This document shows, in pieces, positions 1-64,000 of a stretch of DNA of 64,000 bases. Source of the stretch: Chitinispirillia bacterium. Its GTDB lineage: Bacteria; Fibrobacterota; Chitinivibrionia; Chitinivibrionales; Chitinispirillaceae. The translations under genes and the position numbers were made by a program. How positions within the stretch are numbered: position 1 is the first letter of the stretch; every line of letters begins with the position of its first letter. The stretch spans positions 174-64,173 of the forward strand of contig WRCH01000002.1 of assembly GCA_009784115.1 (NCBI GenBank), given 5' to 3'. The notes under the pieces are model-generated. The model had not been told where the DNA came from. It searched no databases and worked only from the letters and a program-made list of their open reading frames with translations.

Positions 1-41
1 TCTTTTTAATGCACAAGTATTGTCTTAAATGTCAACAAAAG

Positions 42-75
42 CTGGCACATTTAAAGGTACCATTAAATGTGCCAG
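42..75. repeat. 34-bp near-perfect palindrome CTGGCACATTTAAAGGTACCATTAAATGTGCCAG; candidate serine-recombinase binding/crossover site
   Basis: Read directly. The two half-sites are symmetric around a central GGTACC. It lies about 230 bp upstream of the recombinase gene, and a second related copy sits at 135-168. Confidence 0.5.
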
Positions 76-134
76 TTTCCCAAAAGAGAAGATGCCGAAA
101 TTTGACAAAAAACGCCATTTTATGTATATTAAAG

Positions 135-168
135 TTGGAACAATTAAAGGTACCTTTAAATGTGCCAG
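135..168. repeat. Second, imperfect copy of the palindromic site (TTGGAACAATTAAAGGTACCTTTAAATGTGCCAG)
   Basis: The right half-site is identical to that of site 42-75 and the left half is degenerate. Centre-to-centre spacing is about 93 bp. Confidence 0.45.
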
Positions 169-308
169 CTTTAATTTTTGTCAACCAAAGCATTTACAGC
201 GTTTTTCATCTAAAAACATAAAAACCGTTACCTACCTTTTCCTGTTAAATTGTATAATACCTATTCTCAAACAGTTTAAACTATGACGGGAAAGGTAGAG
301 TTACAACC

Positions 309-935
309 ATGATTTACAGCTACATTCGCATTAGTACAGATAAGCAGACATTAAAAAACCAACGTTTTGAAATTGACGAGTTCTGCAGAAAAAACGGCAT
401 CAGCGTAGAAAAATGGATAAAAGAGACCATTTCGGGAACAAGAGAGCCGGATGAGCGCAAATTGGGCGGTTTGCTGTACAATTTGCAAAAAGGGGATATT
501 CTTATATGTTCTGAACTGGCGCGGCTTGGGCGTAATTTACTTATGATTATGTCAATACTTAATATGTGCATGACTAAGGGTGTACAGGTGTGGACTATTA
601 AGGACAATTACCGTTTGGGCAACGATATAAATTCAAAAGTTCTCGCTTTCGCTTTTGGTCTTTCAGCGGAAATTGAGCGTGATCTGATTTCACAGCGGAC
701 AAAAGAGGCTATAGCGCGTATAAAGGCGCAGGGTGATCATGTAGGCAGACCGCACGGCGCGAAGTCAAGTGAATTAAAGTTAACAGGTAAGGATAAACAG
801 ATAAGAAAAATGCTTGAACAACAAATATCAAAGACAAAAATAGCTGAAAAGTTGGGGGTATGCCGTACAACTTTGAGGAGGTTTTTGCGAGATCAGGAGC
901 TATTTCCTACGGGTTTAAATGAAACGGTTTGCTAA
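309..935 (+). CDS. Small serine recombinase (resolvase/invertase family)
   Basis: The N-terminus MIYSYIRISTDKQ matches the YxRxSTxxQ catalytic-serine motif. The size is about 200 aa and there is a C-terminal HTH (ISKTKIAEKLGVCRTTLRRFL). Confidence 0.85.
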   Translation: MIYSYIRISTDKQTLKNQRFEIDEFCRKNGISVEKWIKETISGTREPDERKLGGLLYNLQKGDILICSELARLGRNLLMIMSILNMCMTKGVQVWTIKDNYRLGNDINSKVLAFAFGLSAEIERDLISQRTKEAIARIKAQGDHVGRPHGAKSSELKLTGKDKQIRKMLEQQISKTKIAEKLGVCRTTLRRFLRDQELFPTGLNETVC

Positions 936-1026
936 CTCACGGCGCATGGGTCAAACTGAAAAAAACACAACACCTCTCTCAAAATGTATATTATCAGTAA
1001 TACGTAATACTAAAGGGGAGAGGTCT

Positions 1027-1839
1027 GTGGCAAAACTAAAATATAAGCTGACGAATGACATACTGTTCAAAATGTTGTTTGTTAGGAATCCGAATCTGCT
1101 TAAAAAATTTGCGGCAGCATTTTTGCACGTTCCAGTTACAAGCATTAAAAAGTTTGAGATAACGAATCCTGAGATGCCGCCGGCAATGATAGAAGATAAG
1201 TTTTGCCGTTTAGATATTACGATGAACGTAAACAATCAACTGATAGACTTGGAAGTTCAGGCGGCAGATGAGAAAGACTATCCCGACCGCTCACTGTTTA
1301 ACTGGGCGGTAATGTATTCGTCTGCGCTTGAAAGAGGAGAAGATTATATCATTTTACCGAAAGTAATAGTTGTCAGCATTTTGGGATTTCCGTTATTTAC
1401 CTGTAAAGAATTTCACAGCGAATTTGAGGTACTCGAAGTAAAGCGCCATGAGCGTTTAACCGACAAGCTGAATATGCACTACTTTGAATTACCAAAGTTG
1501 CCGAAAAATGTAATAGAGAGCAATCGTCCTGATGATTTAGATATATGGTTAGCGTTTTTCAACGCGAAAACAGAAGCGGATTTGAAAAAAGTAGAAGCAA
1601 TAGGGGGTGATATTATGAAAAAAGCAGTTAAGGCGTACAACACCGTTTCCACCACAAAAGAGTTTAAAGAACTATCGCGGATGCGTTTAAAGGCAAGCTG
1701 TAACGAAACGTATGCGCTTGCTAATGCAGAGCATAAAAGGTCAATAGAAATTGCGAAAGAGATGCTTACAAGTGGCATAGACGTAAACACAGTCGCAAAA
1801 TGTACAAAACTCACGGTTGATGAGGTTTTGAAGCTGTGA
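1027..1839 (+). CDS. Rpn-family recombination-promoting nuclease / PD-(D/E)XK putative transposase
   Basis: KLKYKLTNDILFKMLF is a typical N-terminus for this family, and CRLDITMNVNNQLIDLEVQ is the nuclease core. The ORF is open from 919, but GTG at 1027 follows a strong AAGGGGAG ribosome-binding site. Confidence 0.7.
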   Translation: MAKLKYKLTNDILFKMLFVRNPNLLKKFAAAFLHVPVTSIKKFEITNPEMPPAMIEDKFCRLDITMNVNNQLIDLEVQAADEKDYPDRSLFNWAVMYSSALERGEDYIILPKVIVVSILGFPLFTCKEFHSEFEVLEVKRHERLTDKLNMHYFELPKLPKNVIESNRPDDLDIWLAFFNAKTEADLKKVEAIGGDIMKKAVKAYNTVSTTKEFKELSRMRLKASCNETYALANAEHKRSIEIAKEMLTSGIDVNTVAKCTKLTVDEVLKL

Positions 1840-1878
1840 TGGAAATATAAGCAAGGACGAACAGGAACGCGCCTGATA

Positions 1879-1916
1879 CAGGAGCGCGGGGAGTTCCCGC
1901 GCCCTGCTCATTTTTC
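1879..1916 (+). terminator. Rho-independent terminator-like hairpin after the Rpn gene
   Basis: GC-rich stem CAGGAGCGCGGG / CCCGCGCCCTG followed by CTCATTTTTCTG. Confidence 0.55.
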
Positions 1917-2169
1917 TGTCCCCTGTTTTTATAAAAGCCTCTCATGACATTAATCTCAAAAACAAAACTGTTTTAAAAAATGTGTACGGGGGCCATAAAT
2001 TATTGTTATAGTGATTTTTTAGTGACGTGCCTAATTTGTACAAGTTTTAAAATTGTTGTATCTTATTGAAGATTAATGTGTTACTTAAACCACTCCGTTT
2101 GTGGAAGATAGTATTTTCTATATCTTTGTAATAATCAGGTCACTATTGTTTTAAGGAAAGTAGTTAAAA

Positions 2170-3450
2170 ATGAATTTTGTTGAAGAGCTGCGCTGGCGGG
2201 GAATGATTCACGATATTACTCCGGGTCTTGAGGAAAAACTATCTGTCCCGGTAGTTTCCGGATATGTGGGTTTTGACCCTACCGGTAAGTCTTTACACAT
2301 AGGACACATGATACCAATAATGCTCTTGGTGCATTTGCAGCGCTGCGGCCACAAACCCATTGCGCTTGTTGGAGGAGCCACAGGGATGATTGGAGATCCG
2401 TCCGGAAGATCTACCGAGCGCAATATGCTTTCGCCGGAAGAGGTCGCTTTTAATGTTAAATCTATCCGTAGTCAATTGGAAAAATTTCTGCAGTTTGACG
2501 ATACAAAAAACAGCGCGGAGATGACTAATAATTACGACTGGTTCAAGGATATAACACTGCTTGATTTTTTGAGTGAAGCGGGAAGACATCTTACCGTTAA
2601 CTATATGGCCGCTAAAGATTCTGTAAAGGGGCGCTGGGAACAGGGTATTTCATTTACTGAATTCAGCTATCAGCTTTTACAGGCTTACGATTTCTACTGG
2701 CTTTACAGGAACAAAAACTGCATCCTTCAAATCGGCGGATCAGATCAGTGGGGCAATATTACAAGCGGAACCGAACTTATAAGACGTAAAGTCAGCGGCG
2801 ATGCTTTTGCTCTCACTTGTCCGCTTCTTAAACGCTCAGACGGTAAAAAATTCGGCAAATCGGAAAGCGGAGAGTCTGTATGGTTAGATCCGCAGATGAC
2901 AAGCCCTTACAAGTTCTATCAGTATTGGCTGAACTGTACTGACGAAGACGCTCCAAAGCTGCTTCGCTTCTTTACGTTTATGGGTCAACAAAAGATTTTG
3001 GAACTCGAAAAACAACACGCAGCAGCTCCCCATGAACGCATTATGCAAAAGGCGCTTGCAAAGGACGTAACTACAAGAGTGCATTCTGCCGATGAGTGTC
3101 AAAAAGCGATTGAAGCCTCTGAAATACTTTTTGGTAAAGGTTCAACGGAAGCGCTTCAATCTCTATCCGAAGCAGATTTTCTATCGGTGTTTGAAGGCGT
3201 CCCTCAGGCGCAGATTTCTAAATCGGAATTGGACGCCGGGATACAGGTGCTTGATTTAACCGCGGAGAAGAGTAACTTTTTTCCTACCAAAGGCGAAGCC
3301 CGCCGTATGATTCAGCAGGGCGGTCTTTCCGTTAACAAAGCAAAGATTAGTGAACCGGCTTTTCAGATCAAATCAGATATGCTTCTTAATGGTAAATATC
3401 TATTGTTCCAAAAAGGCAAGAAAAGCTATTTCATTTTTAGTGCGGTTTAA
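2170..3450 (+). CDS. tyrS: Tyrosine--tRNA ligase
   Basis: HIGH motif (SLHIGHMIP), KMSKS-like KFGKSES, a C-terminal S4-like domain, 426 aa. Confidence 0.95.
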   Translation: MNFVEELRWRGMIHDITPGLEEKLSVPVVSGYVGFDPTGKSLHIGHMIPIMLLVHLQRCGHKPIALVGGATGMIGDPSGRSTERNMLSPEEVAFNVKSIRSQLEKFLQFDDTKNSAEMTNNYDWFKDITLLDFLSEAGRHLTVNYMAAKDSVKGRWEQGISFTEFSYQLLQAYDFYWLYRNKNCILQIGGSDQWGNITSGTELIRRKVSGDAFALTCPLLKRSDGKKFGKSESGESVWLDPQMTSPYKFYQYWLNCTDEDAPKLLRFFTFMGQQKILELEKQHAAAPHERIMQKALAKDVTTRVHSADECQKAIEASEILFGKGSTEALQSLSEADFLSVFEGVPQAQISKSELDAGIQVLDLTAEKSNFFPTKGEARRMIQQGGLSVNKAKISEPAFQIKSDMLLNGKYLLFQKGKKSYFIFSAV

Positions 3451-3501
3451 AACATTTAACAAAAAGTAAGATGGGGGATTGAGTTGACTCAACCCTAACC
3501 T

Positions 3502-4737
3502 CTATTCATATCTTAACGCCTCTATCGGATTCATCGCCGCGGCCCTTGACGAAGGGAACCACCCAAAAAACACACCTACAAAAACTGAGAATCCAAACCC
3601 TAAAAGCACCGCTCCAAAACTTACGGCGACCGGAAAATTTGTTATTGCCGATGCGGCAAACGCGACTAAAAATCCAAGCAGCATCCCCGCAATACCGCCC
3701 GCGCAGGAGAGCGTTACCGCTTCTATGAGAAACTGTGAGCGGATATCACGCCGCCTTGCGCCAAGCGCTTTACGGATGCCAATCTCCTTGATGCGTTCGG
3801 ATACTGAGACGAGCATGATATTCATGATGCCTATTCCGCCTACGACAAGCGACAGAGAGGTGACGCCGATCATAAGAGCGAAAACTCCTGATGTTATTGA
3901 GCGATATACATTAAGCAATTGCTCCGCGGTGTTGATTGCGAAATCATCAGGCGCATTAGGCACAAGACCGCGCCGTCTTCGCATAATGCTTGTTATCTGT
4001 CCTTTTAAATTCTCAATGACCTCCGCGTTTTGGGGCTGTACGAGGATGTTGACAGACTCAGTACTTTGCGTGGTAATCGGGCCGGAGAAATAGTGGATGT
4101 AGGATGTAATCGGGATAATAATAATATTGTCCCGGTCTGAGCCGAACGCTGTCCCTTTTTCTTCAAGCACGCCAACGACCGAAAAGTGCCGGCTGCCGAT
4201 TGCAAGCATTTGACCAATCGGATCACGCTCCGCGAAAAGCTCGCGGGCGATAGTCGCGCCTATCATAGCCACCATTCTCTGCTGATTCAAATCGATATCA
4301 AGTATCTGCCGTCCGGAAGTGATCCCAATATCCACAATAAGCTGATACTCAGGTACAGTCCCCACAAGTTCAACGCCGGTAAGTTCATTGCCCCTGAATC
4401 TCACAGACTGCGGTGATGATAACATGGGGGCGATATACTTCGCATAAGTAACGCTTGAACGAATCGCGTCTGCGTCGCCGATTGTAATATTTCTCCTCTT
4501 GCGCAGCTCATCTATGTCAAGACGCGCCATAGTCCAAGGCAATTTCTGAACGTAGAGCGTATTAGTACCAAGGGCGGCAAGCTGATTTGACACCATAGAA
4601 TTAAGTCCGTCAATAAACGAAAGCATCCCGATAACCGTCATCACCCCAATCATCACCCCAAGCGTAGTAAGCGCCGAGCGCAGTTTGTGCGCGCGGATGG
4701 TTGTGAGGGCAAGCCGAAGTGAGTCACGTAAATTCAT
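3502..4737 (-). CDS. ABC transporter permease, MacB/FtsX family
   Basis: The N-terminus LRLALTTIRAHKLRSALTTLGVMIGV, a large periplasmic domain and a C-terminal FtsX-type 3-TM module. It overlaps the upstream ATPase gene by 4 bp. Confidence 0.85.
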   Translation of the reverse strand: MNLRDSLRLALTTIRAHKLRSALTTLGVMIGVMTVIGMLSFIDGLNSMVSNQLAALGTNTLYVQKLPWTMARLDIDELRKRRNITIGDADAIRSSVTYAKYIAPMLSSPQSVRFRGNELTGVELVGTVPEYQLIVDIGITSGRQILDIDLNQQRMVAMIGATIARELFAERDPIGQMLAIGSRHFSVVGVLEEKGTAFGSDRDNIIIIPITSYIHYFSGPITTQSTESVNILVQPQNAEVIENLKGQITSIMRRRRGLVPNAPDDFAINTAEQLLNVYRSITSGVFALMIGVTSLSLVVGGIGIMNIMLVSVSERIKEIGIRKALGARRRDIRSQFLIEAVTLSCAGGIAGMLLGFLVAFAASAITNFPVAVSFGAVLLGFGFSVFVGVFFGWFPSSRAAAMNPIEALRYE

Positions 4738-5420
4738 AAATCCCCGCTCCCCTTATCGCTCTCTATCCCCCCATCCCGAATCGTTATTATACGCTTTGCG
4801 TGAACTGCTACATTTTTATCGTGGGTGACAAGGATAATCGTTTTGCCTTTAAGATGAAGATCGCTAAAAATTTTGAGTATCTCAACTCCTGTTGCGCTGT
4901 CAAGATTACCGGTTGGTTCATCCGCAAGAATAATGGGTGGATCGTTGACTAATGAACGTGCGATCGCTACTCTTTGACGCTCGCCGCCGGACATCTCATT
5001 TGGTCTATGAAAACTGCGGTGTGATAATTTTACCGCGCTAAGCGCGTTCATTGCGGTTTCGCGTCTTTTTTGCGGAGATACACCTGCGTAAAGCATAGGC
5101 AGTTCTACATTGCTGACTGCTGTCTCAGAAGCTAATAAATTAAATGTCTGAAAGACAAAACCAATGCTCCTGTTACGTATCGCAGCAAGATCATCTTCAC
5201 TCATGCCGAAAACAGAAGTGCCGTTAAGTGAATAGGCGCCGTTTGTCGGCAGATCGAGACAGCCGATAATATTCATTAAAGTTGACTTGCCGGAACCTGA
5301 CGGCCCCATTATGGAAACATACTCGCCTTTATCTATACAAAGAGATATATCACGCGCTGCCGCCACTTCCATCTCTCCCATGCGGTAGAGTTTATTCACA
5401 TGAGTGAGTTTAATAAGCAT
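4734..5420 (-). CDS. ABC transporter ATP-binding protein (MacB/LolD-type)
   Basis: Walker A GPSGSGKST, signature SGGERQRVAIARSL, Walker B ILADEPTGNLD. Confidence 0.9.
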   Translation of the reverse strand: MLIKLTHVNKLYRMGEMEVAAARDISLCIDKGEYVSIMGPSGSGKSTLMNIIGCLDLPTNGAYSLNGTSVFGMSEDDLAAIRNRSIGFVFQTFNLLASETAVSNVELPMLYAGVSPQKRRETAMNALSAVKLSHRSFHRPNEMSGGERQRVAIARSLVNDPPIILADEPTGNLDSATGVEILKIFSDLHLKGKTIILVTHDKNVAVHAKRIITIRDGGIESDKGSGDL

Positions 5421-5444
5421 ATCGCGTTTTCTGTCGCCTCTTTT

Positions 5445-6620
5445 TTAGCTTTTGACGGCAGTGCCGCTGCGCAGTTTTTGAAGTAAAGCGAAAGGGCCGC
5501 TTATTATCACTTCTGAAAGATTGAGGCCGGAGGTGATTTCAATATAATCTCTTCCGGCGATTCCTGTATTTACAGGTGCGAGATACGCCTTGCCGTGTTC
5601 GACGATGAACACGGCCTGAACCTCCGCTTGAAGCGGAGCGTCTTTAGGACGAAAACGCGGGGCAAGCTGCTCGACTGTTTTTGTAATTACAGATTGAATC
5701 GGAACCAAAAGCACGGTGTCGTGGCTTGCGGTAACGATATCCGCAAATGCGGTCATTCCCGGAAGTAAACCCGGAATGGAATCATTGATATTCACCTTAA
5801 TAAGAAAATTTACTACCCCGCCAACCGAACTGCCGTTGATAGGCGACATCGCAACTTCTGTCACCTCTCCGTCAAAAACGCTGTCAACGAACGCTTCAAT
5901 TGTCACAAACGCTCTCTGTTCGGTTCTGATTGATACTACATCTACCTCGCTTACCTCGCCATGTACCTGCATTCTTGACATATCGGCAATTGTCATAAGT
6001 ACAACGCCCGGAACATTCGGCAGTCCGATAACAACCTGCTCACCCTGCTCAACGCTAAGCTGAGTGACTGTACCGTCAATGGGAGAACTTATTGTGGTAC
6101 TTTCAAATTGATGGGTTGCCTGCTCAACCGCGGCGGCGGCCTCTTTTACCCGCGCCTGATCAAGCAGATACTGAGTTAGAGCGTTCTCATAATCCTGACG
6201 TGATATAAGATGCTTGGCAAAAAGCTCTTTGGCTCTATTATACATCGCTTTACTTTGAGCAAGCGCGGCTCGATTTAGCTGTAAGGAAGCTTCCGCTCTC
6301 GTGAGACTTGCGCGGTACTCTTGCTCGTCAAGCTGAAGCAGAAGTTCGCCTCGCTTTACAACCTGTCCCTCTGATACAGCGAGCTTCTCTATTGTTCCGG
6401 GGACTGCCGCTGAAATTTGTACAGACGTTGCCGCTTGTATAGTGCCTGAAGCAGAGACTGCTGCCGCTATATTTCCAAGGCTGACTTTTGAAAGCTCAAC
6501 TTGAGGACGGCGGTCGCCGCGGCCTATCATAAGCAAAATCATAAGTAATACCGCGCCGCTGACGCCGATCAATATTACTTTGCGCCGTTTACTCATCTTC
6601 TTAAAATCTATTCCAACCAT
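5445..6620 (-). CDS. Efflux periplasmic adaptor subunit (HlyD/MacA family)
   Basis: An N-terminal TM segment, a coiled-coil hairpin region and barrel-sandwich/beta-barrel motifs. It sits between the TolC and ABC genes. The start could instead be the internal Met at 6596. Confidence 0.8.
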   Translation of the reverse strand: MVGIDFKKMSKRRKVILIGVSGAVLLMILLMIGRGDRRPQVELSKVSLGNIAAAVSASGTIQAATSVQISAAVPGTIEKLAVSEGQVVKRGELLLQLDEQEYRASLTRAEASLQLNRAALAQSKAMYNRAKELFAKHLISRQDYENALTQYLLDQARVKEAAAAVEQATHQFESTTISSPIDGTVTQLSVEQGEQVVIGLPNVPGVVLMTIADMSRMQVHGEVSEVDVVSIRTEQRAFVTIEAFVDSVFDGEVTEVAMSPINGSSVGGVVNFLIKVNINDSIPGLLPGMTAFADIVTASHDTVLLVPIQSVITKTVEQLAPRFRPKDAPLQAEVQAVFIVEHGKAYLAPVNTGIAGRDYIEITSGLNLSEVIISGPFALLQKLRSGTAVKS

Positions 6621-7957
6621 TGCCCCATTATCCTCTCAAACGCCGCGGTTGCAATGTAGTAATCAACAAGCGCGGATATTGCCTGCTGCTGAGATTGGTT
6701 ATACGCAACCTGACTTTGCAGTAAGTTAAGTGACGAAGCAACGCCGAGCCTGAACTGCTCCTGAGTTAAGCGAAGCTCCTCCTCCGCAAGCGTTAAAAGC
6801 TGCGGCACCCATAAAAGCGCCTCTCTTGACGCGCGCAAAGCGCTGTAAGCAGTTTCAACATCCTGAACAAGCGCGCTTCGCGCGCTTCGCGTATTTGCCT
6901 CGGTAATGCGGGTCAGCGCCGCGGTTTCCCGCCTTTGACTATACCAGCCCAAGCGGTCAAAAATGTTCCAGCTCAACTGCGCTCCAACAATCCAAAACGC
7001 GTGATCCTGACCGTGAAAAGCGGGTGAGTTACCAAAAACATCCGGTGACGAATAGCCATAGCTGAACGTTCCGCTTAACACCGGCAGAATATTATACTTT
7101 GCCGCTCTATGGCTATTACTGCTAACCCTTTGGGACGCCTGTGCAAGAAGGTATGATGGGTTTGCGTTCAAAGCGCTTTGCAAAAGCGAATCAAAGTGAG
7201 GCAGTTCATCGCTTAAATCCGGAAAGTCAAGAACAGTATCAATAGACACCGGAGGCGGCAAGCCAATCATGCTCGCAAGAATATTACGTCCGTTTTCCAA
7301 ATTTTCCTGCGCGTTTATCATCTCAACTCTCTGCTGAATCGCTCCAACCTCTATACGCAAAAGTTCCGGCTTTGGTATAACTCCAAGGCGAAAACTCTCC
7401 TGTGCTATACGCACCTGTTCATCCATCTGCGCGACCGCCGACGCGGCTACAGCCGCGTTTCTATACATAACGATTAATATGTAATAGTACTGCTTTACAT
7501 TGAATACAAGATCTGCCATATCTCTGTCATACTGTGATTGAGCGATATTCTTTATATCGGAAAACGCGCCAAACTGTATAAAGGATGGAACGTTTACAAG
7601 AGGCTGAACAACTGTCACCGCTGTTTGAAAATTACCTGTTGATACATTTCTATCTATGAGCGGAAAATCCCCTGTTCCCTCCCCGGCAAGATCGTCAGGA
7701 ATATCTATGACCGGCTGAACCTGAGAGCTGTTTCTGGTGAGATCCGCGGACAAATTAACAAACGGGAGCATCTGCCCTGCAGTATTAAACAGCGGCGTAC
7801 GATTCTGAACACGCTCCGCTTCTATTCTGTAGGCTTGCGAACCGTTTATAAGAGCCGATTCAACGCATTGTCTCAGAGTTAACGGCTGATTTGCCTTTTC
7901 ATCCTGTGCTATTACAGAGAAAATACAGATAAAAACGATGCAAACCGGCTTTTTCAT
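6608..7957 (-). CDS. TolC-family outer membrane efflux protein
   Basis: A signal peptide and two repeated OEP-type halves, as the first gene of the efflux operon. Confidence 0.8.
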   Translation of the reverse strand: MKKPVCIVFICIFSVIAQDEKANQPLTLRQCVESALINGSQAYRIEAERVQNRTPLFNTAGQMLPFVNLSADLTRNSSQVQPVIDIPDDLAGEGTGDFPLIDRNVSTGNFQTAVTVVQPLVNVPSFIQFGAFSDIKNIAQSQYDRDMADLVFNVKQYYYILIVMYRNAAVAASAVAQMDEQVRIAQESFRLGVIPKPELLRIEVGAIQQRVEMINAQENLENGRNILASMIGLPPPVSIDTVLDFPDLSDELPHFDSLLQSALNANPSYLLAQASQRVSSNSHRAAKYNILPVLSGTFSYGYSSPDVFGNSPAFHGQDHAFWIVGAQLSWNIFDRLGWYSQRRETAALTRITEANTRSARSALVQDVETAYSALRASREALLWVPQLLTLAEEELRLTQEQFRLGVASSLNLLQSQVAYNQSQQQAISALVDYYIATAAFERIMGQWLE

Positions 7958-8142
7958 AGATATTTATATCCCATAATCAAAAGATGCAATAATCGCATAA
8001 ATAAAGGGAACAGCAATGGATATGCCGAAAACAAGGAACAGCGGCACAGTGTTTATCAAGACGCAAGCCAATATTTAATTGGTACTTCAATAAACGCAAT
8101 CATCTCATATTCAACGCGGCACAGATTATTTTTATACATATC

Positions 8143-8517
8143 AGGAGGATCGGGCAGCCGCCGCAAGTACGCTTGCGGAGGAAAGTCCGGGCACCGCAGG
8201 ACAGGATACCTTTTTACAGAGGGGCCCGCAAGGGTACGGAAAGTGCTGCAGAGAGAAGACCGCTCTTTTTAACTAAGGGGTGAGTTGTGAAAGGGCGGGG
8301 TAAGAGCCCGCCGCGCCGGTGTAAACCGGCGGCTGGTAAACCCTATCCGGTGCAAGGCCAAGCAGGCAGAGTTCCCCTTTACCGGGGTGGGAGTGGTTCC
8401 GCTCCTTTCTTTGCCGGGTAGGCCGCTCAATGTTTCAAAACGTGAGTTTTGAGGCCAGACAAATGGCTGCCTCTTCCGGTAACGGGAAAGACAGAACCCG
8501 GCTTACAGATCCTCCTC
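8143..8517 (+). ncRNA. rnpB: RNase P RNA, bacterial type A
   Basis: Contains the universally conserved P4 strands GAGGAAAGTCCGGGC and ACAGAACCCGGCTTA. The P1 helix is AGGAGGATC / GATCCTCCT, and the length is about 375 nt. Confidence 0.92.
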
Positions 8518-8528
8518 TTTTTATGATC

Positions 8529-8634
8529 TATTAAGGCGGCAGTTAAATGTCGCCACCTCCGGCACATCGACTGCACGAACCATCGTGAGGCCGCTGTACC
8601 GGAGGTTGCGGCATTTAACTGCCGGAGTAATATA
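8529..8634 (+). repeat. Structured repeat family B, copy B1 (about 105-nt extended hairpin)
   Basis: GGCAGTTAAATGTCGCCACCTCCGG pairs with CCGGAGGTTGCGGCATTTAACTGCC around the conserved core CACATCGACTGCACGAACCATCGTGAGGCCGCTGTA. Related copies are at 16516 and 60186. Confidence 0.85.
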
Positions 8635-8650
8635 ATGAATCATTATCCGA

Positions 8651-8707
8651 AATCCCCGGGTTAAAACCCGGGGCCGCAGGCTTGCACCCCTAAAGGGGTG
8701 CGGAAAA
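8651..8707 (+). repeat. Twin-hairpin repeat family C, copy C1
   Basis: CCCCGGGTTAAAACCCGGGG followed by GCACCCCTAAAGGGGTGC. Near-identical copies are at 24421 and 29160. Confidence 0.85.
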
Positions 8708-8726
8708 CAATAAGAAAGAATATATC

Positions 8727-10124
8727 TTGTCAATACGTTTTTTTATAGTTATTATCACTTTCATATTATCTGCCGGAGCTGTAAAAAATAGCTATGCTGA
8801 TGATACCATCCCGCAATCATCAAACAATAATACTGATACAACCGTTTACATCCGCGCAATAGAGATTCACGGCAATGTAACCACCCGCTCAGAAGTGCTT
8901 AATCAATTTATAACTTTTAAAGTGGGTGATGAACTTGATCTAACCGCTCTAACCGCCGCGCGTATCAATCTTGTAAAAACACATCTTTATGACAAAGTAG
9001 ATATCTTCCCGAATATGCGTGAAGACGGCGCGTATGTTTTTATAATTCTTAAAGAGGCGGTAAGGCAGTCTATAAGCTACGGCGGCGAGTACGGTACACA
9101 TAAATACGGCGAGCGGAATCTATGGTGGAGCGTACATCTTGACGCGGGTCTTAGTAATTTCAGAGGACGGCTTGAAGATATTTCAGGCGGCGTAAGTTTT
9201 TGGGAACACCGCGGAGTGCGGGCGTCATGGCATAAGCCGCTTTTGTCAACTCCTTATTTTATCGGAGCCGCCGCCGCCGTCGCCGTCTATCCCGACGAAT
9301 GGCTGACTATCGATTACCGCGACATATCCGCAAGAGTGACCGCAGGCAGATACATCGGCAAATATTCACATATATCTATAAGCGCAATTCCGATACAGCG
9401 GTGCAGGAGTTGGACTAACGATTTAGCCCGAATAGCTCCGCTGCCCGATATTTATGAAGCATTCGGAGTTGCAGGATTTGTAAACGATCTGCGCAGCAGC
9501 CGCTTTGACCCGCGAAGCGGCTGGTTTCTGCGCAATGAAATAAGAACAAACCGGCTCTATTATGATCTTACAGAACCGTTCGTTCAATATCGAAATGATT
9601 TTCGCTTCTATCAACCTATGCTTTTTGATGACGTAGCAGCTCTGCGGCTTTCAATGACGCTGCGCGATAGAGACGCAGGCCATTATCACCGTTTACTTTA
9701 CGGAGACGCCGGACATATACGCGGCTACAGCCAAAAAGAGCTTGGGTGGGATTTTGTCACAAACAGTTCTATTTTAATGTCCGTGAAATATCATAAACCG
9801 ATTTGGAAATCGCATCCGGTTAAGGTGCCTCTAATTAACGCGGTGTACACCGGCGTACAAAAGATATCATACCGCATAGACGCGGCTCTTATCGCAGACT
9901 ACGCCAGACTTTACGGCGATCCGCACGGCGCGTTAATTTTTAAAGGCCCCATGCAGGACGCTGCAGGGCTTGGCGGCGGTATGCGGGTTGTATTCCCCGA
10001 AATACGCCAAAGCGGATGTATTGACCTTGTATATGGAAGACATGACAAGATAAGTGAAAACGGAGACAGAAAAGGCTATACATGGAAACCTGTCTTGCAT
10101 GTTTACTTTGATATTTTTTATTAG
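8727..10124 (+). CDS. Omp85/BamA-family outer membrane protein (one POTRA domain plus beta-barrel)
   Basis: A signal peptide, a POTRA-like segment (IRAIEIHGNVTTRSEVLNQFITFKVGDELD) and a C-terminal barrel ending in an aromatic residue (FDIFY). The start codon is TTG. Confidence 0.7.
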   Translation: MSIRFFIVIITFILSAGAVKNSYADDTIPQSSNNNTDTTVYIRAIEIHGNVTTRSEVLNQFITFKVGDELDLTALTAARINLVKTHLYDKVDIFPNMREDGAYVFIILKEAVRQSISYGGEYGTHKYGERNLWWSVHLDAGLSNFRGRLEDISGGVSFWEHRGVRASWHKPLLSTPYFIGAAAAVAVYPDEWLTIDYRDISARVTAGRYIGKYSHISISAIPIQRCRSWTNDLARIAPLPDIYEAFGVAGFVNDLRSSRFDPRSGWFLRNEIRTNRLYYDLTEPFVQYRNDFRFYQPMLFDDVAALRLSMTLRDRDAGHYHRLLYGDAGHIRGYSQKELGWDFVTNSSILMSVKYHKPIWKSHPVKVPLINAVYTGVQKISYRIDAALIADYARLYGDPHGALIFKGPMQDAAGLGGGMRVVFPEIRQSGCIDLVYGRHDKISENGDRKGYTWKPVLHVYFDIFY

Positions 10125-10125
10125 A

Positions 10126-11874
10126 TCATACCCGGTTTTGCATCTCTTTGGGCGCACTTCTTTTCTTTTTTGAAAATCTCTCGCGTGACATTTTTGTTTT
10201 TTCTTTTGTACGGAAGCCGCGCTTGCCATCCCCCCAATCTCTCTTGTCTTTATTATCAGATGTTGGAGACGCGCGTTGAATAAGCGCGTCTTTTCCGCCC
10301 TTATTTTTAAATTTTGAGAGAATTATTTCTGCTTCCGCAAGGGGTACTGTAACAAATGAGAACCGGTCTAATATCTGAATATCTTCAATTAATTTTATAT
10401 CTATACCTGCCTCATTTACTATAAATTCCGATAAAAGTTTTTTTGTCGCTTTGCTGCTCCTGCCAAGCGCTATAAAGAGACGTACTCCTTCGCTTTTTTT
10501 GGGATGATCATCCTTGCCAAAAGAGCGCTCCGCAGGCCCTTTCTCTTTTTTGCGGTAAACGGGAGTGATCTGACGGTAGCTGCTTCTGTCAAGAACACGG
10601 CCGTATGAATTTTTAAGAACAGAAGCTAAAAGCGTCTGCGGGTCTTTACCGCCCGACAACAGCTCACGCGCCCACAAATCAAATACCGAACCTGATAAAT
10701 CAGAAACATTTTGAAATGATTTCGTAATCCGCTCTCTTTTCTGTTCTATTATTTGAGATACTTCCGGTACCTCTTTTCTTCTCATAGAGGCGTTTACGCT
10801 TCTTTTTATAAATCCAAGACGGCTAAACTCGCGGGAGGTGATAAATGTAATCGCGGTACCGTGGCTCCCCGCGCGCCCCGTGCGTCCTATGCGGTGTACG
10901 TAGCTCTCGGCGTCCTGAGGCAGGCCGTAATTTATTACATGCGAGAGGTTACTGATATCAATACCCCTTGCCGCCACATCTGTAGCGACAAGCATTGTTG
11001 CTGTTTTTTTCCGAAATTTACCAAGAATCTGCTCGCGCTGCGCCTGAGAGATATCACCATGCAAACCCTCTGCGCTATAGCCTCTGTCGCCAAGCTGGCG
11101 CACAAGCTCGTCTACCTCAGTTTTCATTCTGCAAAAAACTATGCCGTAGAAGTTTTCCTCCATGTCAACGATTCTGCACAGCGCCTCAAAACGGTCATGC
11201 TGGGCTACTTCATAATATATCTGATCTGTAAGTCCTGTCAATAAACTTGTTTTGGTTTTTACATGCTCTATTTGCTTCATATAACCGGCGGCGAGTTTTT
11301 TAATTCGCTCCGGCATGGTAGCGCTAAATAAAAAAGTGCGCCGTCCTTGCGGGGTTTCACTGAGAATTCTTTCGATATCTTCAATAAAACCCATGTTGAG
11401 CATCTCATCTGCCTCATCAAGAACAAAAAAACGCACGTTTTGAAGTTTAAGCGCGCCCCGCTCTATCAGATCAATCACTCTTCCCGGTGTACCCACTGCA
11501 ATAGAGACGCCTTTTTTCAGTTTAGAGAGCTGAATTGAGATCGCCTGCCCGCCGTATATAGGGGCGACCGTTATGCGGCTCTCTCTCCCTTTAAGCGAAT
11601 TTATCTCCTCGCATACCTGAAGAACAAGCTCCCTTGTAGGCGCAAGGATAACCGCCTGTACATGTGTGATTGACGGGTCGAGCAACTCAATGAGAGGCAG
11701 GGCGAAAGCGGCGGTTTTTCCTGTTCCGGTCTGCGCCTGAGCAATTAGATCACACTCATTTCCAAGCATAACCGGTATCACAAGAGACTGAATTTCTGTG
11801 GGCTCTTCAAAACCTTTAGCGTTAACGGCGCCTAAAGTTTTATCTGATAACCCAAGATTTTTAAATTTTTCCAT
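10126..11874 (-). CDS. deaD: DEAD-box ATP-dependent RNA helicase (DeaD/CsdA-like, with C-terminal RNA-binding extension)
   Basis: Q motif, AQTGTGKT, DEAD, SAT and HRIGRTGRAG motifs, plus a basic C-terminal tail. Confidence 0.9.
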   Translation of the reverse strand: MEKFKNLGLSDKTLGAVNAKGFEEPTEIQSLVIPVMLGNECDLIAQAQTGTGKTAAFALPLIELLDPSITHVQAVILAPTRELVLQVCEEINSLKGRESRITVAPIYGGQAISIQLSKLKKGVSIAVGTPGRVIDLIERGALKLQNVRFFVLDEADEMLNMGFIEDIERILSETPQGRRTFLFSATMPERIKKLAAGYMKQIEHVKTKTSLLTGLTDQIYYEVAQHDRFEALCRIVDMEENFYGIVFCRMKTEVDELVRQLGDRGYSAEGLHGDISQAQREQILGKFRKKTATMLVATDVAARGIDISNLSHVINYGLPQDAESYVHRIGRTGRAGSHGTAITFITSREFSRLGFIKRSVNASMRRKEVPEVSQIIEQKRERITKSFQNVSDLSGSVFDLWARELLSGGKDPQTLLASVLKNSYGRVLDRSSYRQITPVYRKKEKGPAERSFGKDDHPKKSEGVRLFIALGRSSKATKKLLSEFIVNEAGIDIKLIEDIQILDRFSFVTVPLAEAEIILSKFKNKGGKDALIQRASPTSDNKDKRDWGDGKRGFRTKEKTKMSRERFSKKKRSAPKEMQNRV

Positions 11875-12192
11875 TTCTTTCCTTAACGCAAGAGATGTGC
11901 TTCGGTACGAGAATATAGGTCAGGGGCGCGGTAAACTGAAAGTGTTTTACTGATTTTTTTTATTTAGATTATGCCGCATCGAAATATCCTCCAAAAACAA
12001 ACTTCTGTTTGACGAAAGCAATGCTTGATTTTTTCTGCATACTGAGTTATATTAATGGCCATAGAACACTTTTTCTGTCAATCCAAGGCAATTTACTGAA
12101 ACTGAGCGAAATTGCCGAGAATAGAAAGAAAATGAAAGATACCTCTGTATAATAATCAAAACTGCTGAAAAAGCAAGGGGAAGCAATTTATT

Positions 12193-12408
12193 ATGCCTGT
12201 AAACAATCTTCGGCCAAGCGCCAAAAAAATTGATTTGATAATCGCCGAAAAGGAGATGCTGCAAGATGAAGTATGTAAAAAGGCCGGAATAAGCCAACAA
12301 ACGCTCTGTACAATAAGAAGGACAGAAAGAGCAAGTTTGGCTACAATCGGTAAAATTGCACGCGCACTCGGCGTCTCGGTAACGGAGATAATTTTTGACG
12401 AAAATTAG
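12193..12408 (+). CDS. XRE-family helix-turn-helix transcriptional regulator (71 aa)
   Basis: HTH_XRE pattern: LQDEVCKKAGISQQTLCTIRRTERASLATIGKIARALGVSVTEI. Confidence 0.7.
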   Translation: MPVNNLRPSAKKIDLIIAEKEMLQDEVCKKAGISQQTLCTIRRTERASLATIGKIARALGVSVTEIIFDEN

Positions 12409-12615
12409 CAAAAAATGACAGCGGATGAACAATGACGGCATACGGATTGCTTCTTTACCTTTATTACGTATGCCGGGCCAGGAGCCCCAAAAAACATAAA
12501 ATCCTTAAAAATATAAACCAAAGCAATGTTTATTCTTATTAAACAAAGACATTAGCCGTGTGTATTTTCTGAAATCAGACTTAAAAAGCACCGGGAGAGG
12601 GGAATTTCAACCTGT

Positions 12616-12990
12616 ATGTCTCTTAATAAACGCATAAAAGAGTTTAGAAAGTATCTTGGATTAACACAAGCTGAGTTTGGCCGCAGAATTGGGATCGTAC
12701 AAGGGCACCTTACAGGTATCGAAAGCGGTAAAAAAAACGTAACTCAAAAAACGCTTAAGGTGATCTGCGCAACTTACAGTGTATCTGAAGAGTGGCTAAG
12801 AACCGGTAATGGCGAAATGATTGCCCAAAATCCCGACAAAAGAGCTATCCGGATAATCAAGTTTTTTAATGAACTAAGTTCTGAGTTTCAAGATTACATG
12901 CTCTTGCAGCTTCAAAGCCTTTTAGAATTGCAAAAAAAACAGACGGCGCCGCCGGCTGTGCATAAAAAAAAGTTACCTGATAAAAAATAA
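12616..12990 (+). CDS. XRE-family helix-turn-helix transcriptional regulator (124 aa)
   Basis: IKEFRKYLGLTQAEFGRRIGIVQGHLTGIESGKKNVTQKTLKVICATYSVSEEWLRTG is a phage-repressor-like HTH. Confidence 0.75.
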   Translation: MSLNKRIKEFRKYLGLTQAEFGRRIGIVQGHLTGIESGKKNVTQKTLKVICATYSVSEEWLRTGNGEMIAQNPDKRAIRIIKFFNELSSEFQDYMLLQLQSLLELQKKQTAPPAVHKKKLPDKK

Positions 12991-13004
12991 CTCACAGAAA
13001 AGCA

Positions 13005-13114
13005 TATGTACTGCATAACGGCACGCGTTATACACTGTGCCGCTAAGCAACCTCACGGCCTCACGTGCAGTTGCGTGCGGTGCAGTGTGAACGCGTGCCG
13101 CGCGTACCGGTATA
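13005..13114 (+). repeat. Structured repeat family A, copy A1 (forward orientation)
   Basis: It has the conserved core TGCCGCTAAGCAACCTCACGGCC..GTGCAGTTGCGTGCGGTGCAG flanked by the complementary arms CGGCACGCGTTATACACTG / CAGTGTGAACGCGTGCCG. Confidence 0.85.
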
Positions 13115-13286
13115 TTCGTATTTTCTCACTTTTTATGCAAAAATGATTCTCATTTTGGGAATTGCTTTTGCGTAGATGAGAAAATGCCTTGCCGATTCTT
13201 ATAAAATCCCCGGGCTGAAAGATCTTGCGCCCCAAAAGCGAGCTCAATAGACGCAATAATCATAATCGAATAGATGATATCCATTT

Positions 13287-13301
13287 TGGCACGACCTTTG
13301 C
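13287..13301 (+). promoter_or_regulatory. Sigma54-type -24/-12 promoter (TGGCACGACCTTTGC)
   Basis: Exact match to TGGCAC-N5-TTGC, about 140 nt upstream of the RRM gene ATG and on the same strand. Confidence 0.6.
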
Positions 13302-13440
13302 GTATTCCCTCCTGAGCATTTAAACAAAAGCTGGAAGGCTTATTGCTGAGGAAGCAGACTTATAAAGCTGCCTCTCCGCTGCTGTAAGTTCTTTATCCCG
13401 CTTATTACAAATTCACCATTTTTTGCAAAGGATCTGTTCT

Positions 13441-13731
13441 ATGTCTCAAAAACTCTACGTCGGCAACCTCCCTTACAGAACTACCGAAAATGATGTTCGT
13501 AAACTCTTCATCAAGTACGAGCCTATACACTCCGTCGTACTAATATCCGACCGCGAAACAGGACGCTCGCGCGGCTTTGGCTTCATTGAACTTGAAGAGA
13601 TTAACGCTGAGTCTGCAATCACAGAACTCGGTGATACAATCTTCGGCGGACGCAATCTGCGTATAAGCAGAGCAAAAGACAGAGACTCTGCAGATATGCG
13701 CACACCAAGATTGCAGCATGCCCACGATTAA
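13441..13731 (+). CDS. RRM-domain RNA-binding protein
   Basis: RNP2 LYVGNL and RNP1 RGFGFIEL motifs. I prefer ATG at 13441 over the upstream TTG at 13423. Confidence 0.85.
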   Translation: MSQKLYVGNLPYRTTENDVRKLFIKYEPIHSVVLISDRETGRSRGFGFIELEEINAESAITELGDTIFGGRNLRISRAKDRDSADMRTPRLQHAHD

Positions 13732-13747
13732 TGAGAACTTGTTTATC

Positions 13748-13843
13748 TATACCGGTACACGGCATAAATCTACACTGCACTGCACGCAGGGCCGGCTCTG
13801 TTGCTTAGCGGCACAGTGTAGATTTATGCCGTTATGCAGTATA
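13748..13843 (-). repeat. Structured repeat family A, copy A2 (reverse orientation, short-core variant)
   Basis: The arms are perfectly complementary (CGGCATAAATCTACACTG / CAGTGTAGATTTATGCCG). The core is GCACGCAGGGCCGGCTCTGTTGCTTAGCGGCA. Confidence 0.85.
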
Positions 13844-13968
13844 ATAAATAATCTGTTAACCCCGCGTAAAATTTAAAAACGCGGGGTACTTCATTCAACA
13901 CACTGAACCGCTATAAAACCATCACTGAACCGGCTGATTGACATAATGATCAGAATACATTATATTGA

Positions 13969-14036
13969 TATACCGAATCACGGCACGCGTTTACCGGTAT
14001 ATACTGACTAACTGCACAGTGTAGATTTATGCCGTG
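13969..14036. repeat. Family A fragment / chimeric copy A3
   Basis: The left end resembles the A1 arm (CGGCACGCG) and the right end is identical to the A2 right arm (CAGTGTAGATTTATGCCG). The central core is missing. Confidence 0.6.
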
Positions 14037-14097
14037 AAGTGGTATAGCAGAAAAGCAGGGCGGGTCAATACACTCCCGTTGACAGAGGTGCGGACAG

Positions 14098-15990
14098 ATG
14101 TCGAAACAAAATTTATATTTTATACCTAAGGTAAAAAATTTGCGCCGCGGCGCAGGATTTTTGAATATCTCTTCCATAGAGAGTATTTATATACCTCTTG
14201 ACAACAGCTATCATCGCGAAACTGCTTCTTATTTACAAAAACGCATATTAAGCATTACTGGAATCAAAATCCCCATAATAGCCGGTACAAAATCAGGAGT
14301 TTGTATTGAGCTTCTGTTTGACGGAGATGCCGCCAAAAACAGTGAGCGGTACTCTTTAGAAGTATCGGCTGACGGCGTTGCACTTAAAGGAACCGGTACA
14401 GAGGGAGTTTTTCGCGCCGGCGCCACTTTTATTCAGCTTATTTTAAATTGTCCGTCATCACTCCCCTATCTTGAAATTAATGATGAACCCGATTTCGCGG
14501 TAAGAGGATTTTACCATGATGTGACACGCGGCAGAGTGCCGACTCTTGATACGCTTAAACATTTGGCTGACATTCTAAGTTTCTATAAGATTAATCATTT
14601 TCAGCTTTATATCGAGCACACATTCGCTTTCAAGGCAATTCCTGAACTCCATGCGGGTAAAGACCCCTTAAGCGCCGATGATATTTTGGAGCTTGACAGA
14701 TATTGCCGTGACCGCTATATTGACCTTGTCCCCTCCCTCTCTACCTTTGGACATCTTTACGAACTCTTGCGGCTGCCGCGTTTTGAGCATCTTAATGAAC
14801 TTGACATAAAAGCATCTCAAACGCCGCGTAGCTTGTGGGATCGTATGGCACATTATACGCTTGACGTGAGTAATGACGAAAGTTTTTATCTTGTAAAGGG
14901 AATGATAGAGGAGTATTTACCGCTTTTTTCATCACCATATTTTAATATTTGCTGTGATGAAACGTTTGATTTAGGCACAGGGAAGAATGCGGAAAGAGCG
15001 CAAAAAGAGGGTACGGGAAGACTCTATGTCGATTTTGTAAAGAAAATAATGAGCGTTGTACGCAGACATGGAAAAAAACCTATGCTTTGGGGTGATATTG
15101 TCCTTAAACATCCTGAGCTTATTTCCGAACTTGCCGGCGATGATACGATATTTTTAAATTGGGAGTATACGCCGGAAGTAACCTGTCTGCCGATAAAAAC
15201 ATTTAAAGACGCGGGTGTAAACCAATACGTATGCCCCGGCGTCAATGGATGGAGCCGGTTTGCCGCGGATGTTAATCGCGGCAGTACTAATATATTGAAG
15301 ATGGTACGTTTCGGCAGAGACGCCGGTGCTCTTGGAGTTTTGAATACAGATTGGGGTGACTGCGGACAGGTCAATCTTTTGTCAACATCATTTCACAGCC
15401 TCGCTTTCGGCGCCGCGCTTTCATGGAACAGTAATGACGGGGATGACAAAAGTGAGTTTGACAAAAGATTCTCATTTTTACAGTGGGGTTTAGAGGATGG
15501 ACGTCTCGGTGAGATACTTCGGGAACTTGGGGAGCTGAGCGCTTATCACTTTGGTAATCTTTACGCGTGGGTTACAGATAAACAGTGCCTGTGGTTTAAA
15601 GAGGATGATATTAAAGCCGCTGATCCGATTGATCTTGGCCGCAGGATGAACCGCGCTTTAGAGTTTGTAAAGGAGCTTAAATCACTGTCAACCCAAGTAA
15701 CGGGCAGCATCTGCGGCAAAGCTGAATTTGACGAATATCTTTGGAGCGCGGAAGCAACCGCGTGGCTTTTATCTGTACAACTTTTCAAAAAGAGATATGA
15801 ATACAATCAAAAATTTGACGAGCCATTAATCCCGCCTGATAACATTATAAAAGATGGTTACAAACTAACCGGGCAGTTTAAACACCTGTGGCGTTTACGC
15901 AACCGTGAGTCGGAGCTTCGCGACGCAGCGGATACGTTTCTATCCGTTATCAGCAGGATTGAAAAAAGGAACGATAGTTGCATGATATGA
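14098..15990 (+). CDS. Glycoside hydrolase family 20-like beta-N-acetylhexosaminidase
   Basis: A GH20 TIM-barrel signature (RGFYHDVTRGRVPT...INHFQLYIEHTFAF) and a catalytic D-E pair in CCDETFDLG. Confidence 0.7.
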   Translation: MSKQNLYFIPKVKNLRRGAGFLNISSIESIYIPLDNSYHRETASYLQKRILSITGIKIPIIAGTKSGVCIELLFDGDAAKNSERYSLEVSADGVALKGTGTEGVFRAGATFIQLILNCPSSLPYLEINDEPDFAVRGFYHDVTRGRVPTLDTLKHLADILSFYKINHFQLYIEHTFAFKAIPELHAGKDPLSADDILELDRYCRDRYIDLVPSLSTFGHLYELLRLPRFEHLNELDIKASQTPRSLWDRMAHYTLDVSNDESFYLVKGMIEEYLPLFSSPYFNICCDETFDLGTGKNAERAQKEGTGRLYVDFVKKIMSVVRRHGKKPMLWGDIVLKHPELISELAGDDTIFLNWEYTPEVTCLPIKTFKDAGVNQYVCPGVNGWSRFAADVNRGSTNILKMVRFGRDAGALGVLNTDWGDCGQVNLLSTSFHSLAFGAALSWNSNDGDDKSEFDKRFSFLQWGLEDGRLGEILRELGELSAYHFGNLYAWVTDKQCLWFKEDDIKAADPIDLGRRMNRALEFVKELKSLSTQVTGSICGKAEFDEYLWSAEATAWLLSVQLFKKRYEYNQKFDEPLIPPDNIIKDGYKLTGQFKHLWRLRNRESELRDAADTFLSVISRIEKRNDSCMI

Positions 15991-16029
15991 CTTTGTGAGC
16001 TGTACTATCATATTGAGGGAGTAGGATAG

Positions 16030-16476
16030 ATGATTTTAGATCATCTTGAGAACATGCACAAATATCTTAAGATTCACCCTGCTATGATGGCAGTGCTTGA
16101 GTTTTTGGAAACCGTTGATCTTGACGGCTTCACAGCCGGCCGCAGAGAGATCAGCGGCGATAAAATCTTCGCATTGGCCACAACCGGTCAGGGCAAAGGG
16201 CTTGCCGATGCAAAGCTCAAATCTCACAAAAAATACATCGACATTGAGTACGCGGTCTCCGGCATAGATAACATAGGATGGAAACCGCTCTCAAGATGCT
16301 GCTGCCCGGAAGGAGAGTACGACAGTGAATCTGACGTTACCTTTTTTTCAGACGCGCCTGACACATGGTTTGGACTTGTTCCGCAAACATTTGCCGTTTT
16401 TTTTCCGGAAGACGCCCACGCACCGCTTGCTGTAAATGGATTGCTGCATAAAATTGTGATCAAAATGCAGATCTAA
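16030..16476 (+). CDS. YhcH/YjgK/YiaL-family (DUF386) protein
   Basis: About 150 aa with an HPAMMAVLEFL start and a C-terminal FFPEDAHAP motif typical of this family. Confidence 0.7.
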   Translation: MILDHLENMHKYLKIHPAMMAVLEFLETVDLDGFTAGRREISGDKIFALATTGQGKGLADAKLKSHKKYIDIEYAVSGIDNIGWKPLSRCCCPEGEYDSESDVTFFSDAPDTWFGLVPQTFAVFFPEDAHAPLAVNGLLHKIVIKMQI

Positions 16477-16515
16477 AAACGATATTCTTTCTTTGCGGAA
16501 AAAACAGATGTAAGC

Positions 16516-16621
16516 TATTAAGGCGGCAATTAAATGTCGCAACTCCCGGCACATCGACTGCACGAACCATCGTGAGGCCGCTGTACCGGAGGCTTCGGCA
16601 TTTAACTGCCGAAGTAATATA
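16516..16621 (+). repeat. Structured repeat family B, copy B2
   Basis: It has the same core, CCGGCACATCGACTGCACGAACCATCGTGAGGCCGCTGTACCGG. The stem is more degenerate than in B1 and B3. Confidence 0.8.
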
Positions 16622-16737
16622 AGGCCGCAGTATTGAATCACATTAATAAAATCAAGTATATTAATTTATTATTATTACGATGATATTATATTGAGTAACG
16701 GCATATCATCATCATTCCACTTGAAAATGATTAACAT

Positions 16738-19146
16738 ATGCAGTTAACCGATAAAAACAGCACTGAAAATTTCGACCCGGAGTGGCTTGACGCTCAGTTA
16801 GTAACAATCGGGCGCGGCGCTGATAAAGTAATTCCCCTACTTCAGGCTATACAGAAGCAATACAACTATCTGCCCGATTGCGCGCTTGTTTATCTTTGTG
16901 AAAATTCGGAGATCACTCCTGCCGATGTAACCGGTGTTTCAACTTTCTACTCCCAATTCCGCCACACTCCTGCGGGCAAGCACAGTATAAATGTTTGCGT
17001 AGGTACGGCTTGTCACATTAAGGGCGCAGAGTTAATTTATGATGGATTTTTACGTCATCTTGACTGTGCCGATGGTGAGGATACTGATCCGCGGAAATTG
17101 TTCACTGTCAATAAAGCGTCTTGTCTTGGCTGCTGTGCGCTTGCTCCCGCCGTGCAGATAGACGATACTATTTACGGTCATGTTACTGTCAGCGGAGTCG
17201 GCGGTGTCATCAATGATTTTCTTGAACGTCAAAAAATATCTGCGGCTGATAAAAATATAATCGCTGATACAAATCAATCCTGCAAAAACGAAGTGAGAGT
17301 ATGCTTGGGTTCATGCTGCGGCGCGTCAGGAACATTAAACATACAATCGGCACTGCGTAAAGTCATTGCGCGTTATGATCTGCCTGTAAAGGTAAAGACG
17401 GTTGGCTGTGTGGGCATGTGCCACCGTACCCCGCTCATTGAGATTATCGCCGGCGGCAAATCTTATTATTATTCAAAAATTACTGATGATGACGTCTCCT
17501 GCATTATGCTAAAGCATTTCAGGCCGTCATCAATCATAAAAAAAGCTGTTTCGTGGATTGATACGGCGGCGGAATCGCTGCTTTTATCTGAATCAGCAAA
17601 AGTGTCGGCAAACCGTTTTCATATCTGTAAAAATGAAAAATCCGTTGATAATTTTTTTAACAAACAGAAGCGTATAGTTACAGAACATTCCGGTTTTTTA
17701 ACTCCGCTTGATATTGATGAGTATATAAACGGCGGCGGGTTTTCTGCGTTAAAGAAAGTTTTGGCAGAATTTAAGGGTGATGATATTGTTGATATCCTTT
17801 GCGGGAGCGGTCTGCGCGGACGCGGCGGCGCGGGGTTTTCAACCGGTGAAAAATGGAAAGCTGTCCTTAAAAATAACAGCGGTGCTGACAAAAAAGATGT
17901 TTATCTGATATGCAATGGCGATGAGGGTGATCCCGGCGCGTTTATGGATCGTATGCTTCTCGAATCTTTTCCATATAGAATTATTGAAGGAATGCTTATT
18001 GCCGCTTATGCCGCGGGCGCGCATGAGGGGATATTTTACATAAGGGCGGAATATCCGCTTGCGATAAAAACCATACGCGGTGCGCTTGACGCCTGCGAAA
18101 AGAAAAATATTATCGGCGGCAATATCTTCGGTTCAACTTTTTCAATAAAACTCTCTATTGTAGAAGGCGCGGGGGCTTTTGTTTGCGGGGAAGAGACCGG
18201 ACTTATAAAGTCAATAGAGGGAAAGCGCGGGATGCCCGCGCCAAAGCCGCCTTTTCCCGCTCAGAGCGGTTTATGGGGAAAGCCTACGCTTATTAACAAC
18301 TGCGAAACATTCGCATGTGTTCCGTGGATTATAAACAACGGGGCTGATAAGTTTCGGGAGATTGGGACAGAAAAAAGTCCCGGCACAAAAGTATTCGCTC
18401 TCGCCGGTAAAATCGCTCACGGCGGACTCATAGAAACTCCAATGGGCATTACCATAAAAGAGATCGTCGAACACATCGGCGGCGGAGTCGCAAGCGGCAG
18501 AAAATTCAAAGCGATACAGATCGGCGGGCCGTCGGGCGGCTGTATACCCGCGCATCTTGGCGATATCCCTATTGACTTTGAAGAGCTTGCAAAAGTTGGG
18601 GCGATGATGGGTTCAGGCGGTCTTGTGGTGCTTGATGACCGCGATTGCATGGTAGACATAGCGAAATATTTTTTGACGTTCACGCAAGATCAATCCTGCG
18701 GACGCTGTACATTTTGCCGTATAGGAACTAAGAGGATGCTTGAGATATTGGAAAAAATATGCGCCGGCACTGGGACTAATAACGATTTAGACCTCCTCGA
18801 AGAACTCGCGATATCCGTAAAAAACGCAAGTCTCTGCGGTTTGGGAAAAAGCGCTCCAAATCCGATTCTAACGACGCTCAAATATTTTAGAAGCGAATAT
18901 GAAGCGCATATAAACGGTGAGTGCCCTGCCGGTAAATGTAAAGACTTAATCTCTTATAAGGTAACAGATAAATGTGCTGCCGGATGTACGATTTGTTCAC
19001 AAAGCTGTCCGGCAAACGCTATCCCGTTTGTCCCATATAACCGGCCGTCAGTTGATGACGCTTTGTGTACTCGCTGTAACGTTTGCGTTGAAGTCTGTCC
19101 TGTCGATGCGATTGAAGTGACACGCAGGGAGGTTAATGTGTTATGA
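16738..19146 (+). CDS. Fused NuoE-like / thioredoxin-like [2Fe-2S] / NuoF-like NAD(P)H-FMN flavoprotein with C-terminal 2x[4Fe-4S] ferredoxin domain (HndABC/HydBC/HoxF-like)
   Basis: NuoE cysteines (CVGTAC...CLGCC) and a second 2Fe-2S module (CLGSCC...CVGMC). NuoF motifs GLRGRGGAGFSTGEKW, CNGDEGDPGAF and SCGRCTFCR. The C-terminus has CAAGCTICSQSCP and CTRCNVCVEVCP. Confidence 0.85.
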   Translation: MQLTDKNSTENFDPEWLDAQLVTIGRGADKVIPLLQAIQKQYNYLPDCALVYLCENSEITPADVTGVSTFYSQFRHTPAGKHSINVCVGTACHIKGAELIYDGFLRHLDCADGEDTDPRKLFTVNKASCLGCCALAPAVQIDDTIYGHVTVSGVGGVINDFLERQKISAADKNIIADTNQSCKNEVRVCLGSCCGASGTLNIQSALRKVIARYDLPVKVKTVGCVGMCHRTPLIEIIAGGKSYYYSKITDDDVSCIMLKHFRPSSIIKKAVSWIDTAAESLLLSESAKVSANRFHICKNEKSVDNFFNKQKRIVTEHSGFLTPLDIDEYINGGGFSALKKVLAEFKGDDIVDILCGSGLRGRGGAGFSTGEKWKAVLKNNSGADKKDVYLICNGDEGDPGAFMDRMLLESFPYRIIEGMLIAAYAAGAHEGIFYIRAEYPLAIKTIRGALDACEKKNIIGGNIFGSTFSIKLSIVEGAGAFVCGEETGLIKSIEGKRGMPAPKPPFPAQSGLWGKPTLINNCETFACVPWIINNGADKFREIGTEKSPGTKVFALAGKIAHGGLIETPMGITIKEIVEHIGGGVASGRKFKAIQIGGPSGGCIPAHLGDIPIDFEELAKVGAMMGSGGLVVLDDRDCMVDIAKYFLTFTQDQSCGRCTFCRIGTKRMLEILEKICAGTGTNNDLDLLEELAISVKNASLCGLGKSAPNPILTTLKYFRSEYEAHINGECPAGKCKDLISYKVTDKCAAGCTICSQSCPANAIPFVPYNRPSVDDALCTRCNVCVEVCPVDAIEVTRREVNVL

Positions 19147-19823
19147 TAATAGAGATAACTATCGACGGGAAAGTCATAAAAGTAAACGATGGTGTTACAG
19201 TATTAGACGCTGCGCGTCAGGCAGGTATTGATATCCCGACATTGTGTTACTGTGAAAAAATTGAACCGTGCGTATCCTGCTTTGTTTGTGTTGTAAAGAT
19301 AAAAGGACAGGAAAAATTTATTCCCGCATGCGCTACAAAAGTACAAAATGGTATGATTGTCATCAATAATTCAGAAGAAGTGAGAGATTGCCGCCGTAAG
19401 GCGCTCGCGCTTTTACTCAGTGAGCACGTAGCTTTGCCCAACGGTCTTAAATGTAAATGCGCCTCAAAAACAAAATGCCGTTTGAAAGCCTGCGCTGAGG
19501 AATACGGCGCTGATCATACACGCTACACCATTGGACAACGCAGAGAAGAAACCCGCAAAATATACGACAGCGGACTTGTTCACGAGCCGGGCAAATGTAT
19601 TACATGCGGTAAATGCGTTACGATTACAAAAGAGAATGGGATCAAGCCCGGCTTATCATTTAAAGGCAGAGGGTCGAACGTATGTATATCAGCTCCATTT
19701 GAAATACCATTTGACAAAGCTATGGGCGAAGCCCTTCAATTATGTGTTGATTCATGCCCTACGGGAGCTTTATGGATAACGCCTAAATACAAAAATGATA
19801 AATCGGAATCAGCTCATGAATAG
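19143..19823 (+). CDS. NuoG-N-terminal / HoxU-like Fe-S protein (2Fe-2S plus 4Fe-4S), no catalytic domain
   Basis: ITIDGKVIKV...TLCYCEKIEPCVSCFVCVV...ACAT is a plant-type 2Fe-2S pattern. CITCGKCV...CVDSCPTGAL is a 4Fe-4S pattern. It overlaps the upstream gene by 4 bp. Confidence 0.7.
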   Translation: MIIEITIDGKVIKVNDGVTVLDAARQAGIDIPTLCYCEKIEPCVSCFVCVVKIKGQEKFIPACATKVQNGMIVINNSEEVRDCRRKALALLLSEHVALPNGLKCKCASKTKCRLKACAEEYGADHTRYTIGQRREETRKIYDSGLVHEPGKCITCGKCVTITKENGIKPGLSFKGRGSNVCISAPFEIPFDKAMGEALQLCVDSCPTGALWITPKYKNDKSESAHE

Positions 19824-20988
19824 GTTGATATTGATCATGCGATATTTATTCTGTATCTCAATTGTCGTGATATTCTGTTTTTCCTGCGACGGTTCAAAAG
19901 AGCAGAAATCCTCATCACAAGCAGTAAATTTTTTACCTGTCCCGTGGACGCATTTCCGCGGAAACGCCTCTCTTGATGGAATCTCTTTGGGCCATGTTTC
20001 TGATTCCATGAAATTATTGTGGAGTTTCAAAACCGGCGGCTCCTGCATTTCGTCTCCTGTTACAGATGGGAAAAATGTTTTTATCGGTTCGCTTGACAGT
20101 ACATTGTATTCGCTTAATATTATTACCGGTGATCTTGTATGGAAAACAAAACTTGGTGACGAGATTGAGGCATCGCCTGTTATTTTTGAGGATGTGATTT
20201 TAATAGGCGATCTTAGCGGGAATTTCTATTCTGTAAATAAACAGAGCGGAGAAATAATTTGGAAATTTAAAGCTCCCGGAGTCAGAAGCAAAATCGTCGG
20301 CTCCGCCAACATCATCAACGAGAAAAAACAGGTTTTATTCGGCAGTCACAATGATACTCTTTACTGTTTAAATATTGCTGATGGAGAAGTTGTTTGGAGG
20401 TATCAATCAGAAAGCTATATTAACGGAACTCCGGCAACAGACGGGGTAAGCATCGTTTTTGGCGGATGCGACTCTCATTTACATGTGGTAGACGCGTCAA
20501 ATGGCGCTGGTGCGGGAAAAGTCGATGTCGGTTCGCATATCGCCGGTTCTGCAGTCTTAAAAGATAATTTCGCATACGTTGGCAGTTACGGCAGAAAATT
20601 ATTTGGAATCAATACTAAAACAATGGAAATCGCATGGACATACGAGAATGACGGCCGCAAGGAACCGTTTTTCGCGTCACCAGCTCTTAAAGATACATTT
20701 CTTATCGCTCCGTCAAGAGACAAATTTGTACACGCGGTCTCATCTCTCACCGGTAATCTTATATGGAAATTCGCCGCAAAAGGCGCTGTTGACAGTTCAC
20801 CGGTTATTGCGGGAGATCGGGTAATTGCCGGATGCGAATCGGGTTTCCTTTATCTGCTTGATCTTAAAACCGGGGAGCATATAAATTCATTTGATATTGG
20901 AGCCGCTATCTCAGGCGCCCCGCTTGTGAGCGGGGCGATTGCGGTTGTTGGAGATGACAGCGGGATGGTCAGTGCGTTATACTGGTAA
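19816..20988 (+). CDS. PQQ-like beta-propeller repeat lipoprotein (BamB-like fold)
   Basis: A lipobox (FCFSC) and repeated motifs of the form G.lYa.d..tG..vW. The ORF is open from 19795 and the start choice is uncertain. Confidence 0.7.
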   Translation: MNRLILIMRYLFCISIVVIFCFSCDGSKEQKSSSQAVNFLPVPWTHFRGNASLDGISLGHVSDSMKLLWSFKTGGSCISSPVTDGKNVFIGSLDSTLYSLNIITGDLVWKTKLGDEIEASPVIFEDVILIGDLSGNFYSVNKQSGEIIWKFKAPGVRSKIVGSANIINEKKQVLFGSHNDTLYCLNIADGEVVWRYQSESYINGTPATDGVSIVFGGCDSHLHVVDASNGAGAGKVDVGSHIAGSAVLKDNFAYVGSYGRKLFGINTKTMEIAWTYENDGRKEPFFASPALKDTFLIAPSRDKFVHAVSSLTGNLIWKFAAKGAVDSSPVIAGDRVIAGCESGFLYLLDLKTGEHINSFDIGAAISGAPLVSGAIAVVGDDSGMVSALYW

Positions 20989-21078
20989 ACGACACGCGCT
21001 TACACTGCACCGCACGCAACTGCACGCAGAGCCGTGAGGCTGCTTAGCGGCACAGTGTAAGCGCGTGCCGTACTGAGT
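20978..21078 (-). repeat. Structured repeat family A, copy A4 (reverse orientation)
   Basis: Arms CGACACGCGCTTACACTG / CAGTGTAAGCGCGTGCCG around a full core. The outer arm TATACTGGTAA contains the stop codon of the PQQ-propeller gene. Confidence 0.85.
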
Positions 21079-21109
21079 CGTGAGTCGTAGTTTTTTTAAC
21101 CGGACTCCG

Positions 21110-23029
21110 CTACTTTATCAACATCCTCACCGACTGCTTCGCCGACGCTCCGGCTGTAACATTTACGATATACGTTCCGCGTGACAGATTGTTAATACGT
21201 ATATTGTGATTGCCTTGCGGAAATTTCATTGTGCGGACCCTCTTGCCATTGATGGTATAGACGTCAACACGTCCGTCACTCGGCAAACGCAGCTGCAAAT
21301 TCCGTCCGGCAATTTTTACAAGCGGGCTAACGGCAGATGATGTACGCGCACCTTGATTCCGTACCGATATCCACTTCCCGCCGTCGGCGTCGCACAGACA
21401 ATAGACATCCTTAATCCAAAACTCACCGGCAGTACCCGCGGGTCTTTCAACATACCATGAGATCGCTTCGATGCTGTCGGGGTTAACCGCTACCGGTATG
21501 GTGTTCCAGCCCGGCTGAATGAAACCGCTCCACGGTACTACCACTTCTGTCCACTCATCGGTTTGCCTTGTGTATTCGGTCATGTGAGTCGCATAGTTTC
21601 TTACGTTGCTCTGCTCGATACGAAAAGAGTGCGCAGCGCCCTTATAGGTGTAGGCGAGGCCGAATTTGCAATGCTCGGCTAACCAGTCTATGGCGTGATG
21701 TATACCCGCGTAAGGAGTCCACTCGTAGTCTCCCTGCTCTAAAGTAAATACCGCGTGCATAACTCCGGCGGAGTCAACATCTCTTAACATTTCGGAACCA
21801 TCGTTTCCATAAGGATTCAAAGCGTCGGCAACAAGTTCAACAGGCTTTCGCTCTCCATCGTATACTTGTCTGCGCGGCGGCGTCGCTGTATCACCTTTAG
21901 TCAACCAGTGATAGACATACTTACCGTGCGGAGTCATTGCGTAGGGGTCGGTCCAGCTGCCGGTGTTAAGCGGGTTGCCCGATACTGTCCAAAAGTCCTG
22001 CACGCTTCCGCTGACAGCTACGTTCCACGCGCATGAAGATATCTTGAGTGAATCTAAAAAATTGTGCCACAGATCGGCCGAGGGGAAGTCGTAGAGGAAT
22101 TGACTTCCGGGATGAGTCGCCCCCCACTCAGATACGAATACAGGGAAACCGGCGTCAAGCACGTCCAAGATAACTTGGCGGAAAGTCTTGCCGGGACGGG
22201 CATAGTGCAAGGTATTGAGCCGGTGGCCTTGGGAATAGAAATGAAATGACACGGCGATATTGCCGAAGACATTGCCGTTTGCGTCTACGGGCGGATTAGC
22301 GGCAACTACATCCGGCACCGAACTCCAGCGCGGATTGCCTACGATAATAAGATTGTTAAAACCGGCGGCGCGAATCGCTCCAATGACCGCCTCCGCGTAG
22401 GCTTTAACCGGTCCTGTTGTTCCCGGCTCCCCCCAGTCGGGGACCGGCCCAATCGGTTCGTTGTAAATTTCGAAGATCACCGCGGGGTTGTCGCCGTACT
22501 GACCGGCAAGCTCAGGATTCGTGAAAAAATCAATCGCAAGCTGCGTCCTCTCCGCGCTGTGAGTATAATACGCGTGCCAATCAACGATGGCGTAGACTCC
22601 GCGCGAAATAGCATGATCGGTTACAAGTTTAACACGCCCCCAGTTGCCTTCAGGGTCGGTATCATAACCCTCGGTTACATAATTTTCACAAGGATTAGCA
22701 GTGCTGTTGGGACTGCAGCCCGCCGGCGAAACATAACTTATCCCTAAAGGAAACCGCAAAACATCCGCTTTCCATCCGTCAATCATCGCGTCAACCGCCT
22801 CTGTAACGAAAAACCTGCTTGTCCCCCACTGAGCAACGCTCCACGGAAAGCTGGGGCCTTTCACCTGAACGGCCTCGCCGCCGGATTTTTCACCTACGAT
22901 TTTATTCCCGTCTGCAAACAAGCGTCCGTACCTGTCAACAGGATTGCCCGCGGGCGGGTTGGCGAAAACGGTAATGGCTGATAACGCGGCGATCGCTGAG
23001 ATCAAGGCGATTTTGTTTATGCGGTTCAT
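21110..23029 (-). CDS. Glycoside hydrolase family 5 endoglucanase with C-terminal T9SS-type sorting domain
   Basis: GH5 motifs (IFEIYNEP acid/base region, VSEWG nucleophile region) and a signal peptide from MNRINKIAL. The about 80-aa C-terminal beta-sandwich (VDVYTINGKRV...GTYIVNV...MLIK) resembles a Por/T9SS CTD. Confidence 0.8.
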   Translation of the reverse strand: MNRINKIALISAIAALSAITVFANPPAGNPVDRYGRLFADGNKIVGEKSGGEAVQVKGPSFPWSVAQWGTSRFFVTEAVDAMIDGWKADVLRFPLGISYVSPAGCSPNSTANPCENYVTEGYDTDPEGNWGRVKLVTDHAISRGVYAIVDWHAYYTHSAERTQLAIDFFTNPELAGQYGDNPAVIFEIYNEPIGPVPDWGEPGTTGPVKAYAEAVIGAIRAAGFNNLIIVGNPRWSSVPDVVAANPPVDANGNVFGNIAVSFHFYSQGHRLNTLHYARPGKTFRQVILDVLDAGFPVFVSEWGATHPGSQFLYDFPSADLWHNFLDSLKISSCAWNVAVSGSVQDFWTVSGNPLNTGSWTDPYAMTPHGKYVYHWLTKGDTATPPRRQVYDGERKPVELVADALNPYGNDGSEMLRDVDSAGVMHAVFTLEQGDYEWTPYAGIHHAIDWLAEHCKFGLAYTYKGAAHSFRIEQSNVRNYATHMTEYTRQTDEWTEVVVPWSGFIQPGWNTIPVAVNPDSIEAISWYVERPAGTAGEFWIKDVYCLCDADGGKWISVRNQGARTSSAVSPLVKIAGRNLQLRLPSDGRVDVYTINGKRVRTMKFPQGNHNIRINNLSRGTYIVNVTAGASAKQSVRMLIK

Positions 23030-23185
23030 AATTGACGTACCCCTTCCATGTTTGATGACTATTATTGCGGCGTTGATAACAATATAATTCAAACCAATGC
23101 AAACACGTTGCGAAAAAAAGGGACTGCCTCAAAAATGAGACAATCCCTTATATTCCTAAATTTCAATTGTAATCTACACGCTAAT

Positions 23186-23488
23186 TTATATCCGTATCCT
23201 CATTATCTCCTGATACGCGTCCATAACCTTTGTGCGGATCTCCATCATCATGTTAAACGCCACATTCGCCTCTTCCGCAGCAGACATTACCTGATGCACA
23301 TCGGTAATCTCACCGGCGGCTAACTGCTGAATCGACAGATCGGCTTTTTTCATCGTGTGGTCAACGTCTTTAAGAAAACCGTTTAAAGTGTCTCTGAAAG
23401 ACGGCCCGCCGGTTTGCCCTAAAGCGGGGTTTACTTTCCCCGGAAAACTTCCGCCCTGTACCGGCCCGATTGAATTTATACCATCCAT
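23186..23488 (-). CDS. fliE: Flagellar hook-basal body complex protein FliE
   Basis: 100 aa with the C-terminus DVHQVMSAAEEANVAFNMMMEIRTKVMDAYQEIMRIRI, typical of FliE. Confidence 0.9.
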   Translation of the reverse strand: MDGINSIGPVQGGSFPGKVNPALGQTGGPSFRDTLNGFLKDVDHTMKKADLSIQQLAAGEITDVHQVMSAAEEANVAFNMMMEIRTKVMDAYQEIMRIRI

Positions 23489-23513
23489 GGCTTACCTCCT
23501 CACTCCCTTAAGT

Positions 23514-23789
23514 TCAGGCGTACATGTCAAAATGATTACCCTTTATATTTTTATTAACACTCTCTTCAACAGAAGCAGTATTTACAGATCTCTGATTCGC
23601 CGTAATAGACTTCTGCTCAGAATATACATCGCTGACACTCTTTTTAGGCGCAGCTTTTTCACCGCGGCCTGTATTTGTAACCCCATCTGCCGTAAAACCG
23701 CTGTTACGCTCGCGCGCCGCCTGTTTAAGTTTAACAAACTGCGCCCACGAAGCCGCTGAGGATCCCTGTATTCTGTTCATATCATTCAT
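23514..23789 (-). CDS. Hypothetical 91-aa protein between flgC and fliE
   Basis: An ORF in the same orientation that fills the flgC-fliE gap. I recognise no motif. It is hydrophilic and rich in S/N/K. Confidence 0.4.
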   Translation of the reverse strand: MNDMNRIQGSSAASWAQFVKLKQAARERNSGFTADGVTNTGRGEKAAPKKSVSDVYSEQKSITANQRSVNTASVEESVNKNIKGNHFDMYA

Positions 23790-23881
23790 TTTTTACAGAC
23801 TCCTAATCACAAACATAAAACATCATCAACAAATATACTACAATATTCAAGTGTGTATTTCAATAAAAATCTACACAACTG

Positions 23882-24394
23882 TTATGATGACTGCAATGCC
23901 TGCATCAGCATCCCTTTTATCGCGTTAAAAGCTGTAACATTCGCCTCATACGCTCTTGTCGCGGCGATCATATCGGTCATCTCTTCTATTACGTTGATAT
24001 TTGGCTTAGCCACATATCCGTTTTCATCTGCATCAGGATGACCGGGATCATACTCAAGCCTTGCGGGACGTGAATCCGCCCTGATCTCCGCAACCTCAAC
24101 GCCGCGTCCAAAAAAACGCTCGTCTCTTGGAAAATTCGACGGCGGAATCGGCAGATGATTCGCCTTAGTCTCCGTACCGCGCAAAGCGATCTCCTGATTG
24201 AGAATCCGCGTATCGCGGCGGTTGCTCTGCGCTTCAAACATCACAAACTGCCTGCGGTAAGGACCGCCCTCAGCTGTACGGGTAGTCTCGGCATTAGCCA
24301 AGTTTGAAGAGATCGTCGTCTGACGAATCCGCTGAGCCCTCATGCCCGAAGCGCTTATCGCGAGCCCGGAAAATATTCCACCTACTTCCGACAT
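23882..24394 (-). CDS. flgC: Flagellar basal-body rod protein FlgC
   Basis: ISASGMRAQRIRQTTISSNLANAETTRT at the N-terminus and ATRAYEANVTAFNAIKGMLMQAL at the C-terminus. Confidence 0.92.
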   Translation of the reverse strand: MSEVGGIFSGLAISASGMRAQRIRQTTISSNLANAETTRTAEGGPYRRQFVMFEAQSNRRDTRILNQEIALRGTETKANHLPIPPSNFPRDERFFGRGVEVAEIRADSRPARLEYDPGHPDADENGYVAKPNINVIEEMTDMIAATRAYEANVTAFNAIKGMLMQALQSS

Positions 24395-24420
24395 ATTGAG
24401 CTTCTCCTTTTTATTATCTT

Positions 24421-24477
24421 AATCCCCGGATTAAAACCCGGGGCCACAATCTTGCACCCCTAAAGGGGTGCGGGAAA
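24421..24477 (+). repeat. Twin-hairpin repeat family C, copy C2 (in the flgB-flgC intercistronic gap)
   Basis: CCCCGGATTAAAACCCGGGG plus GCACCCCTAAAGGGGTGC, near-identical to C1. Confidence 0.85.
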
Positions 24478-24482
24478 ATGTT

Positions 24483-24914
24483 TTAACCCTGCGTTGACTG
24501 CCCCTTAATCGCGGCATTAAGTCTTTTAAAAACACCCTGATTAAACTTATTCATATATTGAAAGGCGATCTGCGCCTCTGCAAGCTTACCCATCTCAATA
24601 TCAATATCCACATTATTTACGCCGCTTGGCAGAGTTGGGTCATACGGCTTATGAGCCTTTGGCCCTACATCTCTAAGATCAAGCCGCCCGATGTTCATGT
24701 GAGCGCCGTTTGTACGCGTCCCCTGGAGACGAGTCTTATCAAGCGCGCGGCTGAGCTCCTTCTCAAAAGAGACGTCAACCCGCTGATACCCCGGTGTATT
24801 CACGTTGGCAATGTTATTCGCAGTGACCTTGGCGCGCATCATCGCGGCGTCCATCGCCCGCCCCATCACGGGTCTTCTAGTCTTGTTGAAAATAGCATTG
24901 CTCAGCATATCCAT
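24483..24914 (-). CDS. flgB: Flagellar basal-body rod protein FlgB
   Basis: RAKVTANNIANVNTPGYQRVDVSFE is the rod-protein N-terminal motif. I prefer ATG at 24914 because the sigma54 promoter lies inside the longer ORF (to 25121). Confidence 0.88.
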   Translation of the reverse strand: MDMLSNAIFNKTRRPVMGRAMDAAMMRAKVTANNIANVNTPGYQRVDVSFEKELSRALDKTRLQGTRTNGAHMNIGRLDLRDVGPKAHKPYDPTLPSGVNNVDIDIEMGKLAEAQIAFQYMNKFNQGVFKRLNAAIKGQSTQG

Positions 24915-24945
24915 AAATTGATCTCCATTCGCCGAAGATACATAC

Positions 24946-24960
24946 GCAATAGCCGTGCCA
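24946..24960 (-). promoter_or_regulatory. Sigma54-type -24/-12 promoter (TGGCACGGCTATTGC on the minus strand) for the flgB operon
   Basis: Exact TGGCAC-N5-TTGC match. The -12 element ends about 30 nt upstream of the flgB ATG, and a GGAG ribosome-binding site lies between them. Confidence 0.65.
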
Positions 24961-25360
24961 TAAGTAATTTTGAGGATATTGAGGGGATTTGGGTATAATT
25001 TTGGATAGAAACGGATCAGGAGAGGCAGGTAATTTTTGCCGGGCAGGCATTTTTTGCCGGGTGGCGGGGGAAAAATTTTCCCTCTATAAAGATTCAGGCA
25101 GGGGTTAATTTTCGTTTTCATTACTTTAACCCCCTGTCATTAAACAATGAATTTATAAATTGTACAATAAGGCTTAACACATTGTCTACACTTAGGGGCA
25201 AGAATCAAACTGGTATTGATGCGCATTTGACTCTTAACCACTTGGTCGGGGATTCTGCTTGAATTATATCTGACAAATAGTCTATATTATGTTATGATAT
25301 ATGGAGCTGTCCGGTAAATTATAAGTTACCGGATTACAATTCAACAAAAACAGCAACACT

Positions 25361-27346
25361 ATGTCCATAAATAACGCAGTCTTAAAATTTTTACTTATGG
25401 TGTTATTCGCTCCCGTTTTTTTTGCAGTCATTGCGCCGTTTTCATCTATACCCTTACTATCTTCATCCTCGGCACACGCCTCAAATCATATTTGGAAAAC
25501 TCAAGCGCAATCTAAAAAAGCTGAGTCAAAGTGTGAACGTGAAAAAAAGCGGGAGATCGCTATTATCTACAGCGGTAACACGCGAAGCGAGATCGTCCCT
25601 TTCCCTCATACACAAGACGCGCTTGGAGGCTTAAGCCGCGGCGCTTCTGTTATTAACAGAATCCGCAGAGAGTTTCCTGTAAACTTTTCGATTGACGTTG
25701 GGAATATGCTCAACTCTTCAAGCCATCCTTTACGAGTTGAACTCGCGGCAAATTACTATGGTTACATGAACTTTAACGCAATCGCGCCGGGTGCGGATGA
25801 ATTAGCGCTTGTGATACCGGAGTTTCCGGCAGATCTGCCCGTTGTCGTTTCAAATCTGCGCCATATGCCGGAATCCGGAATTGCGGACGGTATAGCGGTT
25901 GAGCGGGATGGTTATAGATTATACGTAATGAATCTTATTGGAAGGTCTTTAATTGATGACGAGGAGATATCCGCAAACATCAGCACAAACATGAGAAGAA
26001 TAAATTCGCTCCTTGACAGAGAAGAGGCAAAGAGAGCGCACCTTCGTATAGCGGTTGTCCACGCGGATTTAGATGAGATAAAAAGATTGGCGCAAACCGC
26101 AAAAGGAATCGACATCATAATCGCCGGAAGTCTTCAAGAGCGATTCGATACCCCTCTCAAAGTAGGTTCTGCCATAATCCTGAGTGCCGGAAGTCAAGGC
26201 AGATTTATAGGTTCACTCTCCGTACGGTTTGACGGCATTAAAAGCCGTTTCACGGTAACAAACAAGCTCCATCCTGTATATCAAAATATCACCCCTGACG
26301 CTAATGTTGAAAAAATAATAAAATCGATCGGCGCTGCAGTAACAGTTGATAAAGCTGGAAAAAAAGCGTCGAGGTCAAGAAGAAACAGAGTAGAATCTCT
26401 CCCGTTTCTCACCGACCGCAATGGAACTCCTCAGGTTTTTGTCAAGAGATTAAACGATCTGACCGAGCATCACATAAGCGAGGATCTCTCCGAATGCCGT
26501 TTGCCGGTCATCTCCGCCGACGGTTCTTTGGCCGCGTTTATTTTCGGCCCGCCTCAAAATGGATCTTTAAGAGTTGTTGATCTAAAAACATTAAACGGCA
26601 GAACCGTACCAGTAAACCGGTCAGTTACCGAGAGCCGGTTCGCCTCCAATAACTTTTTGTACTTTATCGCTTCAGACAGCGCGAACCCCAAAAATGGGGC
26701 TATCTACAAAACAAGAATGTTTATGGACGACGCGGTTACCGTTCTCGAGTTTTCCAATACTGTTTCAGGTTACCGCGATCTCTCCGTCTCTCCCGATAGA
26801 TCGACACTGCTTTTTTGCGCGGTGCAGCATAACCGGTGGCAGATCTTTGCCGTTGACTCAAGCGCAGCCGCTCCTCCCGCGGCGTTGACAAACGCTAAGG
26901 CGGATCACCGCTATCCGCGATTTAGTCCGAACGGAAAATTTATCGCTTATCTTACAGACCGCGGCAGTTTTGGCGGAAAGATGGATCTGTGGATAATGGA
27001 ACTCAAACATCCGAATTCTGATAGACAGATAACATTCCACGCCAATGTTTCCCAATACTCTTGGAGTGAAGATTCAAAAACTATCTATTTCTCAGCCGGC
27101 GTCAATGTTACCGATATCAGCAGTATAACGATAAAAAACAACACCGTTAAAAAACTTATAGTTTCGGACTCTGTTAAAAAATGGAACGAAACCGCTCCGC
27201 AGATATTCGAACACAACAGACGGCCAAAACTTATCTACACCCGCAGCTACACCGACGGTACACGGCGGTTACGTATGTTTGATTTCAGGGGAGAAATTGA
27301 CAATCCGGTATTCAGATTTGATACTGGAAATGAGTGGAGTGAGTGA
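25361..27346 (+). CDS. Secreted protein with C-terminal TolB-like (PD40/WD40-like) beta-propeller repeats
   Basis: A signal peptide and PD40-type motifs (YPRFSPNGKFIAYLTDR...DLWIMEL; SPDRSTLLFCAV). The N-terminal half is only vaguely similar to metallophosphatase/5-prime-nucleotidase folds and lacks clear metal ligands. Confidence 0.55.
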   Translation: MSINNAVLKFLLMVLFAPVFFAVIAPFSSIPLLSSSSAHASNHIWKTQAQSKKAESKCEREKKREIAIIYSGNTRSEIVPFPHTQDALGGLSRGASVINRIRREFPVNFSIDVGNMLNSSSHPLRVELAANYYGYMNFNAIAPGADELALVIPEFPADLPVVVSNLRHMPESGIADGIAVERDGYRLYVMNLIGRSLIDDEEISANISTNMRRINSLLDREEAKRAHLRIAVVHADLDEIKRLAQTAKGIDIIIAGSLQERFDTPLKVGSAIILSAGSQGRFIGSLSVRFDGIKSRFTVTNKLHPVYQNITPDANVEKIIKSIGAAVTVDKAGKKASRSRRNRVESLPFLTDRNGTPQVFVKRLNDLTEHHISEDLSECRLPVISADGSLAAFIFGPPQNGSLRVVDLKTLNGRTVPVNRSVTESRFASNNFLYFIASDSANPKNGAIYKTRMFMDDAVTVLEFSNTVSGYRDLSVSPDRSTLLFCAVQHNRWQIFAVDSSAAAPPAALTNAKADHRYPRFSPNGKFIAYLTDRGSFGGKMDLWIMELKHPNSDRQITFHANVSQYSWSEDSKTIYFSAGVNVTDISSITIKNNTVKKLIVSDSVKKWNETAPQIFEHNRRPKLIYTRSYTDGTRRLRMFDFRGEIDNPVFRFDTGNEWSE

Positions 27347-28920
27347 AGTGAACTGGACTCTTTCATAGCAATATAATCGCTGATTTTCATAATGAGGGTA
27401 TCCGGATCAACCGGTTTTGCGATGTGATCATTCATACCCGCTTCCTTGCACATTTTCACATCTTCGCTTAACGCGTTTGCGGTCATGGCTACTATGGGTA
27501 TTGTTTTTGCGCGCTTGGCGCCGCTGTTTCTTATCTGCCGCGCGGCTTCAAACCCATCCATTAAAGGCATCTGTATATCCATCAGTATCAGGTCGTATCT
27601 GTCAGGATTTGCGCGGAACATCTCAAGAGCTTGGGCGCCGTTGCAGGCAAATTCGATTCTGACTTTTGTCTCTTCTAAAAACGCTGCCGCGATCTCTTTA
27701 TTTATGTCGATGTCTTCCGCAAGCAGTATCGTACTGCCGTCAAAACAGTTTTTGGGTACAGAGACTTGCGGAGTGATTACAACAGCGCCGTTTACTCCTT
27801 TAAGCACTTTTGCGGTAAAGGAGAAAACACTGCCTTTTGCGGGCGAGCTTTCAACCCAAATTCTGCCGCCCATCATCTCCACAATTCGTTTACATATAGC
27901 AAGGCCCAAACCGGTTCCGCCGAATTTGCGCGATATGCTGCCGTCGCACTGCTCAAATGGATCAAACAGCTTTTCCTGCTGCGCTAAAGCGAGCCCCATA
28001 CCGCTGTCATTTACATCAACCCTGATTATGTAATGCGGCCCCTCCCTGCCCTCCTCTTTTATGTCCACAGATATTTTACCGCACTCTGGAGTAAATTTTA
28101 CCGCGTTGCTTACAAGATTTGTTATAACCTGAGAGAAACGCAGTTCATCGCCGATAATGCGGGCGGGGATATTTTTATCTACATTTAATGTGAGCTGCTG
28201 ATTTTTCTCCTCCGCTTTTACACTCATCATATTGTAAATGTTTACAGCCGTCTGTTCTAAAGAGAACTCCTCAGCCACTAACTCAAGTTTGTTAACTTCT
28301 ATTTTTGACATGTCAAGGATATCATTAATCAGCGCCAAAAGATGCTTTGAGGCGATATCAATTTTTATAAGGCAGTCATTAACTTTTGATGGATCAAAGC
28401 TCCATTTTGCGATTTGGGTCATACCGATAATTGCGTTCATAGGGGTGCGGATTTCATGAGACATCCGCGACAAAAAATCGCTTTTTGAGCGGCTTGCGCT
28501 CTGCGCGGCCTGTGCAAGCTCCGCGGAGGTACGGCACATTTCGTCCATCTTCGCGATCATAGTGTTGAGATTGCGCTCCATCCCCCCGAACTCGTCGGCT
28601 TCGGTTACCTCAATTCTCTTTGAAAAATCTCCGGCGGCCACAATGTCCGCAAAGTCATTTACTTTGCGGACAACTCTTTGCAGATATCTCACAATAGCAG
28701 AGATACCGAAAATCAGCGCTATAAATCCCAAAAAAGGAATTGCCGCAACACCGGTGAAAGCTTCCGCCAATCCCAAATTTTTAAATGCCTCTTCGCTTAC
28801 CGTCTCATTTATTTTTGAGTTAGCCAAATAAATATTATACGCCGCAAACGATACGATTGTTACAATTATGGTCGGAACAATTAATACAAACAGTCTTTGA
28901 GCGAGACTTTTAAACTTCAT
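27247..28920 (-). CDS. Hybrid sensor histidine kinase / response regulator
   Basis: TM and HAMP-like regions, H-box SHEIRTPMNAIIGM, an HATPase domain (GTGLGLAICKRIVE) and a receiver domain (ILLAEDIDINKEI...DLILMDIQMPLMDG...AKP). Confidence 0.88.
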   Translation of the reverse strand: MKFKSLAQRLFVLIVPTIIVTIVSFAAYNIYLANSKINETVSEEAFKNLGLAEAFTGVAAIPFLGFIALIFGISAIVRYLQRVVRKVNDFADIVAAGDFSKRIEVTEADEFGGMERNLNTMIAKMDEMCRTSAELAQAAQSASRSKSDFLSRMSHEIRTPMNAIIGMTQIAKWSFDPSKVNDCLIKIDIASKHLLALINDILDMSKIEVNKLELVAEEFSLEQTAVNIYNMMSVKAEEKNQQLTLNVDKNIPARIIGDELRFSQVITNLVSNAVKFTPECGKISVDIKEEGREGPHYIIRVDVNDSGMGLALAQQEKLFDPFEQCDGSISRKFGGTGLGLAICKRIVEMMGGRIWVESSPAKGSVFSFTAKVLKGVNGAVVITPQVSVPKNCFDGSTILLAEDIDINKEIAAAFLEETKVRIEFACNGAQALEMFRANPDRYDLILMDIQMPLMDGFEAARQIRNSGAKRAKTIPIVAMTANALSEDVKMCKEAGMNDHIAKPVDPDTLIMKISDYIAMKESSSLHSLHSFPVSNLNTGLSISPLKSNIRNRRVPSV

Positions 28921-28991
28921 AACGCGCTAAAACCCCATATTTATAATGGATCGGCAAATACCTGTTTACCCGGTGAAACTAAATTGTAATA

Positions 28992-29096
28992 TATACTGAA
29001 TCACGGCATAAATTAGCACTGTGCCGCTAAGCAACCTCACGGCCCTGCGTGCAGTTGCGTGCGGTGCAGTGCTAATTTATGCCGTACACCAGTATA
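28992..29096 (+). repeat. Structured repeat family A, copy A5 (forward)
   Basis: Perfect arms CGGCATAAATTAGCACTG / CAGTGCTAATTTATGCCG, a full core, and outer TATACTG / CAGTATA ends. Confidence 0.88.
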
Positions 29097-29159
29097 TTAC
29101 ACTGCAAGCTAAAGGCGGGCCAAACGGATAAATTATTCATTCGGGCAATCATCCGCAAA

Positions 29160-30401
<1,242 letters not shown>

Positions 30402-30433
30402 TCAATGTAAAAGAGACTCCGTACCGAATTCAA

Positions 30434-31201
30434 TCACTCCTGAATACAGCGCACAGAAAACCCGTGTTCCTTATTGTCGCTGTACTCATCTATCATGCCA
30501 AAGACCCAGCCTGCATGACGGCTCCAAGCGCTGCCGCTCCCCTCCTCTGTGGCGCTCCACCAGTAGGCGCCGCCGCGCATATCCCGAAAAATGCCGTCCG
30601 GGAGGCGCAGACCGCTGGGCATTATCGAAAAACCAAACTCATCCGTGCCGTTTATGTCATCTCTCCAGCCGGTTTGTGATTTAAGTTTTCTGCTTGCCTC
30701 ACCATGATCACCGGCATAAGAAAACAGATTCGCCCACTCTTCACGGCCGGGAAGCCGCCATCCCGCCGGACAAGCTTTCATCGCCGCATCCCAACTATAG
30801 AGCCGTCCATACTCCCCGCAATTACTCTCATCATCACCATAACACCATGATTCGCCTGTTTCAAAGTTGATATTTTCAGCCATCCATTTTTTATTGTCTA
30901 TTTTAACATAACGATACTCTTTGCCATCTCTTGAATCGGCAAGAATACCCGACGGCAGAGACGCGATAACTCGTTCGCCGTATCCTAAGGCTTCTAAATC
31001 TTCCATAGATTCTGCGGGTTCATCAGATTCCATGATTTCAGCTGACGATACCGCCGCCTCATTTTGGGGCGGAGACTCAGCATTAAGTTTAGACACAGCC
31101 GCGCTGCCGCCGCATCCTGCCAAAACAGCGCATAATATCAGCATCGTCAAAAAAATATTTTTCCTGCTGACTGATCGTCCATTGTAAATCGATATTTTCA
31201 T
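30434..31201 (-). CDS. FISUMP-domain (Fibrobacter succinogenes major paralogous domain) lipoprotein
   Basis: A lipobox LAGC, then WMAENINF...YGRLYSWDAAMKACPAGWRLPGREEW...YWWSATE...SVRCIQE. The ATG overlaps the upstream stop as ATGA. Confidence 0.8.
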   Translation of the reverse strand: MKISIYNGRSVSRKNIFLTMLILCAVLAGCGGSAAVSKLNAESPPQNEAAVSSAEIMESDEPAESMEDLEALGYGERVIASLPSGILADSRDGKEYRYVKIDNKKWMAENINFETGESWCYGDDESNCGEYGRLYSWDAAMKACPAGWRLPGREEWANLFSYAGDHGEASRKLKSQTGWRDDINGTDEFGFSIMPSGLRLPDGIFRDMRGGAYWWSATEEGSGSAWSRHAGWVFGMIDEYSDNKEHGFSVRCIQE

Positions 31202-32115
31202 ACTGACTTTCTGTAATCTTGAATACCTACACCGCAAAGTCTGACAAAATGTTCCTGCGCCTCCGTTACGGTTTTAAAACCGCACTGTTCGCAAATTCTA
31301 CCCAAGTCTGATTCGGCAGGATTTTCCGCAATCAGGTTTCTTATGCTGTTCACTCTTACCTGAACTATAAAACTCTGCACATCTATGCCGATCTCTTTTA
31401 CAAATAAAGCGTTAAGATACGCGGGGCCTGTAATAAGCTCACTGCATACCGTATCAACCGTAAGCTCCGGATTCATATAATTTGACTCAATACAGCGGCA
31501 CCCCTTTTGCACCATTTTGTCAAGTACTGAGAGTCTTGTTGTGGTAAGGAATCTGCGGCCGTCTTTTTTTGTTGAGAAAAACAAAACCGCGGCTATAATG
31601 ATTATCACCGAGACAATAAGGAAAACTATATAAAGCAGATTGGTCTTGACCAACCGCAGTATTTTATTTCCAGCAAAGAGCACATTTACAGCTTCTTTGT
31701 AACCCGCAGTTAGCTTTTCATCATCCGCATCTGTATTTTGAGTTGACAATGAAGCTTTTTCTGAAACTGCCGCGGCCTCCGGCTCAACAGGTTGTGTCAG
31801 TTCTGCGGTTTGCGGTTCGGTATCAACCGCGCGGAAGGCTTGCAGTACAGAATCAGACTGTTCGCTTATGACAAGATCGGTATCCAATACAATCCCCGCA
31901 GAATCCAATACCGTATCTCTCTTAACAATACTGCTGTCAACAAGAGTACCGGCAGATATTTCGGTGACGGCGGTATCTGATTTAACAGCGCCGCTGTCAG
32001 CCGAAATCGGGGCGCTGTCAGCAGCAAGCGAATCCTGAGCTTCAAGAGAAATCGACAAAAAAACAATTATGAAGAGTGTAAACGCGCGCAAAAAATTATA
32101 TTTCATCTTTAACAA
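31198..32115 (-). CDS. Membrane-anchored protein with C-terminal AraC-type HTH domain
   Basis: A signal/anchor, an S/D/A/V-rich low-complexity region, an internal TM segment (LLYIVFLIVSVIIIIAAVLFF) and a C-terminal AraC-like HTH (VDTVCSELITGPAYLNALFVKEIG...). Confidence 0.6.
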   Translation of the reverse strand: MLKMKYNFLRAFTLFIIVFLSISLEAQDSLAADSAPISADSGAVKSDTAVTEISAGTLVDSSIVKRDTVLDSAGIVLDTDLVISEQSDSVLQAFRAVDTEPQTAELTQPVEPEAAAVSEKASLSTQNTDADDEKLTAGYKEAVNVLFAGNKILRLVKTNLLYIVFLIVSVIIIIAAVLFFSTKKDGRRFLTTTRLSVLDKMVQKGCRCIESNYMNPELTVDTVCSELITGPAYLNALFVKEIGIDVQSFIVQVRVNSIRNLIAENPAESDLGRICEQCGFKTVTEAQEHFVRLCGVGIQDYRKSV

Positions 32116-32168
32116 TCCACGAGATATGAGATACTGTAATTATGAAATCACTGCAGTTAAAAATATAA

Positions 32169-33566
32169 TTGATGGAAGCTGACAGAAAAATGGATAAAGC
32201 AAGAATAAAAGAACAGGTAGAAATTATCCGGCAGGCGTTCGGATATATAAACCATTTTAAGAATGAGACGTTTGTAATTAAAATCGACAGCGCCCTCATC
32301 TCAAATAACCTTTTCCCGGTGCTAATTAAGGATTTAACGCTTCTGCACAGCATGGGGATCAAGATAATATTAGTACCCGGCGCAAAAACGCGGATAAACG
32401 ACGTACTAAAGGCTTACAATATAGAATGCCCTGTAGTAAACGGGATACGCGTCTCTTCGCCCGAAGCGATTCCCTTTATAAAAATGGCGGCGTTTGACGT
32501 TTCAAACAATGTAATGACCATGCTCGCCGAACATGAAACAAGCGCGATAATCGGCAACTGGGTCAAGGCAAAAGGGATAGGCGTACGGGGCGGCGTTGAC
32601 TTTCAGAACTCAGGCGTCGTTGAAAATCTGCAAATCGGCATACTGCGCAAAGTTCTTGACGAGGGGCTTATACCAATCTTCCCCAATATCGGCTGGAGCG
32701 CTAAAGGCAAACCTTATAACCTTTCGTCAAGTGAGCTCGCCTTTACGCTCAGCGTACAGCTTAAAGCCTCTAAACTGTTTTTTGTAAATGAACACGGCGG
32801 CATAAAAGCGCAGGGGTTTAAGATTCCGCAGGATGCTTATGTATCGGAAGACGGCACCATCTCTCAGCTCACCTCCGTACAGGCGGGAGAGTTTTTGGAT
32901 CTCAATCAGGAGATGGAGCACAGCGCGGGTGAAGATGAACAGCGGACTCTTATCTCTTACGCCTACCGCGCGTGCAAAAAAGGGGTGCGGCGGGTACATA
33001 TTATTGACGGCCTGACAGAAGGTATGCTACTGCAGGAGATATTTTCCAGCAAAGGTTTTGGTACAATGGTGTATTCCAACCAGCATGAAAATATCCGCCC
33101 GATGACAATTGCCGACATTCCCGGCGTACTCTCTCTTATGCAGCCAAAGATTCAGGAAGGAGCGCTTGTGGAGCGTACCACAGCTGATCTCAATGAGAGA
33201 CTCGGCGATTACGCGGTTTACGAAGTAGACGGAACGCTTCACGCCTGCGGCGCGCTTCATCTGTTTAACGAAGAGAGAACGGGCGAAATAGCAGCCATAG
33301 TTGTTGATGAAACTTTCGCAAGCCGGGGCATCGGCAGAAAGATGATGTCTTATCTTATTGAAAAAGCGACAAAGATGAGACTTAATTCTGTATTTGTACT
33401 GACAACACAAACAGCAGACTGGTTTTTACAGTTAGGATTTGTGATATCAACAGTAGATGAGCTGCCTATACAAAAAAGAGAAACGTATAATAAAAACAGA
33501 AACAGCCTCATCCTCAAGTATCCTATCTCACAGGAACGGAATAAGAGCGAGCCTGGGGTTGATTGA
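32169..33566 (+). CDS. argA: Amino-acid N-acetyltransferase (N-acetylglutamate synthase; amino-acid kinase plus GNAT domains)
   Basis: An AAK fold (FVIKIDSALI...ILVPGA) and a C-terminal GNAT domain (IAAIVVDETFASRGIGRKMM). Confidence 0.85.
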   Translation: MMEADRKMDKARIKEQVEIIRQAFGYINHFKNETFVIKIDSALISNNLFPVLIKDLTLLHSMGIKIILVPGAKTRINDVLKAYNIECPVVNGIRVSSPEAIPFIKMAAFDVSNNVMTMLAEHETSAIIGNWVKAKGIGVRGGVDFQNSGVVENLQIGILRKVLDEGLIPIFPNIGWSAKGKPYNLSSSELAFTLSVQLKASKLFFVNEHGGIKAQGFKIPQDAYVSEDGTISQLTSVQAGEFLDLNQEMEHSAGEDEQRTLISYAYRACKKGVRRVHIIDGLTEGMLLQEIFSSKGFGTMVYSNQHENIRPMTIADIPGVLSLMQPKIQEGALVERTTADLNERLGDYAVYEVDGTLHACGALHLFNEERTGEIAAIVVDETFASRGIGRKMMSYLIEKATKMRLNSVFVLTTQTADWFLQLGFVISTVDELPIQKRETYNKNRNSLILKYPISQERNKSEPGVD

Positions 33567-33582
33567 GACACTGTCTGAATCC

Positions 33583-35154
33583 TTATTCATACAATATATC
33601 TTTCCCCACCGCAAGAATCTGCCCCTCACCCCTCAGCTTGCGCTCAAAGTCACTATACGAAATATTTTGAACCGCCCCATCTCCCTTAAGCGCCATGTGC
33701 GCGGCTACTCCCGCGCTTTGCCCTGTTATCATAAACACAGGCTCCATGCGGATTGATCCATACGCAATATGACTCGCGCTTACGCAAACCGGGACAAGGA
33801 GATTTGTACACTCGCTTCGTTTTGGGCGGATTGAGCGGTAAGGGATAGGGATAGGGTCAAGAGGCGCGACCTCTACATTGCCCTCGTTCATCACACGCCC
33901 CGCTTTTACTACCCGTTTGCAGTTATGGGAATCCATTTTGTAGGACGCCATCCCTACAGAATCTTCAAGCGTATAGCGTCCAAGAGTGTCGTGTTCTGTA
34001 ATAACATAGTCCGAAATCATCCGCCGGCCCTCCCGCACATAGAGCTGCGGAGGCCAGTTTGAGCTTTGGGTGAACTCATCTGCCGCGAGCCCCCACTGTG
34101 AGGAGAACTTGCGCACACGTTCAGGCAGCCTTTTATCCGCGGCGAGAAAATAAAAAAGGCCCGCTTGATATGAGATGTGATCTTGATAGATCCTCTCGCG
34201 CGTCTCGTAATCTCCCGTCGGCCAGCCGTAGTTTGCGCCTATGTGGTCGGTGTTAAACGCGCCCCAGTTGTTGTGGTCGGTTTTGCCGTTGGGCAGGGGA
34301 CGGTTGAGATCAAATATATCAAACATCCCGGCTTTAATATAGCGCAAAAGCAGCTCGTATTTTTCGGGTGAATAGTTGTGAGGTTCAAAAAACGGAATCA
34401 TATTCGCGTTTTCGCGGGTTAGGCACATCCTGAAATTATACGCCTGAATAAGCGAATCACCCTGACCGTGAACCCCGGCTTTCGCGTCGCTTATACCGTA
34501 AAGAAGACCGCTTTTAGGGTCGCCGGGGCGCTTGTAGGGGTCAACAAAACGGATAAAATTGTGGTGAGGATGACCATATTGCACACCGTTATAGTGTTCA
34601 TCGTATACATCATTGTCCTCACGGCCAACCGCATAGCTGACCCCCGCCTTCGCCATGAGATCGCCCTCATAAGTAGCGTCTATAAAGATCTGCGCCTTAA
34701 ATTCAATTCCATCCTCAGTAGTAAAACTGACAATTTTTTGTCCGATTTTTTCTACTTTCGCGAGACGGTGTTCAAGAAAAACCGAGATATTTTTGTGTTC
34801 AAGCCATTTGTTATAGACCGACAACGCAATATGAGGCTCAAAAAACCACTGCTCCGCGCTGCCGTAGTGCTCCCCAACATCCTTATAAAACTGCCGCGCA
34901 AGCCCCCCTATCACATGGCGGTTACCGGTATCGGTAGCTCCAAGCCCCGAAGCAGTCATACCCCCCACAAAGCGGGAAAACTCCACAACAGCCACTTTAT
35001 GACCAAGCGACGCCGCCTGAAGCGCCGCCGTTACCCCGCTGCTTGTAGCGCCGTAAACGCAAACATCGCTCTGCACAACTATAGATTTGCGCGGTTCTTT
35101 TAGATTTAAGGTATAATAGTAGGATGGTTTTTGCGGATAATGGCCCTTTTCCAT
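33583..35154 (-). CDS. FAD-dependent oxidoreductase (FAD_oxidored/PF12831-like)
   Basis: A dinucleotide-binding motif (DVCVYGATSSGVTAALQAASLGHKVAVVE). I prefer ATG at 35154 over the TTG at 35214. Confidence 0.7.
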   Translation of the reverse strand: MEKGHYPQKPSYYYTLNLKEPRKSIVVQSDVCVYGATSSGVTAALQAASLGHKVAVVEFSRFVGGMTASGLGATDTGNRHVIGGLARQFYKDVGEHYGSAEQWFFEPHIALSVYNKWLEHKNISVFLEHRLAKVEKIGQKIVSFTTEDGIEFKAQIFIDATYEGDLMAKAGVSYAVGREDNDVYDEHYNGVQYGHPHHNFIRFVDPYKRPGDPKSGLLYGISDAKAGVHGQGDSLIQAYNFRMCLTRENANMIPFFEPHNYSPEKYELLLRYIKAGMFDIFDLNRPLPNGKTDHNNWGAFNTDHIGANYGWPTGDYETRERIYQDHISYQAGLFYFLAADKRLPERVRKFSSQWGLAADEFTQSSNWPPQLYVREGRRMISDYVITEHDTLGRYTLEDSVGMASYKMDSHNCKRVVKAGRVMNEGNVEVAPLDPIPIPYRSIRPKRSECTNLLVPVCVSASHIAYGSIRMEPVFMITGQSAGVAAHMALKGDGAVQNISYSDFERKLRGEGQILAVGKDILYE

Positions 35155-35303
35155 AAATTTATCTGCTCCTGCAATATGTATTGTGGCGGAATCGTAGATA
35201 TTGATGATCAACAAAGCAACAAATATGCCTATATTTGACTTAAACTTTGATTTTAATACATAATGAATTATTTTTATATTCTATTTTTATTTTATTTTTC
35301 TGT

Positions 35304-35331
35304 TAAAGTTGTTACATAAATCCGCCGATAA
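35304..35331 (+). promoter_or_regulatory. Sigma28 (FliA)-type promoter TAAA-N16-GCCGATAA upstream of flgM
   Basis: TAAAGTTGTTACATAAATCCGCCGATAA. The -10 element matches the GCCGATAA consensus exactly. The spacer is 1 nt longer than the canonical 15. Confidence 0.6.
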
Positions 35332-35362
35332 AGCTAATAGGAGTGAAAGGAGCCGAACCGGC

Positions 35363-35686
35363 ATGCTGATAAACAAAATATCTCAGTCGATCTACAATGA
35401 GCTGCGCAAGCTTGACGGCGGCCAAAGGGCTGAAAAAGAGCAGAATGCCAATAATGCCAAAAAAGGGGGCGCAAAAGCGAGCGATTCAGACCGCAGCGAA
35501 CTCTCAAGCAACGGCAAACTGCGAAGCGAAGCCAATGAGGATATCTCAGGTATCGCCGCAATGGTAAAAGCCCAGCCAGAAATGCGGGCCGATAAAATCG
35601 CGGAGGCGCAGGCTAAGGTCAACAGCGGGTTTTATAATTCAGCGGAATTTGCTGAGAAACTTGCGGATAAGATGCTTGGCGTGTAA
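35363..35686 (+). CDS. flgM: Anti-sigma-28 factor FlgM
   Basis: The C-terminus RADKIAEAQAKVNSGFYNSAEFAEKLADKML is typical of FlgM. ATG at 35363 follows AGGAG-type sites and lies downstream of the sigma28 promoter. Confidence 0.8.
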   Translation: MLINKISQSIYNELRKLDGGQRAEKEQNANNAKKGGAKASDSDRSELSSNGKLRSEANEDISGIAAMVKAQPEMRADKIAEAQAKVNSGFYNSAEFAEKLADKMLGV

Positions 35687-35691
35687 GCCGC

Positions 35692-36327
35692 CTATCTGTC
35701 TTCTATTATCTCTTTCACAGACCACAGCACATAGCTGTCATCCACATATAGATCTATCTGTATTCCATTTGAAAGACACTCATATTTAGGATTTATGTAC
35801 GCGTCATGATACCCTTTGGGCGTTGTGTATTTATCTACCCTTTTTTCTATTGGATAACGCTTTATTGAACGGTACAGAGTATACACGTGCCCCGGTTCGA
35901 AAACGTCTAGTGATTGGCGCTTTTTAAGGGTGTATGAGCCTGAGGCGCAGGTGTATCCGCCTGCAATTACATTTTTGTTTTCGTGACAGGGGAAAGGTAT
36001 AATCACTAAAGCCGAAGCATATGTGGAGATGAATACCGGTATAAAAACAAGCAGAGCCGTGCCCGTAAGCAGTTTGTTTTTTTTAGTACCGCACAGCCAT
36101 AGAAGCTCTGTTATAATCGTAAGAAAAACGATATAAAGAAAACCGTTTAAACTGTCAGACGCAAACAAAACATTATTAATATTAAATATAAACGCAATCA
36201 AAAAGAACACGGCATAAGCATAATACCTTATTTTTTTAAAAGGCACCCACTTATTGAGCGCAAAACCCAGCGCGCCGATAACGGCGATAAGAAGCCATTC
36301 TAATATGCCGTGCATTGCTTCTACCAC
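35692..36327 (-). CDS. Hypothetical integral membrane protein (4-5 TM plus about 90-aa soluble C-terminal domain)
   Basis: Hydrophobic helices in the N-terminal 120 aa. The start overlaps the stop of the upstream KAS III fusion gene by 7 bp. Confidence 0.6.
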   Translation of the reverse strand: MVEAMHGILEWLLIAVIGALGFALNKWVPFKKIRYYAYAVFFLIAFIFNINNVLFASDSLNGFLYIVFLTIITELLWLCGTKKNKLLTGTALLVFIPVFISTYASALVIIPFPCHENKNVIAGGYTCASGSYTLKKRQSLDVFEPGHVYTLYRSIKRYPIEKRVDKYTTPKGYHDAYINPKYECLSNGIQIDLYVDDSYVLWSVKEIIEDR

Positions 36328-37649
36328 TCTATAGACAAACCGGCGGCTGTAATACCTGCCCCTACCGTACAGAAAATGATTTTGTCATTTTTCTGAATCC
36401 CTTTCTCAATCTCAGAAAGAGCCACAGGAATGCTTGCACAGGAGGTATTGCCCACTCTGTCTATGTTTAAATAGAAACGCTCAAAAGGGACGCCGCTTCT
36501 CTCTGCCGCGGCTTTGATGATACGGCCGTTGGCCTGATGAGGCACGACCCAGCGTACATCTTCAGGAGTCCATTTGCTTTTAATTATAAGCTCGCGCACC
36601 ATACCGGAGAAACTCTCTGTCGCGAATCGAAAAAGCGCTTTACCGTCAAGACGCACCCACGGATCAAAGGATGTTGTGTTATCAGGCACTTCGTATCCGG
36701 GATATTCACGCCTTGCCATGTGTAAACCCATAGAGTCGGCGCTCAAAATTTCTTCCTTTATGACGTGGCCTTTTTGCGTGCCGCTGAGTACTGTCGCTCC
36801 GGCTCCGTCACCAAACAGAAAATATGTATTCTTATCATTTTTGTCAAGGACTCTTGACTGCATGTCAACACCGGTAACAAGCACATTCTTTGCGACGCCT
36901 GAGAGTATAAGTCCGCGCGCGACAGATATCCCGTAAAGCCAGCCGGAACACGCGGCGTTAAGATCAAAAGCGGGTACGCCGCGGATCCCGAGTTTACCCT
37001 GTAAGATACAAGCTGTTGAGGGCATCACAACGTCAGGTGTAGTTGTTGATACTATTATAGCATCAATATCAGACGGTTTTAAACCGCTGTTCTCTATCGC
37101 TTTGCGGGACGCTTCGTGAGCCATATCCGACGGCTTGACATCTGCGGGGGCCCAGCGCCGTTCTCTTATCCCCGTTACCCCAAAAATATACTCTTCTGTA
37201 ATATCGGGAAAGTGAACTAAAAGCTCTTCGTTTTTAACTACTCTGTCGGGAAGATATATTCCAAAACCAAGCAGGCTGATTGTACGCACCGACGGCTCAA
37301 GGGTATCCGCGACAATAGTCATTTTAGGTATTTCTACACTTACTGCCGCCATTTCGGGTTTATGATCGGGCCGTACAGCACAGCGCATCGATTCGTCGCT
37401 TGTAGCGATTTGCGCCACAGGTTTTTCAAACGGAACGGAGGCGCCGTCGCCATAGTACAATTTTTCTATTTTGCCATCGCATGGAGCTTCAAAATCGAAT
37501 GTCGATTTCGCGCTCTCAATCTCAGCAATAGGCTCACCTTTTTTAAACTCAGCACCCACGCCTACAAACCACTTTGTAATGACGGCCTCGGTTTCCGCCG
37601 CCGCCTGAGTCGGAATAAAAAGCTCTGTACTGAAAATATTACTGCTCAC
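36321..37649 (-). CDS. Lipoyl/biotinyl-attachment domain fused to 3-oxoacyl-ACP synthase III (FabH-like)
   Basis: Residues 1-85 form a single hybrid motif (ITKWFVGVGAEFKKGEPIAEIESAKSTFDFEAPCDGKI, candidate Lys48). Residues from about 120 to 442 are KAS III with Cys (AACSGW), His (HQANGRI) and Asn (GNTSCASIP). Confidence 0.8.
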   Translation of the reverse strand: MSSNIFSTELFIPTQAAAETEAVITKWFVGVGAEFKKGEPIAEIESAKSTFDFEAPCDGKIEKLYYGDGASVPFEKPVAQIATSDESMRCAVRPDHKPEMAAVSVEIPKMTIVADTLEPSVRTISLLGFGIYLPDRVVKNEELLVHFPDITEEYIFGVTGIRERRWAPADVKPSDMAHEASRKAIENSGLKPSDIDAIIVSTTTPDVVMPSTACILQGKLGIRGVPAFDLNAACSGWLYGISVARGLILSGVAKNVLVTGVDMQSRVLDKNDKNTYFLFGDGAGATVLSGTQKGHVIKEEILSADSMGLHMARREYPGYEVPDNTTSFDPWVRLDGKALFRFATESFSGMVRELIIKSKWTPEDVRWVVPHQANGRIIKAAAERSGVPFERFYLNIDRVGNTSCASIPVALSEIEKGIQKNDKIIFCTVGAGITAAGLSIEW

Positions 37650-39649
37650 TTTACGTCTCCAATCATTTTTGCTATAGCCGCTTCAATTCTGCCTGCATCC
37701 GGCAGATAGGCGGATTCAAGTTCCTTGGCAAAAGGAACCGGCGTGTCCGGCGCGCTTACAAGCACCGGTGCGCACTTTAACTGTGAGAAACACTTCTGCA
37801 CCGCAAGGGATATAAAATGAGACCCCATTCCGGCAATCTCACCCGCCTCCTGTACAACAAGCAGTCTCCCCGTAGAGCGGACCGAATCTAAAATCGGCTC
37901 GAAGCTCAATGGATTTAATATAAATGGATTCCACACCGACGCGCTGTAATTTTTCGCGCTTACCGCGTTAAGCGCCTGTTCAACCATAGCGCCGACTGCT
38001 ACTATTGTAATATCCGCGCCCTGCGTGTATTGACGCGGGCGATAGACTTTTTGTAAACTGCCGTCAAACTCAATATCCCCGGCTTTTCCCCAATAAAGGA
38101 GTTTATGCTCAAAAACAATACACGGGTTAGGATCATAAAATCCCGCTATCAGAGCCTCATAAGTCTCCTGAGGAGTAACAGGGTAAAATAACTTGAGCCC
38201 GGGGAAGCGCGACCAAAGCCCGTCAAATTCGCCGCTGTGAAACGCGCCCAAAGTAATGCCGCCGCCGCTGGGAAGTCTAAATAAAAGCTGAGCTGGCTTA
38301 CCGGAACGGAAAAACCATGTCCCGGTATTCACCCCAAGCTGAGTTACCGCTTCGGTTGAAAAATCGGCAAACTGAAACTCCATCACAGGTAAACTTCCGG
38401 TCTGCGAAGCGCCAAGACAAAATCCTACTGTACCCGCTTCACAAATAGGCGTATCTATTATTCTCTCCGACCCAAAGCGGTCAACTAAACCCTTACAGGT
38501 TTTAAACGCTGAGCCGTATTTACTGACGTCTTGACCGCAGACAAACGCGTTACTGTTCTCTTCAAGTATATGGCCAAGCGCGGTGTTAATAGCGTTAGTA
38601 TTGCGCACACTCTTTGCGGAGTAAGGTTTTACGGATTTAGATTTTACAGGCGCAAATACATCCATCGACACAGACGACGCGTCGGGCCTTGCGGCTTTAA
38701 GAGCCTCATTGACTAACGAGTCGAGTTGACTGCAAAGTGAGTTCTCTAACTCGGCAAGCTCATGTTCGTCCGCGTTGCAATTTTCCAAATACGCGGCGCG
38801 GGCATGAACGAGAGGATCTTTTTTCCAGTTCGCGGCCTTTACCTCGTCGGAAATATATTCAGCGTTATCATAAACGGCATGACCCTCAAGCCGCACCGTC
38901 ATACTCTCAATAAGCACAGGCTGGGGTGATGATGACATAAGCTCAAGCGAATCTGTAACCGCGCTGTAAACTTCGTAAGCGTCAAGACCATTTACAGTCC
39001 GCCCCTTAATCCCGTATCCCGCCGCTCTGTCCGCAAGCGATTTACAGTTATATTGATACTCTACAGGCGTAGAAAAAGCGTACCCGTTATTTTCGATAAT
39101 AAACACGACTGGAACTTTATTGACAGAGGCCATATTCAACGCCTCATGAAACTGCCCCGTGCTGCTGCCGCCGTCTCCAATCACCGCGAGTCCAAACGCG
39201 CCGCTGCCGTTTCTGCGGGCAGACCATGTTGATCCTACCGAAATCGGAAGCATACTGCCAAGATGGCTGACCATTGGAAAGCGCAAAGCGTCTGTATCTC
39301 CAAAGTGTACATTACCCTCTTTGCCGTGGGTTGGGCTCTGCGCGTTTGCCATATACTGGCAAATAGCGCTCAGCGGATCACAGCCAAGTATAAGGTGAGA
39401 GCCAAGATTGCGGTGGAGCAGGGTTGCGATATCTTTACCCGGCGTAAACGGCATAGCCATCCCAACCGAGCTTGCCTCATTTCCCGCGGCGATAATAACG
39501 GTTCCCTTAACAAGCCCTTTTCTAAAAAGTTCCTTGAATCTGTTATCAAGCTGCCGCGCGGTATACATTGCGGGATAAGCGGTAATATAGAACTCACTTT
39601 TATCCAAACGCCGCGGAAAACGCGCTATATCACTGAAAACAGCATCCAA
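37646..39649 (-). CDS. 2-oxoacid dehydrogenase E1 component, fused alpha and beta subunits (ThDP-dependent)
   Basis: The alpha part has the ThDP motif GDGGSSTGQFHEALNMA...ENNGYA. The beta part has the transketolase-like Pyr domain (IDTPICEAGTVGFCLGA). It overlaps the downstream gene by 4 bp. Confidence 0.85.
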   Translation of the reverse strand: MDAVFSDIARFPRRLDKSEFYITAYPAMYTARQLDNRFKELFRKGLVKGTVIIAAGNEASSVGMAMPFTPGKDIATLLHRNLGSHLILGCDPLSAICQYMANAQSPTHGKEGNVHFGDTDALRFPMVSHLGSMLPISVGSTWSARRNGSGAFGLAVIGDGGSSTGQFHEALNMASVNKVPVVFIIENNGYAFSTPVEYQYNCKSLADRAAGYGIKGRTVNGLDAYEVYSAVTDSLELMSSSPQPVLIESMTVRLEGHAVYDNAEYISDEVKAANWKKDPLVHARAAYLENCNADEHELAELENSLCSQLDSLVNEALKAARPDASSVSMDVFAPVKSKSVKPYSAKSVRNTNAINTALGHILEENSNAFVCGQDVSKYGSAFKTCKGLVDRFGSERIIDTPICEAGTVGFCLGASQTGSLPVMEFQFADFSTEAVTQLGVNTGTWFFRSGKPAQLLFRLPSGGGITLGAFHSGEFDGLWSRFPGLKLFYPVTPQETYEALIAGFYDPNPCIVFEHKLLYWGKAGDIEFDGSLQKVYRPRQYTQGADITIVAVGAMVEQALNAVSAKNYSASVWNPFILNPLSFEPILDSVRSTGRLLVVQEAGEIAGMGSHFISLAVQKCFSQLKCAPVLVSAPDTPVPFAKELESAYLPDAGRIEAAIAKMIGDVK

Positions 39650-39718
39650 ACTTTTAGGCGCCGATTTTATAAGTGCGCTGATATATCCTCCAGTGTAAAA
39701 TTATCGTCAGAAACAGGG

Positions 39719-39808
39719 TATACCAATACACGGCATAAGTCTGCACTGTGCCGCTAAGCAACAGAGCCGGCCCTGCGTGCGGTGCAGACTTATGCCGTCA
39801 ACAGTATA
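39719..39808 (+). repeat. Structured repeat family A, copy A6 (forward, short-core variant)
   Basis: Arms CGGCATAAGTCTGCAC / GTGCAGACTTATGCCG and core TGCCGCTAAGCAACAGAGCCGGCCCTGCGTGC. Confidence 0.85.
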
Positions 39809-39854
39809 ATTAATGAAAATAATATAAGTGTGTACCAATATAAAAGCTATTTCG

Positions 39855-40937
39855 TTATCCGCCATTTTTCACATGTACTAAAAAAGCCCCGGCCAAAGCG
39901 CCGATCGCAAGCCATGTGAGCCACTGTGTTCTTACCATACCATACCAATACTCCAAACTGAAAAACGGAGCCTCATGCAATGGCAAATGGCTGCGGCGGT
40001 CTGTTATACGCCGGTCGCTTGCGTCGGTTTGTTTTGTCGTTTTAGCGGAAGCTTTCGCGGTTGCGGGGCGAAAGGTAACGGTGTCGCGCTCGACAAGTTC
40101 CGCCGGGTCTACTGAGTCAAGATGCTCAAGAAGCTCTTCCACCGATTCATAGCGGTCGTGTTTCTCTTTTTTCAGACTCTTTAAAATAATGAGCTCCAAG
40201 CGCTTGGGGGTATCTTTGCGCTTGACAGAGGGCGGTATGGGCTGTTCGTGCACCTGTTTATAGGCGACAGCCATTGAGTTATTGGCTGTAAAGGGAGGCT
40301 TGCGGGTCAGCATCTCATACATCAAAATACCAAGAGAATAAATATCTGTCTGAGCATCAAGTTTTTTGCCTTGCGCCTGTTCGGGAGACATATATTCGGG
40401 CGTACCTACGGCGGAACCTGTCATGGTGATGCCGGAGCTTGATGATATTTTCGCTATTCCGAAATCACTTATGTGTATAACCTTGTTTTTGTCAAGAAGT
40501 ACATTAGACGGTTTTATGTCTCTGTGAATGATATTGAGGTTATGCGCGTAACGCAGTCCGCGGCAGATCTGTTTTGCAAAATCTATTATTTCGGGAACAG
40601 AAATAACGCGGGTTTCATTAATATAGGTTCCAAGATCCATTCCGTCAACAAGCTGCATTGCGATAAAACGGTATCCGTCAGCTTCACCGTATTCATATAT
40701 ACTTACAATATTCTGATGTTCCATCTTGGAGATCGCCTGAGCTTCAATCTCAAATCTTTTAGAAAACTCTTCGTCGCGTGAGAGTTGGAGCGGCAGTACT
40801 TTGAGCGCTACATTGCGGTTAAGCGGTTCCTGTACCGCCTTGTAAATATCACCCATGCCGCCCTTGCCCAATTTACCGCTAATCCTGTACTTACCAATGT
40901 AAGCCGGTTCCAAATCTGTAAATTTATTTTTTTGCAT
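39855..40937 (-). CDS. Hanks-type serine/threonine protein kinase with C-terminal TM segment
   Basis: GKGGMGDIYKA, VALKVL, HRDIKPSNVLL, DFGIAK and GTPEYMSPE motifs. Confidence 0.9.
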   Translation of the reverse strand: MQKNKFTDLEPAYIGKYRISGKLGKGGMGDIYKAVQEPLNRNVALKVLPLQLSRDEEFSKRFEIEAQAISKMEHQNIVSIYEYGEADGYRFIAMQLVDGMDLGTYINETRVISVPEIIDFAKQICRGLRYAHNLNIIHRDIKPSNVLLDKNKVIHISDFGIAKISSSSGITMTGSAVGTPEYMSPEQAQGKKLDAQTDIYSLGILMYEMLTRKPPFTANNSMAVAYKQVHEQPIPPSVKRKDTPKRLELIILKSLKKEKHDRYESVEELLEHLDSVDPAELVERDTVTFRPATAKASAKTTKQTDASDRRITDRRSHLPLHEAPFFSLEYWYGMVRTQWLTWLAIGALAGAFLVHVKNGG

Positions 40938-40956
40938 TTGTCTAACCCCTTTGGGC

Positions 40957-43164
40957 TTAAGCAGCCGCTCCGTGACGTCCCGAACCGCGCCTCTTTAGCG
41001 CAATTCCAAATAAAATAATTAATCCGCAGCAAAGCAAGGATAATTCTGTCCACTCCTTATGCCAAAAGAGCGGTTCGTCTGTGAACTCCTTGCGCAAAAG
41101 TACGAATTTCATTCTTCCGAATATTGGCCGCGAAATAGTCAAATGGGAGAGCTTTTCTCCCCATTTTGCCATGAGTTCAAAAGGTACAATCGCTCCTGAA
41201 AAAAATATCTGCGGGATGAGAATTATTGGAAGCGTGCTTATGGCGCGCCCAACGCAGCCGCTGCATGCGCTAACCGCAAGCCCAAGCAGATTGCCGCAAA
41301 ATACCGCGATAAAAAGCAGCAGTAAAAGTTCCATGGAGAATGTTATATTGCTAAACATAATGACTGCAAATATCGCAAACAAAAGCGCCTGAACAGCGCT
41401 CAGAGCTCCGGCTGCCGTGATTCTTGCTACAATATAAGACAATTGATTAAGACCGCATTTACTCTCCCTGTCTATAAGCTGGCGCTCCCGCGCAACTTCT
41501 CTGACCGCGTCAAGTCCTCCAACCCAAATGCCTATAATTGTCAAACAGAAACAGAGCCCGGTGTCAATGATAGACGTTTTCTCGTAGACTAATCCAAGCA
41601 GAAGCGTTATGAGCGGGGTCTGCATGAGCAGAATAGCGATATTCCTGTGGTCTCTTGTGTAAACCTTTGTATACCGTGACGTTAGCGCCGCTGCTTGACG
41701 TATGAAAAATGAGATACTTCGCAAAGGATGTCTTAACTTTGAAGCCCACTCGCCGTGTGAGAGATTTTGATTTGAGTGATGAGAACTGATCTGTTCTGTT
41801 TGCATCTGACGGGTTTGCTGATCGGGCTCGCAATTCGCGGCCCTGTCATAAACTTGACAAAGAGCCGGCGCTTCGAAATGGGAGCAAAGATTTTGGGGCG
41901 GGCCGCAAAACAGCACCTTTCCTCTTTGCATGAATACTACTCTGTCACATAGCTCAAGCTGTTCAAGAGTATGAGTTACGAGGATAAGAGTATGCCCCTT
42001 GTCGCAGATGCGGCGGAAGAGCTGCATGAATTTTCCTATAAGCCCAGGGTCAAGACCCGCTAAAGGTTCGTCAAGAATAAGCACCGACGGGGAGGCGAGA
42101 AGTTCCACCCCAACATGAAGCCGCCTTGCCTCTCCGCCTGAGAGATTAGCGACGCGGTGATTCCTTAGCCGCTTAAGCTCCATAAGCTCAAGCACCTCTT
42201 CCGCGCGCATGAGACGCTCGTTTGCGGTGCTGTCTCCCGGGAGCCTCATAAGGCTTTGATCTGTCAACGTCTCCCAAACCGTTAATTCCGACCGCAAAAG
42301 AACCTGCTGCGAGACGTAGCCTATGCCGCGGGCAAAAGCGGCTCCGAATTTTGAAGCGGGAAACCCGTTCATAAAAAGCCGGCCCGATGTAGGAGCAACA
42401 GAGCCGCAAAGAACACGCGAGAGCGTTGACTTGCCGGCGCCGCTTGCGCCAAGAAGCGCCACAAACGCGCCCGGCTCAATTGTTATGCTTACATCATCGA
42501 GCAGCTTTTTGCCTTTGATACGCAATCCTAAAGTGAGGCCCTCTATTTTTATCTTGTTAAGATCGTCGGCCCTTAGAAATTTACCGCCTGATACGTAAAA
42601 CCGAAACGGGCCGATGTGCACCGCGTCCCCTTCGTAAAGAGGCGCGGTTCTGACAGCGCGGCCGTTTACATAAGTTGAATTGGAGCTGCCCTCGTCGGTG
42701 ATTACAAGTCCGCCGTGGTCGCTTTTTACAACGGCGTGAAAACGGGAGACCAAAGGATGAGGCAGGTAGATATCATTTGCTGTATCCCGCCCGATTTTCA
42801 AAGTTTTTTTATTTTCATCCTGCGGGATAGAGGCGCCTTTTTCGGAGTCGGGAGCTGTGAGGCTGATAAAACCATCGCTGATTTCAATCTGCAAAATCTG
42901 AATGCCTATAGTTAAAACAGAGCCGTTGGCAAGGAGGCCCTCTTTTACAGGCGAGTCGTCGATACGTATTCCGAAAGTGCTCTCAGAATCAATAATAACA
43001 GGGGATGCGCTGTCGCAGATGATCTGAGCGTGCAGGCGCGACACTCCAACGCCGCCAAGGCATATGTCGCAGGAAGCGTCACGGCCTATGCTGCGTTTTT
43101 GGCCGTCAAGCGGAAAACGGAATTCGGTTTGTGCAGTATTAGTTACAGGAGCCGCGGATATCAT
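40957..43164 (-). CDS. ABC transporter with two N-terminal FHA domains, an NBD and an ABC-2 permease domain fused (Rv1747-like architecture)
   Basis: FHA1 (SIGRDASCDICL...VSRLHAQI) and FHA2 (KIGRDTANDIYL...VSRFHAVV). Walker A GASGAGKST, signature LSGGEARRL, Walker B ILDEPLAGLD, and 6 C-terminal TM helices. Confidence 0.85.
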   Translation of the reverse strand: MISAAPVTNTAQTEFRFPLDGQKRSIGRDASCDICLGGVGVSRLHAQIICDSASPVIIDSESTFGIRIDDSPVKEGLLANGSVLTIGIQILQIEISDGFISLTAPDSEKGASIPQDENKKTLKIGRDTANDIYLPHPLVSRFHAVVKSDHGGLVITDEGSSNSTYVNGRAVRTAPLYEGDAVHIGPFRFYVSGGKFLRADDLNKIKIEGLTLGLRIKGKKLLDDVSITIEPGAFVALLGASGAGKSTLSRVLCGSVAPTSGRLFMNGFPASKFGAAFARGIGYVSQQVLLRSELTVWETLTDQSLMRLPGDSTANERLMRAEEVLELMELKRLRNHRVANLSGGEARRLHVGVELLASPSVLILDEPLAGLDPGLIGKFMQLFRRICDKGHTLILVTHTLEQLELCDRVVFMQRGKVLFCGPPQNLCSHFEAPALCQVYDRAANCEPDQQTRQMQTEQISSHHSNQNLSHGEWASKLRHPLRSISFFIRQAAALTSRYTKVYTRDHRNIAILLMQTPLITLLLGLVYEKTSIIDTGLCFCLTIIGIWVGGLDAVREVARERQLIDRESKCGLNQLSYIVARITAAGALSAVQALLFAIFAVIMFSNITFSMELLLLLFIAVFCGNLLGLAVSACSGCVGRAISTLPIILIPQIFFSGAIVPFELMAKWGEKLSHLTISRPIFGRMKFVLLRKEFTDEPLFWHKEWTELSLLCCGLIILFGIALKRRGSGRHGAAA

Positions 43165-43763
43165 CCGTCAATAATCGTCCTTATTAATTCCGAAATTTTT
43201 ATTTTTGCGTCTTCCAAATTATCATTGACTATTACGTGCTCATACTTCCCCTCTAAGCGTGCGAAATCCATCTCCGTTTTCGCATTTTGAAGCCGCAGTA
43301 AAATTGTCGCTTCATCATCAGTTTTTCTATCTCTTAAACGTTTTTCAAGCTCCTCCATAGAGGGAGGGGTTACAAGTATGCCGACAGCTTCAGGATACAC
43401 GGCGTCAAATTTCTTTTTGCCGAAAACATCTATGTCCATAACTATATTATCACCGCTTGACACTACAGATTCAATGAACGGGCGCGGGGTGCCGTAGTAA
43501 TTTCCATGAACTTGCTGCCATTCCGCAAATTCATTTTTTTCAATTTTTGCCTCAAATTCTTCAGTGCTCATGAAGAAATAGTGTTTTCCGTTGACCTCAC
43601 CGCTGCGCGGTTTACGGGTAGTGGCGGAGATCGAATAAACAAGACCGGGTACGGTCTCTGTAAGGTAAGTAAGCAAAGTAGTTTTTCCCGCTCCGGAGGC
43701 CGCGGAGAAAACCAATATCTTACCCCGGTCTTTTTGGTTCTCTTGGCACATATTCATCCTCAT
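43161..43763 (-). CDS. gmk: Guanylate kinase
   Basis: P-loop SAASGAGKTTL and YFFMSTEEFEAKIEKNEFAEWQQVHGNYYGT. The start may be one of the Mets a few codons downstream. Confidence 0.9.
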   Translation of the reverse strand: MRMNMCQENQKDRGKILVFSAASGAGKTTLLTYLTETVPGLVYSISATTRKPRSGEVNGKHYFFMSTEEFEAKIEKNEFAEWQQVHGNYYGTPRPFIESVVSSGDNIVMDIDVFGKKKFDAVYPEAVGILVTPPSMEELEKRLRDRKTDDEATILLRLQNAKTEMDFARLEGKYEHVIVNDNLEDAKIKISELIRTIIDG

Positions 43764-44010
43764 CTACGTTCTTTTTCTGCTCTTCCTCTTTTTTCAGTTT
43801 CTCTTCGTAGTACTCGCTATGCTCCATACTGCTGAGGTCAAGCTTATATTTGAGCCTTATCGCCTCAAGTTTTATATCGTACTCTTTCTTAAGAAGATAC
43901 TCTAATTTATAAAGTACATTATCAATATTGGCGGTGGTTTGGCTTAATACAAGAAAAAGTATAAAAAGCACAACAATCATAAATACCGCAAGTATAATTT
44001 GAATAGCCAT
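43720..44010 (-). CDS. Hypothetical small membrane-anchored protein with charged coiled-coil tail
   Basis: An N-terminal TM segment (IILAVFMIVVLFILFLVL) followed by a K/E-rich region. I recognise no family. Confidence 0.45.
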   Translation of the reverse strand: MAIQIILAVFMIVVLFILFLVLSQTTANIDNVLYKLEYLLKKEYDIKLEAIRLKYKLDLSSMEHSEYYEEKLKKEEEQKKNVDEDEYVPREPKRPG

Positions 44011-44069
44011 CTCTTTTACCTCTCCATTTTATTACTTTATTCAAATATACAATAATGTAAGGGCGCATT

Positions 44070-44175
44070 TATACTGCATAACGGCATAAATTTACACTGT
44101 GCCGCTAAGCAGCAGAGCCGGCCCTGCGTGCAGCTGCGTGCGGTGCAGTGCGGATTTATGCCGTGTATCAGTATA
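44070..44175 (+). repeat. Structured repeat family A, copy A7 (forward)
   Basis: TATACTG...CAGTATA ends and a full core with the GCAGC/GCTGC variant of the apical stem. Confidence 0.88.
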
Positions 44176-44192
44176 CTTCCCGTTTGCTAAAA

Positions 44193-44299
44193 GGCACCTC
44201 TAAAAACGTAGTTCGGGCACGGTGCAGTATGCGATAACATCGTGATAAGCGCAGTTAGAGCGTACTGTACCGTGTTCGAACGGAGTTTTTAGAGGTGCC
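44193..44299. repeat. Long imperfect palindrome (about 41-bp arms) abutting the PAP2 stop codon
   Basis: GGCACCTCTAAAAAC...GTTCG..CACGGT.CAGTA.GC pairs with GC.TACTG.ACCGTG..CGAAC...GTTTTTAGAGGTGCC. Confidence 0.7.
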
Positions 44300-45172
44300 C
44301 TAAAATAATATTGACGCCGTCATTGCCGCTCCGCGGGGAACTATCCGCACATTAAAATTTTCTATGTTTTGATGCGGACCCAAAAACGCGCTGTACGCCG
44401 CGTTGGCAAAAAAAGTCCCTATTAAAGCGCCTGCTAAAACATCTGCGGGATAGTGTTTTTCGCCCTCAATACGCCCCCATGCCGTAGCTATAGTAAGTGT
44501 AGTTAAGGCGGCGTATGCGGGATAACTGTATACCTTGGGAAGAGACATGCTGCTTATCATCCTTGCGGTGTAAGCGTTAGCTACCGCGGCAGAAGATGTA
44601 TGGCCGGAAGGAAAAGAGTAGACGTTTGATGAGTCGGGCCTTAAACGTCCGGTGGTTATTTTCAAAAGATGAGTTGATCCTGATGTCAATCCAAGAGAGA
44701 GAGCTCCGGCAGACGCGGCGGCAACCGGCGCGTGAAGCCGGGGCGATATTCCAAATTCACTCCCAATAGGACAGCCGTCACCGTTTTTATCTTGATCGGA
44801 TGATGAATGCAAAGGAAGATACTTTATGGAATAAGTGAGCGCGGCTGCTCCTGCGGATGCAATAACAAACAGGTCGCTTGCTCTTTTGGCGTTTTCAATT
44901 GAACCGAAGACTGGAGTGTTTTTTGCTGCGTAGTATGAAATTTGCTTATCTTTCCCAGACGCCGCGGTAACAACAAGCGCGGCAGCGGTGATTCCCATCT
45001 GCGGCTGAAACGCCGCGCTTTTGAGCGCCGCGCCTATTCTTCTTTTGTCAGGCAGCAGCGTTGGGTCTTCAAAAGAACCGGATCGCAATACCCTGTTGGA
45101 ACAGCCGCTAAAAAAGCAGGTCAGCAAAATTATGCACAATAAAAAGAGATATTTTGATTTTTCTTTCACCAC
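44300..45172 (-). CDS. PAP2-family (type 2 phosphatidic acid phosphatase-like) lipoprotein
   Basis: PAP2 motifs (RPDSS...PSGHTS...GRIEGEKHYPADV) and a lipobox FFSGC. I infer the start at tandem GTG codons (45169 or 45172), because the longer ORF to 45247 runs into a repeat element. Confidence 0.7.
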   Translation of the reverse strand: MVKEKSKYLFLLCIILLTCFFSGCSNRVLRSGSFEDPTLLPDKRRIGAALKSAAFQPQMGITAAALVVTAASGKDKQISYYAAKNTPVFGSIENAKRASDLFVIASAGAAALTYSIKYLPLHSSSDQDKNGDGCPIGSEFGISPRLHAPVAAASAGALSLGLTSGSTHLLKITTGRLRPDSSNVYSFPSGHTSSAAVANAYTARMISSMSLPKVYSYPAYAALTTLTIATAWGRIEGEKHYPADVLAGALIGTFFANAAYSAFLGPHQNIENFNVRIVPRGAAMTASILF

Positions 45173-45522
45173 AGCGCACTTTATTGATTTATTGAATCTT
45201 ATTGAAGTACCAATTAAATATTGCGCCGTACCGCTACACGACTGCACTACAGCATTGAGGTCGTTCCGCGGTACAGCGCACCGTGTTTATCGAGGCGTAA
45301 GCCAATATTTAATCGCGGGATGTATAATACCTAAAATACTATATGCCCCAACGATTTATGATTCATCTTTTGCATATGCGGAACAGTAATTTTAACATTT
45401 TCCATATTCCCCCCTTTCCAATATAGTATCTTGAATAGGTAATAATTGGCGCAATTATTGTTTAAACCAAACGTAATCCGGCGGACGCCGGGGTCAAAAG
45501 AAGTTAAGTATACCCTAACAAA

Positions 45523-47070
45523 ATGGAAGAACAAGGCAAGATGAGAAAATTTTGGGGCGCGGTTCTTTTACTTGCGGCAGCGAGTTCTGTTTTTGCGGAA
45601 AAGATTGATATCCCTGTCAGCTATCATACTCTTCATAATGGATTAAGGGTGATAATAGTTCCCGACACAAACGTTGCCGTTGTGAGCTGCAGGCTTTACT
45701 ATTTTGTGGGCGGGATGAATGAGGGGCCGTCTACCGCGGGGCTCTCACACATGTATGAACATATGCTGTTTAAGGGAACAAAGCGGCTCGGCACCCATGA
45801 TTACGAAAAAGAGATCCCATATATAGCGCGGATTGACTCTCTTGACCGGCTTCTTCAAAACGCCCGCTTAAAGGGCGGTGAACAGGATTCACTTTTCAAA
45901 CATTACCGCGCCCAGATTTTTTCCACACTTGAAGAGCAGCGCAAATACATTAAAAAAGATGAGATATGGGAGCTTTATCAAAGCCACGGCGGAACATCCC
46001 TTAACGCCTGGACTTCAAGCGACATGACCGCCTATATCGTTACCCTGCCGCGCAACAAAGTGGAACTGTTTTACTGGATAGAATCTGACAGAATGCAAAA
46101 TCCTGTTTTAAGAGAGTTTCACAGCGAACAGGACGTAGTATTGGAAGAGCGGCGCATGCGCTACGAAAACCGTCCGCTTCACCTCTACTGGGAACGCCTC
46201 AACTCGCTTTTCTATGTCGCGCACCCGTTCAGACAACCGGTAATTGGCTGGACGTCAAACATCAGAAACTTTTCGACAGACAAGATGATGCGCCACATCA
46301 ATAACTTTTATACTCCTGATAACGCGGTTCTCGTACTTGTTGGAAATATCGATCCGGTCAAAGCGATGGAAGATATTAATAAGTATTTCGGACAGATTCC
46401 AAAGAGAGATTTTGAGAGGGATGAGGTTACAGTACGCGAACCCGCGCCCATCGGCGCTACCCGCTTTACAGTGCGGGAGGATATTGAGCCGCGGATTGAT
46501 CTTTTATTTCACATCCCCGGCTACCCTCATGATGATCTTTACGCCCTTGACATTATAGAGGGTGTTTTGTCGGGCAGAAGCGGCAGACTCTACAGGCGTC
46601 TTGTTGTTGAAGAACAGCTTGCTACAAACGCGGGAGCGTCAAACTCATTTCGGCCCCACAACAGCAGTTTTCACATCTTTGCACAGCTTAAAAGCGGAAG
46701 CGACCCGGCCGTTGCAGAAAAAATCATAATTGAAGAGATAGAAAAACTTGCAAGCAGCGTCCCGTCAGAACGGGAGATGACACGAATTACGAACGAAATA
46801 AGAATGTCTTACGCGGAAGGACTTAAAAGCCTTGAGGGGCTCTCCGACCGTTTAGCCCGCTTTGAGCGGCTTGGATCATGGAGAGATCTTTTAGAGTATC
46901 CCGATAAAATTTTATCCGTTGACAAAGAGTCTATTCCAACCATAGCGGCCAAATACCTTAAACCGCAGCTTGGCACATGGGGATTTATTGTTCCCAAAAC
47001 GGAAAGTGCGTCGGCGCCGGTACAGCCGCCTGAAACAAATGAGAAGAAAAACGCCGGGAGGAAGAAATAA
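45523..47070 (+). CDS. M16-family zinc peptidase (active-site subunit)
   Basis: The inverted zinc motif HxxEH (HMYEH) and a signal peptide. Confidence 0.85.
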   Translation: MEEQGKMRKFWGAVLLLAAASSVFAEKIDIPVSYHTLHNGLRVIIVPDTNVAVVSCRLYYFVGGMNEGPSTAGLSHMYEHMLFKGTKRLGTHDYEKEIPYIARIDSLDRLLQNARLKGGEQDSLFKHYRAQIFSTLEEQRKYIKKDEIWELYQSHGGTSLNAWTSSDMTAYIVTLPRNKVELFYWIESDRMQNPVLREFHSEQDVVLEERRMRYENRPLHLYWERLNSLFYVAHPFRQPVIGWTSNIRNFSTDKMMRHINNFYTPDNAVLVLVGNIDPVKAMEDINKYFGQIPKRDFERDEVTVREPAPIGATRFTVREDIEPRIDLLFHIPGYPHDDLYALDIIEGVLSGRSGRLYRRLVVEEQLATNAGASNSFRPHNSSFHIFAQLKSGSDPAVAEKIIIEEIEKLASSVPSEREMTRITNEIRMSYAEGLKSLEGLSDRLARFERLGSWRDLLEYPDKILSVDKESIPTIAAKYLKPQLGTWGFIVPKTESASAPVQPPETNEKKNAGRKK

Positions 47071-48599
47071 TGAAGAAATCATTTATAATCTATTTGACAG
47101 TTTTAGCAGTGATATTTGGTGCATTTGATTTACAGGCGGCGGGAAGACGGCTCCCTGCTGAAGATAAAAAAGATGTCATTGAAGAACAATCAGCGAAGAT
47201 AACAAAATCAACAATTGCAGATCATCCCTCACTAATTGTATTTGATTCGCTTGACTGGTCTGTTCCATTGGGCGATCCCTACAGAACGGAGCTAAAAAAT
47301 GGTATGATCGCTTATGTCGCGGTTGACTCAACGCTTCCCCTTGTTACATTAAGCGCGCTTGTACGCAGCGGTTCTCTTGGCGATCCAAACGATAAAGTTG
47401 GGCTTGGCTCCTTAATGACAAGACTTCTGCGCACCGGCGGCACAGAACAGTATAACGCCGATTCACTTGACGCGTTGATTGACATGCTGGCTATGAGTTT
47501 CGGTTTCTCGCAAGCAGAGGCGCACATCGCTTTCAAAGCCTCGTTTTTGTCAGACTTCCTTGATACCGCGTTAAACATAACTCAGCAGATGTTTTTTCAT
47601 CCAGCATTTCAGCCTGACAAAATTGAAAAAGAGAAGATGATAACGGTTGAAAATATCCGGCACCGTTTTGTCAACCCCGGCCCGGCTCTGACCGCCGCGT
47701 ACCGCAAGCTCATGTATCCGCAAAACGCCCCGTCAAGATTTTCAAGTACCGCCTCTGTACAATCTGTTAAACGTGAAGACCTTATCGCCCTTCACAAAAG
47801 TGCATTTACCGAAAGAGACATTATGATAGCGGTATCAGGTAAATTTGACAGGGATGATATGATCGCAAGACTTAACGCAATCTTCGCGTCACCCATAAAT
47901 CACAGTGAAAGAGCAGACTATTCTGAAATCTCAATCGCACCGCAGGTAAACGCGCTTGTAGTCCATAAACCTATTGACCAGGTATATGTACGCATGGGTC
48001 TGCCGCTTTTCAAGCGTCCTAATGATGACTTTTACGCGGTCTCTGTGATGAACCTGATTCTTGGCGGCGGCGGTTTTACTTCACGTCTTGGAACACGCGT
48101 GCGCTCAGACGAGGGGCTCACTTATTCTATCCATTCAAGCGCGGAGTCGAACTACACTTATCCGGGAACGCTTTTTATTAACTTTTTTACCAAAACTGAA
48201 TCATACCCCAAGGCGATATCAATCATACACGAAATACTTGAAAGCATCCGCACCGAAGGGGTAACGGAGAGTGAACTTGCTCACGCGAAGTCATCTCTCA
48301 TCTCAGAATTGCCGTCATCATTCCGCTCTCCTGAGGATATTGTGTCAACTTACGCGTGGAGTGAATTTTACGGCAGAGCGGCGGATCACTACGAAAAATA
48401 TCCGCTGGAAATAGCAAAACTTACTTTGGATGATATAAAAGCCGCTGCCCAAAAGTATATTAATATAGGTAATATCAGTTACGCCATTGTTGGAGACACC
48501 GCCGCAATAAGGGCAACTGAAGCGGGCAAGTTTTTTAATTTGAACACTATAGAAAACAAACGCGTGACGAGCAGCGATTCGCTTCTGTTTTTGCCATAG
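47070..48599 (+). CDS. M16-family peptidase-like protein (no HxxEH seen; probably the non-catalytic partner)
   Basis: M16 fold-like sequence, and the start overlaps the stop of the upstream M16 gene by 1 nt (TAATG). Confidence 0.75.
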   Translation: MKKSFIIYLTVLAVIFGAFDLQAAGRRLPAEDKKDVIEEQSAKITKSTIADHPSLIVFDSLDWSVPLGDPYRTELKNGMIAYVAVDSTLPLVTLSALVRSGSLGDPNDKVGLGSLMTRLLRTGGTEQYNADSLDALIDMLAMSFGFSQAEAHIAFKASFLSDFLDTALNITQQMFFHPAFQPDKIEKEKMITVENIRHRFVNPGPALTAAYRKLMYPQNAPSRFSSTASVQSVKREDLIALHKSAFTERDIMIAVSGKFDRDDMIARLNAIFASPINHSERADYSEISIAPQVNALVVHKPIDQVYVRMGLPLFKRPNDDFYAVSVMNLILGGGGFTSRLGTRVRSDEGLTYSIHSSAESNYTYPGTLFINFFTKTESYPKAISIIHEILESIRTEGVTESELAHAKSSLISELPSSFRSPEDIVSTYAWSEFYGRAADHYEKYPLEIAKLTLDDIKAAAQKYINIGNISYAIVGDTAAIRATEAGKFFNLNTIENKRVTSSDSLLFLP

Positions 48600-48663
48600 T
48601 CTTTTTACGGTTAAAATCTCGCGCTGTAAGAGTCACAATGAAGATTGACGGGAGGCAGGCATC

Positions 48664-49143
48664 ATGAATGTTGGCATAGTAATCCACACCACTTCAGGCC
48701 ATACACTGGCTTTTGCCCGCGCAATTGAAGAGTTGCTTAAACAAAAAGGACATGAGGCAGAGATCCTTCCGCTGCGCACCGCCGGCAGGGTGACTCCGAC
48801 AGGCAGCGGTAATTTTTCTATTAGAAATGCGCCGGAGCTTGATGAATTTGACACCGTACTTTTCGGCGGCCCTGTTTGGGCGTTCAAAGCCTCCCCTGTT
48901 ATCATGAAATTTTTAGTTGAAGAGGTGAAGTCGCTTAAAAATAAAAAAGCGCTGTCATTTGTAACTATGGGGCTGCCCTTTAAATTTACAGGCGGCGACC
49001 GCGCGCTGCGTATGATGAACGAACAGCTTGAGGCAGCGCTTGCGGATGTGGTTGAGGGTGAAAAGCTGCTCTATTTCTTGAAAAATGATAAAGAAAAAAT
49101 GCTTGCCGCGGCGCAGAGGATTTGCGATAATCTTGGGGCTTAA
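48664..49143 (+). CDS. Flavodoxin-like fold protein
   Basis: The pattern MNVGIVIHTTSGHT...LFGGPVWAF is typical of flavodoxin-like proteins. This is a weak, by-eye call. Confidence 0.5.
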   Translation: MNVGIVIHTTSGHTLAFARAIEELLKQKGHEAEILPLRTAGRVTPTGSGNFSIRNAPELDEFDTVLFGGPVWAFKASPVIMKFLVEEVKSLKNKKALSFVTMGLPFKFTGGDRALRMMNEQLEAALADVVEGEKLLYFLKNDKEKMLAAAQRICDNLGA

Positions 49144-49150
49144 CAATGTT

Positions 49151-50473
49151 TTAAAGAATATTAGCCGCAAGCTCAGAAAGTTTTGAGCGCTCCCCCTTAA
49201 ACAGCGTTACATGAGCGGATACTTCCTGACCGCGTAATTTTTCCACGACATACGATAGACCGTTGCTTGAAGAATCTATATACGGATTGTCAATTTGATA
49301 CGGGTCGCCTGTCACTACGATTTTTGTTCCGTCACCCACGCGTGTTATAATCGTTTTCATCTCGTGAGGAGTAAGATTTTGCGCTTCGTCAATAATCAAA
49401 AATTGGTTATGGATTGAGCGTCCGCGAATATAGGTCAGCGGTTCTATAATAAGAATCCCAAGTTCCATAAGTTCTCTGAACCCGCGGGTATGGCGCCCGG
49501 TGTTTCTGTCTTTACGCATAAGAAACTCAACATTGTCAACAATAGGATACATCCACGGCGTAAGTTTTTCTTCTACTGTGCCGGGTAAGAAACCGATATC
49601 TTTTCCCAAAGGCAATGTCGGCCTTGATACGAGGATATGCGAATAAACATTCTCGTCAACAGTTTTAAACAGCGCCGCCGCTACGGCAAGGAGCGTCTTT
49701 CCTGTACCAGCCTTGCCTACAAGAGTCACTAATTGAATATTATCGTCTAAAAGCGCATCCATACAAAAGAGCTGCTCCGTATTGCGCGGCTTTAACCGCC
49801 ACGCTCCTTCGCGTGTTTCTGAGATAAGCCGTTTAACGCCGTTTTTCTCCGCATCAAACCGTCCGTAAGCAGTTCTTTCACTGTCATTCCCATCTGTCAA
49901 TACTACATATTGGTGCGGATAGAGTTTTTCATCGACGTTCAATAAACCTTTTTCTCTAAACTCGGTTATCATGCCGGATGATACCGTAATCTTTTTAAAT
50001 CCGCTGTAAAGCTCCTCAATGTCTATTTTGTCAGACTCATAATCCTCTGCCGCTATCCCTAAAGCGTCTGCCTTAATACGCCGGCTTACATCTTTTGTAA
50101 CGTAGACAGTTGGTATAGCTGGAGAAGACTCTTTAATTTCAAGAGCGACGGCGAGCATGTGGCTGTCTTTGCGGCTCATCTCGCGCAGGTCTTCGGGCAT
50201 ACGCTTGTAAACGGCTGTTTGTCCGGTTTTAACAAAAAGCGTTCCGCCGCCATTGGGCAGTTTTACTCCGGAAGACAAATTGTTAATTTGACGCAGCTCA
50301 TCAAGATAACGCGAAGCCTGCCGCGCACAGCGGCCTATTTCGCTTACCTCTTTTTTAAAATGATCTATATCCTCAATTACTGTAATGGGGATAAATACAT
50401 TATTCTCCCCAAACTTAAACATCGCTTGGGCGTCATAGAGGAGTACTGAGGTGTCAAGGATATAGTTCTTCAT
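49151..50473 (-). CDS. PIN-domain / PhoH-like ATPase (YlaK-type)
   Basis: An N-terminal PIN domain (YILDTSVLLYD), Walker A GKAGTGKT and the PhoH C-terminal motifs. I prefer ATG at 50473 because the upstream ORF extension is made of hairpin repeats. Confidence 0.85.
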   Translation of the reverse strand: MKNYILDTSVLLYDAQAMFKFGENNVFIPITVIEDIDHFKKEVSEIGRCARQASRYLDELRQINNLSSGVKLPNGGGTLFVKTGQTAVYKRMPEDLREMSRKDSHMLAVALEIKESSPAIPTVYVTKDVSRRIKADALGIAAEDYESDKIDIEELYSGFKKITVSSGMITEFREKGLLNVDEKLYPHQYVVLTDGNDSERTAYGRFDAEKNGVKRLISETREGAWRLKPRNTEQLFCMDALLDDNIQLVTLVGKAGTGKTLLAVAAALFKTVDENVYSHILVSRPTLPLGKDIGFLPGTVEEKLTPWMYPIVDNVEFLMRKDRNTGRHTRGFRELMELGILIIEPLTYIRGRSIHNQFLIIDEAQNLTPHEMKTIITRVGDGTKIVVTGDPYQIDNPYIDSSSNGLSYVVEKLRGQEVSAHVTLFKGERSKLSELAANIL

Positions 50474-50517
50474 ATTTTTAACATGATCTTCGCTATTTTG
50501 TGCGGATAGTGTTTCTC

Positions 50518-50689
50518 CACATCCCGAATGGGATGTGCCGCCCGGTAAAATGATGTAATAAAAAAAGCTCTTGCATCCTAAAGGGATGCATCCTCTGCGT
50601 TGATACAACCGATGGGCGCATCCCTGCAGGATGCGGAAAAATGTTTGTGATCTCTGTTTTACCGGACGTTGCATCCCGTTCGGGATGCA
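50518..50689. repeat. Cluster of four short palindromic hairpins with stem GCATCC(C)/(G)GGATGC, spaced 27-35 bp apart
   Basis: CACATCCCGAATGGGATGTG (50518), TGCATCCTAAAGGGATGCA (50572), CGCATCCCTGCAGGATGCG (50617) and TGCATCCCGTTCGGGATGCA (50670). Confidence 0.8.
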
Positions 50690-50769
50690 GAGAGTACCAT
50701 ATCATATTATTGTCTACCCACTCAAAACAGAGAAACGCCTTTAAATATAAAATAATAAACAATGCACAG

Positions 50770-51654
50770 TTACAGAGCAATATTTCCTGCATGTACAAAT
50801 GACAATCCGGCGTCATGACCAATCTTTAAAGCTTTTTTGACCGATTCCGCCAAGGTAACAGAACGGTCAGCGAATTTATACTGCGGAAAAAACCTTGACA
50901 CATGCCAAGGGACATCTTTACCCAAATCGTCAGCGATAAATTTCGCGATACCTTTTAACTCATCATCGGAATTATTTTCACCGGTGATAACAAGTGTAGT
51001 AACCTCAAGCCAAATCCCTAATTTTTTAATGAGTTTCAACGAATCTAAAACAGGCTGAAGAGAAGCGCCGCACTGCTTTTTATAGAAATCATCACTAAAT
51101 GATTTAAGATCAATATTGCAAGCGTCAAGATACGGACTGATCATCTCCAAAGCCTGTGAAGTCATATATCCGTTTGATACGAATATCGTTTTAAGTCCTC
51201 TTTGTTTAGCGATCTTTGCAATATCCAGCGCGTATTCAAAAAATATCGTCGGTTCTGTGTATGTAAATGAGATGCTTTCACATCCATGCTTAATAGCTTT
51301 CTCAACAATCTTTTCAGGTGAGGATTCATCACCGCGGTATTTATCGGTATCACCCATTGCGGATATTTGAGAGATATTCCAGTTTTGACAAAAACCGCAT
51401 CTGAAATTACATCCCGCTGCGGCTATGGAATAAGTGATGCTTTTGGGAAGGAAGTGATAGAGCGGTTTTTTTTCGACAGGATCAATATTTTCAGCAATTG
51501 TATGACCGTAAGCGTATGTGTATAGTGATCCGTCAATATTTTTTCTTACTGAGCAGACGCCTCTGTTTCCCGGTGTTATACGGCAGCGATGAGCGCACAA
51601 AGAGCAGACTACTATTTTACCCCCGACACTCTCCCACAGAATCGCTTCTTTCAT
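50770..51654 (-). CDS. AmmeMemoRadiSam-system radical SAM enzyme (PFL-activase-like)
   Basis: N-terminal CSLCAHRC...GVC and the radical SAM motif CNFRCGFCQNW. The start is uncertain (51654 or 51726). Confidence 0.8.
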   Translation of the reverse strand: MKEAILWESVGGKIVVCSLCAHRCRITPGNRGVCSVRKNIDGSLYTYAYGHTIAENIDPVEKKPLYHFLPKSITYSIAAAGCNFRCGFCQNWNISQISAMGDTDKYRGDESSPEKIVEKAIKHGCESISFTYTEPTIFFEYALDIAKIAKQRGLKTIFVSNGYMTSQALEMISPYLDACNIDLKSFSDDFYKKQCGASLQPVLDSLKLIKKLGIWLEVTTLVITGENNSDDELKGIAKFIADDLGKDVPWHVSRFFPQYKFADRSVTLAESVKKALKIGHDAGLSFVHAGNIAL

Positions 51655-51700
51655 AAATACATTATACGATCGGCCATAAAGTGAGTCAACGGAAAAACCA

Positions 51701-51907
51701 TTATTCAAACTGTTTAAGATTAACAACCTTTATCGCGGTGCGCGGACAAAACTGTACCGCAAGAGTGCACTCCTCCTCAAGCGAAAAGGGGACGCAAAAA
51801 ACCTTTGAGACTGCCTTGCCGCTTGGAGCCTGACCAAAAAGATCGGGGCTAAAACTCACACACATCCCGCAGCCGCAGCATAAATTTTCCTCTATCTTAA
51901 TTCTCAT
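51701..51907 (-). CDS. Small [4Fe-4S]/[3Fe-4S] ferredoxin
   Basis: CCGCGMC...CP cluster motif, about 68 aa from MRIKIEE. Confidence 0.7.
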   Translation of the reverse strand: MRIKIEENLCCGCGMCVSFSPDLFGQAPSGKAVSKVFCVPFSLEEECTLAVQFCPRTAIKVVNLKQFE

Positions 51908-52097
51908 AAAAACAATTCTCCCGCAAATAAAGCGCAAATATCAATAGTAACCATCTTTCAAACAAAGAGATACCGCAAGGAACATACCAAAAAAGTGTTG
52001 TATCAATACGAAGATACAGGCACAATATTTGATACTTGTTTCAAATTTCCCATCCTAAAAAAATTAAATACTAATACATTAACAAAGGCTAATGCAA

Positions 52098-53357
52098 ATG
52101 GCAAAAATTAAAAATGTACACGGACGAGAGATTCTTGATTCGCGCGGTAATCCAACTGTAGAGGCGGAGCTTACGCTTGATAATGGAATATGTGTAACAG
52201 CGGCGGTTCCATCGGGCGCTTCAACCGGAAGCCGTGAGGTGATGGAGCTGCGTGACGGGGATAAAAGGCGCTACGGCGGCAAAGGGGTTTTGTGCGCCGC
52301 TAAAAATATTGATGATATGATCTCACCGGCTATCACCGGTAAAAATCCTGCAGGTCAAAAAGAGATCGACAAACTCATGTGCGAGCTTGACGGAACCGAA
52401 AACAAAAGTAAACTCGGCGCAAACGCAATCCTTGCGGTCTCAATAGCCTGCGCCAAAGCAGCTGCGCTCGATCAGGGCAAGCCTCTTTTTTTATACCTTT
52501 CACAGGATAAATATATGCCCTTCCCTGTTCCATTTTTTAACATCCTGAACGGCGGAGCGCACAGCGATACGAATGTTGATATTCAGGAGTTTATGATCGC
52601 TCCAACAGGCGCGCAGAGTTTTCCGGAAGCGGTGCGTTTTGGGGCGGAAGTTTATCATAGCCTGCAAAGCATCCTCAAAAAAAATAATCTCTCAACCGGA
52701 GCGGGAGATGAGGGCGGTTTTGCTCCAACTCTCCCGTCAAACGAATCGGCGCTTAAGTTTATCGTAGAGGCGGTCACAAAAGCCGGATATGTCCCCGGTA
52801 AAGATGTAGCGCTTGCAATGGACGCTGCCGCGACTGAATTTTATAAAGACGGAGAGTACTTTTTGAGAGCCGACCAAAAAAAATTATCATCAAGCGAAAT
52901 GATTAACTATTACGAGGATTTGATTGACCGCTACCCCATTATATCAATTGAAGACGGTCTTGCTGAGGATGATTGGGAAGGCTGGACAGCATTAACCAAA
53001 AAAATTGGCAAACGAGTACAGCTTATTGGGGATGATATTTTTGTCACCAACAAAAAATATCTGCAAAAAGGGGTCGAGCTTAAAGCCGCAAACTCCGTCC
53101 TTATAAAACTAAATCAAATAGGCACAATAAGCGAGACTATGGAAACTGTAAAATTAGCGGTTGACTCAGGCTACCGCTGCATGTTCTCTCACAGAAGCGG
53201 CGAGACGGAGGATACGTTTCTATCGGATATCGCTTTAGCGTCGGGCTGCGGACAGTTAAAGGCTGGGGCTCCGGCGCGTTCAGAACGAGTGGCTAAATAT
53301 AATCGTCTGCTCCGCCTTTGGGAGATGTGCGGGGAAAATGCTTTTTTTACACCATGA
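52098..53357 (+). CDS. eno: Enolase (phosphopyruvate hydratase)
   Basis: GREILDSRGNPTVEAE, SHRSGETED and IKLNQIGT motifs. Confidence 0.97.
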   Translation: MAKIKNVHGREILDSRGNPTVEAELTLDNGICVTAAVPSGASTGSREVMELRDGDKRRYGGKGVLCAAKNIDDMISPAITGKNPAGQKEIDKLMCELDGTENKSKLGANAILAVSIACAKAAALDQGKPLFLYLSQDKYMPFPVPFFNILNGGAHSDTNVDIQEFMIAPTGAQSFPEAVRFGAEVYHSLQSILKKNNLSTGAGDEGGFAPTLPSNESALKFIVEAVTKAGYVPGKDVALAMDAAATEFYKDGEYFLRADQKKLSSSEMINYYEDLIDRYPIISIEDGLAEDDWEGWTALTKKIGKRVQLIGDDIFVTNKKYLQKGVELKAANSVLIKLNQIGTISETMETVKLAVDSGYRCMFSHRSGETEDTFLSDIALASGCGQLKAGAPARSERVAKYNRLLRLWEMCGENAFFTP

Positions 53358-53447
53358 TCATCAAAAAACATAATATCTGATAAGCTTCTAAACATCCATT
53401 CCCCAAAAACGAATTATTACAGGGATACGATTTCAAGGGAGGATATT

Positions 53448-53687
53448 ATGGGTGAGAAACTTGGTTTAAATGAAATAAGAGATTGTCTTAAAGAGACGCA
53501 TTTCCCGGCTTCAAGGGATGAGCTTGTTCACTATGCGCAGGATGCGCATGTTTCGCAGAACATCGTTAACGCTATCGCGAGTATTCCAAACAGAGAGTAC
53601 TCCAGCGCGTTTGACGCGGCCAAAGCGTTTGTTTCAAACAAGTTAAATCCGGGACGCTTTATGGGACACGGATCAACTGAGAATTAA
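53448..53687 (+). CDS. DUF2795-family small protein
   Basis: HFPASRDELVHYAQ...NIVNAIASIPNREY is the DUF2795 pattern. Confidence 0.65.
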   Translation: MGEKLGLNEIRDCLKETHFPASRDELVHYAQDAHVSQNIVNAIASIPNREYSSAFDAAKAFVSNKLNPGRFMGHGSTEN

Positions 53688-53751
53688 TCTGACGAATCGC
53701 TGATCAAATTGATTAATGACAATAAGTGATTAATAAGTACAGGCTTGCGGA

Positions 53752-53854
53752 TATACTGAATTACGGCATAAATCTACAGCAGCCTCACGGCACTGCGTGC
53801 AGTTGCGTGCGGTGCGGTGCGGTGCGGTGTAGATTTATGCCGTGTACCTGTATA
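53752..53854 (+). repeat. Structured repeat family A, copy A8 (forward; left core deleted, GGTGC x4 expansion)
   Basis: CGGCATAAATCTACA / TGTAGATTTATGCCG arms. The core lacks CTGTGCCGCTAAG and carries GCGGTGCGGTGCGGTGCGGTG. Confidence 0.8.
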
Positions 53855-53874
53855 GATGCCCCGCGGCCTGTACT

Positions 53875-56800
53875 TTATTTAGGCGGCGGATGCACAACTA
53901 ACTTTTTTATTTTGCTCTTTGTTGTTTTGCCAAGAGACGGTGAGGTGACAGAGACTTGGTATAGATAGACATTGGGCGTTAACATATTTCCTCTGTTGTC
54001 TCTTGGGATCCACAGGTAGCCATTCGCGAGATCACGCGGGTAGCGGGGGCGTATAACAGCAAGGAGTCTGCCGCCAAGAGAGTATACTCTTATGATTACT
54101 ATCAAATCTTCATTGTTATATCTGTCTACGTTAGAATGATGAAAGAAGAAGCGAGTCTCTCTGCCCATTCGTACAGGGTTGGGAATGTTGAGCACATGAT
54201 CAAGTTTAATATCCATCGGGTCAACTATCTCTAAAGTAAATGACTGCCTGCTCACATTACCCAAGAGATCCTGTGCGGTTACTACTAATTCGTGAACGCC
54301 GCTCTTTAACGTATTTTCCTCATAATTGACAGTGGCGATACGGCAGCGGTAATCACCGCCCAAACAAAAATCATTGGCGGCGATACTGCGCTTGGAGAGC
54401 GAACCCAAAACCTCTATCGTGAGCCCCTCATCGGGCCCGCTTCCAATCACATTTACACCGCTCTCATCCTCCACACGAATCTCAAGAGTAAGCGGGAGCT
54501 GCGCTCTGATGCGGGTTTTAACAAAAAATCCCAAAGAATCCATCGAATTGCTGCTATAGATCGGCCTCACGCTAATTTTAGGGCCTGTGGTGTCGCTCAG
54601 GTTACCGGTTTCAGAACCGGCGAAAACAAGACCCTTGAGAGCTCCGGTTCCCATCAAAGTGTCTCTTTCTCTAAAAGCGTAAGCGGTAAGTTTTACGCCG
54701 GGCTTTCCAAAGGAGAGATTCATCGGCAAGCGCAGCGTCTGTTCAAACCTGCCGGAATCAACGGCAATTTTCGCGCTGAAAACAGGAGCGCCGGGCAGCT
54801 CGTATCTTGGGTCTGAAAAAACGCCGCCGTCTTTTCTGCGCGCCGCCGTGTCCGGAGCGTTAAACAGAATTATGTTAACAAATGCGCTGTCTCTCTCTTT
54901 TGCGGTAAAATCTCTATCCATTTGCCCTGAAAAACGATTCACAGAACCCTTTATGGTTATCTGCTGCAGAGCTTTCAATGTATCAATTACAGGTTCGCCT
55001 GACGAGTTTACAATTTCAAGATCGACATTGCGGTTTTGTCTTGACAGAGTTATGGACGGATCTCCCAAAAGTACATAGTACCTGTCGTCAACATGCTGGT
55101 GGCTGTATTTTCCAATTCGCAAAGCGGCTCCAACCGACATATTATCGGTAGAATCAAACAGAGCTTCATAAAAAGCCTCCGCTAATCTCTCATTAGGATC
55201 ACGGAGTGTTACGCGTGTGGCGGAAATAACGCCTATGGCTCCGGCTCTGGGCTGGCGGACAAGCTGAGCGCTGAGACATTCAACTCCGGGAAGATCAAAT
55301 TTACCTATGGAACAGGAAAACAGTGAAAATACCGGATAGCGTTTTCTGTTATGTAAAGCTAAAACATCCGCCATCGCAAACAGCGGTTCATCCGCAAGCT
55401 GATTATTTGAGCCGTGCCCTAACCAATTGACCGCGGCAACTCCGTTATTTATCTCATTTATAAACGCTCTAGTTGCCGTAGGCTTTGCCCAAAAATCATC
55501 CCACGGGTATTCATACATATACACTTTCCTGATATCTGTCGCGGGCCTGTTTCTCAATATGGTTCGGGCGATTCTTTCCGAAGCGCTGTGGTGGTCAAGA
55601 ATATGATCTTTAAACTCACGCTGCTGGTCATCATCTGCCGTAAGCAAAACTCTATTGCGCCATGAATCAAGATCCGCCTCAGCGACATTTTCCATCTCTC
55701 GGATTTTCTCTACAATGTTTAACGCTTCCGTTAAGCTCTTTGCCGGCAGACGCCCTATAAAATAGTGCACCTGATGATCTCTTGAGGGTCTATCAGGGTG
55801 AGACAGTGTATCTAAAAAAACAAAATAATCATCTGTAGCCCATTTGTGACTGCTGGTCGCTCCGTTTGTACGGTACGCTACAGGCATGAAATTCATTTGA
55901 CGGGTAGTAACGCTCTTGTAGTCATAATGCCCCAAGCCAAAAAGTGTTACGTAGTCTAACTTTACATCCCTGTCCCAGTTTCTGTATACAAAAAGCAGAA
56001 AGTTTCTTATTGCCGTAGGATCCATGTTTCCGCCGCTGAATTGATTCAGCAAATCGGAGAGCAGTACTACTTTAGGATATTTGAACCCGGCGTTATCTCT
56101 CTTGTGTTCAGCCAGCCTTAATGCGGCATCCAAAAAATCTTCGTGAGTTATGATAAGATAATCGGTGCGGGTCTCGCCGGGATATACGGTACCGCGCAGA
56201 TCACGAATCAAAAATGAGCTGCCCGCAGACTGATAGCCGACGCGCTTTAAAGAGTCGCTGTAGTCAACAATACTGTTTTTCGACATCACGATATATCTTG
56301 TTCCCTGATTACCGGCGTCACTCCATGTGAAACCGGTGCGCACTACGGTATCGGCAATAAGCGTTACGTCTCTTTCGTCAAGCGGAACGCGAACTATAAA
56401 CGCGGTATCACTACCTGTTTTAGTCAACCTGTACCGAACGGCTCTGGAAGCTGTGTCGGAGAAAATTTCGAGCCTCTCACCGGCGGCGGAACCGGGCATG
56501 GCAATAGGGCGCCTGTAGCGGATATGCACCCCTCTGAGCTCGGCGCTCTCCGCATTTTGTCCGTCAATCGTTAGATCACTTGAACCCCAGCGATTGGTAT
56601 TAATCGTCCACCAAGTATTATTGGCGCAGGAGGAACAAATCGAAGCGGAGCCAAGGCGGGCCGTTATGTTTCTGGAGAACGCGTTATTGAAATCAAAAGA
56701 TATTGAGCCGGTTCTGTTTTCCAAAAGCCCCGGCAGATCAAGCGATACCGTGGTATCCGCTCTGCCGGTATCAAACCTCTTCCATACCCAGTCTATACCG

Positions 56801-58002
56801 CCGCCGTCATTGCTCCCGTCTCTTAAGCCTGCCGAAAGGGCGCGCGGCTCTCTCATGTAAATGTTGGCGTCAAAAGTTGTATCAACCGCGGCGGTAGATT
56901 GAGGCTGGACAAAACGTTCCATAGCTGCACCCAAACCTTGGGTTTTTACAGTGAGCCAAAAGGTGCGTTTATCATCATAGCGGTTTAAGACAAATGAGTA
57001 TCTTCTTGGCGATGCCGTATAAGACCAGTCTGATGATCCGCTCACATACGCTATAAAATAATCGTCATCTCTTACAGCGTCTGTGCCTGCCCGATTTGGC
57101 CGCAATAGCGGTATCTCAAAAACGCCTGCGGGAATTTGACCCCATCTTGGTACGGTGTCATTCAGCTCTCCCTTTGTTGAGGCGTAGAGCGCAACCGAGC
57201 CTATCTGTACATTACCGTCAAATAGCTCACGGATTTTTGAGCCGCTGATCTTTATAAGTTTATTACCCCTTGTAGAGGCTTCATTGCCGCGCTCCGCGCT
57301 GCTTACCTTAAAAGAGGCGAACTGTTGACTAACAGTAAGCGGAAACGGATCCGGCATCTCTAAAGCCCTGCGCAGAGCGGGCCTCTCGCTTTGCTGCCAC
57401 CCCTGGCTGACATTAAAATTTGAAAGCAGCCGTCTGACCATACGCTCATAATCACTCTTAGGCTCCCACACTGCGCCGTTGTGAGATGACGGCGGAAAGT
57501 CTATAACAATACGCGCGGATCTCAAAAGCTGAATTCGCCCGCCGCCCAAATCGCTTATGGGACGAATTACAAGCGAAACCGTGCGGTAATCTCTCATTGA
57601 TGAATAGGATGGGGCGCTTATCCATCTTGAAGAGAAAGTTGGATCGGGCTGATTTTTTGCGGATATACGTTTTTGTAAAGGATTACCGATTCGTAAAACC
57701 GACGTCTCCTGCGGGTCAAGCGTTACTCTAATATTTCCCTGCGGCGGTACACCGGCATAAAGAGAAAATCCCGGTATGGCAGAAGCGCCGCTGTCGCCGG
57801 TTAGAACATAGCCGCCGTTAAAAGAGAGAGCGGTAACGTCGCCGTCTTGCGCAGTCTTTACAGTAACAGTTTGGAAGCCCTCCATCTTCCAGCTCAAAAC
57901 AAGCCGCGACGGGGTACTCTCAATAACAGTTACTGAGGCGTGAGCAGTCCAATAAACAGAAATAAAAAGCAGGATAGCGATCCTGAAAATAGAATATCTC
58001 AT
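53875..58002 (-). CDS. Peptidase C25 (gingipain)-family protein, PorU-like (candidate T9SS C-terminal signal peptidase)
   Basis: Catalytic His context VNWLGHGS and Cys context LFSCSIGKFD, about 1375 aa, with a signal peptide and a C-terminal Ig/FlgD-like beta-sandwich. Confidence 0.7.
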   Translation of the reverse strand: MRYSIFRIAILLFISVYWTAHASVTVIESTPSRLVLSWKMEGFQTVTVKTAQDGDVTALSFNGGYVLTGDSGASAIPGFSLYAGVPPQGNIRVTLDPQETSVLRIGNPLQKRISAKNQPDPTFSSRWISAPSYSSMRDYRTVSLVIRPISDLGGGRIQLLRSARIVIDFPPSSHNGAVWEPKSDYERMVRRLLSNFNVSQGWQQSERPALRRALEMPDPFPLTVSQQFASFKVSSAERGNEASTRGNKLIKISGSKIRELFDGNVQIGSVALYASTKGELNDTVPRWGQIPAGVFEIPLLRPNRAGTDAVRDDDYFIAYVSGSSDWSYTASPRRYSFVLNRYDDKRTFWLTVKTQGLGAAMERFVQPQSTAAVDTTFDANIYMREPRALSAGLRDGSNDGGGIDWVWKRFDTGRADTTVSLDLPGLLENRTGSISFDFNNAFSRNITARLGSASICSSCANNTWWTINTNRWGSSDLTIDGQNAESAELRGVHIRYRRPIAMPGSAAGERLEIFSDTASRAVRYRLTKTGSDTAFIVRVPLDERDVTLIADTVVRTGFTWSDAGNQGTRYIVMSKNSIVDYSDSLKRVGYQSAGSSFLIRDLRGTVYPGETRTDYLIITHEDFLDAALRLAEHKRDNAGFKYPKVVLLSDLLNQFSGGNMDPTAIRNFLLFVYRNWDRDVKLDYVTLFGLGHYDYKSVTTRQMNFMPVAYRTNGATSSHKWATDDYFVFLDTLSHPDRPSRDHQVHYFIGRLPAKSLTEALNIVEKIREMENVAEADLDSWRNRVLLTADDDQQREFKDHILDHHSASERIARTILRNRPATDIRKVYMYEYPWDDFWAKPTATRAFINEINNGVAAVNWLGHGSNNQLADEPLFAMADVLALHNRKRYPVFSLFSCSIGKFDLPGVECLSAQLVRQPRAGAIGVISATRVTLRDPNERLAEAFYEALFDSTDNMSVGAALRIGKYSHQHVDDRYYVLLGDPSITLSRQNRNVDLEIVNSSGEPVIDTLKALQQITIKGSVNRFSGQMDRDFTAKERDSAFVNIILFNAPDTAARRKDGGVFSDPRYELPGAPVFSAKIAVDSGRFEQTLRLPMNLSFGKPGVKLTAYAFRERDTLMGTGALKGLVFAGSETGNLSDTTGPKISVRPIYSSNSMDSLGFFVKTRIRAQLPLTLEIRVEDESGVNVIGSGPDEGLTIEVLGSLSKRSIAANDFCLGGDYRCRIATVNYEENTLKSGVHELVVTAQDLLGNVSRQSFTLEIVDPMDIKLDHVLNIPNPVRMGRETRFFFHHSNVDRYNNEDLIVIIRVYSLGGRLLAVIRPRYPRDLANGYLWIPRDNRGNMLTPNVYLYQVSVTSPSLGKTTKSKIKKLVVHPPPK

Positions 58003-58060
58003 AATAATATAGGAATATACTAATATTCACAGCCTATCTGAAAATTAATGATTATAAAAC

Positions 58061-59323
58061 CTATTGCAGCCACTCCTCAGGATTAAGAGTCTCCGTAGCT
58101 TTCCTTATTTGAAACTGCAATTTAGCACCGCCCGCGGTGCCTGTTTCGCCAACCTTTCCAAGTTCCGAGCCAAGCTCTACAGGCTGATCTCTTGCGACGG
58201 AGATTTGATCAAGATGGGCGTAGATTGTCATAAAGCCGCCGGCGTGATCTACAATTACAAGCCTCCCAAGACCGCGCATGGAACCTACGTGCGCGACGGT
58301 TCCCGGCGCTACGCTCTTTACAGACGCGCCTTTTTGAGCGGAGATATCTATACCGTCGTTCATGATGGTTGTTTGATAGACGGGATGAACTATCCGGCCG
58401 TATTTACTTATAACTCTGCCTTGCACAGGCCACGCGAGTTTGCCTTTTCTCTTTTCAAAAGAGATCTTGGCCATGCGCTCCTCTTCCTCTTTAGCCCTTT
58501 TACGCCTGGTCTCAAGCAAGTTTACAATAACATCAAGTTCGCGCTGCGCGGCTTCGAGCTCCGCTACCATTGCGGCAAAAGAACTTTTTTTAGTGCGGAT
58601 ATCCAAAAGCACGGCGCGTCTTGCCGCTTCTTCACTTTGAAGCCGCTGCTGCTCTCTTCTTCTGCCGGCAATTAAAAGCTCTAACTCCCGCTTGTTAATT
58701 TCCTGTATACTCTTTTTTTCGCTTACCGAAACCATACTCTCTTGAATAGACGCGGCGAGCTCTCTGTCGTAGCGGTTTAGATCTTGAAAATAACGGACGC
58801 GGTGAACAAATTCCGCAGGACTTCTTGCGCCGAGAATCATCTGCAGGCGGTTCTCTTCTCCTGCCATATAGATATTACGCAAACGGCGTTTCATAACCTC
58901 TTGGGCGTTTTTTAACTGTGCCTCAGCTTTAACAAGAGAGTCACTCAGTATAAGAAGACTCTGCTCCGTTGTGTCAATCTGTCTTTGGACTATTCCGATA
59001 TATGCGCCGCTCACCGAAATATTTCTTTCAAGCTGCTCCAAGCGGCTTAAATAGTTGCCCTCCTCTTTTTGAAGATGCCTTAACTGCGCCCGGCCTCTCT
59101 CAAGTTCTGTTGAAACAGAATCGAGAGCGCCCTGCTTTTGCCGCATCTCACGTTCTACAATGGTAACCGCGCTTTCTGTGCTCTTTTTGGCCGGAGTTTT
59201 GGCGGCAGTTTTCGCGGGGGCTTTGGCCGGAGTTCTATTCTGCGCCTTAGCGGGAGCCTTTGCGGGCGTCTTACTCTGAGCCCAAAGCGGCGGCGGCAGA
59301 AACAAAAAGGCGAGCAAAAGCAT
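58061..59323 (-). CDS. envC: Murein hydrolase activator EnvC-like protein (coiled coil plus M23/LytM domain)
   Basis: A long coiled coil and a C-terminal LytM domain (VAPGTVAHVG...VIVDHAGGFMTIYAHL). The ATG overlaps the ftsX stop as TAATG. An N-terminal TPAKAPAK low-complexity repeat is present. Confidence 0.8.
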   Translation of the reverse strand: MLLLAFLFLPPPLWAQSKTPAKAPAKAQNRTPAKAPAKTAAKTPAKKSTESAVTIVEREMRQKQGALDSVSTELERGRAQLRHLQKEEGNYLSRLEQLERNISVSGAYIGIVQRQIDTTEQSLLILSDSLVKAEAQLKNAQEVMKRRLRNIYMAGEENRLQMILGARSPAEFVHRVRYFQDLNRYDRELAASIQESMVSVSEKKSIQEINKRELELLIAGRRREQQRLQSEEAARRAVLLDIRTKKSSFAAMVAELEAAQRELDVIVNLLETRRKRAKEEEERMAKISFEKRKGKLAWPVQGRVISKYGRIVHPVYQTTIMNDGIDISAQKGASVKSVAPGTVAHVGSMRGLGRLVIVDHAGGFMTIYAHLDQISVARDQPVELGSELGKVGETGTAGGAKLQFQIRKATETLNPEEWLQ

Positions 59324-60174
59324 TAGACTAAAAATTTGCGTACAGCGACTTGGCTTCCTAACCACCCGAAGAATACTCCTATCACAATAATAAACGGCAA
59401 ATAGGAAAAATACCAGTTGATGGATATAGTTGACAAAAAGAATCTAGCGGCAAACATCATACATATGCAAAACAGACTGCCGATAAGCCCTTGAAGCATC
59501 CCCTCAAGTAAAAACGGCATTTTTATAAAAAGATCGGTAGCGCCAACATAGTGCATATTTCTTACGAGATCTTTTCTTGCGTAAATAGTAAGTTTTATAG
59601 TGTTTGAGATAAGAGAGTGCAGAGCGATAAATATCACAAACGCCGCGGCGCCCGCGATTATATAAAAGCGGTCGCGTATCCTTTTAATATAATCAAGCCA
59701 CTCTCTTGAATAGCGGACAGTTTCCACACCGTTAAGCGCGGCGATTTTTTCCTGAAGTTCCTCAACAGCCGCAACGGAGTGGCTATTCTCATTAAGCAAT
59801 ATATCAAAAGAGGCTGTGAAAGGGTTCTCGTCTACTGCCTCAAGCATTTCACTCCCGTAAAGACGTTCAAACCGCGCCCAAGCGCTGTCTTTACTTACAA
59901 ACACAACATCTCTTATCTGCGGCATCTCTCTTAAAGCATCAGTCAATTTAGATTGAAGCGCGGCGTCCACAGACGCGTTATCTGTAAGATACGCGACAAT
60001 GTCGGCCTGTTCACTGCTTCTTTTTAATACTTCGTCAATATTCATCAGGCCGATAAATGCGCAGAAAATTAGAAAAAGAGTAGCGGTTATTGTCATTATG
60101 GAGACAAAGGTCATCAGCTTGGCCTGATAAAACCCCCTAACCGCCTCAATAATAAAGTATAATATTTTTCTCAT
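59323..60174 (-). CDS. ftsX: Cell division protein FtsX-like permease
   Basis: An FtsX N-terminus, a periplasmic domain, a C-terminal 3-TM FtsX module and the ftsX-envC gene order. Confidence 0.8.
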   Translation of the reverse strand: MRKILYFIIEAVRGFYQAKLMTFVSIMTITATLFLIFCAFIGLMNIDEVLKRSSEQADIVAYLTDNASVDAALQSKLTDALREMPQIRDVVFVSKDSAWARFERLYGSEMLEAVDENPFTASFDILLNENSHSVAAVEELQEKIAALNGVETVRYSREWLDYIKRIRDRFYIIAGAAAFVIFIALHSLISNTIKLTIYARKDLVRNMHYVGATDLFIKMPFLLEGMLQGLIGSLFCICMMFAARFFLSTISINWYFSYLPFIIVIGVFFGWLGSQVAVRKFLV

Positions 60175-60185
60175 AGAGTTTTAAC

Positions 60186-60290
60186 TATTACTTCGGCAGT
60201 TAAAGGCCGCAATTCCCGGTACAGCGGCCTCACGATGGTTCGTGCAGTCGATGTGCCGGGAATTGCGGCCTTTAAATTGCCACCTTAATA
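60186..60290 (-). repeat. Structured repeat family B, copy B3 (reverse orientation)
   Basis: The reverse complement carries the B core. The stem AAAGGCCGCAATTCCCGG / CCGGGAATTGCGGCCTTT differs from B1 but is self-complementary. Confidence 0.85.
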
Positions 60291-60342
60291 TAAACCGGTT
60301 TTGCGGCCCCGCGAGCCGCCCTAACTAAAGGCCCCTGCGGGC

Positions 60343-62190
60343 CTATTGAACACGCACGAAGCCGTTTTCAGTAACTCTAAGTATAATTGCTTCGCTGTTT
60401 GCGCCGTCTGCCTGATCAAAAGAAATCGTCCCGGAGAGGCCGTTATAGCCTTTTGTCTCCTTTAAACTCTTTTTTATCCTTGCGGCATCCGCCCCGCCGC
60501 TCTCCTCAATTGTTTTAATGACAAGCTGCGCCGCGTCGTAGCCCAAGGCCGCAATACTGTTTGGCTCCTCATTATAGTGCGCCTTATAAGCCTTGGCAAA
60601 CTCATTCCACGCCTCACTTTGCTGATTGGGCTGAAAACCGACCGATATTATCGCGTTATGTACATAACGCTTTCCCTCAACCGGGACGCTCGGATCGTTC
60701 CATCCGCCCGCTCCAAGCATTTGGGTGCGGATTCTGCGGAACACTACCTGCGGCGCGAGTTTCACAACATCATCTGTGCTCATCGGCATAAAAAGTCCGC
60801 CTACGGCAAGCGTAGAATCCGCGTATCTTATACTGTCCGCGCGGGAGATCTGCGTAATCTTTTGTAAATTGCCCCTGTCCGCGGCAAGTTTTTCTAAATG
60901 GCGGATTAAGAGCGTGCTGCGAAGCTGGCGCAGTATCGGGGTGATGTCGTGCGTTCCGTCCGCAAAATACTCCTCAAACACAACCGCGATATTTCGTCTC
61001 GCGAGCTCCTCTTTAAACGCTTCCGCCATAGCGTATCCAAAATTATTGGCGGGCGCGATAATAGCGTATTCGCGTATGTTAAGATTATCAAGCGAGTACC
61101 GCGCAAGTTTCTGCGCTATTGAACCTACGGTTACGTTCATCTGAAAAATATTATCGCCGATAGAGGCGATACCGTCCTCATTGGCGGTAGGAGAGATCAT
61201 AACAATATCTTTACCCGCAAACATCGCCGCGCTTACAGTTGCCGTGCTTGAAAGCACAGGCCCTATACAAACAGGTACCTGATCTTTTAAAAGGAGGTCT
61301 TTTGAGCGGCGCGCGGTTTCTATAGGATTCCCTTTTGTATCATAAACAATAAGCTTGAGCGGATTTGCCGCGGTGGAGTTATATTTGTCAAACGCAAGTT
61401 TAGCCCCCTGCAAAACCATCTTTCCTATCGCGGCGTTATCGCCGCTGAGAGGCGTAAGGAGCCCCACCTGCATTCCGGCAGCGCCGGCAGCGGCGGAAGC
61501 CGCCCTTTTTTGTTCTTTGGGGCGGGCAAGCAGATCTCTGAGCTGATCTAAATAACGGGAGCGCGGGTAGAGCCTTCTAAACTCCTCAGCGCTGTTTTGC
61601 GCCCTCACCGCCTGGCCCGCCATATCAAGTTTGCGCACCTCCCAAAATCTTACGACCTCAAGCATCGCGTCATGCAGTTCGCCGCGGCTTGACAGAGCAG
61701 ACAGCTCTTCCACACTCAGCGAACGGCCGCAGACATGTTCCGTATTGGATATTGTGAGGCTGTAGAGTTCGGCGGAAATCCCAAGCTCAAGCGCTCTTGA
61801 AAACGACATAAGCGCCTGCATATGCTTCTGCTCTTTCGCGTGAGCTATCCCGTCAAGATAATAGAGGCGCGCGGTAAATGTCGCGTTAGGAAACTTTTGG
61901 CGGTACATATCAATAAGGCGGCGAAACTGCGTATATTCACCTTTGCGCATATACGCCTCGGCAATAAGCGGCACGAGCGTGTAAGACTCAGGATCACGCC
62001 CATGCTTTCTTAAATGTTCGCGGATAATAACAATTGTCGAATCGTACTGCCCCGCGGCATAAAACTCTTTCGCTCTTTTAAAAAGCGCCGATCCGCCCTC
62101 TGCAGAAAATACATTCGCAGAAAAAACAGTTAATAATGTTAAAACTGTAAAAATCCGAAACGACGCGATCACTCTTTTCGATACAAACAT
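60343..62190 (-). CDS. TPR plus type-1 periplasmic-binding-fold protein (LpoA-like / LivK-like)
   Basis: A signal peptide from MFVSKRV, N-terminal TPR-like helices and a C-terminal Leu/Ile/Val-binding-protein-like domain (VGLLTPLSG...LIVYDTKGNP). Confidence 0.6.
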   Translation of the reverse strand: MFVSKRVIASFRIFTVLTLLTVFSANVFSAEGGSALFKRAKEFYAAGQYDSTIVIIREHLRKHGRDPESYTLVPLIAEAYMRKGEYTQFRRLIDMYRQKFPNATFTARLYYLDGIAHAKEQKHMQALMSFSRALELGISAELYSLTISNTEHVCGRSLSVEELSALSSRGELHDAMLEVVRFWEVRKLDMAGQAVRAQNSAEEFRRLYPRSRYLDQLRDLLARPKEQKRAASAAAGAAGMQVGLLTPLSGDNAAIGKMVLQGAKLAFDKYNSTAANPLKLIVYDTKGNPIETARRSKDLLLKDQVPVCIGPVLSSTATVSAAMFAGKDIVMISPTANEDGIASIGDNIFQMNVTVGSIAQKLARYSLDNLNIREYAIIAPANNFGYAMAEAFKEELARRNIAVVFEEYFADGTHDITPILRQLRSTLLIRHLEKLAADRGNLQKITQISRADSIRYADSTLAVGGLFMPMSTDDVVKLAPQVVFRRIRTQMLGAGGWNDPSVPVEGKRYVHNAIISVGFQPNQQSEAWNEFAKAYKAHYNEEPNSIAALGYDAAQLVIKTIEESGGADAARIKKSLKETKGYNGLSGTISFDQADGANSEAIILRVTENGFVRVQ

Positions 62191-62197
62191 AATATTC

Positions 62198-62677
62198 TCA
62201 CTCCAAAACGAATCTGCCGAATTCCGTAGTATCAATCGACCTGATATGCCTTCTTAACTGCTCCTCTTCTGAAAGCTCAATGCCCGAATTAACTTTAGAG
62301 AAAACGGCGTCTCTGACAAATATGGAACATCCAGAACTTAACGCAAGCCCTATGGCGTCACAGGGTCTGCATTCGATCACTTTTATTGAAGAACCAGCCG
62401 TCACATGAATTGAAGCGCTGAAGCTCTGCTCCGTCACATCGCTGATAACAATCCTCATTATTGAGCCGCCAAGCTGCTCAATCGCTATTCTAACAAGATC
62501 AATAGTAAGCGGCTTGTTGGTTTGCACCTCAAGCGAGTGCATAGCTATCGCGCTCGCCTCTAATGGCCCGATAGGAACAGCCACTGTGCGCTCACCGCCG
62601 TACTCTTTCAATATAATAAGGGGCATACCCCTTTGGTTATCTACGGCAAACGATGTAATCTCGACTTGTAACAGCAT
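62198..62677 (-). CDS. Bifunctional nuclease family protein (DUF151)
   Basis: GMPLIILKEYGGERTVAVPIGPLEASAIA is the DUF151 pattern. Confidence 0.7.
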   Translation of the reverse strand: MLLQVEITSFAVDNQRGMPLIILKEYGGERTVAVPIGPLEASAIAMHSLEVQTNKPLTIDLVRIAIEQLGGSIMRIVISDVTEQSFSASIHVTAGSSIKVIECRPCDAIGLALSSGCSIFVRDAVFSKVNSGIELSEEEQLRRHIRSIDTTEFGRFVLE

Positions 62678-62770
62678 CTTTTAAAAATACATATGGAATA
62701 GCGCTCCGTGGGGAAAAATCAATTATATTTTGGCACTTTCATTTGAATCTGAACAGGATGCCAAAAACTC

Positions 62771-62875
62771 TATACCGGTACGCGGCACGATTTAACACTG
62801 CACCGCACGCAACTGCACGCAGGGCCGTGAGGCTGCTTAGCGGCACAGTGTTAAATCGTGCCGCGGAGCAGTATA
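62771..62875 (-). repeat. Structured repeat family A, copy A9 (reverse orientation)
   Basis: Perfect arms CGGCACGATTTAACACTG / CAGTGTTAAATCGTGCCG around a full core. It overlaps the last 12 codons and the stop codon of the aminopeptidase gene. Confidence 0.88.
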
Positions 62876-63910
62876 TATTCTACCTCTTAGATATTCCTTA
62901 TGATTCTTTTTGACTTTCTTCAATGCTTTTAGTTCATCTACCGTTTTGGCCATATCCCTGCCGCGGCTCTCATAGAGCTCATAAAAGAGAGAGAGGTCTT
63001 TATTATAAGTCATACGGGAAGCGATATTTGCGTTATTGATATTTGCGCTCTTTAGACCTTTATAGCGCGGAGTTTGGAAAAGCGAATCGTAACTCTGAGC
63101 AACATCATTTTTGAAGTTAGTAATTATGCGCTCTTTTTCAGCTAATTTGTGTTCTCTTGAGATATCGCTTTCGTAAACTGTTTTCAACTCATTATAAAGA
63201 GACCGCATTAGCGAAATATATGCAGAATAATCCTCTTTTGACAGGATCGCGCTTTTGTATTGATCGGAATCTTCCCCATACTTCATCTTTACAAATAAAA
63301 GCCCGCCCTCATCCCCAACAAACGTAGCCATCTCTTCACTTAACTGAGTCTGGCCCTTGATATAAACAGTCGCGTGCAGCTGTTCGTGTATTATCAGTGA
63401 AGCCAGGTCGTATACGGTATAGCTTGTCATAAACGAGTAGATGGGATCACTAAAAAATCCAAGCGTGCTAAAGGCGCTCGCGGCGCCTATATGAACATCA
63501 TATCCCCCTTTTTTACTGATTTTTTCAGCCTGCCTCACTGCGTCTTTTCTGTCAAAAAAACCTTTATACGAAACTCTGCCAACTACTGGAAACCACCATT
63601 TGTACATCTCAAAAGAGTCATCCCGCGACGCAACAACAACATCAACAATATAATCCCGTTCTAACTTCACATATTTTGTATAATTCTTATTACTTTTTAA
63701 TCCGATGCTGTCCATCGCAAAGGCGCGTATCTCCTGTACGAGAAGAAAAAACTCTCTCTGCTCATCGCTTATATCATCTTTTTTGAGCATTTTATCAATA
63801 CTTTTAGCGCTCATCTGCTGACCTATTAAAGCGCTGCCCTGCTTCGCCAAATAACAGCCGCTGAACAGTGAAAGGGCGGCGGTGATCAACGCTAAATTAA
63901 AAAAACGCAT
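62837..63910 (-). CDS. Predicted zinc aminopeptidase (COG4324/PF10023-like) lipoprotein
   Basis: A lipobox LFSGC and the HExxH motif (IIHEQLHAT). Confidence 0.7.
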   Translation of the reverse strand: MRFFNLALITAALSLFSGCYLAKQGSALIGQQMSAKSIDKMLKKDDISDEQREFFLLVQEIRAFAMDSIGLKSNKNYTKYVKLERDYIVDVVVASRDDSFEMYKWWFPVVGRVSYKGFFDRKDAVRQAEKISKKGGYDVHIGAASAFSTLGFFSDPIYSFMTSYTVYDLASLIIHEQLHATVYIKGQTQLSEEMATFVGDEGGLLFVKMKYGEDSDQYKSAILSKEDYSAYISLMRSLYNELKTVYESDISREHKLAEKERIITNFKNDVAQSYDSLFQTPRYKGLKSANINNANIASRMTYNKDLSLFYELYESRGRDMAKTVDELKALKKVKKNHKEYLRGRIYTAPRHDLTLCR

Positions 63911-64000
63911 ATTCTCTTATTCCTTAGTTGAGGATAACGCAGCCGTGAGGCCGGCAAACGAACTTCTTGAACGTCTAAACATAGTGCGCCTCCAATAAAA

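Follow-up and report, generated by a model that had tools for sequence, protein, structure and literature searches.

The locus lies in a window of 64,000 nucleotides, the whole stretch of DNA that was analysed, and comprises three minus-strand ORFs, all present where the earlier note had placed them (Table 1). The E1 stop codon and the GTG that begins the lipoyl-KAS III gene share the 4 bp GTGA, an overlap that the note had claimed. The two genes are translationally coupled through this overlap, and reading the sequence directly we found a GGAG Shine-Dalgarno 8 nt upstream of the GTG. The 7-bp overlap claimed between the second and third genes exists only from the earliest GTG start of the third, whereas the start annotated by NCBI (ATG at 36315), which gives an otherwise identical protein of 207 aa, leaves a gap of 5 nt.

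Table 1. Coordinates of genes, domains and key codons at the E1/lipoyl-KAS III locus.
Feature	Position	Strand	Remarks
Fused E1 alpha-beta gene (gene 1)	37646-39649	minus	667 aa from longest TTG start; Pfam domains
E1_dh	38690-39562	minus	Pfam, residues 30-320 of E1
Transket_pyr	38093-38608	minus	Pfam, residues 348-519 of E1
Transketolase_C	37685-38023	minus	Pfam, residues 543-655 of E1
E1 stop/lipoyl-KAS III start overlap	37646..37649	minus	GTGA, 4 bp, read from sequence
Lipoyl-KAS III gene (gene 2)	36321-37649	minus	442 aa; lipoyl domain, ~37-aa linker, complete KAS III
Lipoyl domain	37395..37634	minus	residues ~6-85 of fusion protein
Lys48 codon	37506-37508	minus	lipoyl-lysine position by AceF alignment
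Cys57 codon	37479-37481	minus	conserved lipoyl-domain Cys
Inter-domain linker	37284..37394	minus	residues 86-122
KAS III (FabH) domain	36321..37283	minus	residues 123-442 and stop codon
Ile150 codon (E. coli Thr28)	37200-37202	minus	altered CoA-contact position
Tyr154 codon (E. coli Trp32)	37188-37190	minus	altered CoA-contact position
Val158 codon (E. coli Arg36)	37176-37178	minus	altered CoA-contact position
Cys234 codon	36948-36950	minus	catalytic
Lys273 codon (E. coli Arg151)	36831-36833	minus	altered CoA-contact position
His371 codon	36537-36539	minus	catalytic
Arg376 codon	36522-36524	minus	ACP docking
Asn401 codon	36447-36449	minus	catalytic
Adjacent ORF (gene 3)	35692..36327	minus	207/211 aa; membrane-spanning judged by eye only

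Gene 1 had been read as a single-chain ThDP-dependent E1, and a Pfam scan bore this out, returning the expected E1 domains together with a ThDP motif (GDGG at residue 158, ENNGYA at residue 186). His257 ('LEGHAV') aligns with the second His of 'IGHHST' in human BCKDH E1 alpha, and the beta-part His of 'FHSGEF' aligns with His128 of G. stearothermophilus E1 beta, an alignment in which the Glu of 'DTPICEAG' is also retained; we take these alpha and beta active-site histidines to act in reductive acylation. The alpha part finds its nearest kin among BCKDH-type E1s and the beta part among PDH-type E1s, and every score of the protein against NCBIfam equivalog models fell under the cut-off.

For gene 2, the proposed lipoyl domain, linker and KAS III with an intact Cys-His-Asn triad were all found, with Lys48, Cys234, His371 and Asn401 in place. 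Pfam assigns Biotin_lipoyl (PF00364) to residues 12-81 (E = 2e-12), ACP_syn_III to residues 228-299 and ACP_syn_III_C to residues 357-442. Matches to solved structures, alignment with AceF and an E3-binding domain in sister proteins identify the N-terminal domain as lipoyl-type and not biotinyl: 19 of 20 structure matches are lipoyl or H-protein domains, the best being a PDH E2 (1e-8), and Lys48 aligns with the AceF lipoyl-lysine and is invariant in 247/247 fused proteins, with Cys57 kept in 243 of the 247. The best-scoring lipoyl-containing NCBIfam family for residues 8-87 is NF011457 (E = 1.2e-11). AlphaFold2 predicts two confident domains and a disordered tether for the fusion protein (pLDDT 91), with values of ~90-97 at residues 21-90, 74-80 at residues 1-20 and below 50 at residues 95-106.

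Searching for the architecture elsewhere, we found more than 240 full-length homologues that retain the fusion in at least five phyla, the carriers being Fibrobacterota, Planctomycetota, Verrucomicrobiota, Spirochaetota and one cultured cyanobacterium. Chance does not account for an architecture shared by more than 240 independent proteins, and the retention of the fusion in five phyla, with complete genomes of cultured strains among the carriers, excludes the frameshift or assembly artefact that the earlier note had considered. Among loci with upstream DNA, E1 lies directly upstream in 24/24 from Fibrobacterota and 29/29 from Planctomycetota, with a median spacing to the fusion of -4 nt over these 53; it is also directly upstream in one spirochaete locus. 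The flanks of the pair are otherwise variable, except that RadC is syntenic in Fibrobacterota only, lying downstream, in place of gene 3, in the five relatives (64-95% identity) for which gene tables were consulted.

In two protein clusters a single chain comprises E1 alpha-beta, the lipoyl domain and KAS III: P0141, from the complete genome of Anthocerotibacter panamensis, and P0142, with 9 members. The Opitutales and spirochaete versions (form B) combine a lipoyl domain, an E3-binding domain (PSBD, PF02817) and KAS III, and PF02817 is present in most of the 120 matches from the homologue search. By domain order, form B has the exact layout of an E2, the catalytic core alone being swapped for a ketosynthase. 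The region preceding the KAS domain spans 169-223 aa in form B and 112-133 aa in form A, and no E3-binding domain was found in the linker of the present form. A literature search returned no publication on the lipoyl-KAS III architecture, and its arrangement with E1 is uncharacterised.

The KAS III half exceeds the NCBIfam FabH cut-offs (TIGR00747, 303.6 versus 292.1 bits; NF006829, 323.8 versus 249), and among solved structures it is closest to T. thermophilus FabH (1ub7, E = 2.6e-67). All 247 fused proteins have Cys112, His244, Asn274 and Asn247 (E. coli numbering), and 246 of the 247 have the ACP-docking Arg249; both halves of the protein are under selection. In E. coli FabH-CoA structures, Trp32 and Arg151 sandwich the adenine, Thr28 hydrogen-bonds it, and Arg36 hydrogen-bonds the phosphopantetheine (PMC4606726). 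The 100 nearest unfused FabHs retain T28 in 87 cases, W32 in 97, R36 in 85 and R151 in 89. Across fused forms A and B (n = 237), position 32 is never Trp (Tyr or Glu instead), position 36 never Arg (Val, Leu or Ile instead) and position 28 mostly Ile or Val, while the single-chain form lacks T28 and R151. Locus L030 provides a same-genome control, in which the fused paralogue (Y, V, V) has a canonical FabH (W32, R36, F304) at a distance of 1.4 kb. To judge by these alignments, the CoA contacts have been selectively lost from the fused proteins and the catalytic and ACP-docking residues retained. Arg151 or Lys persists in many form A and B proteins, a Tyr at position 32 may still stack adenine, and the fused enzymes may yet accept acyl-CoA. 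The losses may represent one or two evolutionary events, not 237, because forms A and B make up one clade in a neighbour-joining tree (84% bootstrap) and all fused forms possibly share a single origin (64%).

The module had been described as E2-less and without an E3, a description that stands for the locus and the 64-kb window and is shown at the level of the locus, not the genome. By tblastn, the window contains no homologue of E. coli AceF (catalytic part), Lpd, LipA, LipB, AcpP, FabD, FabG or FabF, and Pfam scans of 30 of its other ORFs likewise found none of those partner families. At none of 89 loci did the 10-kb surroundings of the fusion contain an E3, lipoate-synthesis or fab gene.

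The suggestion that the neighbouring membrane protein is a co-translated member of the module, hinting at a lipid product, did not survive. The 211-aa ORF has no Pfam or NCBIfam match, its homologues form ten clusters confined to Chitinispirillales, and none occurs in the 89 lipoyl-KAS loci. In L096 and L097 homologues adjoin FlgM, and in L097 an FAD oxidoreductase as well, with no E1 or KAS gene beside them. We rejected the ORF as a module member on its absence from related loci and its place in this different synteny block. It is a real gene of a small, Chitinispirillales-only family, brought here by rearrangement, and is uninformative on the module's product.

With moderate confidence, we interpret the pair as a minimal hybrid of 2-oxoacid dehydrogenase and fatty-acid initiation in which KAS III takes the place of the E2 acyltransferase core. 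We infer the quaternary structure of this hybrid, in which the alpha-beta E1 is presumably a dimer. E1 would decarboxylate a 2-oxoacid on ThDP and reductively acylate the lipoyl-Lys48 arm of its partner. The S-acyl-dihydrolipoyl arm would enter the KAS III tunnel, in the role normally held by the pantetheine arm of acyl-CoA, and pass the acyl group to Cys234 by thioester exchange. KAS III would condense the acyl-Cys with malonyl-ACP, His371 and Asn401 acting in catalysis and Arg376 docking the ACP, and the resulting 3-oxoacyl-ACP would feed type II fatty-acid synthesis; a dihydrolipoamide dehydrogenase encoded elsewhere would re-oxidise the arm. The proposed handover from lipoyl arm to KAS III cysteine gains comparative support from the single-chain and PSBD forms, the near-universal adjacency of E1 and the selective loss of CoA contacts. 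The pair thereby probably lets cells start fatty acids directly from a 2-oxoacid without an acyl-CoA intermediate.

Chitinispirillum alkaliphilum, which carries the E1/lipoyl-KAS III pair, is an obligate fermenter that obtains acetyl-CoA via PFOR and PFL, and its dominant fatty acid is anteiso-15:0 (PMC4814513). Pelagicoccus mobilis (L070), which carries the PSBD form, is dominated by anteiso-C15:0 (PMC13274419), making this chain dominant in both cultured carriers with lipid data. In the present Chitinispirillales organism the substrate would most likely be a branched-chain 2-oxoacid (2-oxo-3-methylvalerate, yielding anteiso fatty acids). Gloeobacterales and Planctomycetota are, to our knowledge, not noted for branched fatty acids. 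The fused enzyme is not necessarily the principal initiator, since at least one genome (L030) encodes a canonical FabH as well.

An explanation that we consider unlikely invokes tethering and no new reaction: the lipoyl domain, with or without the PSBD, would dock FabH on a conventional branched-chain complex, or KAS III would pass the acyl group to free CoA, acyl-CoA being the true primer and the fusion raising its local concentration. E2 and E3 may lie elsewhere in the genome, the search having covered the 64-kb window and 10-kb flanks; the Opitutales copies, between pyrG and rsmE, lack an adjacent E1 and sit among housekeeping genes like an ordinary fabH; and CoA binding might persist through Tyr32 and the Arg or Lys at position 151. 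However, docking alone leaves the invariance of the lipoyl-lysine unaccounted for; nor does it explain why forms A and B never have Arg36 or Trp32, or why E1, lipoyl domain and KAS III share single chains without an E2 core, and the C. alkaliphilum genome paper describes neither a PDH nor another 2-oxoacid dehydrogenase complex (PMC4814513).

It is less probable again that the product is a specialised lipid or polyketide-like compound (for example an alkyl-resorcinol, olefin or signalling lipid) and not bulk membrane fatty acids. Secondary metabolism has frequently co-opted KAS III-like enzymes, L030 has its canonical FabH as well, and the primer-pocket residues are unlike those of E. coli FabH (F87M, L142Q and L189A in form A). 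Against this, no phylum shows conservation of PKS, tailoring, reductase or export genes around the pair, synteny being limited to E1 plus RadC in Fibrobacterota; the setting of the Opitutales copies and the anteiso membrane chains of carriers with lipid data point the same way, and the domain scores as a true FabH, not as DarB, StlD or PqsD.

We give slightly less credence still to KAS III as a transacylase, an E2 analogue that would relay the acyl group of the dihydrolipoyl arm onto holo-ACP or some other thiol, with no condensation, and leave elongation of the acyl-ACP to FabF/FabB. The conserved ACP-docking Arg would suit such a role, canonical FabH has an acyl-CoA:ACP transacylase side activity, and several KAS III-like proteins, DpsC and CerJ among them, are pure acyltransferases; but His244, Asn274 and Asn247, which malonyl decarboxylation and the oxyanion hole require and simple transfer does not, are invariant, and the domain passes the FabH cut-offs. 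That the N-terminal domain carries biotin, or has a structural role without modification, and involves no lipoyl chemistry is highly improbable: PF00364 does not tell biotinyl from lipoyl domains, methylcrotonoyl-CoA carboxylase supplies one of the 20 structure matches with its biotinyl domain (E = 7.6e-4) and form A has Ala, not Asp, before the lysine (ESAK), but the best matches are E2 lipoyl domains and the 19 others are all lipoyl or H-protein domains, the Met-Lys-Met motif is absent, the motif resembles 'ESVKA' of H-protein, forms B and C carry a canonical [DE]K or GDKA motif, an E3-binding domain adjoins the lipoyl domain in form B, the obligate partner is a lipoyl-dependent E1 and no carboxylase genes lie near the fusion.

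Like canonical FabH (E. coli 1HND/1HNH; T. thermophilus 1ub7), the fused enzyme has Asn247 and Arg249 besides the catalytic triad, but it adds the N-terminal lipoyl domain and differs from the E. coli enzyme by T28I, W32Y, R36V, R151K, F304V and F87M. Malonyl-ACP decarboxylase and FabB in Pseudomonas putida (PMC10869286) are likewise alternatives to initiation by acyl-CoA and FabH, although neither uses a lipoyl carrier or a 2-oxoacid directly. With the E2 family (lipoyl domain(s), PSBD and PF00198 core), the protein has in common the aligned lysine position of the N-terminal lipoyl domain, a flexible linker and, in Opitutales and spirochaetes, a PSBD (PF02817) at the corresponding place. Its C-terminal catalytic domain is instead a thiolase-fold KAS III, and the proposed acceptor is the active-site cysteine and then malonyl-ACP where that of E2 is CoA; E2 cores are built from trimers into 24- or 60-mers, and KAS III is dimeric. 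In the AcoC-type E2 of acetoin dehydrogenase (NF011457), the lipoyl domain is joined to an acetyltransferase of the alpha/beta-hydrolase fold, which sets a precedent for a non-CAT-like catalytic domain that bears a lipoyl domain and works with E1 alpha/beta, but the match is limited to the lipoyl domain, KAS III is the catalytic domain in our case, and the AcoC product is acetyl-CoA.

The branched-chain 2-oxoacid dehydrogenase complex that feeds FabH in Bacillus, Staphylococcus and Listeria likewise combines a heterotetramer-class ThDP E1, a lipoyl-lysine swinging arm and a KAS III with Cys-His-Asn triad and ACP-docking Arg, and the likely common output is branched primers for anteiso/iso fatty acids. 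At the present locus, in contrast, there is no E2 catalytic (chloramphenicol-acetyltransferase-like) core, E1 alpha and beta form one chain, KAS III and the lipoyl domain are parts of one polypeptide, that KAS III is without the CoA contacts Thr28, Trp32 and Arg36, and an acyl-CoA intermediate is presumably skipped.

The three adjoining minus-strand ORFs described in the earlier note, a fused E1 alpha-beta, a lipoyl-KAS III fusion and a third ORF, were confirmed by ORF calls, domain matches and motifs. The translational coupling claimed for them held in part. The stop codon of E1 shares 4 bp (GTGA) with the start of the fusion gene, with GGAG 8 nt 5' of that start, but the 7-bp overlap proposed between the fusion gene and the third ORF hinges on start choice, as the identical protein annotated by NCBI starts at an ATG that leaves a 5-nt gap.

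Module features, key residues and the adjoining ORF
Feature	Position	Strand	Remarks
Single-chain E1 alpha-beta	37646-39649	minus	Pfam domains and active-site motifs
Lipoyl domain, linker and full KAS III fusion gene	36321-37649	minus	Pfam and NCBIfam
Third ORF, 211 aa	35692-36327	minus	adjoins fusion gene
Cys57 of fusion protein	37479-37481	minus	nine residues past the lipoyl-lysine, motif A-P-C-D-G
Thr83-x-Asp85 of fusion protein	37395-37403	minus	end of lipoyl domain

The E1 protein carries E1_dh (5e-53), Transket_pyr (1.5e-26) and Transketolase_C (6.6e-26) in that order on one chain, which are all three of the domains (3/3) that define the heterotetrameric alpha/beta E1 class (PF00676, PF02779 and PF02780). 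Its ThDP motif is present (GDGG at residue 158, ENNGYA at 186), His257 of the alpha part aligns with the His of 'GHHS' in human BCKDH alpha, the His of 'FHSGEF' in the beta part aligns with G. stearothermophilus His128, and the ThDP-activating Glu of the beta part is retained ('CEAG'). None of the PDH E1 models TIGR03181, TIGR03182 and NF006667 passed (193, 187 and 187 bits against cut-offs of 411, 394 and 321), and the nearest solved structures were of BCKDH type for the alpha part and PDH type for the beta part. By its defining features the protein belongs to the heterotetramer class of E1, outside the PDH equivalog cut-offs.

In the fusion protein, Biotin_lipoyl matched residues 12-81, and the KAS III domain (residues 123-442) passed the FabH cut-offs of TIGR00747 (303.6 versus 292.1 bits) and NF006829 (323.8 versus 249), with catalytic Cys234, His371 and Asn401 as well as Asn374 and Arg376 all found. 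Solved structures matching the N-terminal domain were overwhelmingly E2 lipoyl domains, and Lys48, which aligns with the lipoyl-lysine of AceF, was invariant in 247 of 247 fused proteins; the sequence favors a lipoyl over a biotinyl carrier. Pfam gave no match to the E2 catalytic core (PF00198), where KAS III stands instead, and none to a PSBD (PF02817). Judged by its domains, the protein is not an E2, because the E2 catalytic core is lacking and only the lipoyl domain (in a sister form the PSBD too) is shared with the E2 definition; it appears to fit that of FabH apart from the CoA contacts. AlphaFold2 modeled two confident domains (pLDDT 91) and a disordered tether (residues 95-106, below 50), a predicted layout compatible with a swinging arm.

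Database searches bore out the lipoyl-KAS III architecture, finding it in homologues across phyla and in three forms. The best 120 homologues (57-95% identity) were all ~440 aa long, and all had PF00364 and KAS III domains. When 1.84 billion cluster representatives were searched exhaustively and the matches scanned with Pfam, two further architectures emerged: lipoyl domain, E3_binding domain (PSBD) and KAS III in ~510-530 aa (protein clusters P0124 and P0127), and a single chain of ~1,130 aa that joins E1 alpha-beta to a lipoyl domain and KAS III (P0141 and P0142). P0141 corresponds to WP_218080544.1 of Anthocerotibacter panamensis, a cultured cyanobacterium with a complete genome (CP062698). 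The PSBD form is carried by Spirochaetota (Salinispira pacifica, Spirochaeta lutea) and by Opitutales (Ereboglobus luteus, Pelagicoccus, Verrucomicrobiae DG1235), with a PSBD in most Opitutales homologues, and a scan of species-representative genomes found the ~440-aa form in many Planctomycetota as well. Cultured carriers include Pelagicoccus mobilis, E. luteus, S. lutea, S. pacifica, Chitinispirillum alkaliphilum and A. panamensis; the closest relatives of the window are Chitinispirillales MAGs, presumably from termite guts, going by isolate names. An assembly or frameshift artefact was rejected as the source of the fusion, given the same fusion in homologues, a cultured complete genome included.

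Two clusters, P0125 and P0261, were considered as stand-alone KAS III proteins with the fused-clade signature, whose lipoyl domain might be encoded by a separate gene; as each begins at base 1-2 of a contig, they are truncated fragments. In six Planctomycetota MAG loci (L054, L055, L058, L060, L061 and L088), the E1 and fusion genes fell into split tblastn segments, probably through assembly indel errors rather than true pseudogenization; from MAG naming alone, we suspect that these are long-read assemblies. At L002 and L003, from MAGs labeled 'Fibrobacter sp.', the pair has flagellin and FliS genes no more than 8 kb away; Fibrobacter is listed as a non-motile genus (PMC4814513, Table 2), and the labels are probably too narrow. 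The verrucomicrobial endosymbiont 'Ca. Organicella extenuata' is reported to retain PDH and full FASII and to be missing FabH (PMC8204192), and its 'E2' or another gene might prove to encode a lipoyl-KAS III protein.

The E1 neighborhood proved to be conserved in Fibrobacterota and Planctomycetota. By tblastn at 89 loci, a few of them duplicates of one contig, E1 alpha-beta lies directly upstream of the fusion gene at 24 of 24 Fibrobacterota and 29 of 29 Planctomycetota loci with upstream DNA and at one spirochaete locus, with a median overlap of 4 nt, and at 0 of 26 Opitutales loci. Apart from E1, unbiased clustering of flanking ORFs found nothing common to different phyla; the sole recurrent neighbors were RadC at Fibrobacterota loci and, at Opitutales loci, three housekeeping genes (pyrG, kdsA and rsmE). 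A conserved 543-aa ORF upstream in Opitutales, considered as an alternative decarboxylase, turned out to be CTP synthase, with kdsA and rsmE as neighbors.

Searches of the 64-kb window with tblastn and Pfam agreed with the earlier note that it holds no E2 catalytic domain or E3 gene, and LipA/B, ACP and Fab genes were not found there either. No Lpd, E2 core, LipA/B, ACP or Fab gene was detected by tblastn within 10 kb at any of the 89 loci, and the AceF catalytic region had no tblastn match in the window or these loci; the behavior of tblastn was checked before such negatives were accepted. A radical-SAM ORF (50770-51726) was rejected as LipA, E. coli LipA having no match there. A GCV_T gene is present in a related MAG (L096) and, together with the PSBD of the sister form, suggests that lipoyl metabolism is present.

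One element of the earlier interpretation, that a co-translated membrane protein hints at a lipid product, fell away. We rejected membership of the third ORF in the module: none of the 89 loci contains a homologue of it, and all five relatives examined by gene table have RadC downstream of the pair, a gene that recurs there at 24 Fibrobacterota loci (including L001, L002 and L007-L009). Even a relative at 95% identity has RadC where the window has the 211-aa ORF. The family of this ORF is small and confined to Chitinispirillales, and its homologues adjoin FlgM (plus an FAD oxidoreductase at L097), with no E1 or KAS gene nearby; FlgM and an FAD oxidoreductase are also its other neighbors in the window. 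The 211-aa ORF is an accidental neighbor of the pair, and replacement of RadC by a block of membrane ORF, FlgM and FAD oxidoreductase indicates a local rearrangement.

Several other features of the window were recorded. Directly upstream of the E1 gene, in a position not conserved in relatives, a Ser/Thr protein kinase gene sits beside that for a 735-aa protein with two FHA domains, an ABC ATPase and an ABC-2 permease (39855-43164, minus), which together may form a phospho-regulated transporter. An 802-aa fusion of NuoE-like 2Fe-2S, NuoF-like FMN and ferredoxin domains (16738-19146, plus) resembles HydB/HydC of NADH-dependent or bifurcating [FeFe] hydrogenases, such as are described in the C. 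alkaliphilum genome paper (PMC4814513). Positions 1-2000 (ORFs 309-935 and 919-1839) have a G+C content of 0.39 against ~0.46 and might mark the border of a mobile element; by eye, the N-terminal sequence of one ORF looks like a serine recombinase/resolvase. The window also encodes a GH5 cellulase with a Por_Secre_tail, a type IX secretion sorting domain (21110-23092), a 1,375-aa C25 (gingipain-family) peptidase (53875-58002) and a protein with a Fib_succ_major domain (30434-31237), the last consistent with a Fibrobacterota origin.

To compare residues, we aligned 352 sequences and numbered them by E. coli FabH from NC_000913. Cys112, His244, Asn274 and Asn247 were invariant in 247 of 247 fused proteins and the ACP-docking Arg249 was present in 246, although such counts reflect few evolutionary events because the ~440-aa and PSBD forms make one clade (NJ bootstrap 84%, fragments removed) and all fused forms may make one (64%). 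On these values independent origins of the three forms are unsupported, and we therefore claim no convergence. In the lipoyl domain, Cys57 is retained in 119/120, 115/117 and 9/10 proteins of the three forms, at a position where E. coli AceF has Phe, and Thr83-x-Asp85 is nearly invariant across the ~440-aa and PSBD forms; these residues might supply an additional thiol or take part in docking.

The CoA-binding residues have diverged. In E. coli FabH, the CoA adenine is sandwiched by Trp32 and Arg151 and hydrogen-bonded to Thr28, and Arg36 hydrogen-bonds phosphopantetheine (PMC4606726). At the Thr28, Trp32, Arg36 and Arg151 positions the window protein carries Ile, Tyr, Val and Lys, and it lacks the CoA nucleotide contacts. 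Among the nearest 100 genuinely unfused FabHs these residues are kept in 87 (T28), 97 (W32), 85 (R36) and 89 (R151). Across the ~440-aa and PSBD forms (n=237), Trp32 is always replaced (Tyr/Glu), Arg36 always (Val/Leu/Ile) and Thr28 mostly (Ile/Val), and the single-chain form is without Thr28 and Arg151. Tyr32 and Arg or Lys at 151 could preserve some affinity for CoA. At L030, a Pirellulales MAG locus, the gene for a canonical 323-aa FabH (12718-13686) follows the lipoyl-KAS III gene at a distance of 1.4 kb, so that a single genome can hold both types; the canonical enzyme has W32, R36 and F304 where its fused paralogue has Y, V and V.

The most economical reading of these sequences is that KAS III stands where an E2 would have its catalytic core. 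E1 would reductively acylate the lipoyl arm, which would bring the acyl thioester to Cys234, standing in for acyl-CoA; KAS III would then condense the bound acyl group with malonyl-ACP, and an E3 encoded elsewhere would re-oxidize the arm. The conserved Cys nine residues past the lipoyl-lysine might contribute an extra thiol step. In the sister form, the presence of a PSBD speaks for recruitment of E3 and/or E1 just in the manner of normal E2 proteins.

Four alternatives bear on this reading, and all are weakened. The lipoyl domain might merely dock, with acyl-CoA remaining the intermediate; KAS III might act as a transacylase to ACP; or the pair might make a specialized rather than a bulk lipid product. 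Against each stand the invariance of Lys48 and the decarboxylation residues, the single chains without an E2 core, the loss of CoA contacts and the lack of conserved tailoring genes. The same observations tell against an N-terminal domain that is biotinyl or inert.

Comparative data considerably strengthen delivery from arm to KAS III, the core proposal of the earlier note, and we lean slightly towards a CoA-independent start of fatty-acid synthesis in five phyla. E1 would decarboxylate a 2-oxoacid and the lipoyl arm would carry the acyl group directly into the ketosynthase active site; KAS III would therefore be the catalytic core of a small non-icosahedral, non-cubic assembly resembling a 2-oxoacid dehydrogenase, with the lipoyl domain as acyl carrier for a condensing enzyme. 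To our knowledge, that carrier role has so far been known only for phosphopantetheinyl carriers.

The lipids of cultured carriers bear on the substrate. C. alkaliphilum (LDWW01), which carries the pair, is an obligate fermenter with dominant anteiso-15:0; its acetyl-CoA comes from PFOR and PFL, and the account of it describes no 2-oxoacid dehydrogenase complex (PMC4814513). Anteiso-C15:0 also dominates in P. mobilis, a carrier (L070), and in other Opitutaceae (PMC13274419). Given this dominance in carriers, a branched-chain 2-oxoacid is the likely substrate in the window organism; lineages without known branched lipids may use pyruvate. Within Fibrobacterota, branched fatty acids are lacking in Chitinivibrio alkaliphilus and Fibrobacter succinogenes.

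If correct, this scheme would add a new entry to type II fatty-acid synthesis, from 2-oxoacid to 3-oxoacyl-ACP without acyl-CoA, and lipoyl domains would gain a new role, that of donating acyl groups to a ketosynthase. It would account for anteiso fatty acids in strict fermenters such as Chitinispirillum, for which no BCKDH complex is described, and would call for re-annotation of hundreds of proteins labeled 'beta-ketoacyl-ACP synthase III' or '2-oxoisovalerate dehydrogenase E1'. The modular E2 scaffold of lipoyl domain, PSBD and core would be seen to take a wholly different catalytic fold, in a compact two-protein or single-chain device that primes fatty-acid or polyketide synthesis from amino-acid-derived 2-oxoacids.

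Fatty-acid initiation routes named in a 2024 paper are FabH with acetyl-CoA, malonyl-ACP decarboxylase and, in P. putida, FabB (PMC10869286). The full-text literature available without subscription yielded no account of a lipoyl-KAS III protein, and the proposed acyl-transfer step would be unprecedented. The system is a hybrid that links 2-oxoacid dehydrogenase to fatty-acid initiation. Among proteins that carry a lipoyl domain on a non-canonical catalytic fold, AcoC of acetoin dehydrogenase comes closest as a precedent; NF011457, the family of AcoC-type E2 proteins, is the best lipoyl-containing family match of the fusion.

Follow-up and report, generated by a model that had tools for sequence, protein, structure and literature searches.

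Bacterial MITEs are defined as elements of <200 bp that have terminal inverted repeats (TIRs) and 5'-TA-3' at their termini, duplicate their target site and are transcribed into long stem-loops (PMC2229807). The Correia/NEMIS elements of Neisseria, the ERIC/IRU elements of enterobacteria and the RUP elements of the pneumococcus (the latter linked to IS630-Spn1) are ~100-160 bp long, intergenic and free of ORFs, and the TIR of ERIC measures 7 bp. All three carry 5'-TA-3' at both ends, duplicate a TA target, give long stem-loop transcripts and can extend or alter adjacent ORFs (PMC2229807). REPINs, which are mobilised by RAYT transposases, are extragenic hairpins of ~100 nt that reach high copy numbers and persist as long-lived, diverged sub-lineages; compensatory changes are common in them, and ssDNA hairpins have been proposed (PMC3116915). 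They consist of two conserved REP ends and a variable spacer. Integron attC sites are imperfect palindromes of similar length, in which structure is kept while sequence varies and only one strand is functional when folded (layout: basal box, unpaired spacer, long stem). The PATEs derived from IS200/IS605 possess separate subterminal hairpins at their left and right ends, no TIR, and a conserved target tetra- or pentanucleotide restricted to the 5' flank.

Here we describe a hairpin repeat, family A, from Fibrobacterota of the class Chitinispirillia (formerly TG3), an uncultured lineage of the termite gut known only from metagenomes. The window, i.e., the whole stretch of DNA analysed (64,000 nucleotides), contains 8 full or near-full copies and two internally deleted mini copies (13969-14046). 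We put the probability at roughly 0.6 that family A is a ~105-bp, ORF-less, hairpin-shaped, MITE-like non-autonomous mobile element inserting at TA. It fits the bacterial MITE definition because of its TA duplication, TIRs, size and lack of an ORF, and its copies are small, non-coding and dispersed (8 in 64 kb, >25 in termite-gut metagenome contigs). Family A thus represents a family, or rather a superfamily, that is new within a known class of elements and comes from a poorly studied lineage. The kind of element is ordinary; the unusual twist is that only one strand is kept foldable.

Family A resembles Correia, ERIC and RUP in size, intergenic location, lack of an ORF, TA at both ends with TA duplication and effects on adjacent ORFs, it shares the 7-bp TIR with ERIC, and its long stem-loop is predicted by folding; there is no sequence similarity to any of the three. 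It differs from them in being most conserved at the apex rather than over the terminal 20-30 bp, in having this apex on unrelated stems, and in the strong, strand-specific co-variation of its arms. Two features, an apex that is conserved although the stems are unrelated and a strand asymmetry tied to propagation, go beyond the textbook MITE picture. With REPINs, family A has in common the ~100-nt extragenic hairpins, the high copy number, the compensatory changes, the diverged sub-lineages and the proposal of a folded single-stranded intermediate, whereas it combines a conserved apex with a 7-nt TIR, lacks a GTAG/CGTC tag, has TA on both flanks and resides in Fibrobacterota. The likeness to attC is a functional analogy only: the termini of family A are TATAC/GTATA without RYYYAAC/GTTRRRY boxes, and its copies are scattered in both orientations rather than lined up in same-orientation cassette arrays beside an integrase. 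Family A is also not a PATE, as it forms a single end-to-end hairpin with TIRs, and its flanks beyond TA are not conserved.

Repeat finding recovered every copy listed in the original prediction. The core 17-mer CACTGTGCCGCTAAGCA has 7 exact matches in the window (0.16 expected), and the 15-mer GCGTGCGGTGCAGTG has 8 matches with <=2 mismatches (0.07 expected). A covariance model (R1) built from 31 family A copies and run with filters off on both strands of the whole window returned exactly 8 copies (53-119 bits) and the fragment at 13969-14046, without any further family A copy. Repeat finding, k-mer enrichment and covariance model thus agree that the repeat family and its listed copies are real. 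The copies are 90-110 bp long, and all of them fold into a single long hairpin (z-scores -5.9 to -10.4), as originally described.

The focal copy, A7 (44070-44175, + strand), is full length with both TIRs; its sequence is TATACTGCATAACGGCATAAATTTACACTGTGCCGCTAAGCAGCAGAGCCGGCCCTGCGTGCAGCTGCGTGCGGTGCAGTGCGGATTTATGCCGTGTATCAGTATA. Its apex has the helix GCAGC/GCTGC and loop variant 2 (CAGAGCCGGCC). The RNA fold has an energy of -58.9 kcal/mol (z -6.4), and the covariance model gives 100 bits on the + strand and 52 on the - strand. A5 (28992-29096, +), full length and downstream of tgt, is the best match to the model (119 bits), closely followed by A9 (62771-62875, -; 118.7 bits), which is inserted at the TA of an aminopeptidase stop codon. 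A1 (13005-13114, +; 93.3 bits) carries the stem variant CGGCACGCGTT.../...AACGCGTGCCG and the 5' end TATGTAC. A4, previously delimited as 20978-21078, extends to 21082 (20978-21082, -; 95.1 bits), where its forward 5' terminus is degenerate; the final 10 nt of the ORF 19795-20988, together with its stop codon, come from the end at 20978. Three copies have deletions: A2 (13748-13843, -; 78.9 bits) lacks 10 nt in the 3' half of the apex, A6 (39719-39808, +; 52.8 bits) has lost parts of the apex and of the inner stem, and A8 (53752-53854, +; 55 bits) has lost the 5' inner stem. The fourfold slippage expansion reported for A8 is present, the unit read directly from the sequence being CGGTG rather than GGTGC. 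What had been taken for one fragment at 13969-14036 does belong to family A but spans 13969-14046 (-, 23.4 bits) and consists of two mini copies with internal deletions, 14000-14046 and 13969-14001, both of which retain their two termini and which overlap in one shared TA. A hairpin at 44193-44299 scores 36.7 bits with the family A model but was rejected as a family A copy; it lacks the apex and looks like a separate family. Long elements bounded by family A termini, as expected for an autonomous partner, were not found.

From the outside inwards, an element consists of TA at each end, the 7-nt TIR TATACYG/CRGTATA, an asymmetric internal loop of 3-5 nt, a ~24-bp stem that varies in sequence but stays paired, an inner stem that is conserved and includes a tandem U:G/G:U pair, and an apical module (helix-CU-CACG-loop-CGUG-CA-helix). 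Pairs were counted in 31 aligned family A copies on a user-specified structure, and 92.4% of the cells of this alignment are paired. The co-variation of the basal stem stands: 18 pairs are altered on both sides, compared to a shuffle mean of 10.2 (reached by 0/500 shuffles) and 4-11 pairs in slid controls. The stem occurs in at least seven different haplotypes, all of them fully compensated, e.g., CGGCATAAATCTAC/GTAGATTTATGCCG, CGGCACGCGTTTAC/GTAAGCGCGTGCCG, CCGATAAATTTTG/TAAGATTTATCGG and TGGCATAAATCCAC/GTGGATTTATGCCA. Synthesis of one arm from the other by fold-back was considered and rejected, as the asymmetric features (wobble pairs, internal loops, apex) are inherited intact.

The T:G and G:T wobbles noticed before in the inner stem CACTGTGCCGC/GCGGTGCAGTG are real, pair 34/89 being U:G in 28/28 copies and pair 35/88 being G:U in 20 copies and G:C in 7; the conservation of this stem is less complete than proposed, as it is intact in 5/8 window copies and A8 is without its 5' half. 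The apical helix co-varies too. The form GCAGC/GCTGC was correctly assigned to A7, whereas GCAAC/GTTGC, thought to prevail, occurs only in A1 and A5; A4, A8 and A9 have GCAGC/GTTGC with a G:T pair, and A2 and A6 miss the 3' half. Deletions in the apex recur among family A copies (A2, A6, A8, L055, L058b). The outer ends, which had been described as a layer of the hairpin, behave differently: TATACYG/CRGTATA is conserved in 26-28 of the 31 copies, and these outer 7 positions do not co-vary (column pair 8/116 is C:A in 13, T:A in 10 and T:G in 5 copies). Because the outer pairs do not co-vary, TATACYG/CRGTATA is a terminal inverted repeat kept as sequence and not a structural helix.

When the apical motif was searched in the window and in related contigs, hairpins of the same size on completely different stems were found, which we designated as families B and C. 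The invariant apical module C-CU-CAC-G...GUG-CA-G is common to families A, B and C, and the helix closing it co-varies (GCAAC/GUUGC, GCAGC/GCUGC, GCGGC/GCCGC, CGAC/GUCG, AGAC/GUCU). Family A is thus one branch of a superfamily whose members share only the apex and the TA/TAT termini, and which makes up ~2% of the window (an estimate from the lengths of its parts). Family B, with the ends TATTA...TAATA, has copies at 8528-8632 (-; 48.9 bits), just after the RNase P RNA gene, at 16515-16619 (-; 37.2 bits) and at 60186-60290 (+; 49.4 bits), all scored with the family A model. Family C ends in TATTGA...TCAATA; its copy at 45200-45330 (-; 30.4 bits) has the ends TATTGA...TATAATA and a degenerate apex (CCTCAAT...GTGCAG), and a right-arm fragment at ~8040-8095 was recognised as belonging to the same family as this copy. 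The original prediction had included neither the apex common to at least two other hairpin families in the window nor the TIR nature of the outer "stem".

The comparison of related genomes revealed both presence/absence differences and target-site duplication. The most informative site is the aminopeptidase stop codon, where four different inserts, or none, are found across five genomes. One relative (L082) is empty and reads GGTAAAATA-TA-AAAAGATTGAC, while another (L077) is filled with a family C element and reads GGCAGGATA-TA-[TTGATG...GAGCAA]-TA-AAAGGATTGAC, the context preceding the insertion being ATA-TA in both cases. In the window, A9 begins on the same TA (GGTAGAATA-TA-TACTGC...) and lengthens the aminopeptidase ORF to 357 aa, the ORF of close relatives measuring 345-346 aa. 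The inserts of L079 and L083 are different again. A single TA when the site is empty and two when it is filled represent a TA target-site duplication, for which family C provides the clean case, and for family A the duplication is based on the shared junction of A9, one ambiguous empty site (L051 versus the window) and the tandem mini copies. At this ambiguous site, L051 is filled with family A where the window is empty, with TA at the junction. The mini copies share a single TA, as insertion into a flanking TA would produce. An element that ends in TA and inserts 3' of a TA would give the same TA counts.

Other sites are in flux as well. One and the same site is occupied by a family B copy in L051 and by a family C copy in L059, and the family B copy that follows the RNase P RNA in the window has as its counterpart in L066, at the same place, another and more diverged superfamily hairpin. 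In all intergenic regions that are comparable between relatives of 78-88% identity (blastn), the elements present are not the same. No copy is present in 21 kb of syntenic DNA of L071 (a Chitinispirillales MAG, ~76% identical in genes), a comparison in which intergenic DNA is too diverged for placing junctions; the same applies to L079 versus L082 at another family C copy. These comparisons show that family A uses TA dinucleotides as insertion sites, frequently at stop codons or immediately behind them, leaving TA on both sides, and that it turns over quickly between related genomes. The copies of the window are as diverged from each other (mean identity 79%) as from copies of other genomes (78.5%; best cross-genome pairs 98%), and therefore family A is a long-lived population of sub-lineages rather than the product of a recent burst.

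The wobble asymmetry that had been thought to fit a structured RNA is real and statistically supported. The apex-forward strand (with CCUCACG) folds better as RNA in 27/31 elements of family A, 5/6 of family B (one tie) and 8/8 of family C, i.e., in 40/45 elements overall, with mean differences between strands of -7.5, -6.4 and -11.1 kcal/mol for A, B and C, respectively. This difference shrinks to 2-3 kcal/mol when DNA energy parameters are used, so that on the strength of the asymmetry the folded strand may be either ssDNA or RNA. As a folding algorithm could bias the result, the left arm was also aligned directly to the reverse complement of the right arm, and transition mismatches were classified. 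In this fold-free comparison, G:T exceeds A:C at 37 sites and A:C exceeds G:T at 10 (p = 1e-4); family C alone has 42 G:T cells versus 7 A:C cells.

The distribution of these mismatches over the copies is telling. Rare mismatches, present in one or two copies, are symmetric (25 G:T versus 20 A:C), whereas those carried by several copies are, on one strand, nearly always G:T (21 versus 3; rare versus spread, Fisher p = 0.008). New mutations therefore arise symmetrically, but only the ones that leave one strand able to pair are passed on to new copies. The bias tracks the orientation of the apex in gene-co-oriented and anti-oriented copies alike. Mutation bias or local selection as a cause of the G:T excess was rejected, as the excess follows the apex whatever the gene orientation and is absent among rare variants. 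The asymmetry is a property of propagation and not of local transcription or a local mutation bias, and it suggests that copying involves a folded single strand of a specific polarity.

The copies are scattered every 5-10 kb on both strands among housekeeping genes (all flanking genes examined belong to this category), and many of them lie <=20 nt from a stop codon. ORFs were called crudely and corrected by hand in two cases, A5 and the family B copy next to rnpB. On this basis, the forward strand of the 45 elements is tandem antisense in 17 cases and tandem sense in 6, with ~6 elements between convergent and ~10 between divergent genes; the excess of antisense over sense has a binomial p of 0.035 on these crude calls. 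No U-tract or T-run follows the hairpins, their 3' flanks are variable, neither A6 nor A7 coincides with a terminator-like call, and promoter-like hits are no more frequent than expected by chance. An intrinsic (Rho-independent) terminator was rejected on the lack of a U-tract, the lack of a terminator call at A6/A7 and the mostly antisense orientation.

The window belongs to a metagenome contig (ENA ERZ27257304). Its enolase has its nearest named relatives in Chitinispirillales and Chitinispirillaceae MAGs (81% and 71% identity), in line with a position in the class Chitinispirillia. In a scan of JGI metagenomes, about 25 true copies were found, all from Ga0123353 and Ga0123356. The latter (IMG 3300010049) is a metagenome from gut compartment P3 of Embiratermes neotenicus, a termite that feeds on humus (PMC7024585, supplementary file 1). 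Among genomes representing GTDB (one per species), the 17-mer core gave 20 single, chance-like hits, none of them in a Fibrobacterota record, and the one inspected (L011) is not an element; the source lineage is therefore not among the GTDB representatives scanned. Searching for closer strains by exact protein match (an 802-aa protein and an RRM protein) returned only the same contig, and P0001 gave no record. In viral contigs, the family A apex pattern had 0 hits and a generic apex 3 hits, the latter in high-GC sequence without an enclosing hairpin. Rfam 15 contains no matching family: only RNase P passes the gathering threshold in the window, and the elements themselves hit nothing but miRNA precursors (25-33 bits, with thresholds of 40-116); an E-value cut-off likewise yielded no real hit. 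The Termite-flg and Termite-leu motifs, which are Rfam families, were within this comparison.

The architecture that had been called REP/BIME- or MITE-like can be sharpened to MITE-like on the basis of TIRs, lack of coding capacity, TA duplication and turnover. As a MITE-like element, family A would depend for its movement on a transposase supplied in trans from another locus of the genome, the first candidate being an enzyme of the IS630/Tc1-mariner type because of the TA duplication and the TIRs. The IS630/Tc1 family makes strict TA duplications. Copying would proceed via a folded single strand of just one polarity (with CCUCACG in the apex), or be filtered by it, so that only variants keeping pairing on this strand would spread. 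For the host, the probable side effects would be added C-terminal codons or a new stop codon, and a very stable hairpin in 3' untranslated regions. A tblastn search of ~640 kb of related loci with IS630 and Tc1 sequences as queries, a weak negative, detected no IS630/Tc1-like transposase. Two observations do not sit well with an account based on a MITE and a DDE transposase: double-stranded cut-and-paste alone explains neither the co-variation of the arms nor the strand asymmetry, and families A, B and C differ in their terminal 20-30 nt, making it unlikely that one TIR-reading transposase serves all of them. Possibly, though we hold this only tentatively, the three families are moved via a strand-specific folded single strand (ssDNA or RNA) that is recognised at the apical module and the tandem U:G/G:U pair rather than at double-stranded TIRs.

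Of the alternatives to the MITE-like reading, transposition of ssDNA similar to that of REPIN/RAYT or IS200/IS605, in which an HUH (Y1) enzyme would read the folded forward strand, cut the TA-containing termini and re-insert the element 3' of a TA, seems unlikely, though more probable than the others. It would account for a hairpin constraint that is strand-specific and acts as a filter at the propagation step, compensatory changes in ~100-nt hairpins have been described for REPINs (PMC3116915), old sub-lineages common to several genomes (79% identity within the window, the same as between genomes) are unlike a recent burst, and the TA pattern fits insertion 3' of TA equally well. The details of the element speak another language: neither a GTAG nor a CGTC tag is conserved (GTAG is confined to the most frequent haplotype of the variable stem), the arms themselves are not clear REP palindromes, conservation is inverted with respect to REPINs with their conserved ends and variable spacer, and symmetric TIRs are not normal for HUH elements. 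Moreover, the forward strand is mostly antisense and would, if genes are co-oriented with replication, not be the lagging-strand template, the strand difference amounts to just 2-3 kcal/mol with DNA parameters, and tblastn with IS200 and RAYT sequences, again a weak negative, detected no Y1/HUH transposase in the related loci.

The contrast between RNA and DNA parameters would fit a hairpin that is primarily a functional structured RNA, spread or kept for the benefit of the host. It could be a small RNA or act in cis in 3'-UTRs, as a terminator, a stabiliser or an RNase III site. Such an RNA would also be in line with the G:U-specific asymmetry and the conserved tandem U:G/G:U pair, with the invariant apical internal loop and hairpin, which may be a protein-binding site, and with the many copies within 20 nt of a stop codon. 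We nevertheless consider it quite improbable, and a primary role as terminator, stabiliser or sRNA, entertained in the original prediction, is not supported: the better-folding strand is antisense in 17 cases versus sense in 6 and ~10 copies lie between divergent genes; U-tracts, terminator calls at A6/A7, promoter-like hits above chance and an Rfam family are all lacking; positions are not conserved between relatives; many copies have apex deletions (A2, A6, A8, L055, L058b); and the asymmetry is independent of local gene orientation. A role as double-stranded DNA that a nucleoid protein, gyrase or a regulator would recognise as a binding site or a cruciform, as proposed for REP/BIME, with the apex CACG-N6-CGTG as an operator-like core, appears very doubtful. 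The short inverted repeat CACG...CGTG is conserved in the apex across families and the locations are intergenic, but a strand-symmetric role cannot yield the bias of G:T over A:C and leaves TA duplication and turnover unexplained, and the CU/CA flanks of the apex, though conserved, are not symmetric.

The MITE-like superfamily described here adds a well-defined group of interspersed repeats to the termite-gut TG3 Fibrobacterota. Its insertions create C-terminal extensions and new stop codons in genes, and its insertion hot spots could be of use in strain typing and in the control of assemblies. The difference between symmetric rare mismatches and spread mismatches that are almost exclusively G:T is a simple population-genetic sign that copying, and not a local function, selects the folded single strand. 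If the asymmetry holds up, it would bear on how palindromic MITEs and REP-like elements amplify and would provide a concrete apical motif for testing against candidate enzymes. Recognition of a folded strand, if true, would represent a structure-reading, TA-targeting transposition system not yet described, present in Fibrobacterota.

Family B, a second family of hairpin repeats in the window (8528-8632, 16515-16619 and 60186-60290; ~105 nt, with the ends TATTA...TAATA), has the CU-CACG-loop-CGUG-CA apical module in common with the MITE-like family A, and its stem is unrelated to the family A stem. A family C hairpin with the ends TATTGA...TATAATA is present in reverse orientation at 45200-45330, where it overlaps the annotated GTG start of the ORF 44300-45247. 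Furthermore, a right-arm fragment of family C (~8040-8095) is located a short distance 5' of the RNase P RNA gene (8142-8521; bacterial class A, 241 bits); immediately 3' of this gene, the hairpin elements differ between the window and the related locus L066.

A separate hairpin of 107 nt (44193-44299; arms GGCACCTCTAAAAACG.../...CGGAGTTTTTAGAGGTGCC) lies 17 nt from the focal family A copy A7 and lacks the apex motif. As a similar arm end adjoins a family A copy in the locus L060, this hairpin probably represents another repeat family.

Several smaller repeats were found as well. An AT-rich hairpin of 50 nt (GCTGGCACATTTAAAGGTACCATTAAATGTGCCAG) occurs twice, side by side, in an intergenic region at 29-172, with 82% identity between the copies; in the corresponding region of the relative L051, a family A copy is located instead. 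A 57-nt repeat that consists of two short GC hairpins, CCCCGGGTTAAAACCCGGGG and GCACCCCTAAAGGGGTGC, occurs twice (8651-8707 and 24421-24477, 91% identical), both times between genes, and may correspond to terminators or to one more small repeat. Three tandem units of ~45 nt, each with the palindrome ATCTGCATA...TATGCAGAT, are conserved 5' of a Fic-domain gene in two relatives (L079, 12350-12500; L082, 4570-4720) and look like operator sites.

The stop codon of the aminopeptidase gene is an insertion hot spot, at which L079 carries another kind of insert, an AT-rich inverted repeat of ~75 nt (11040-11120; AGATTTAGGATTAGTTTTTAG...CTAAAATCTAAAAACTAAA) and the related locus L083 an unrelated insert of ~55 nt. 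The termini of the elements provide host genes with their last codons and stop codon: the aminopeptidase encoded in the window receives 11 additional amino acids from an element terminus (62837-62875), the ORF 19795-20988 terminates 10 nt inside the family A copy A4 (20978-20988), and in the related locus L077 a family C element contributes two codons and a TGA stop (11030-11045).
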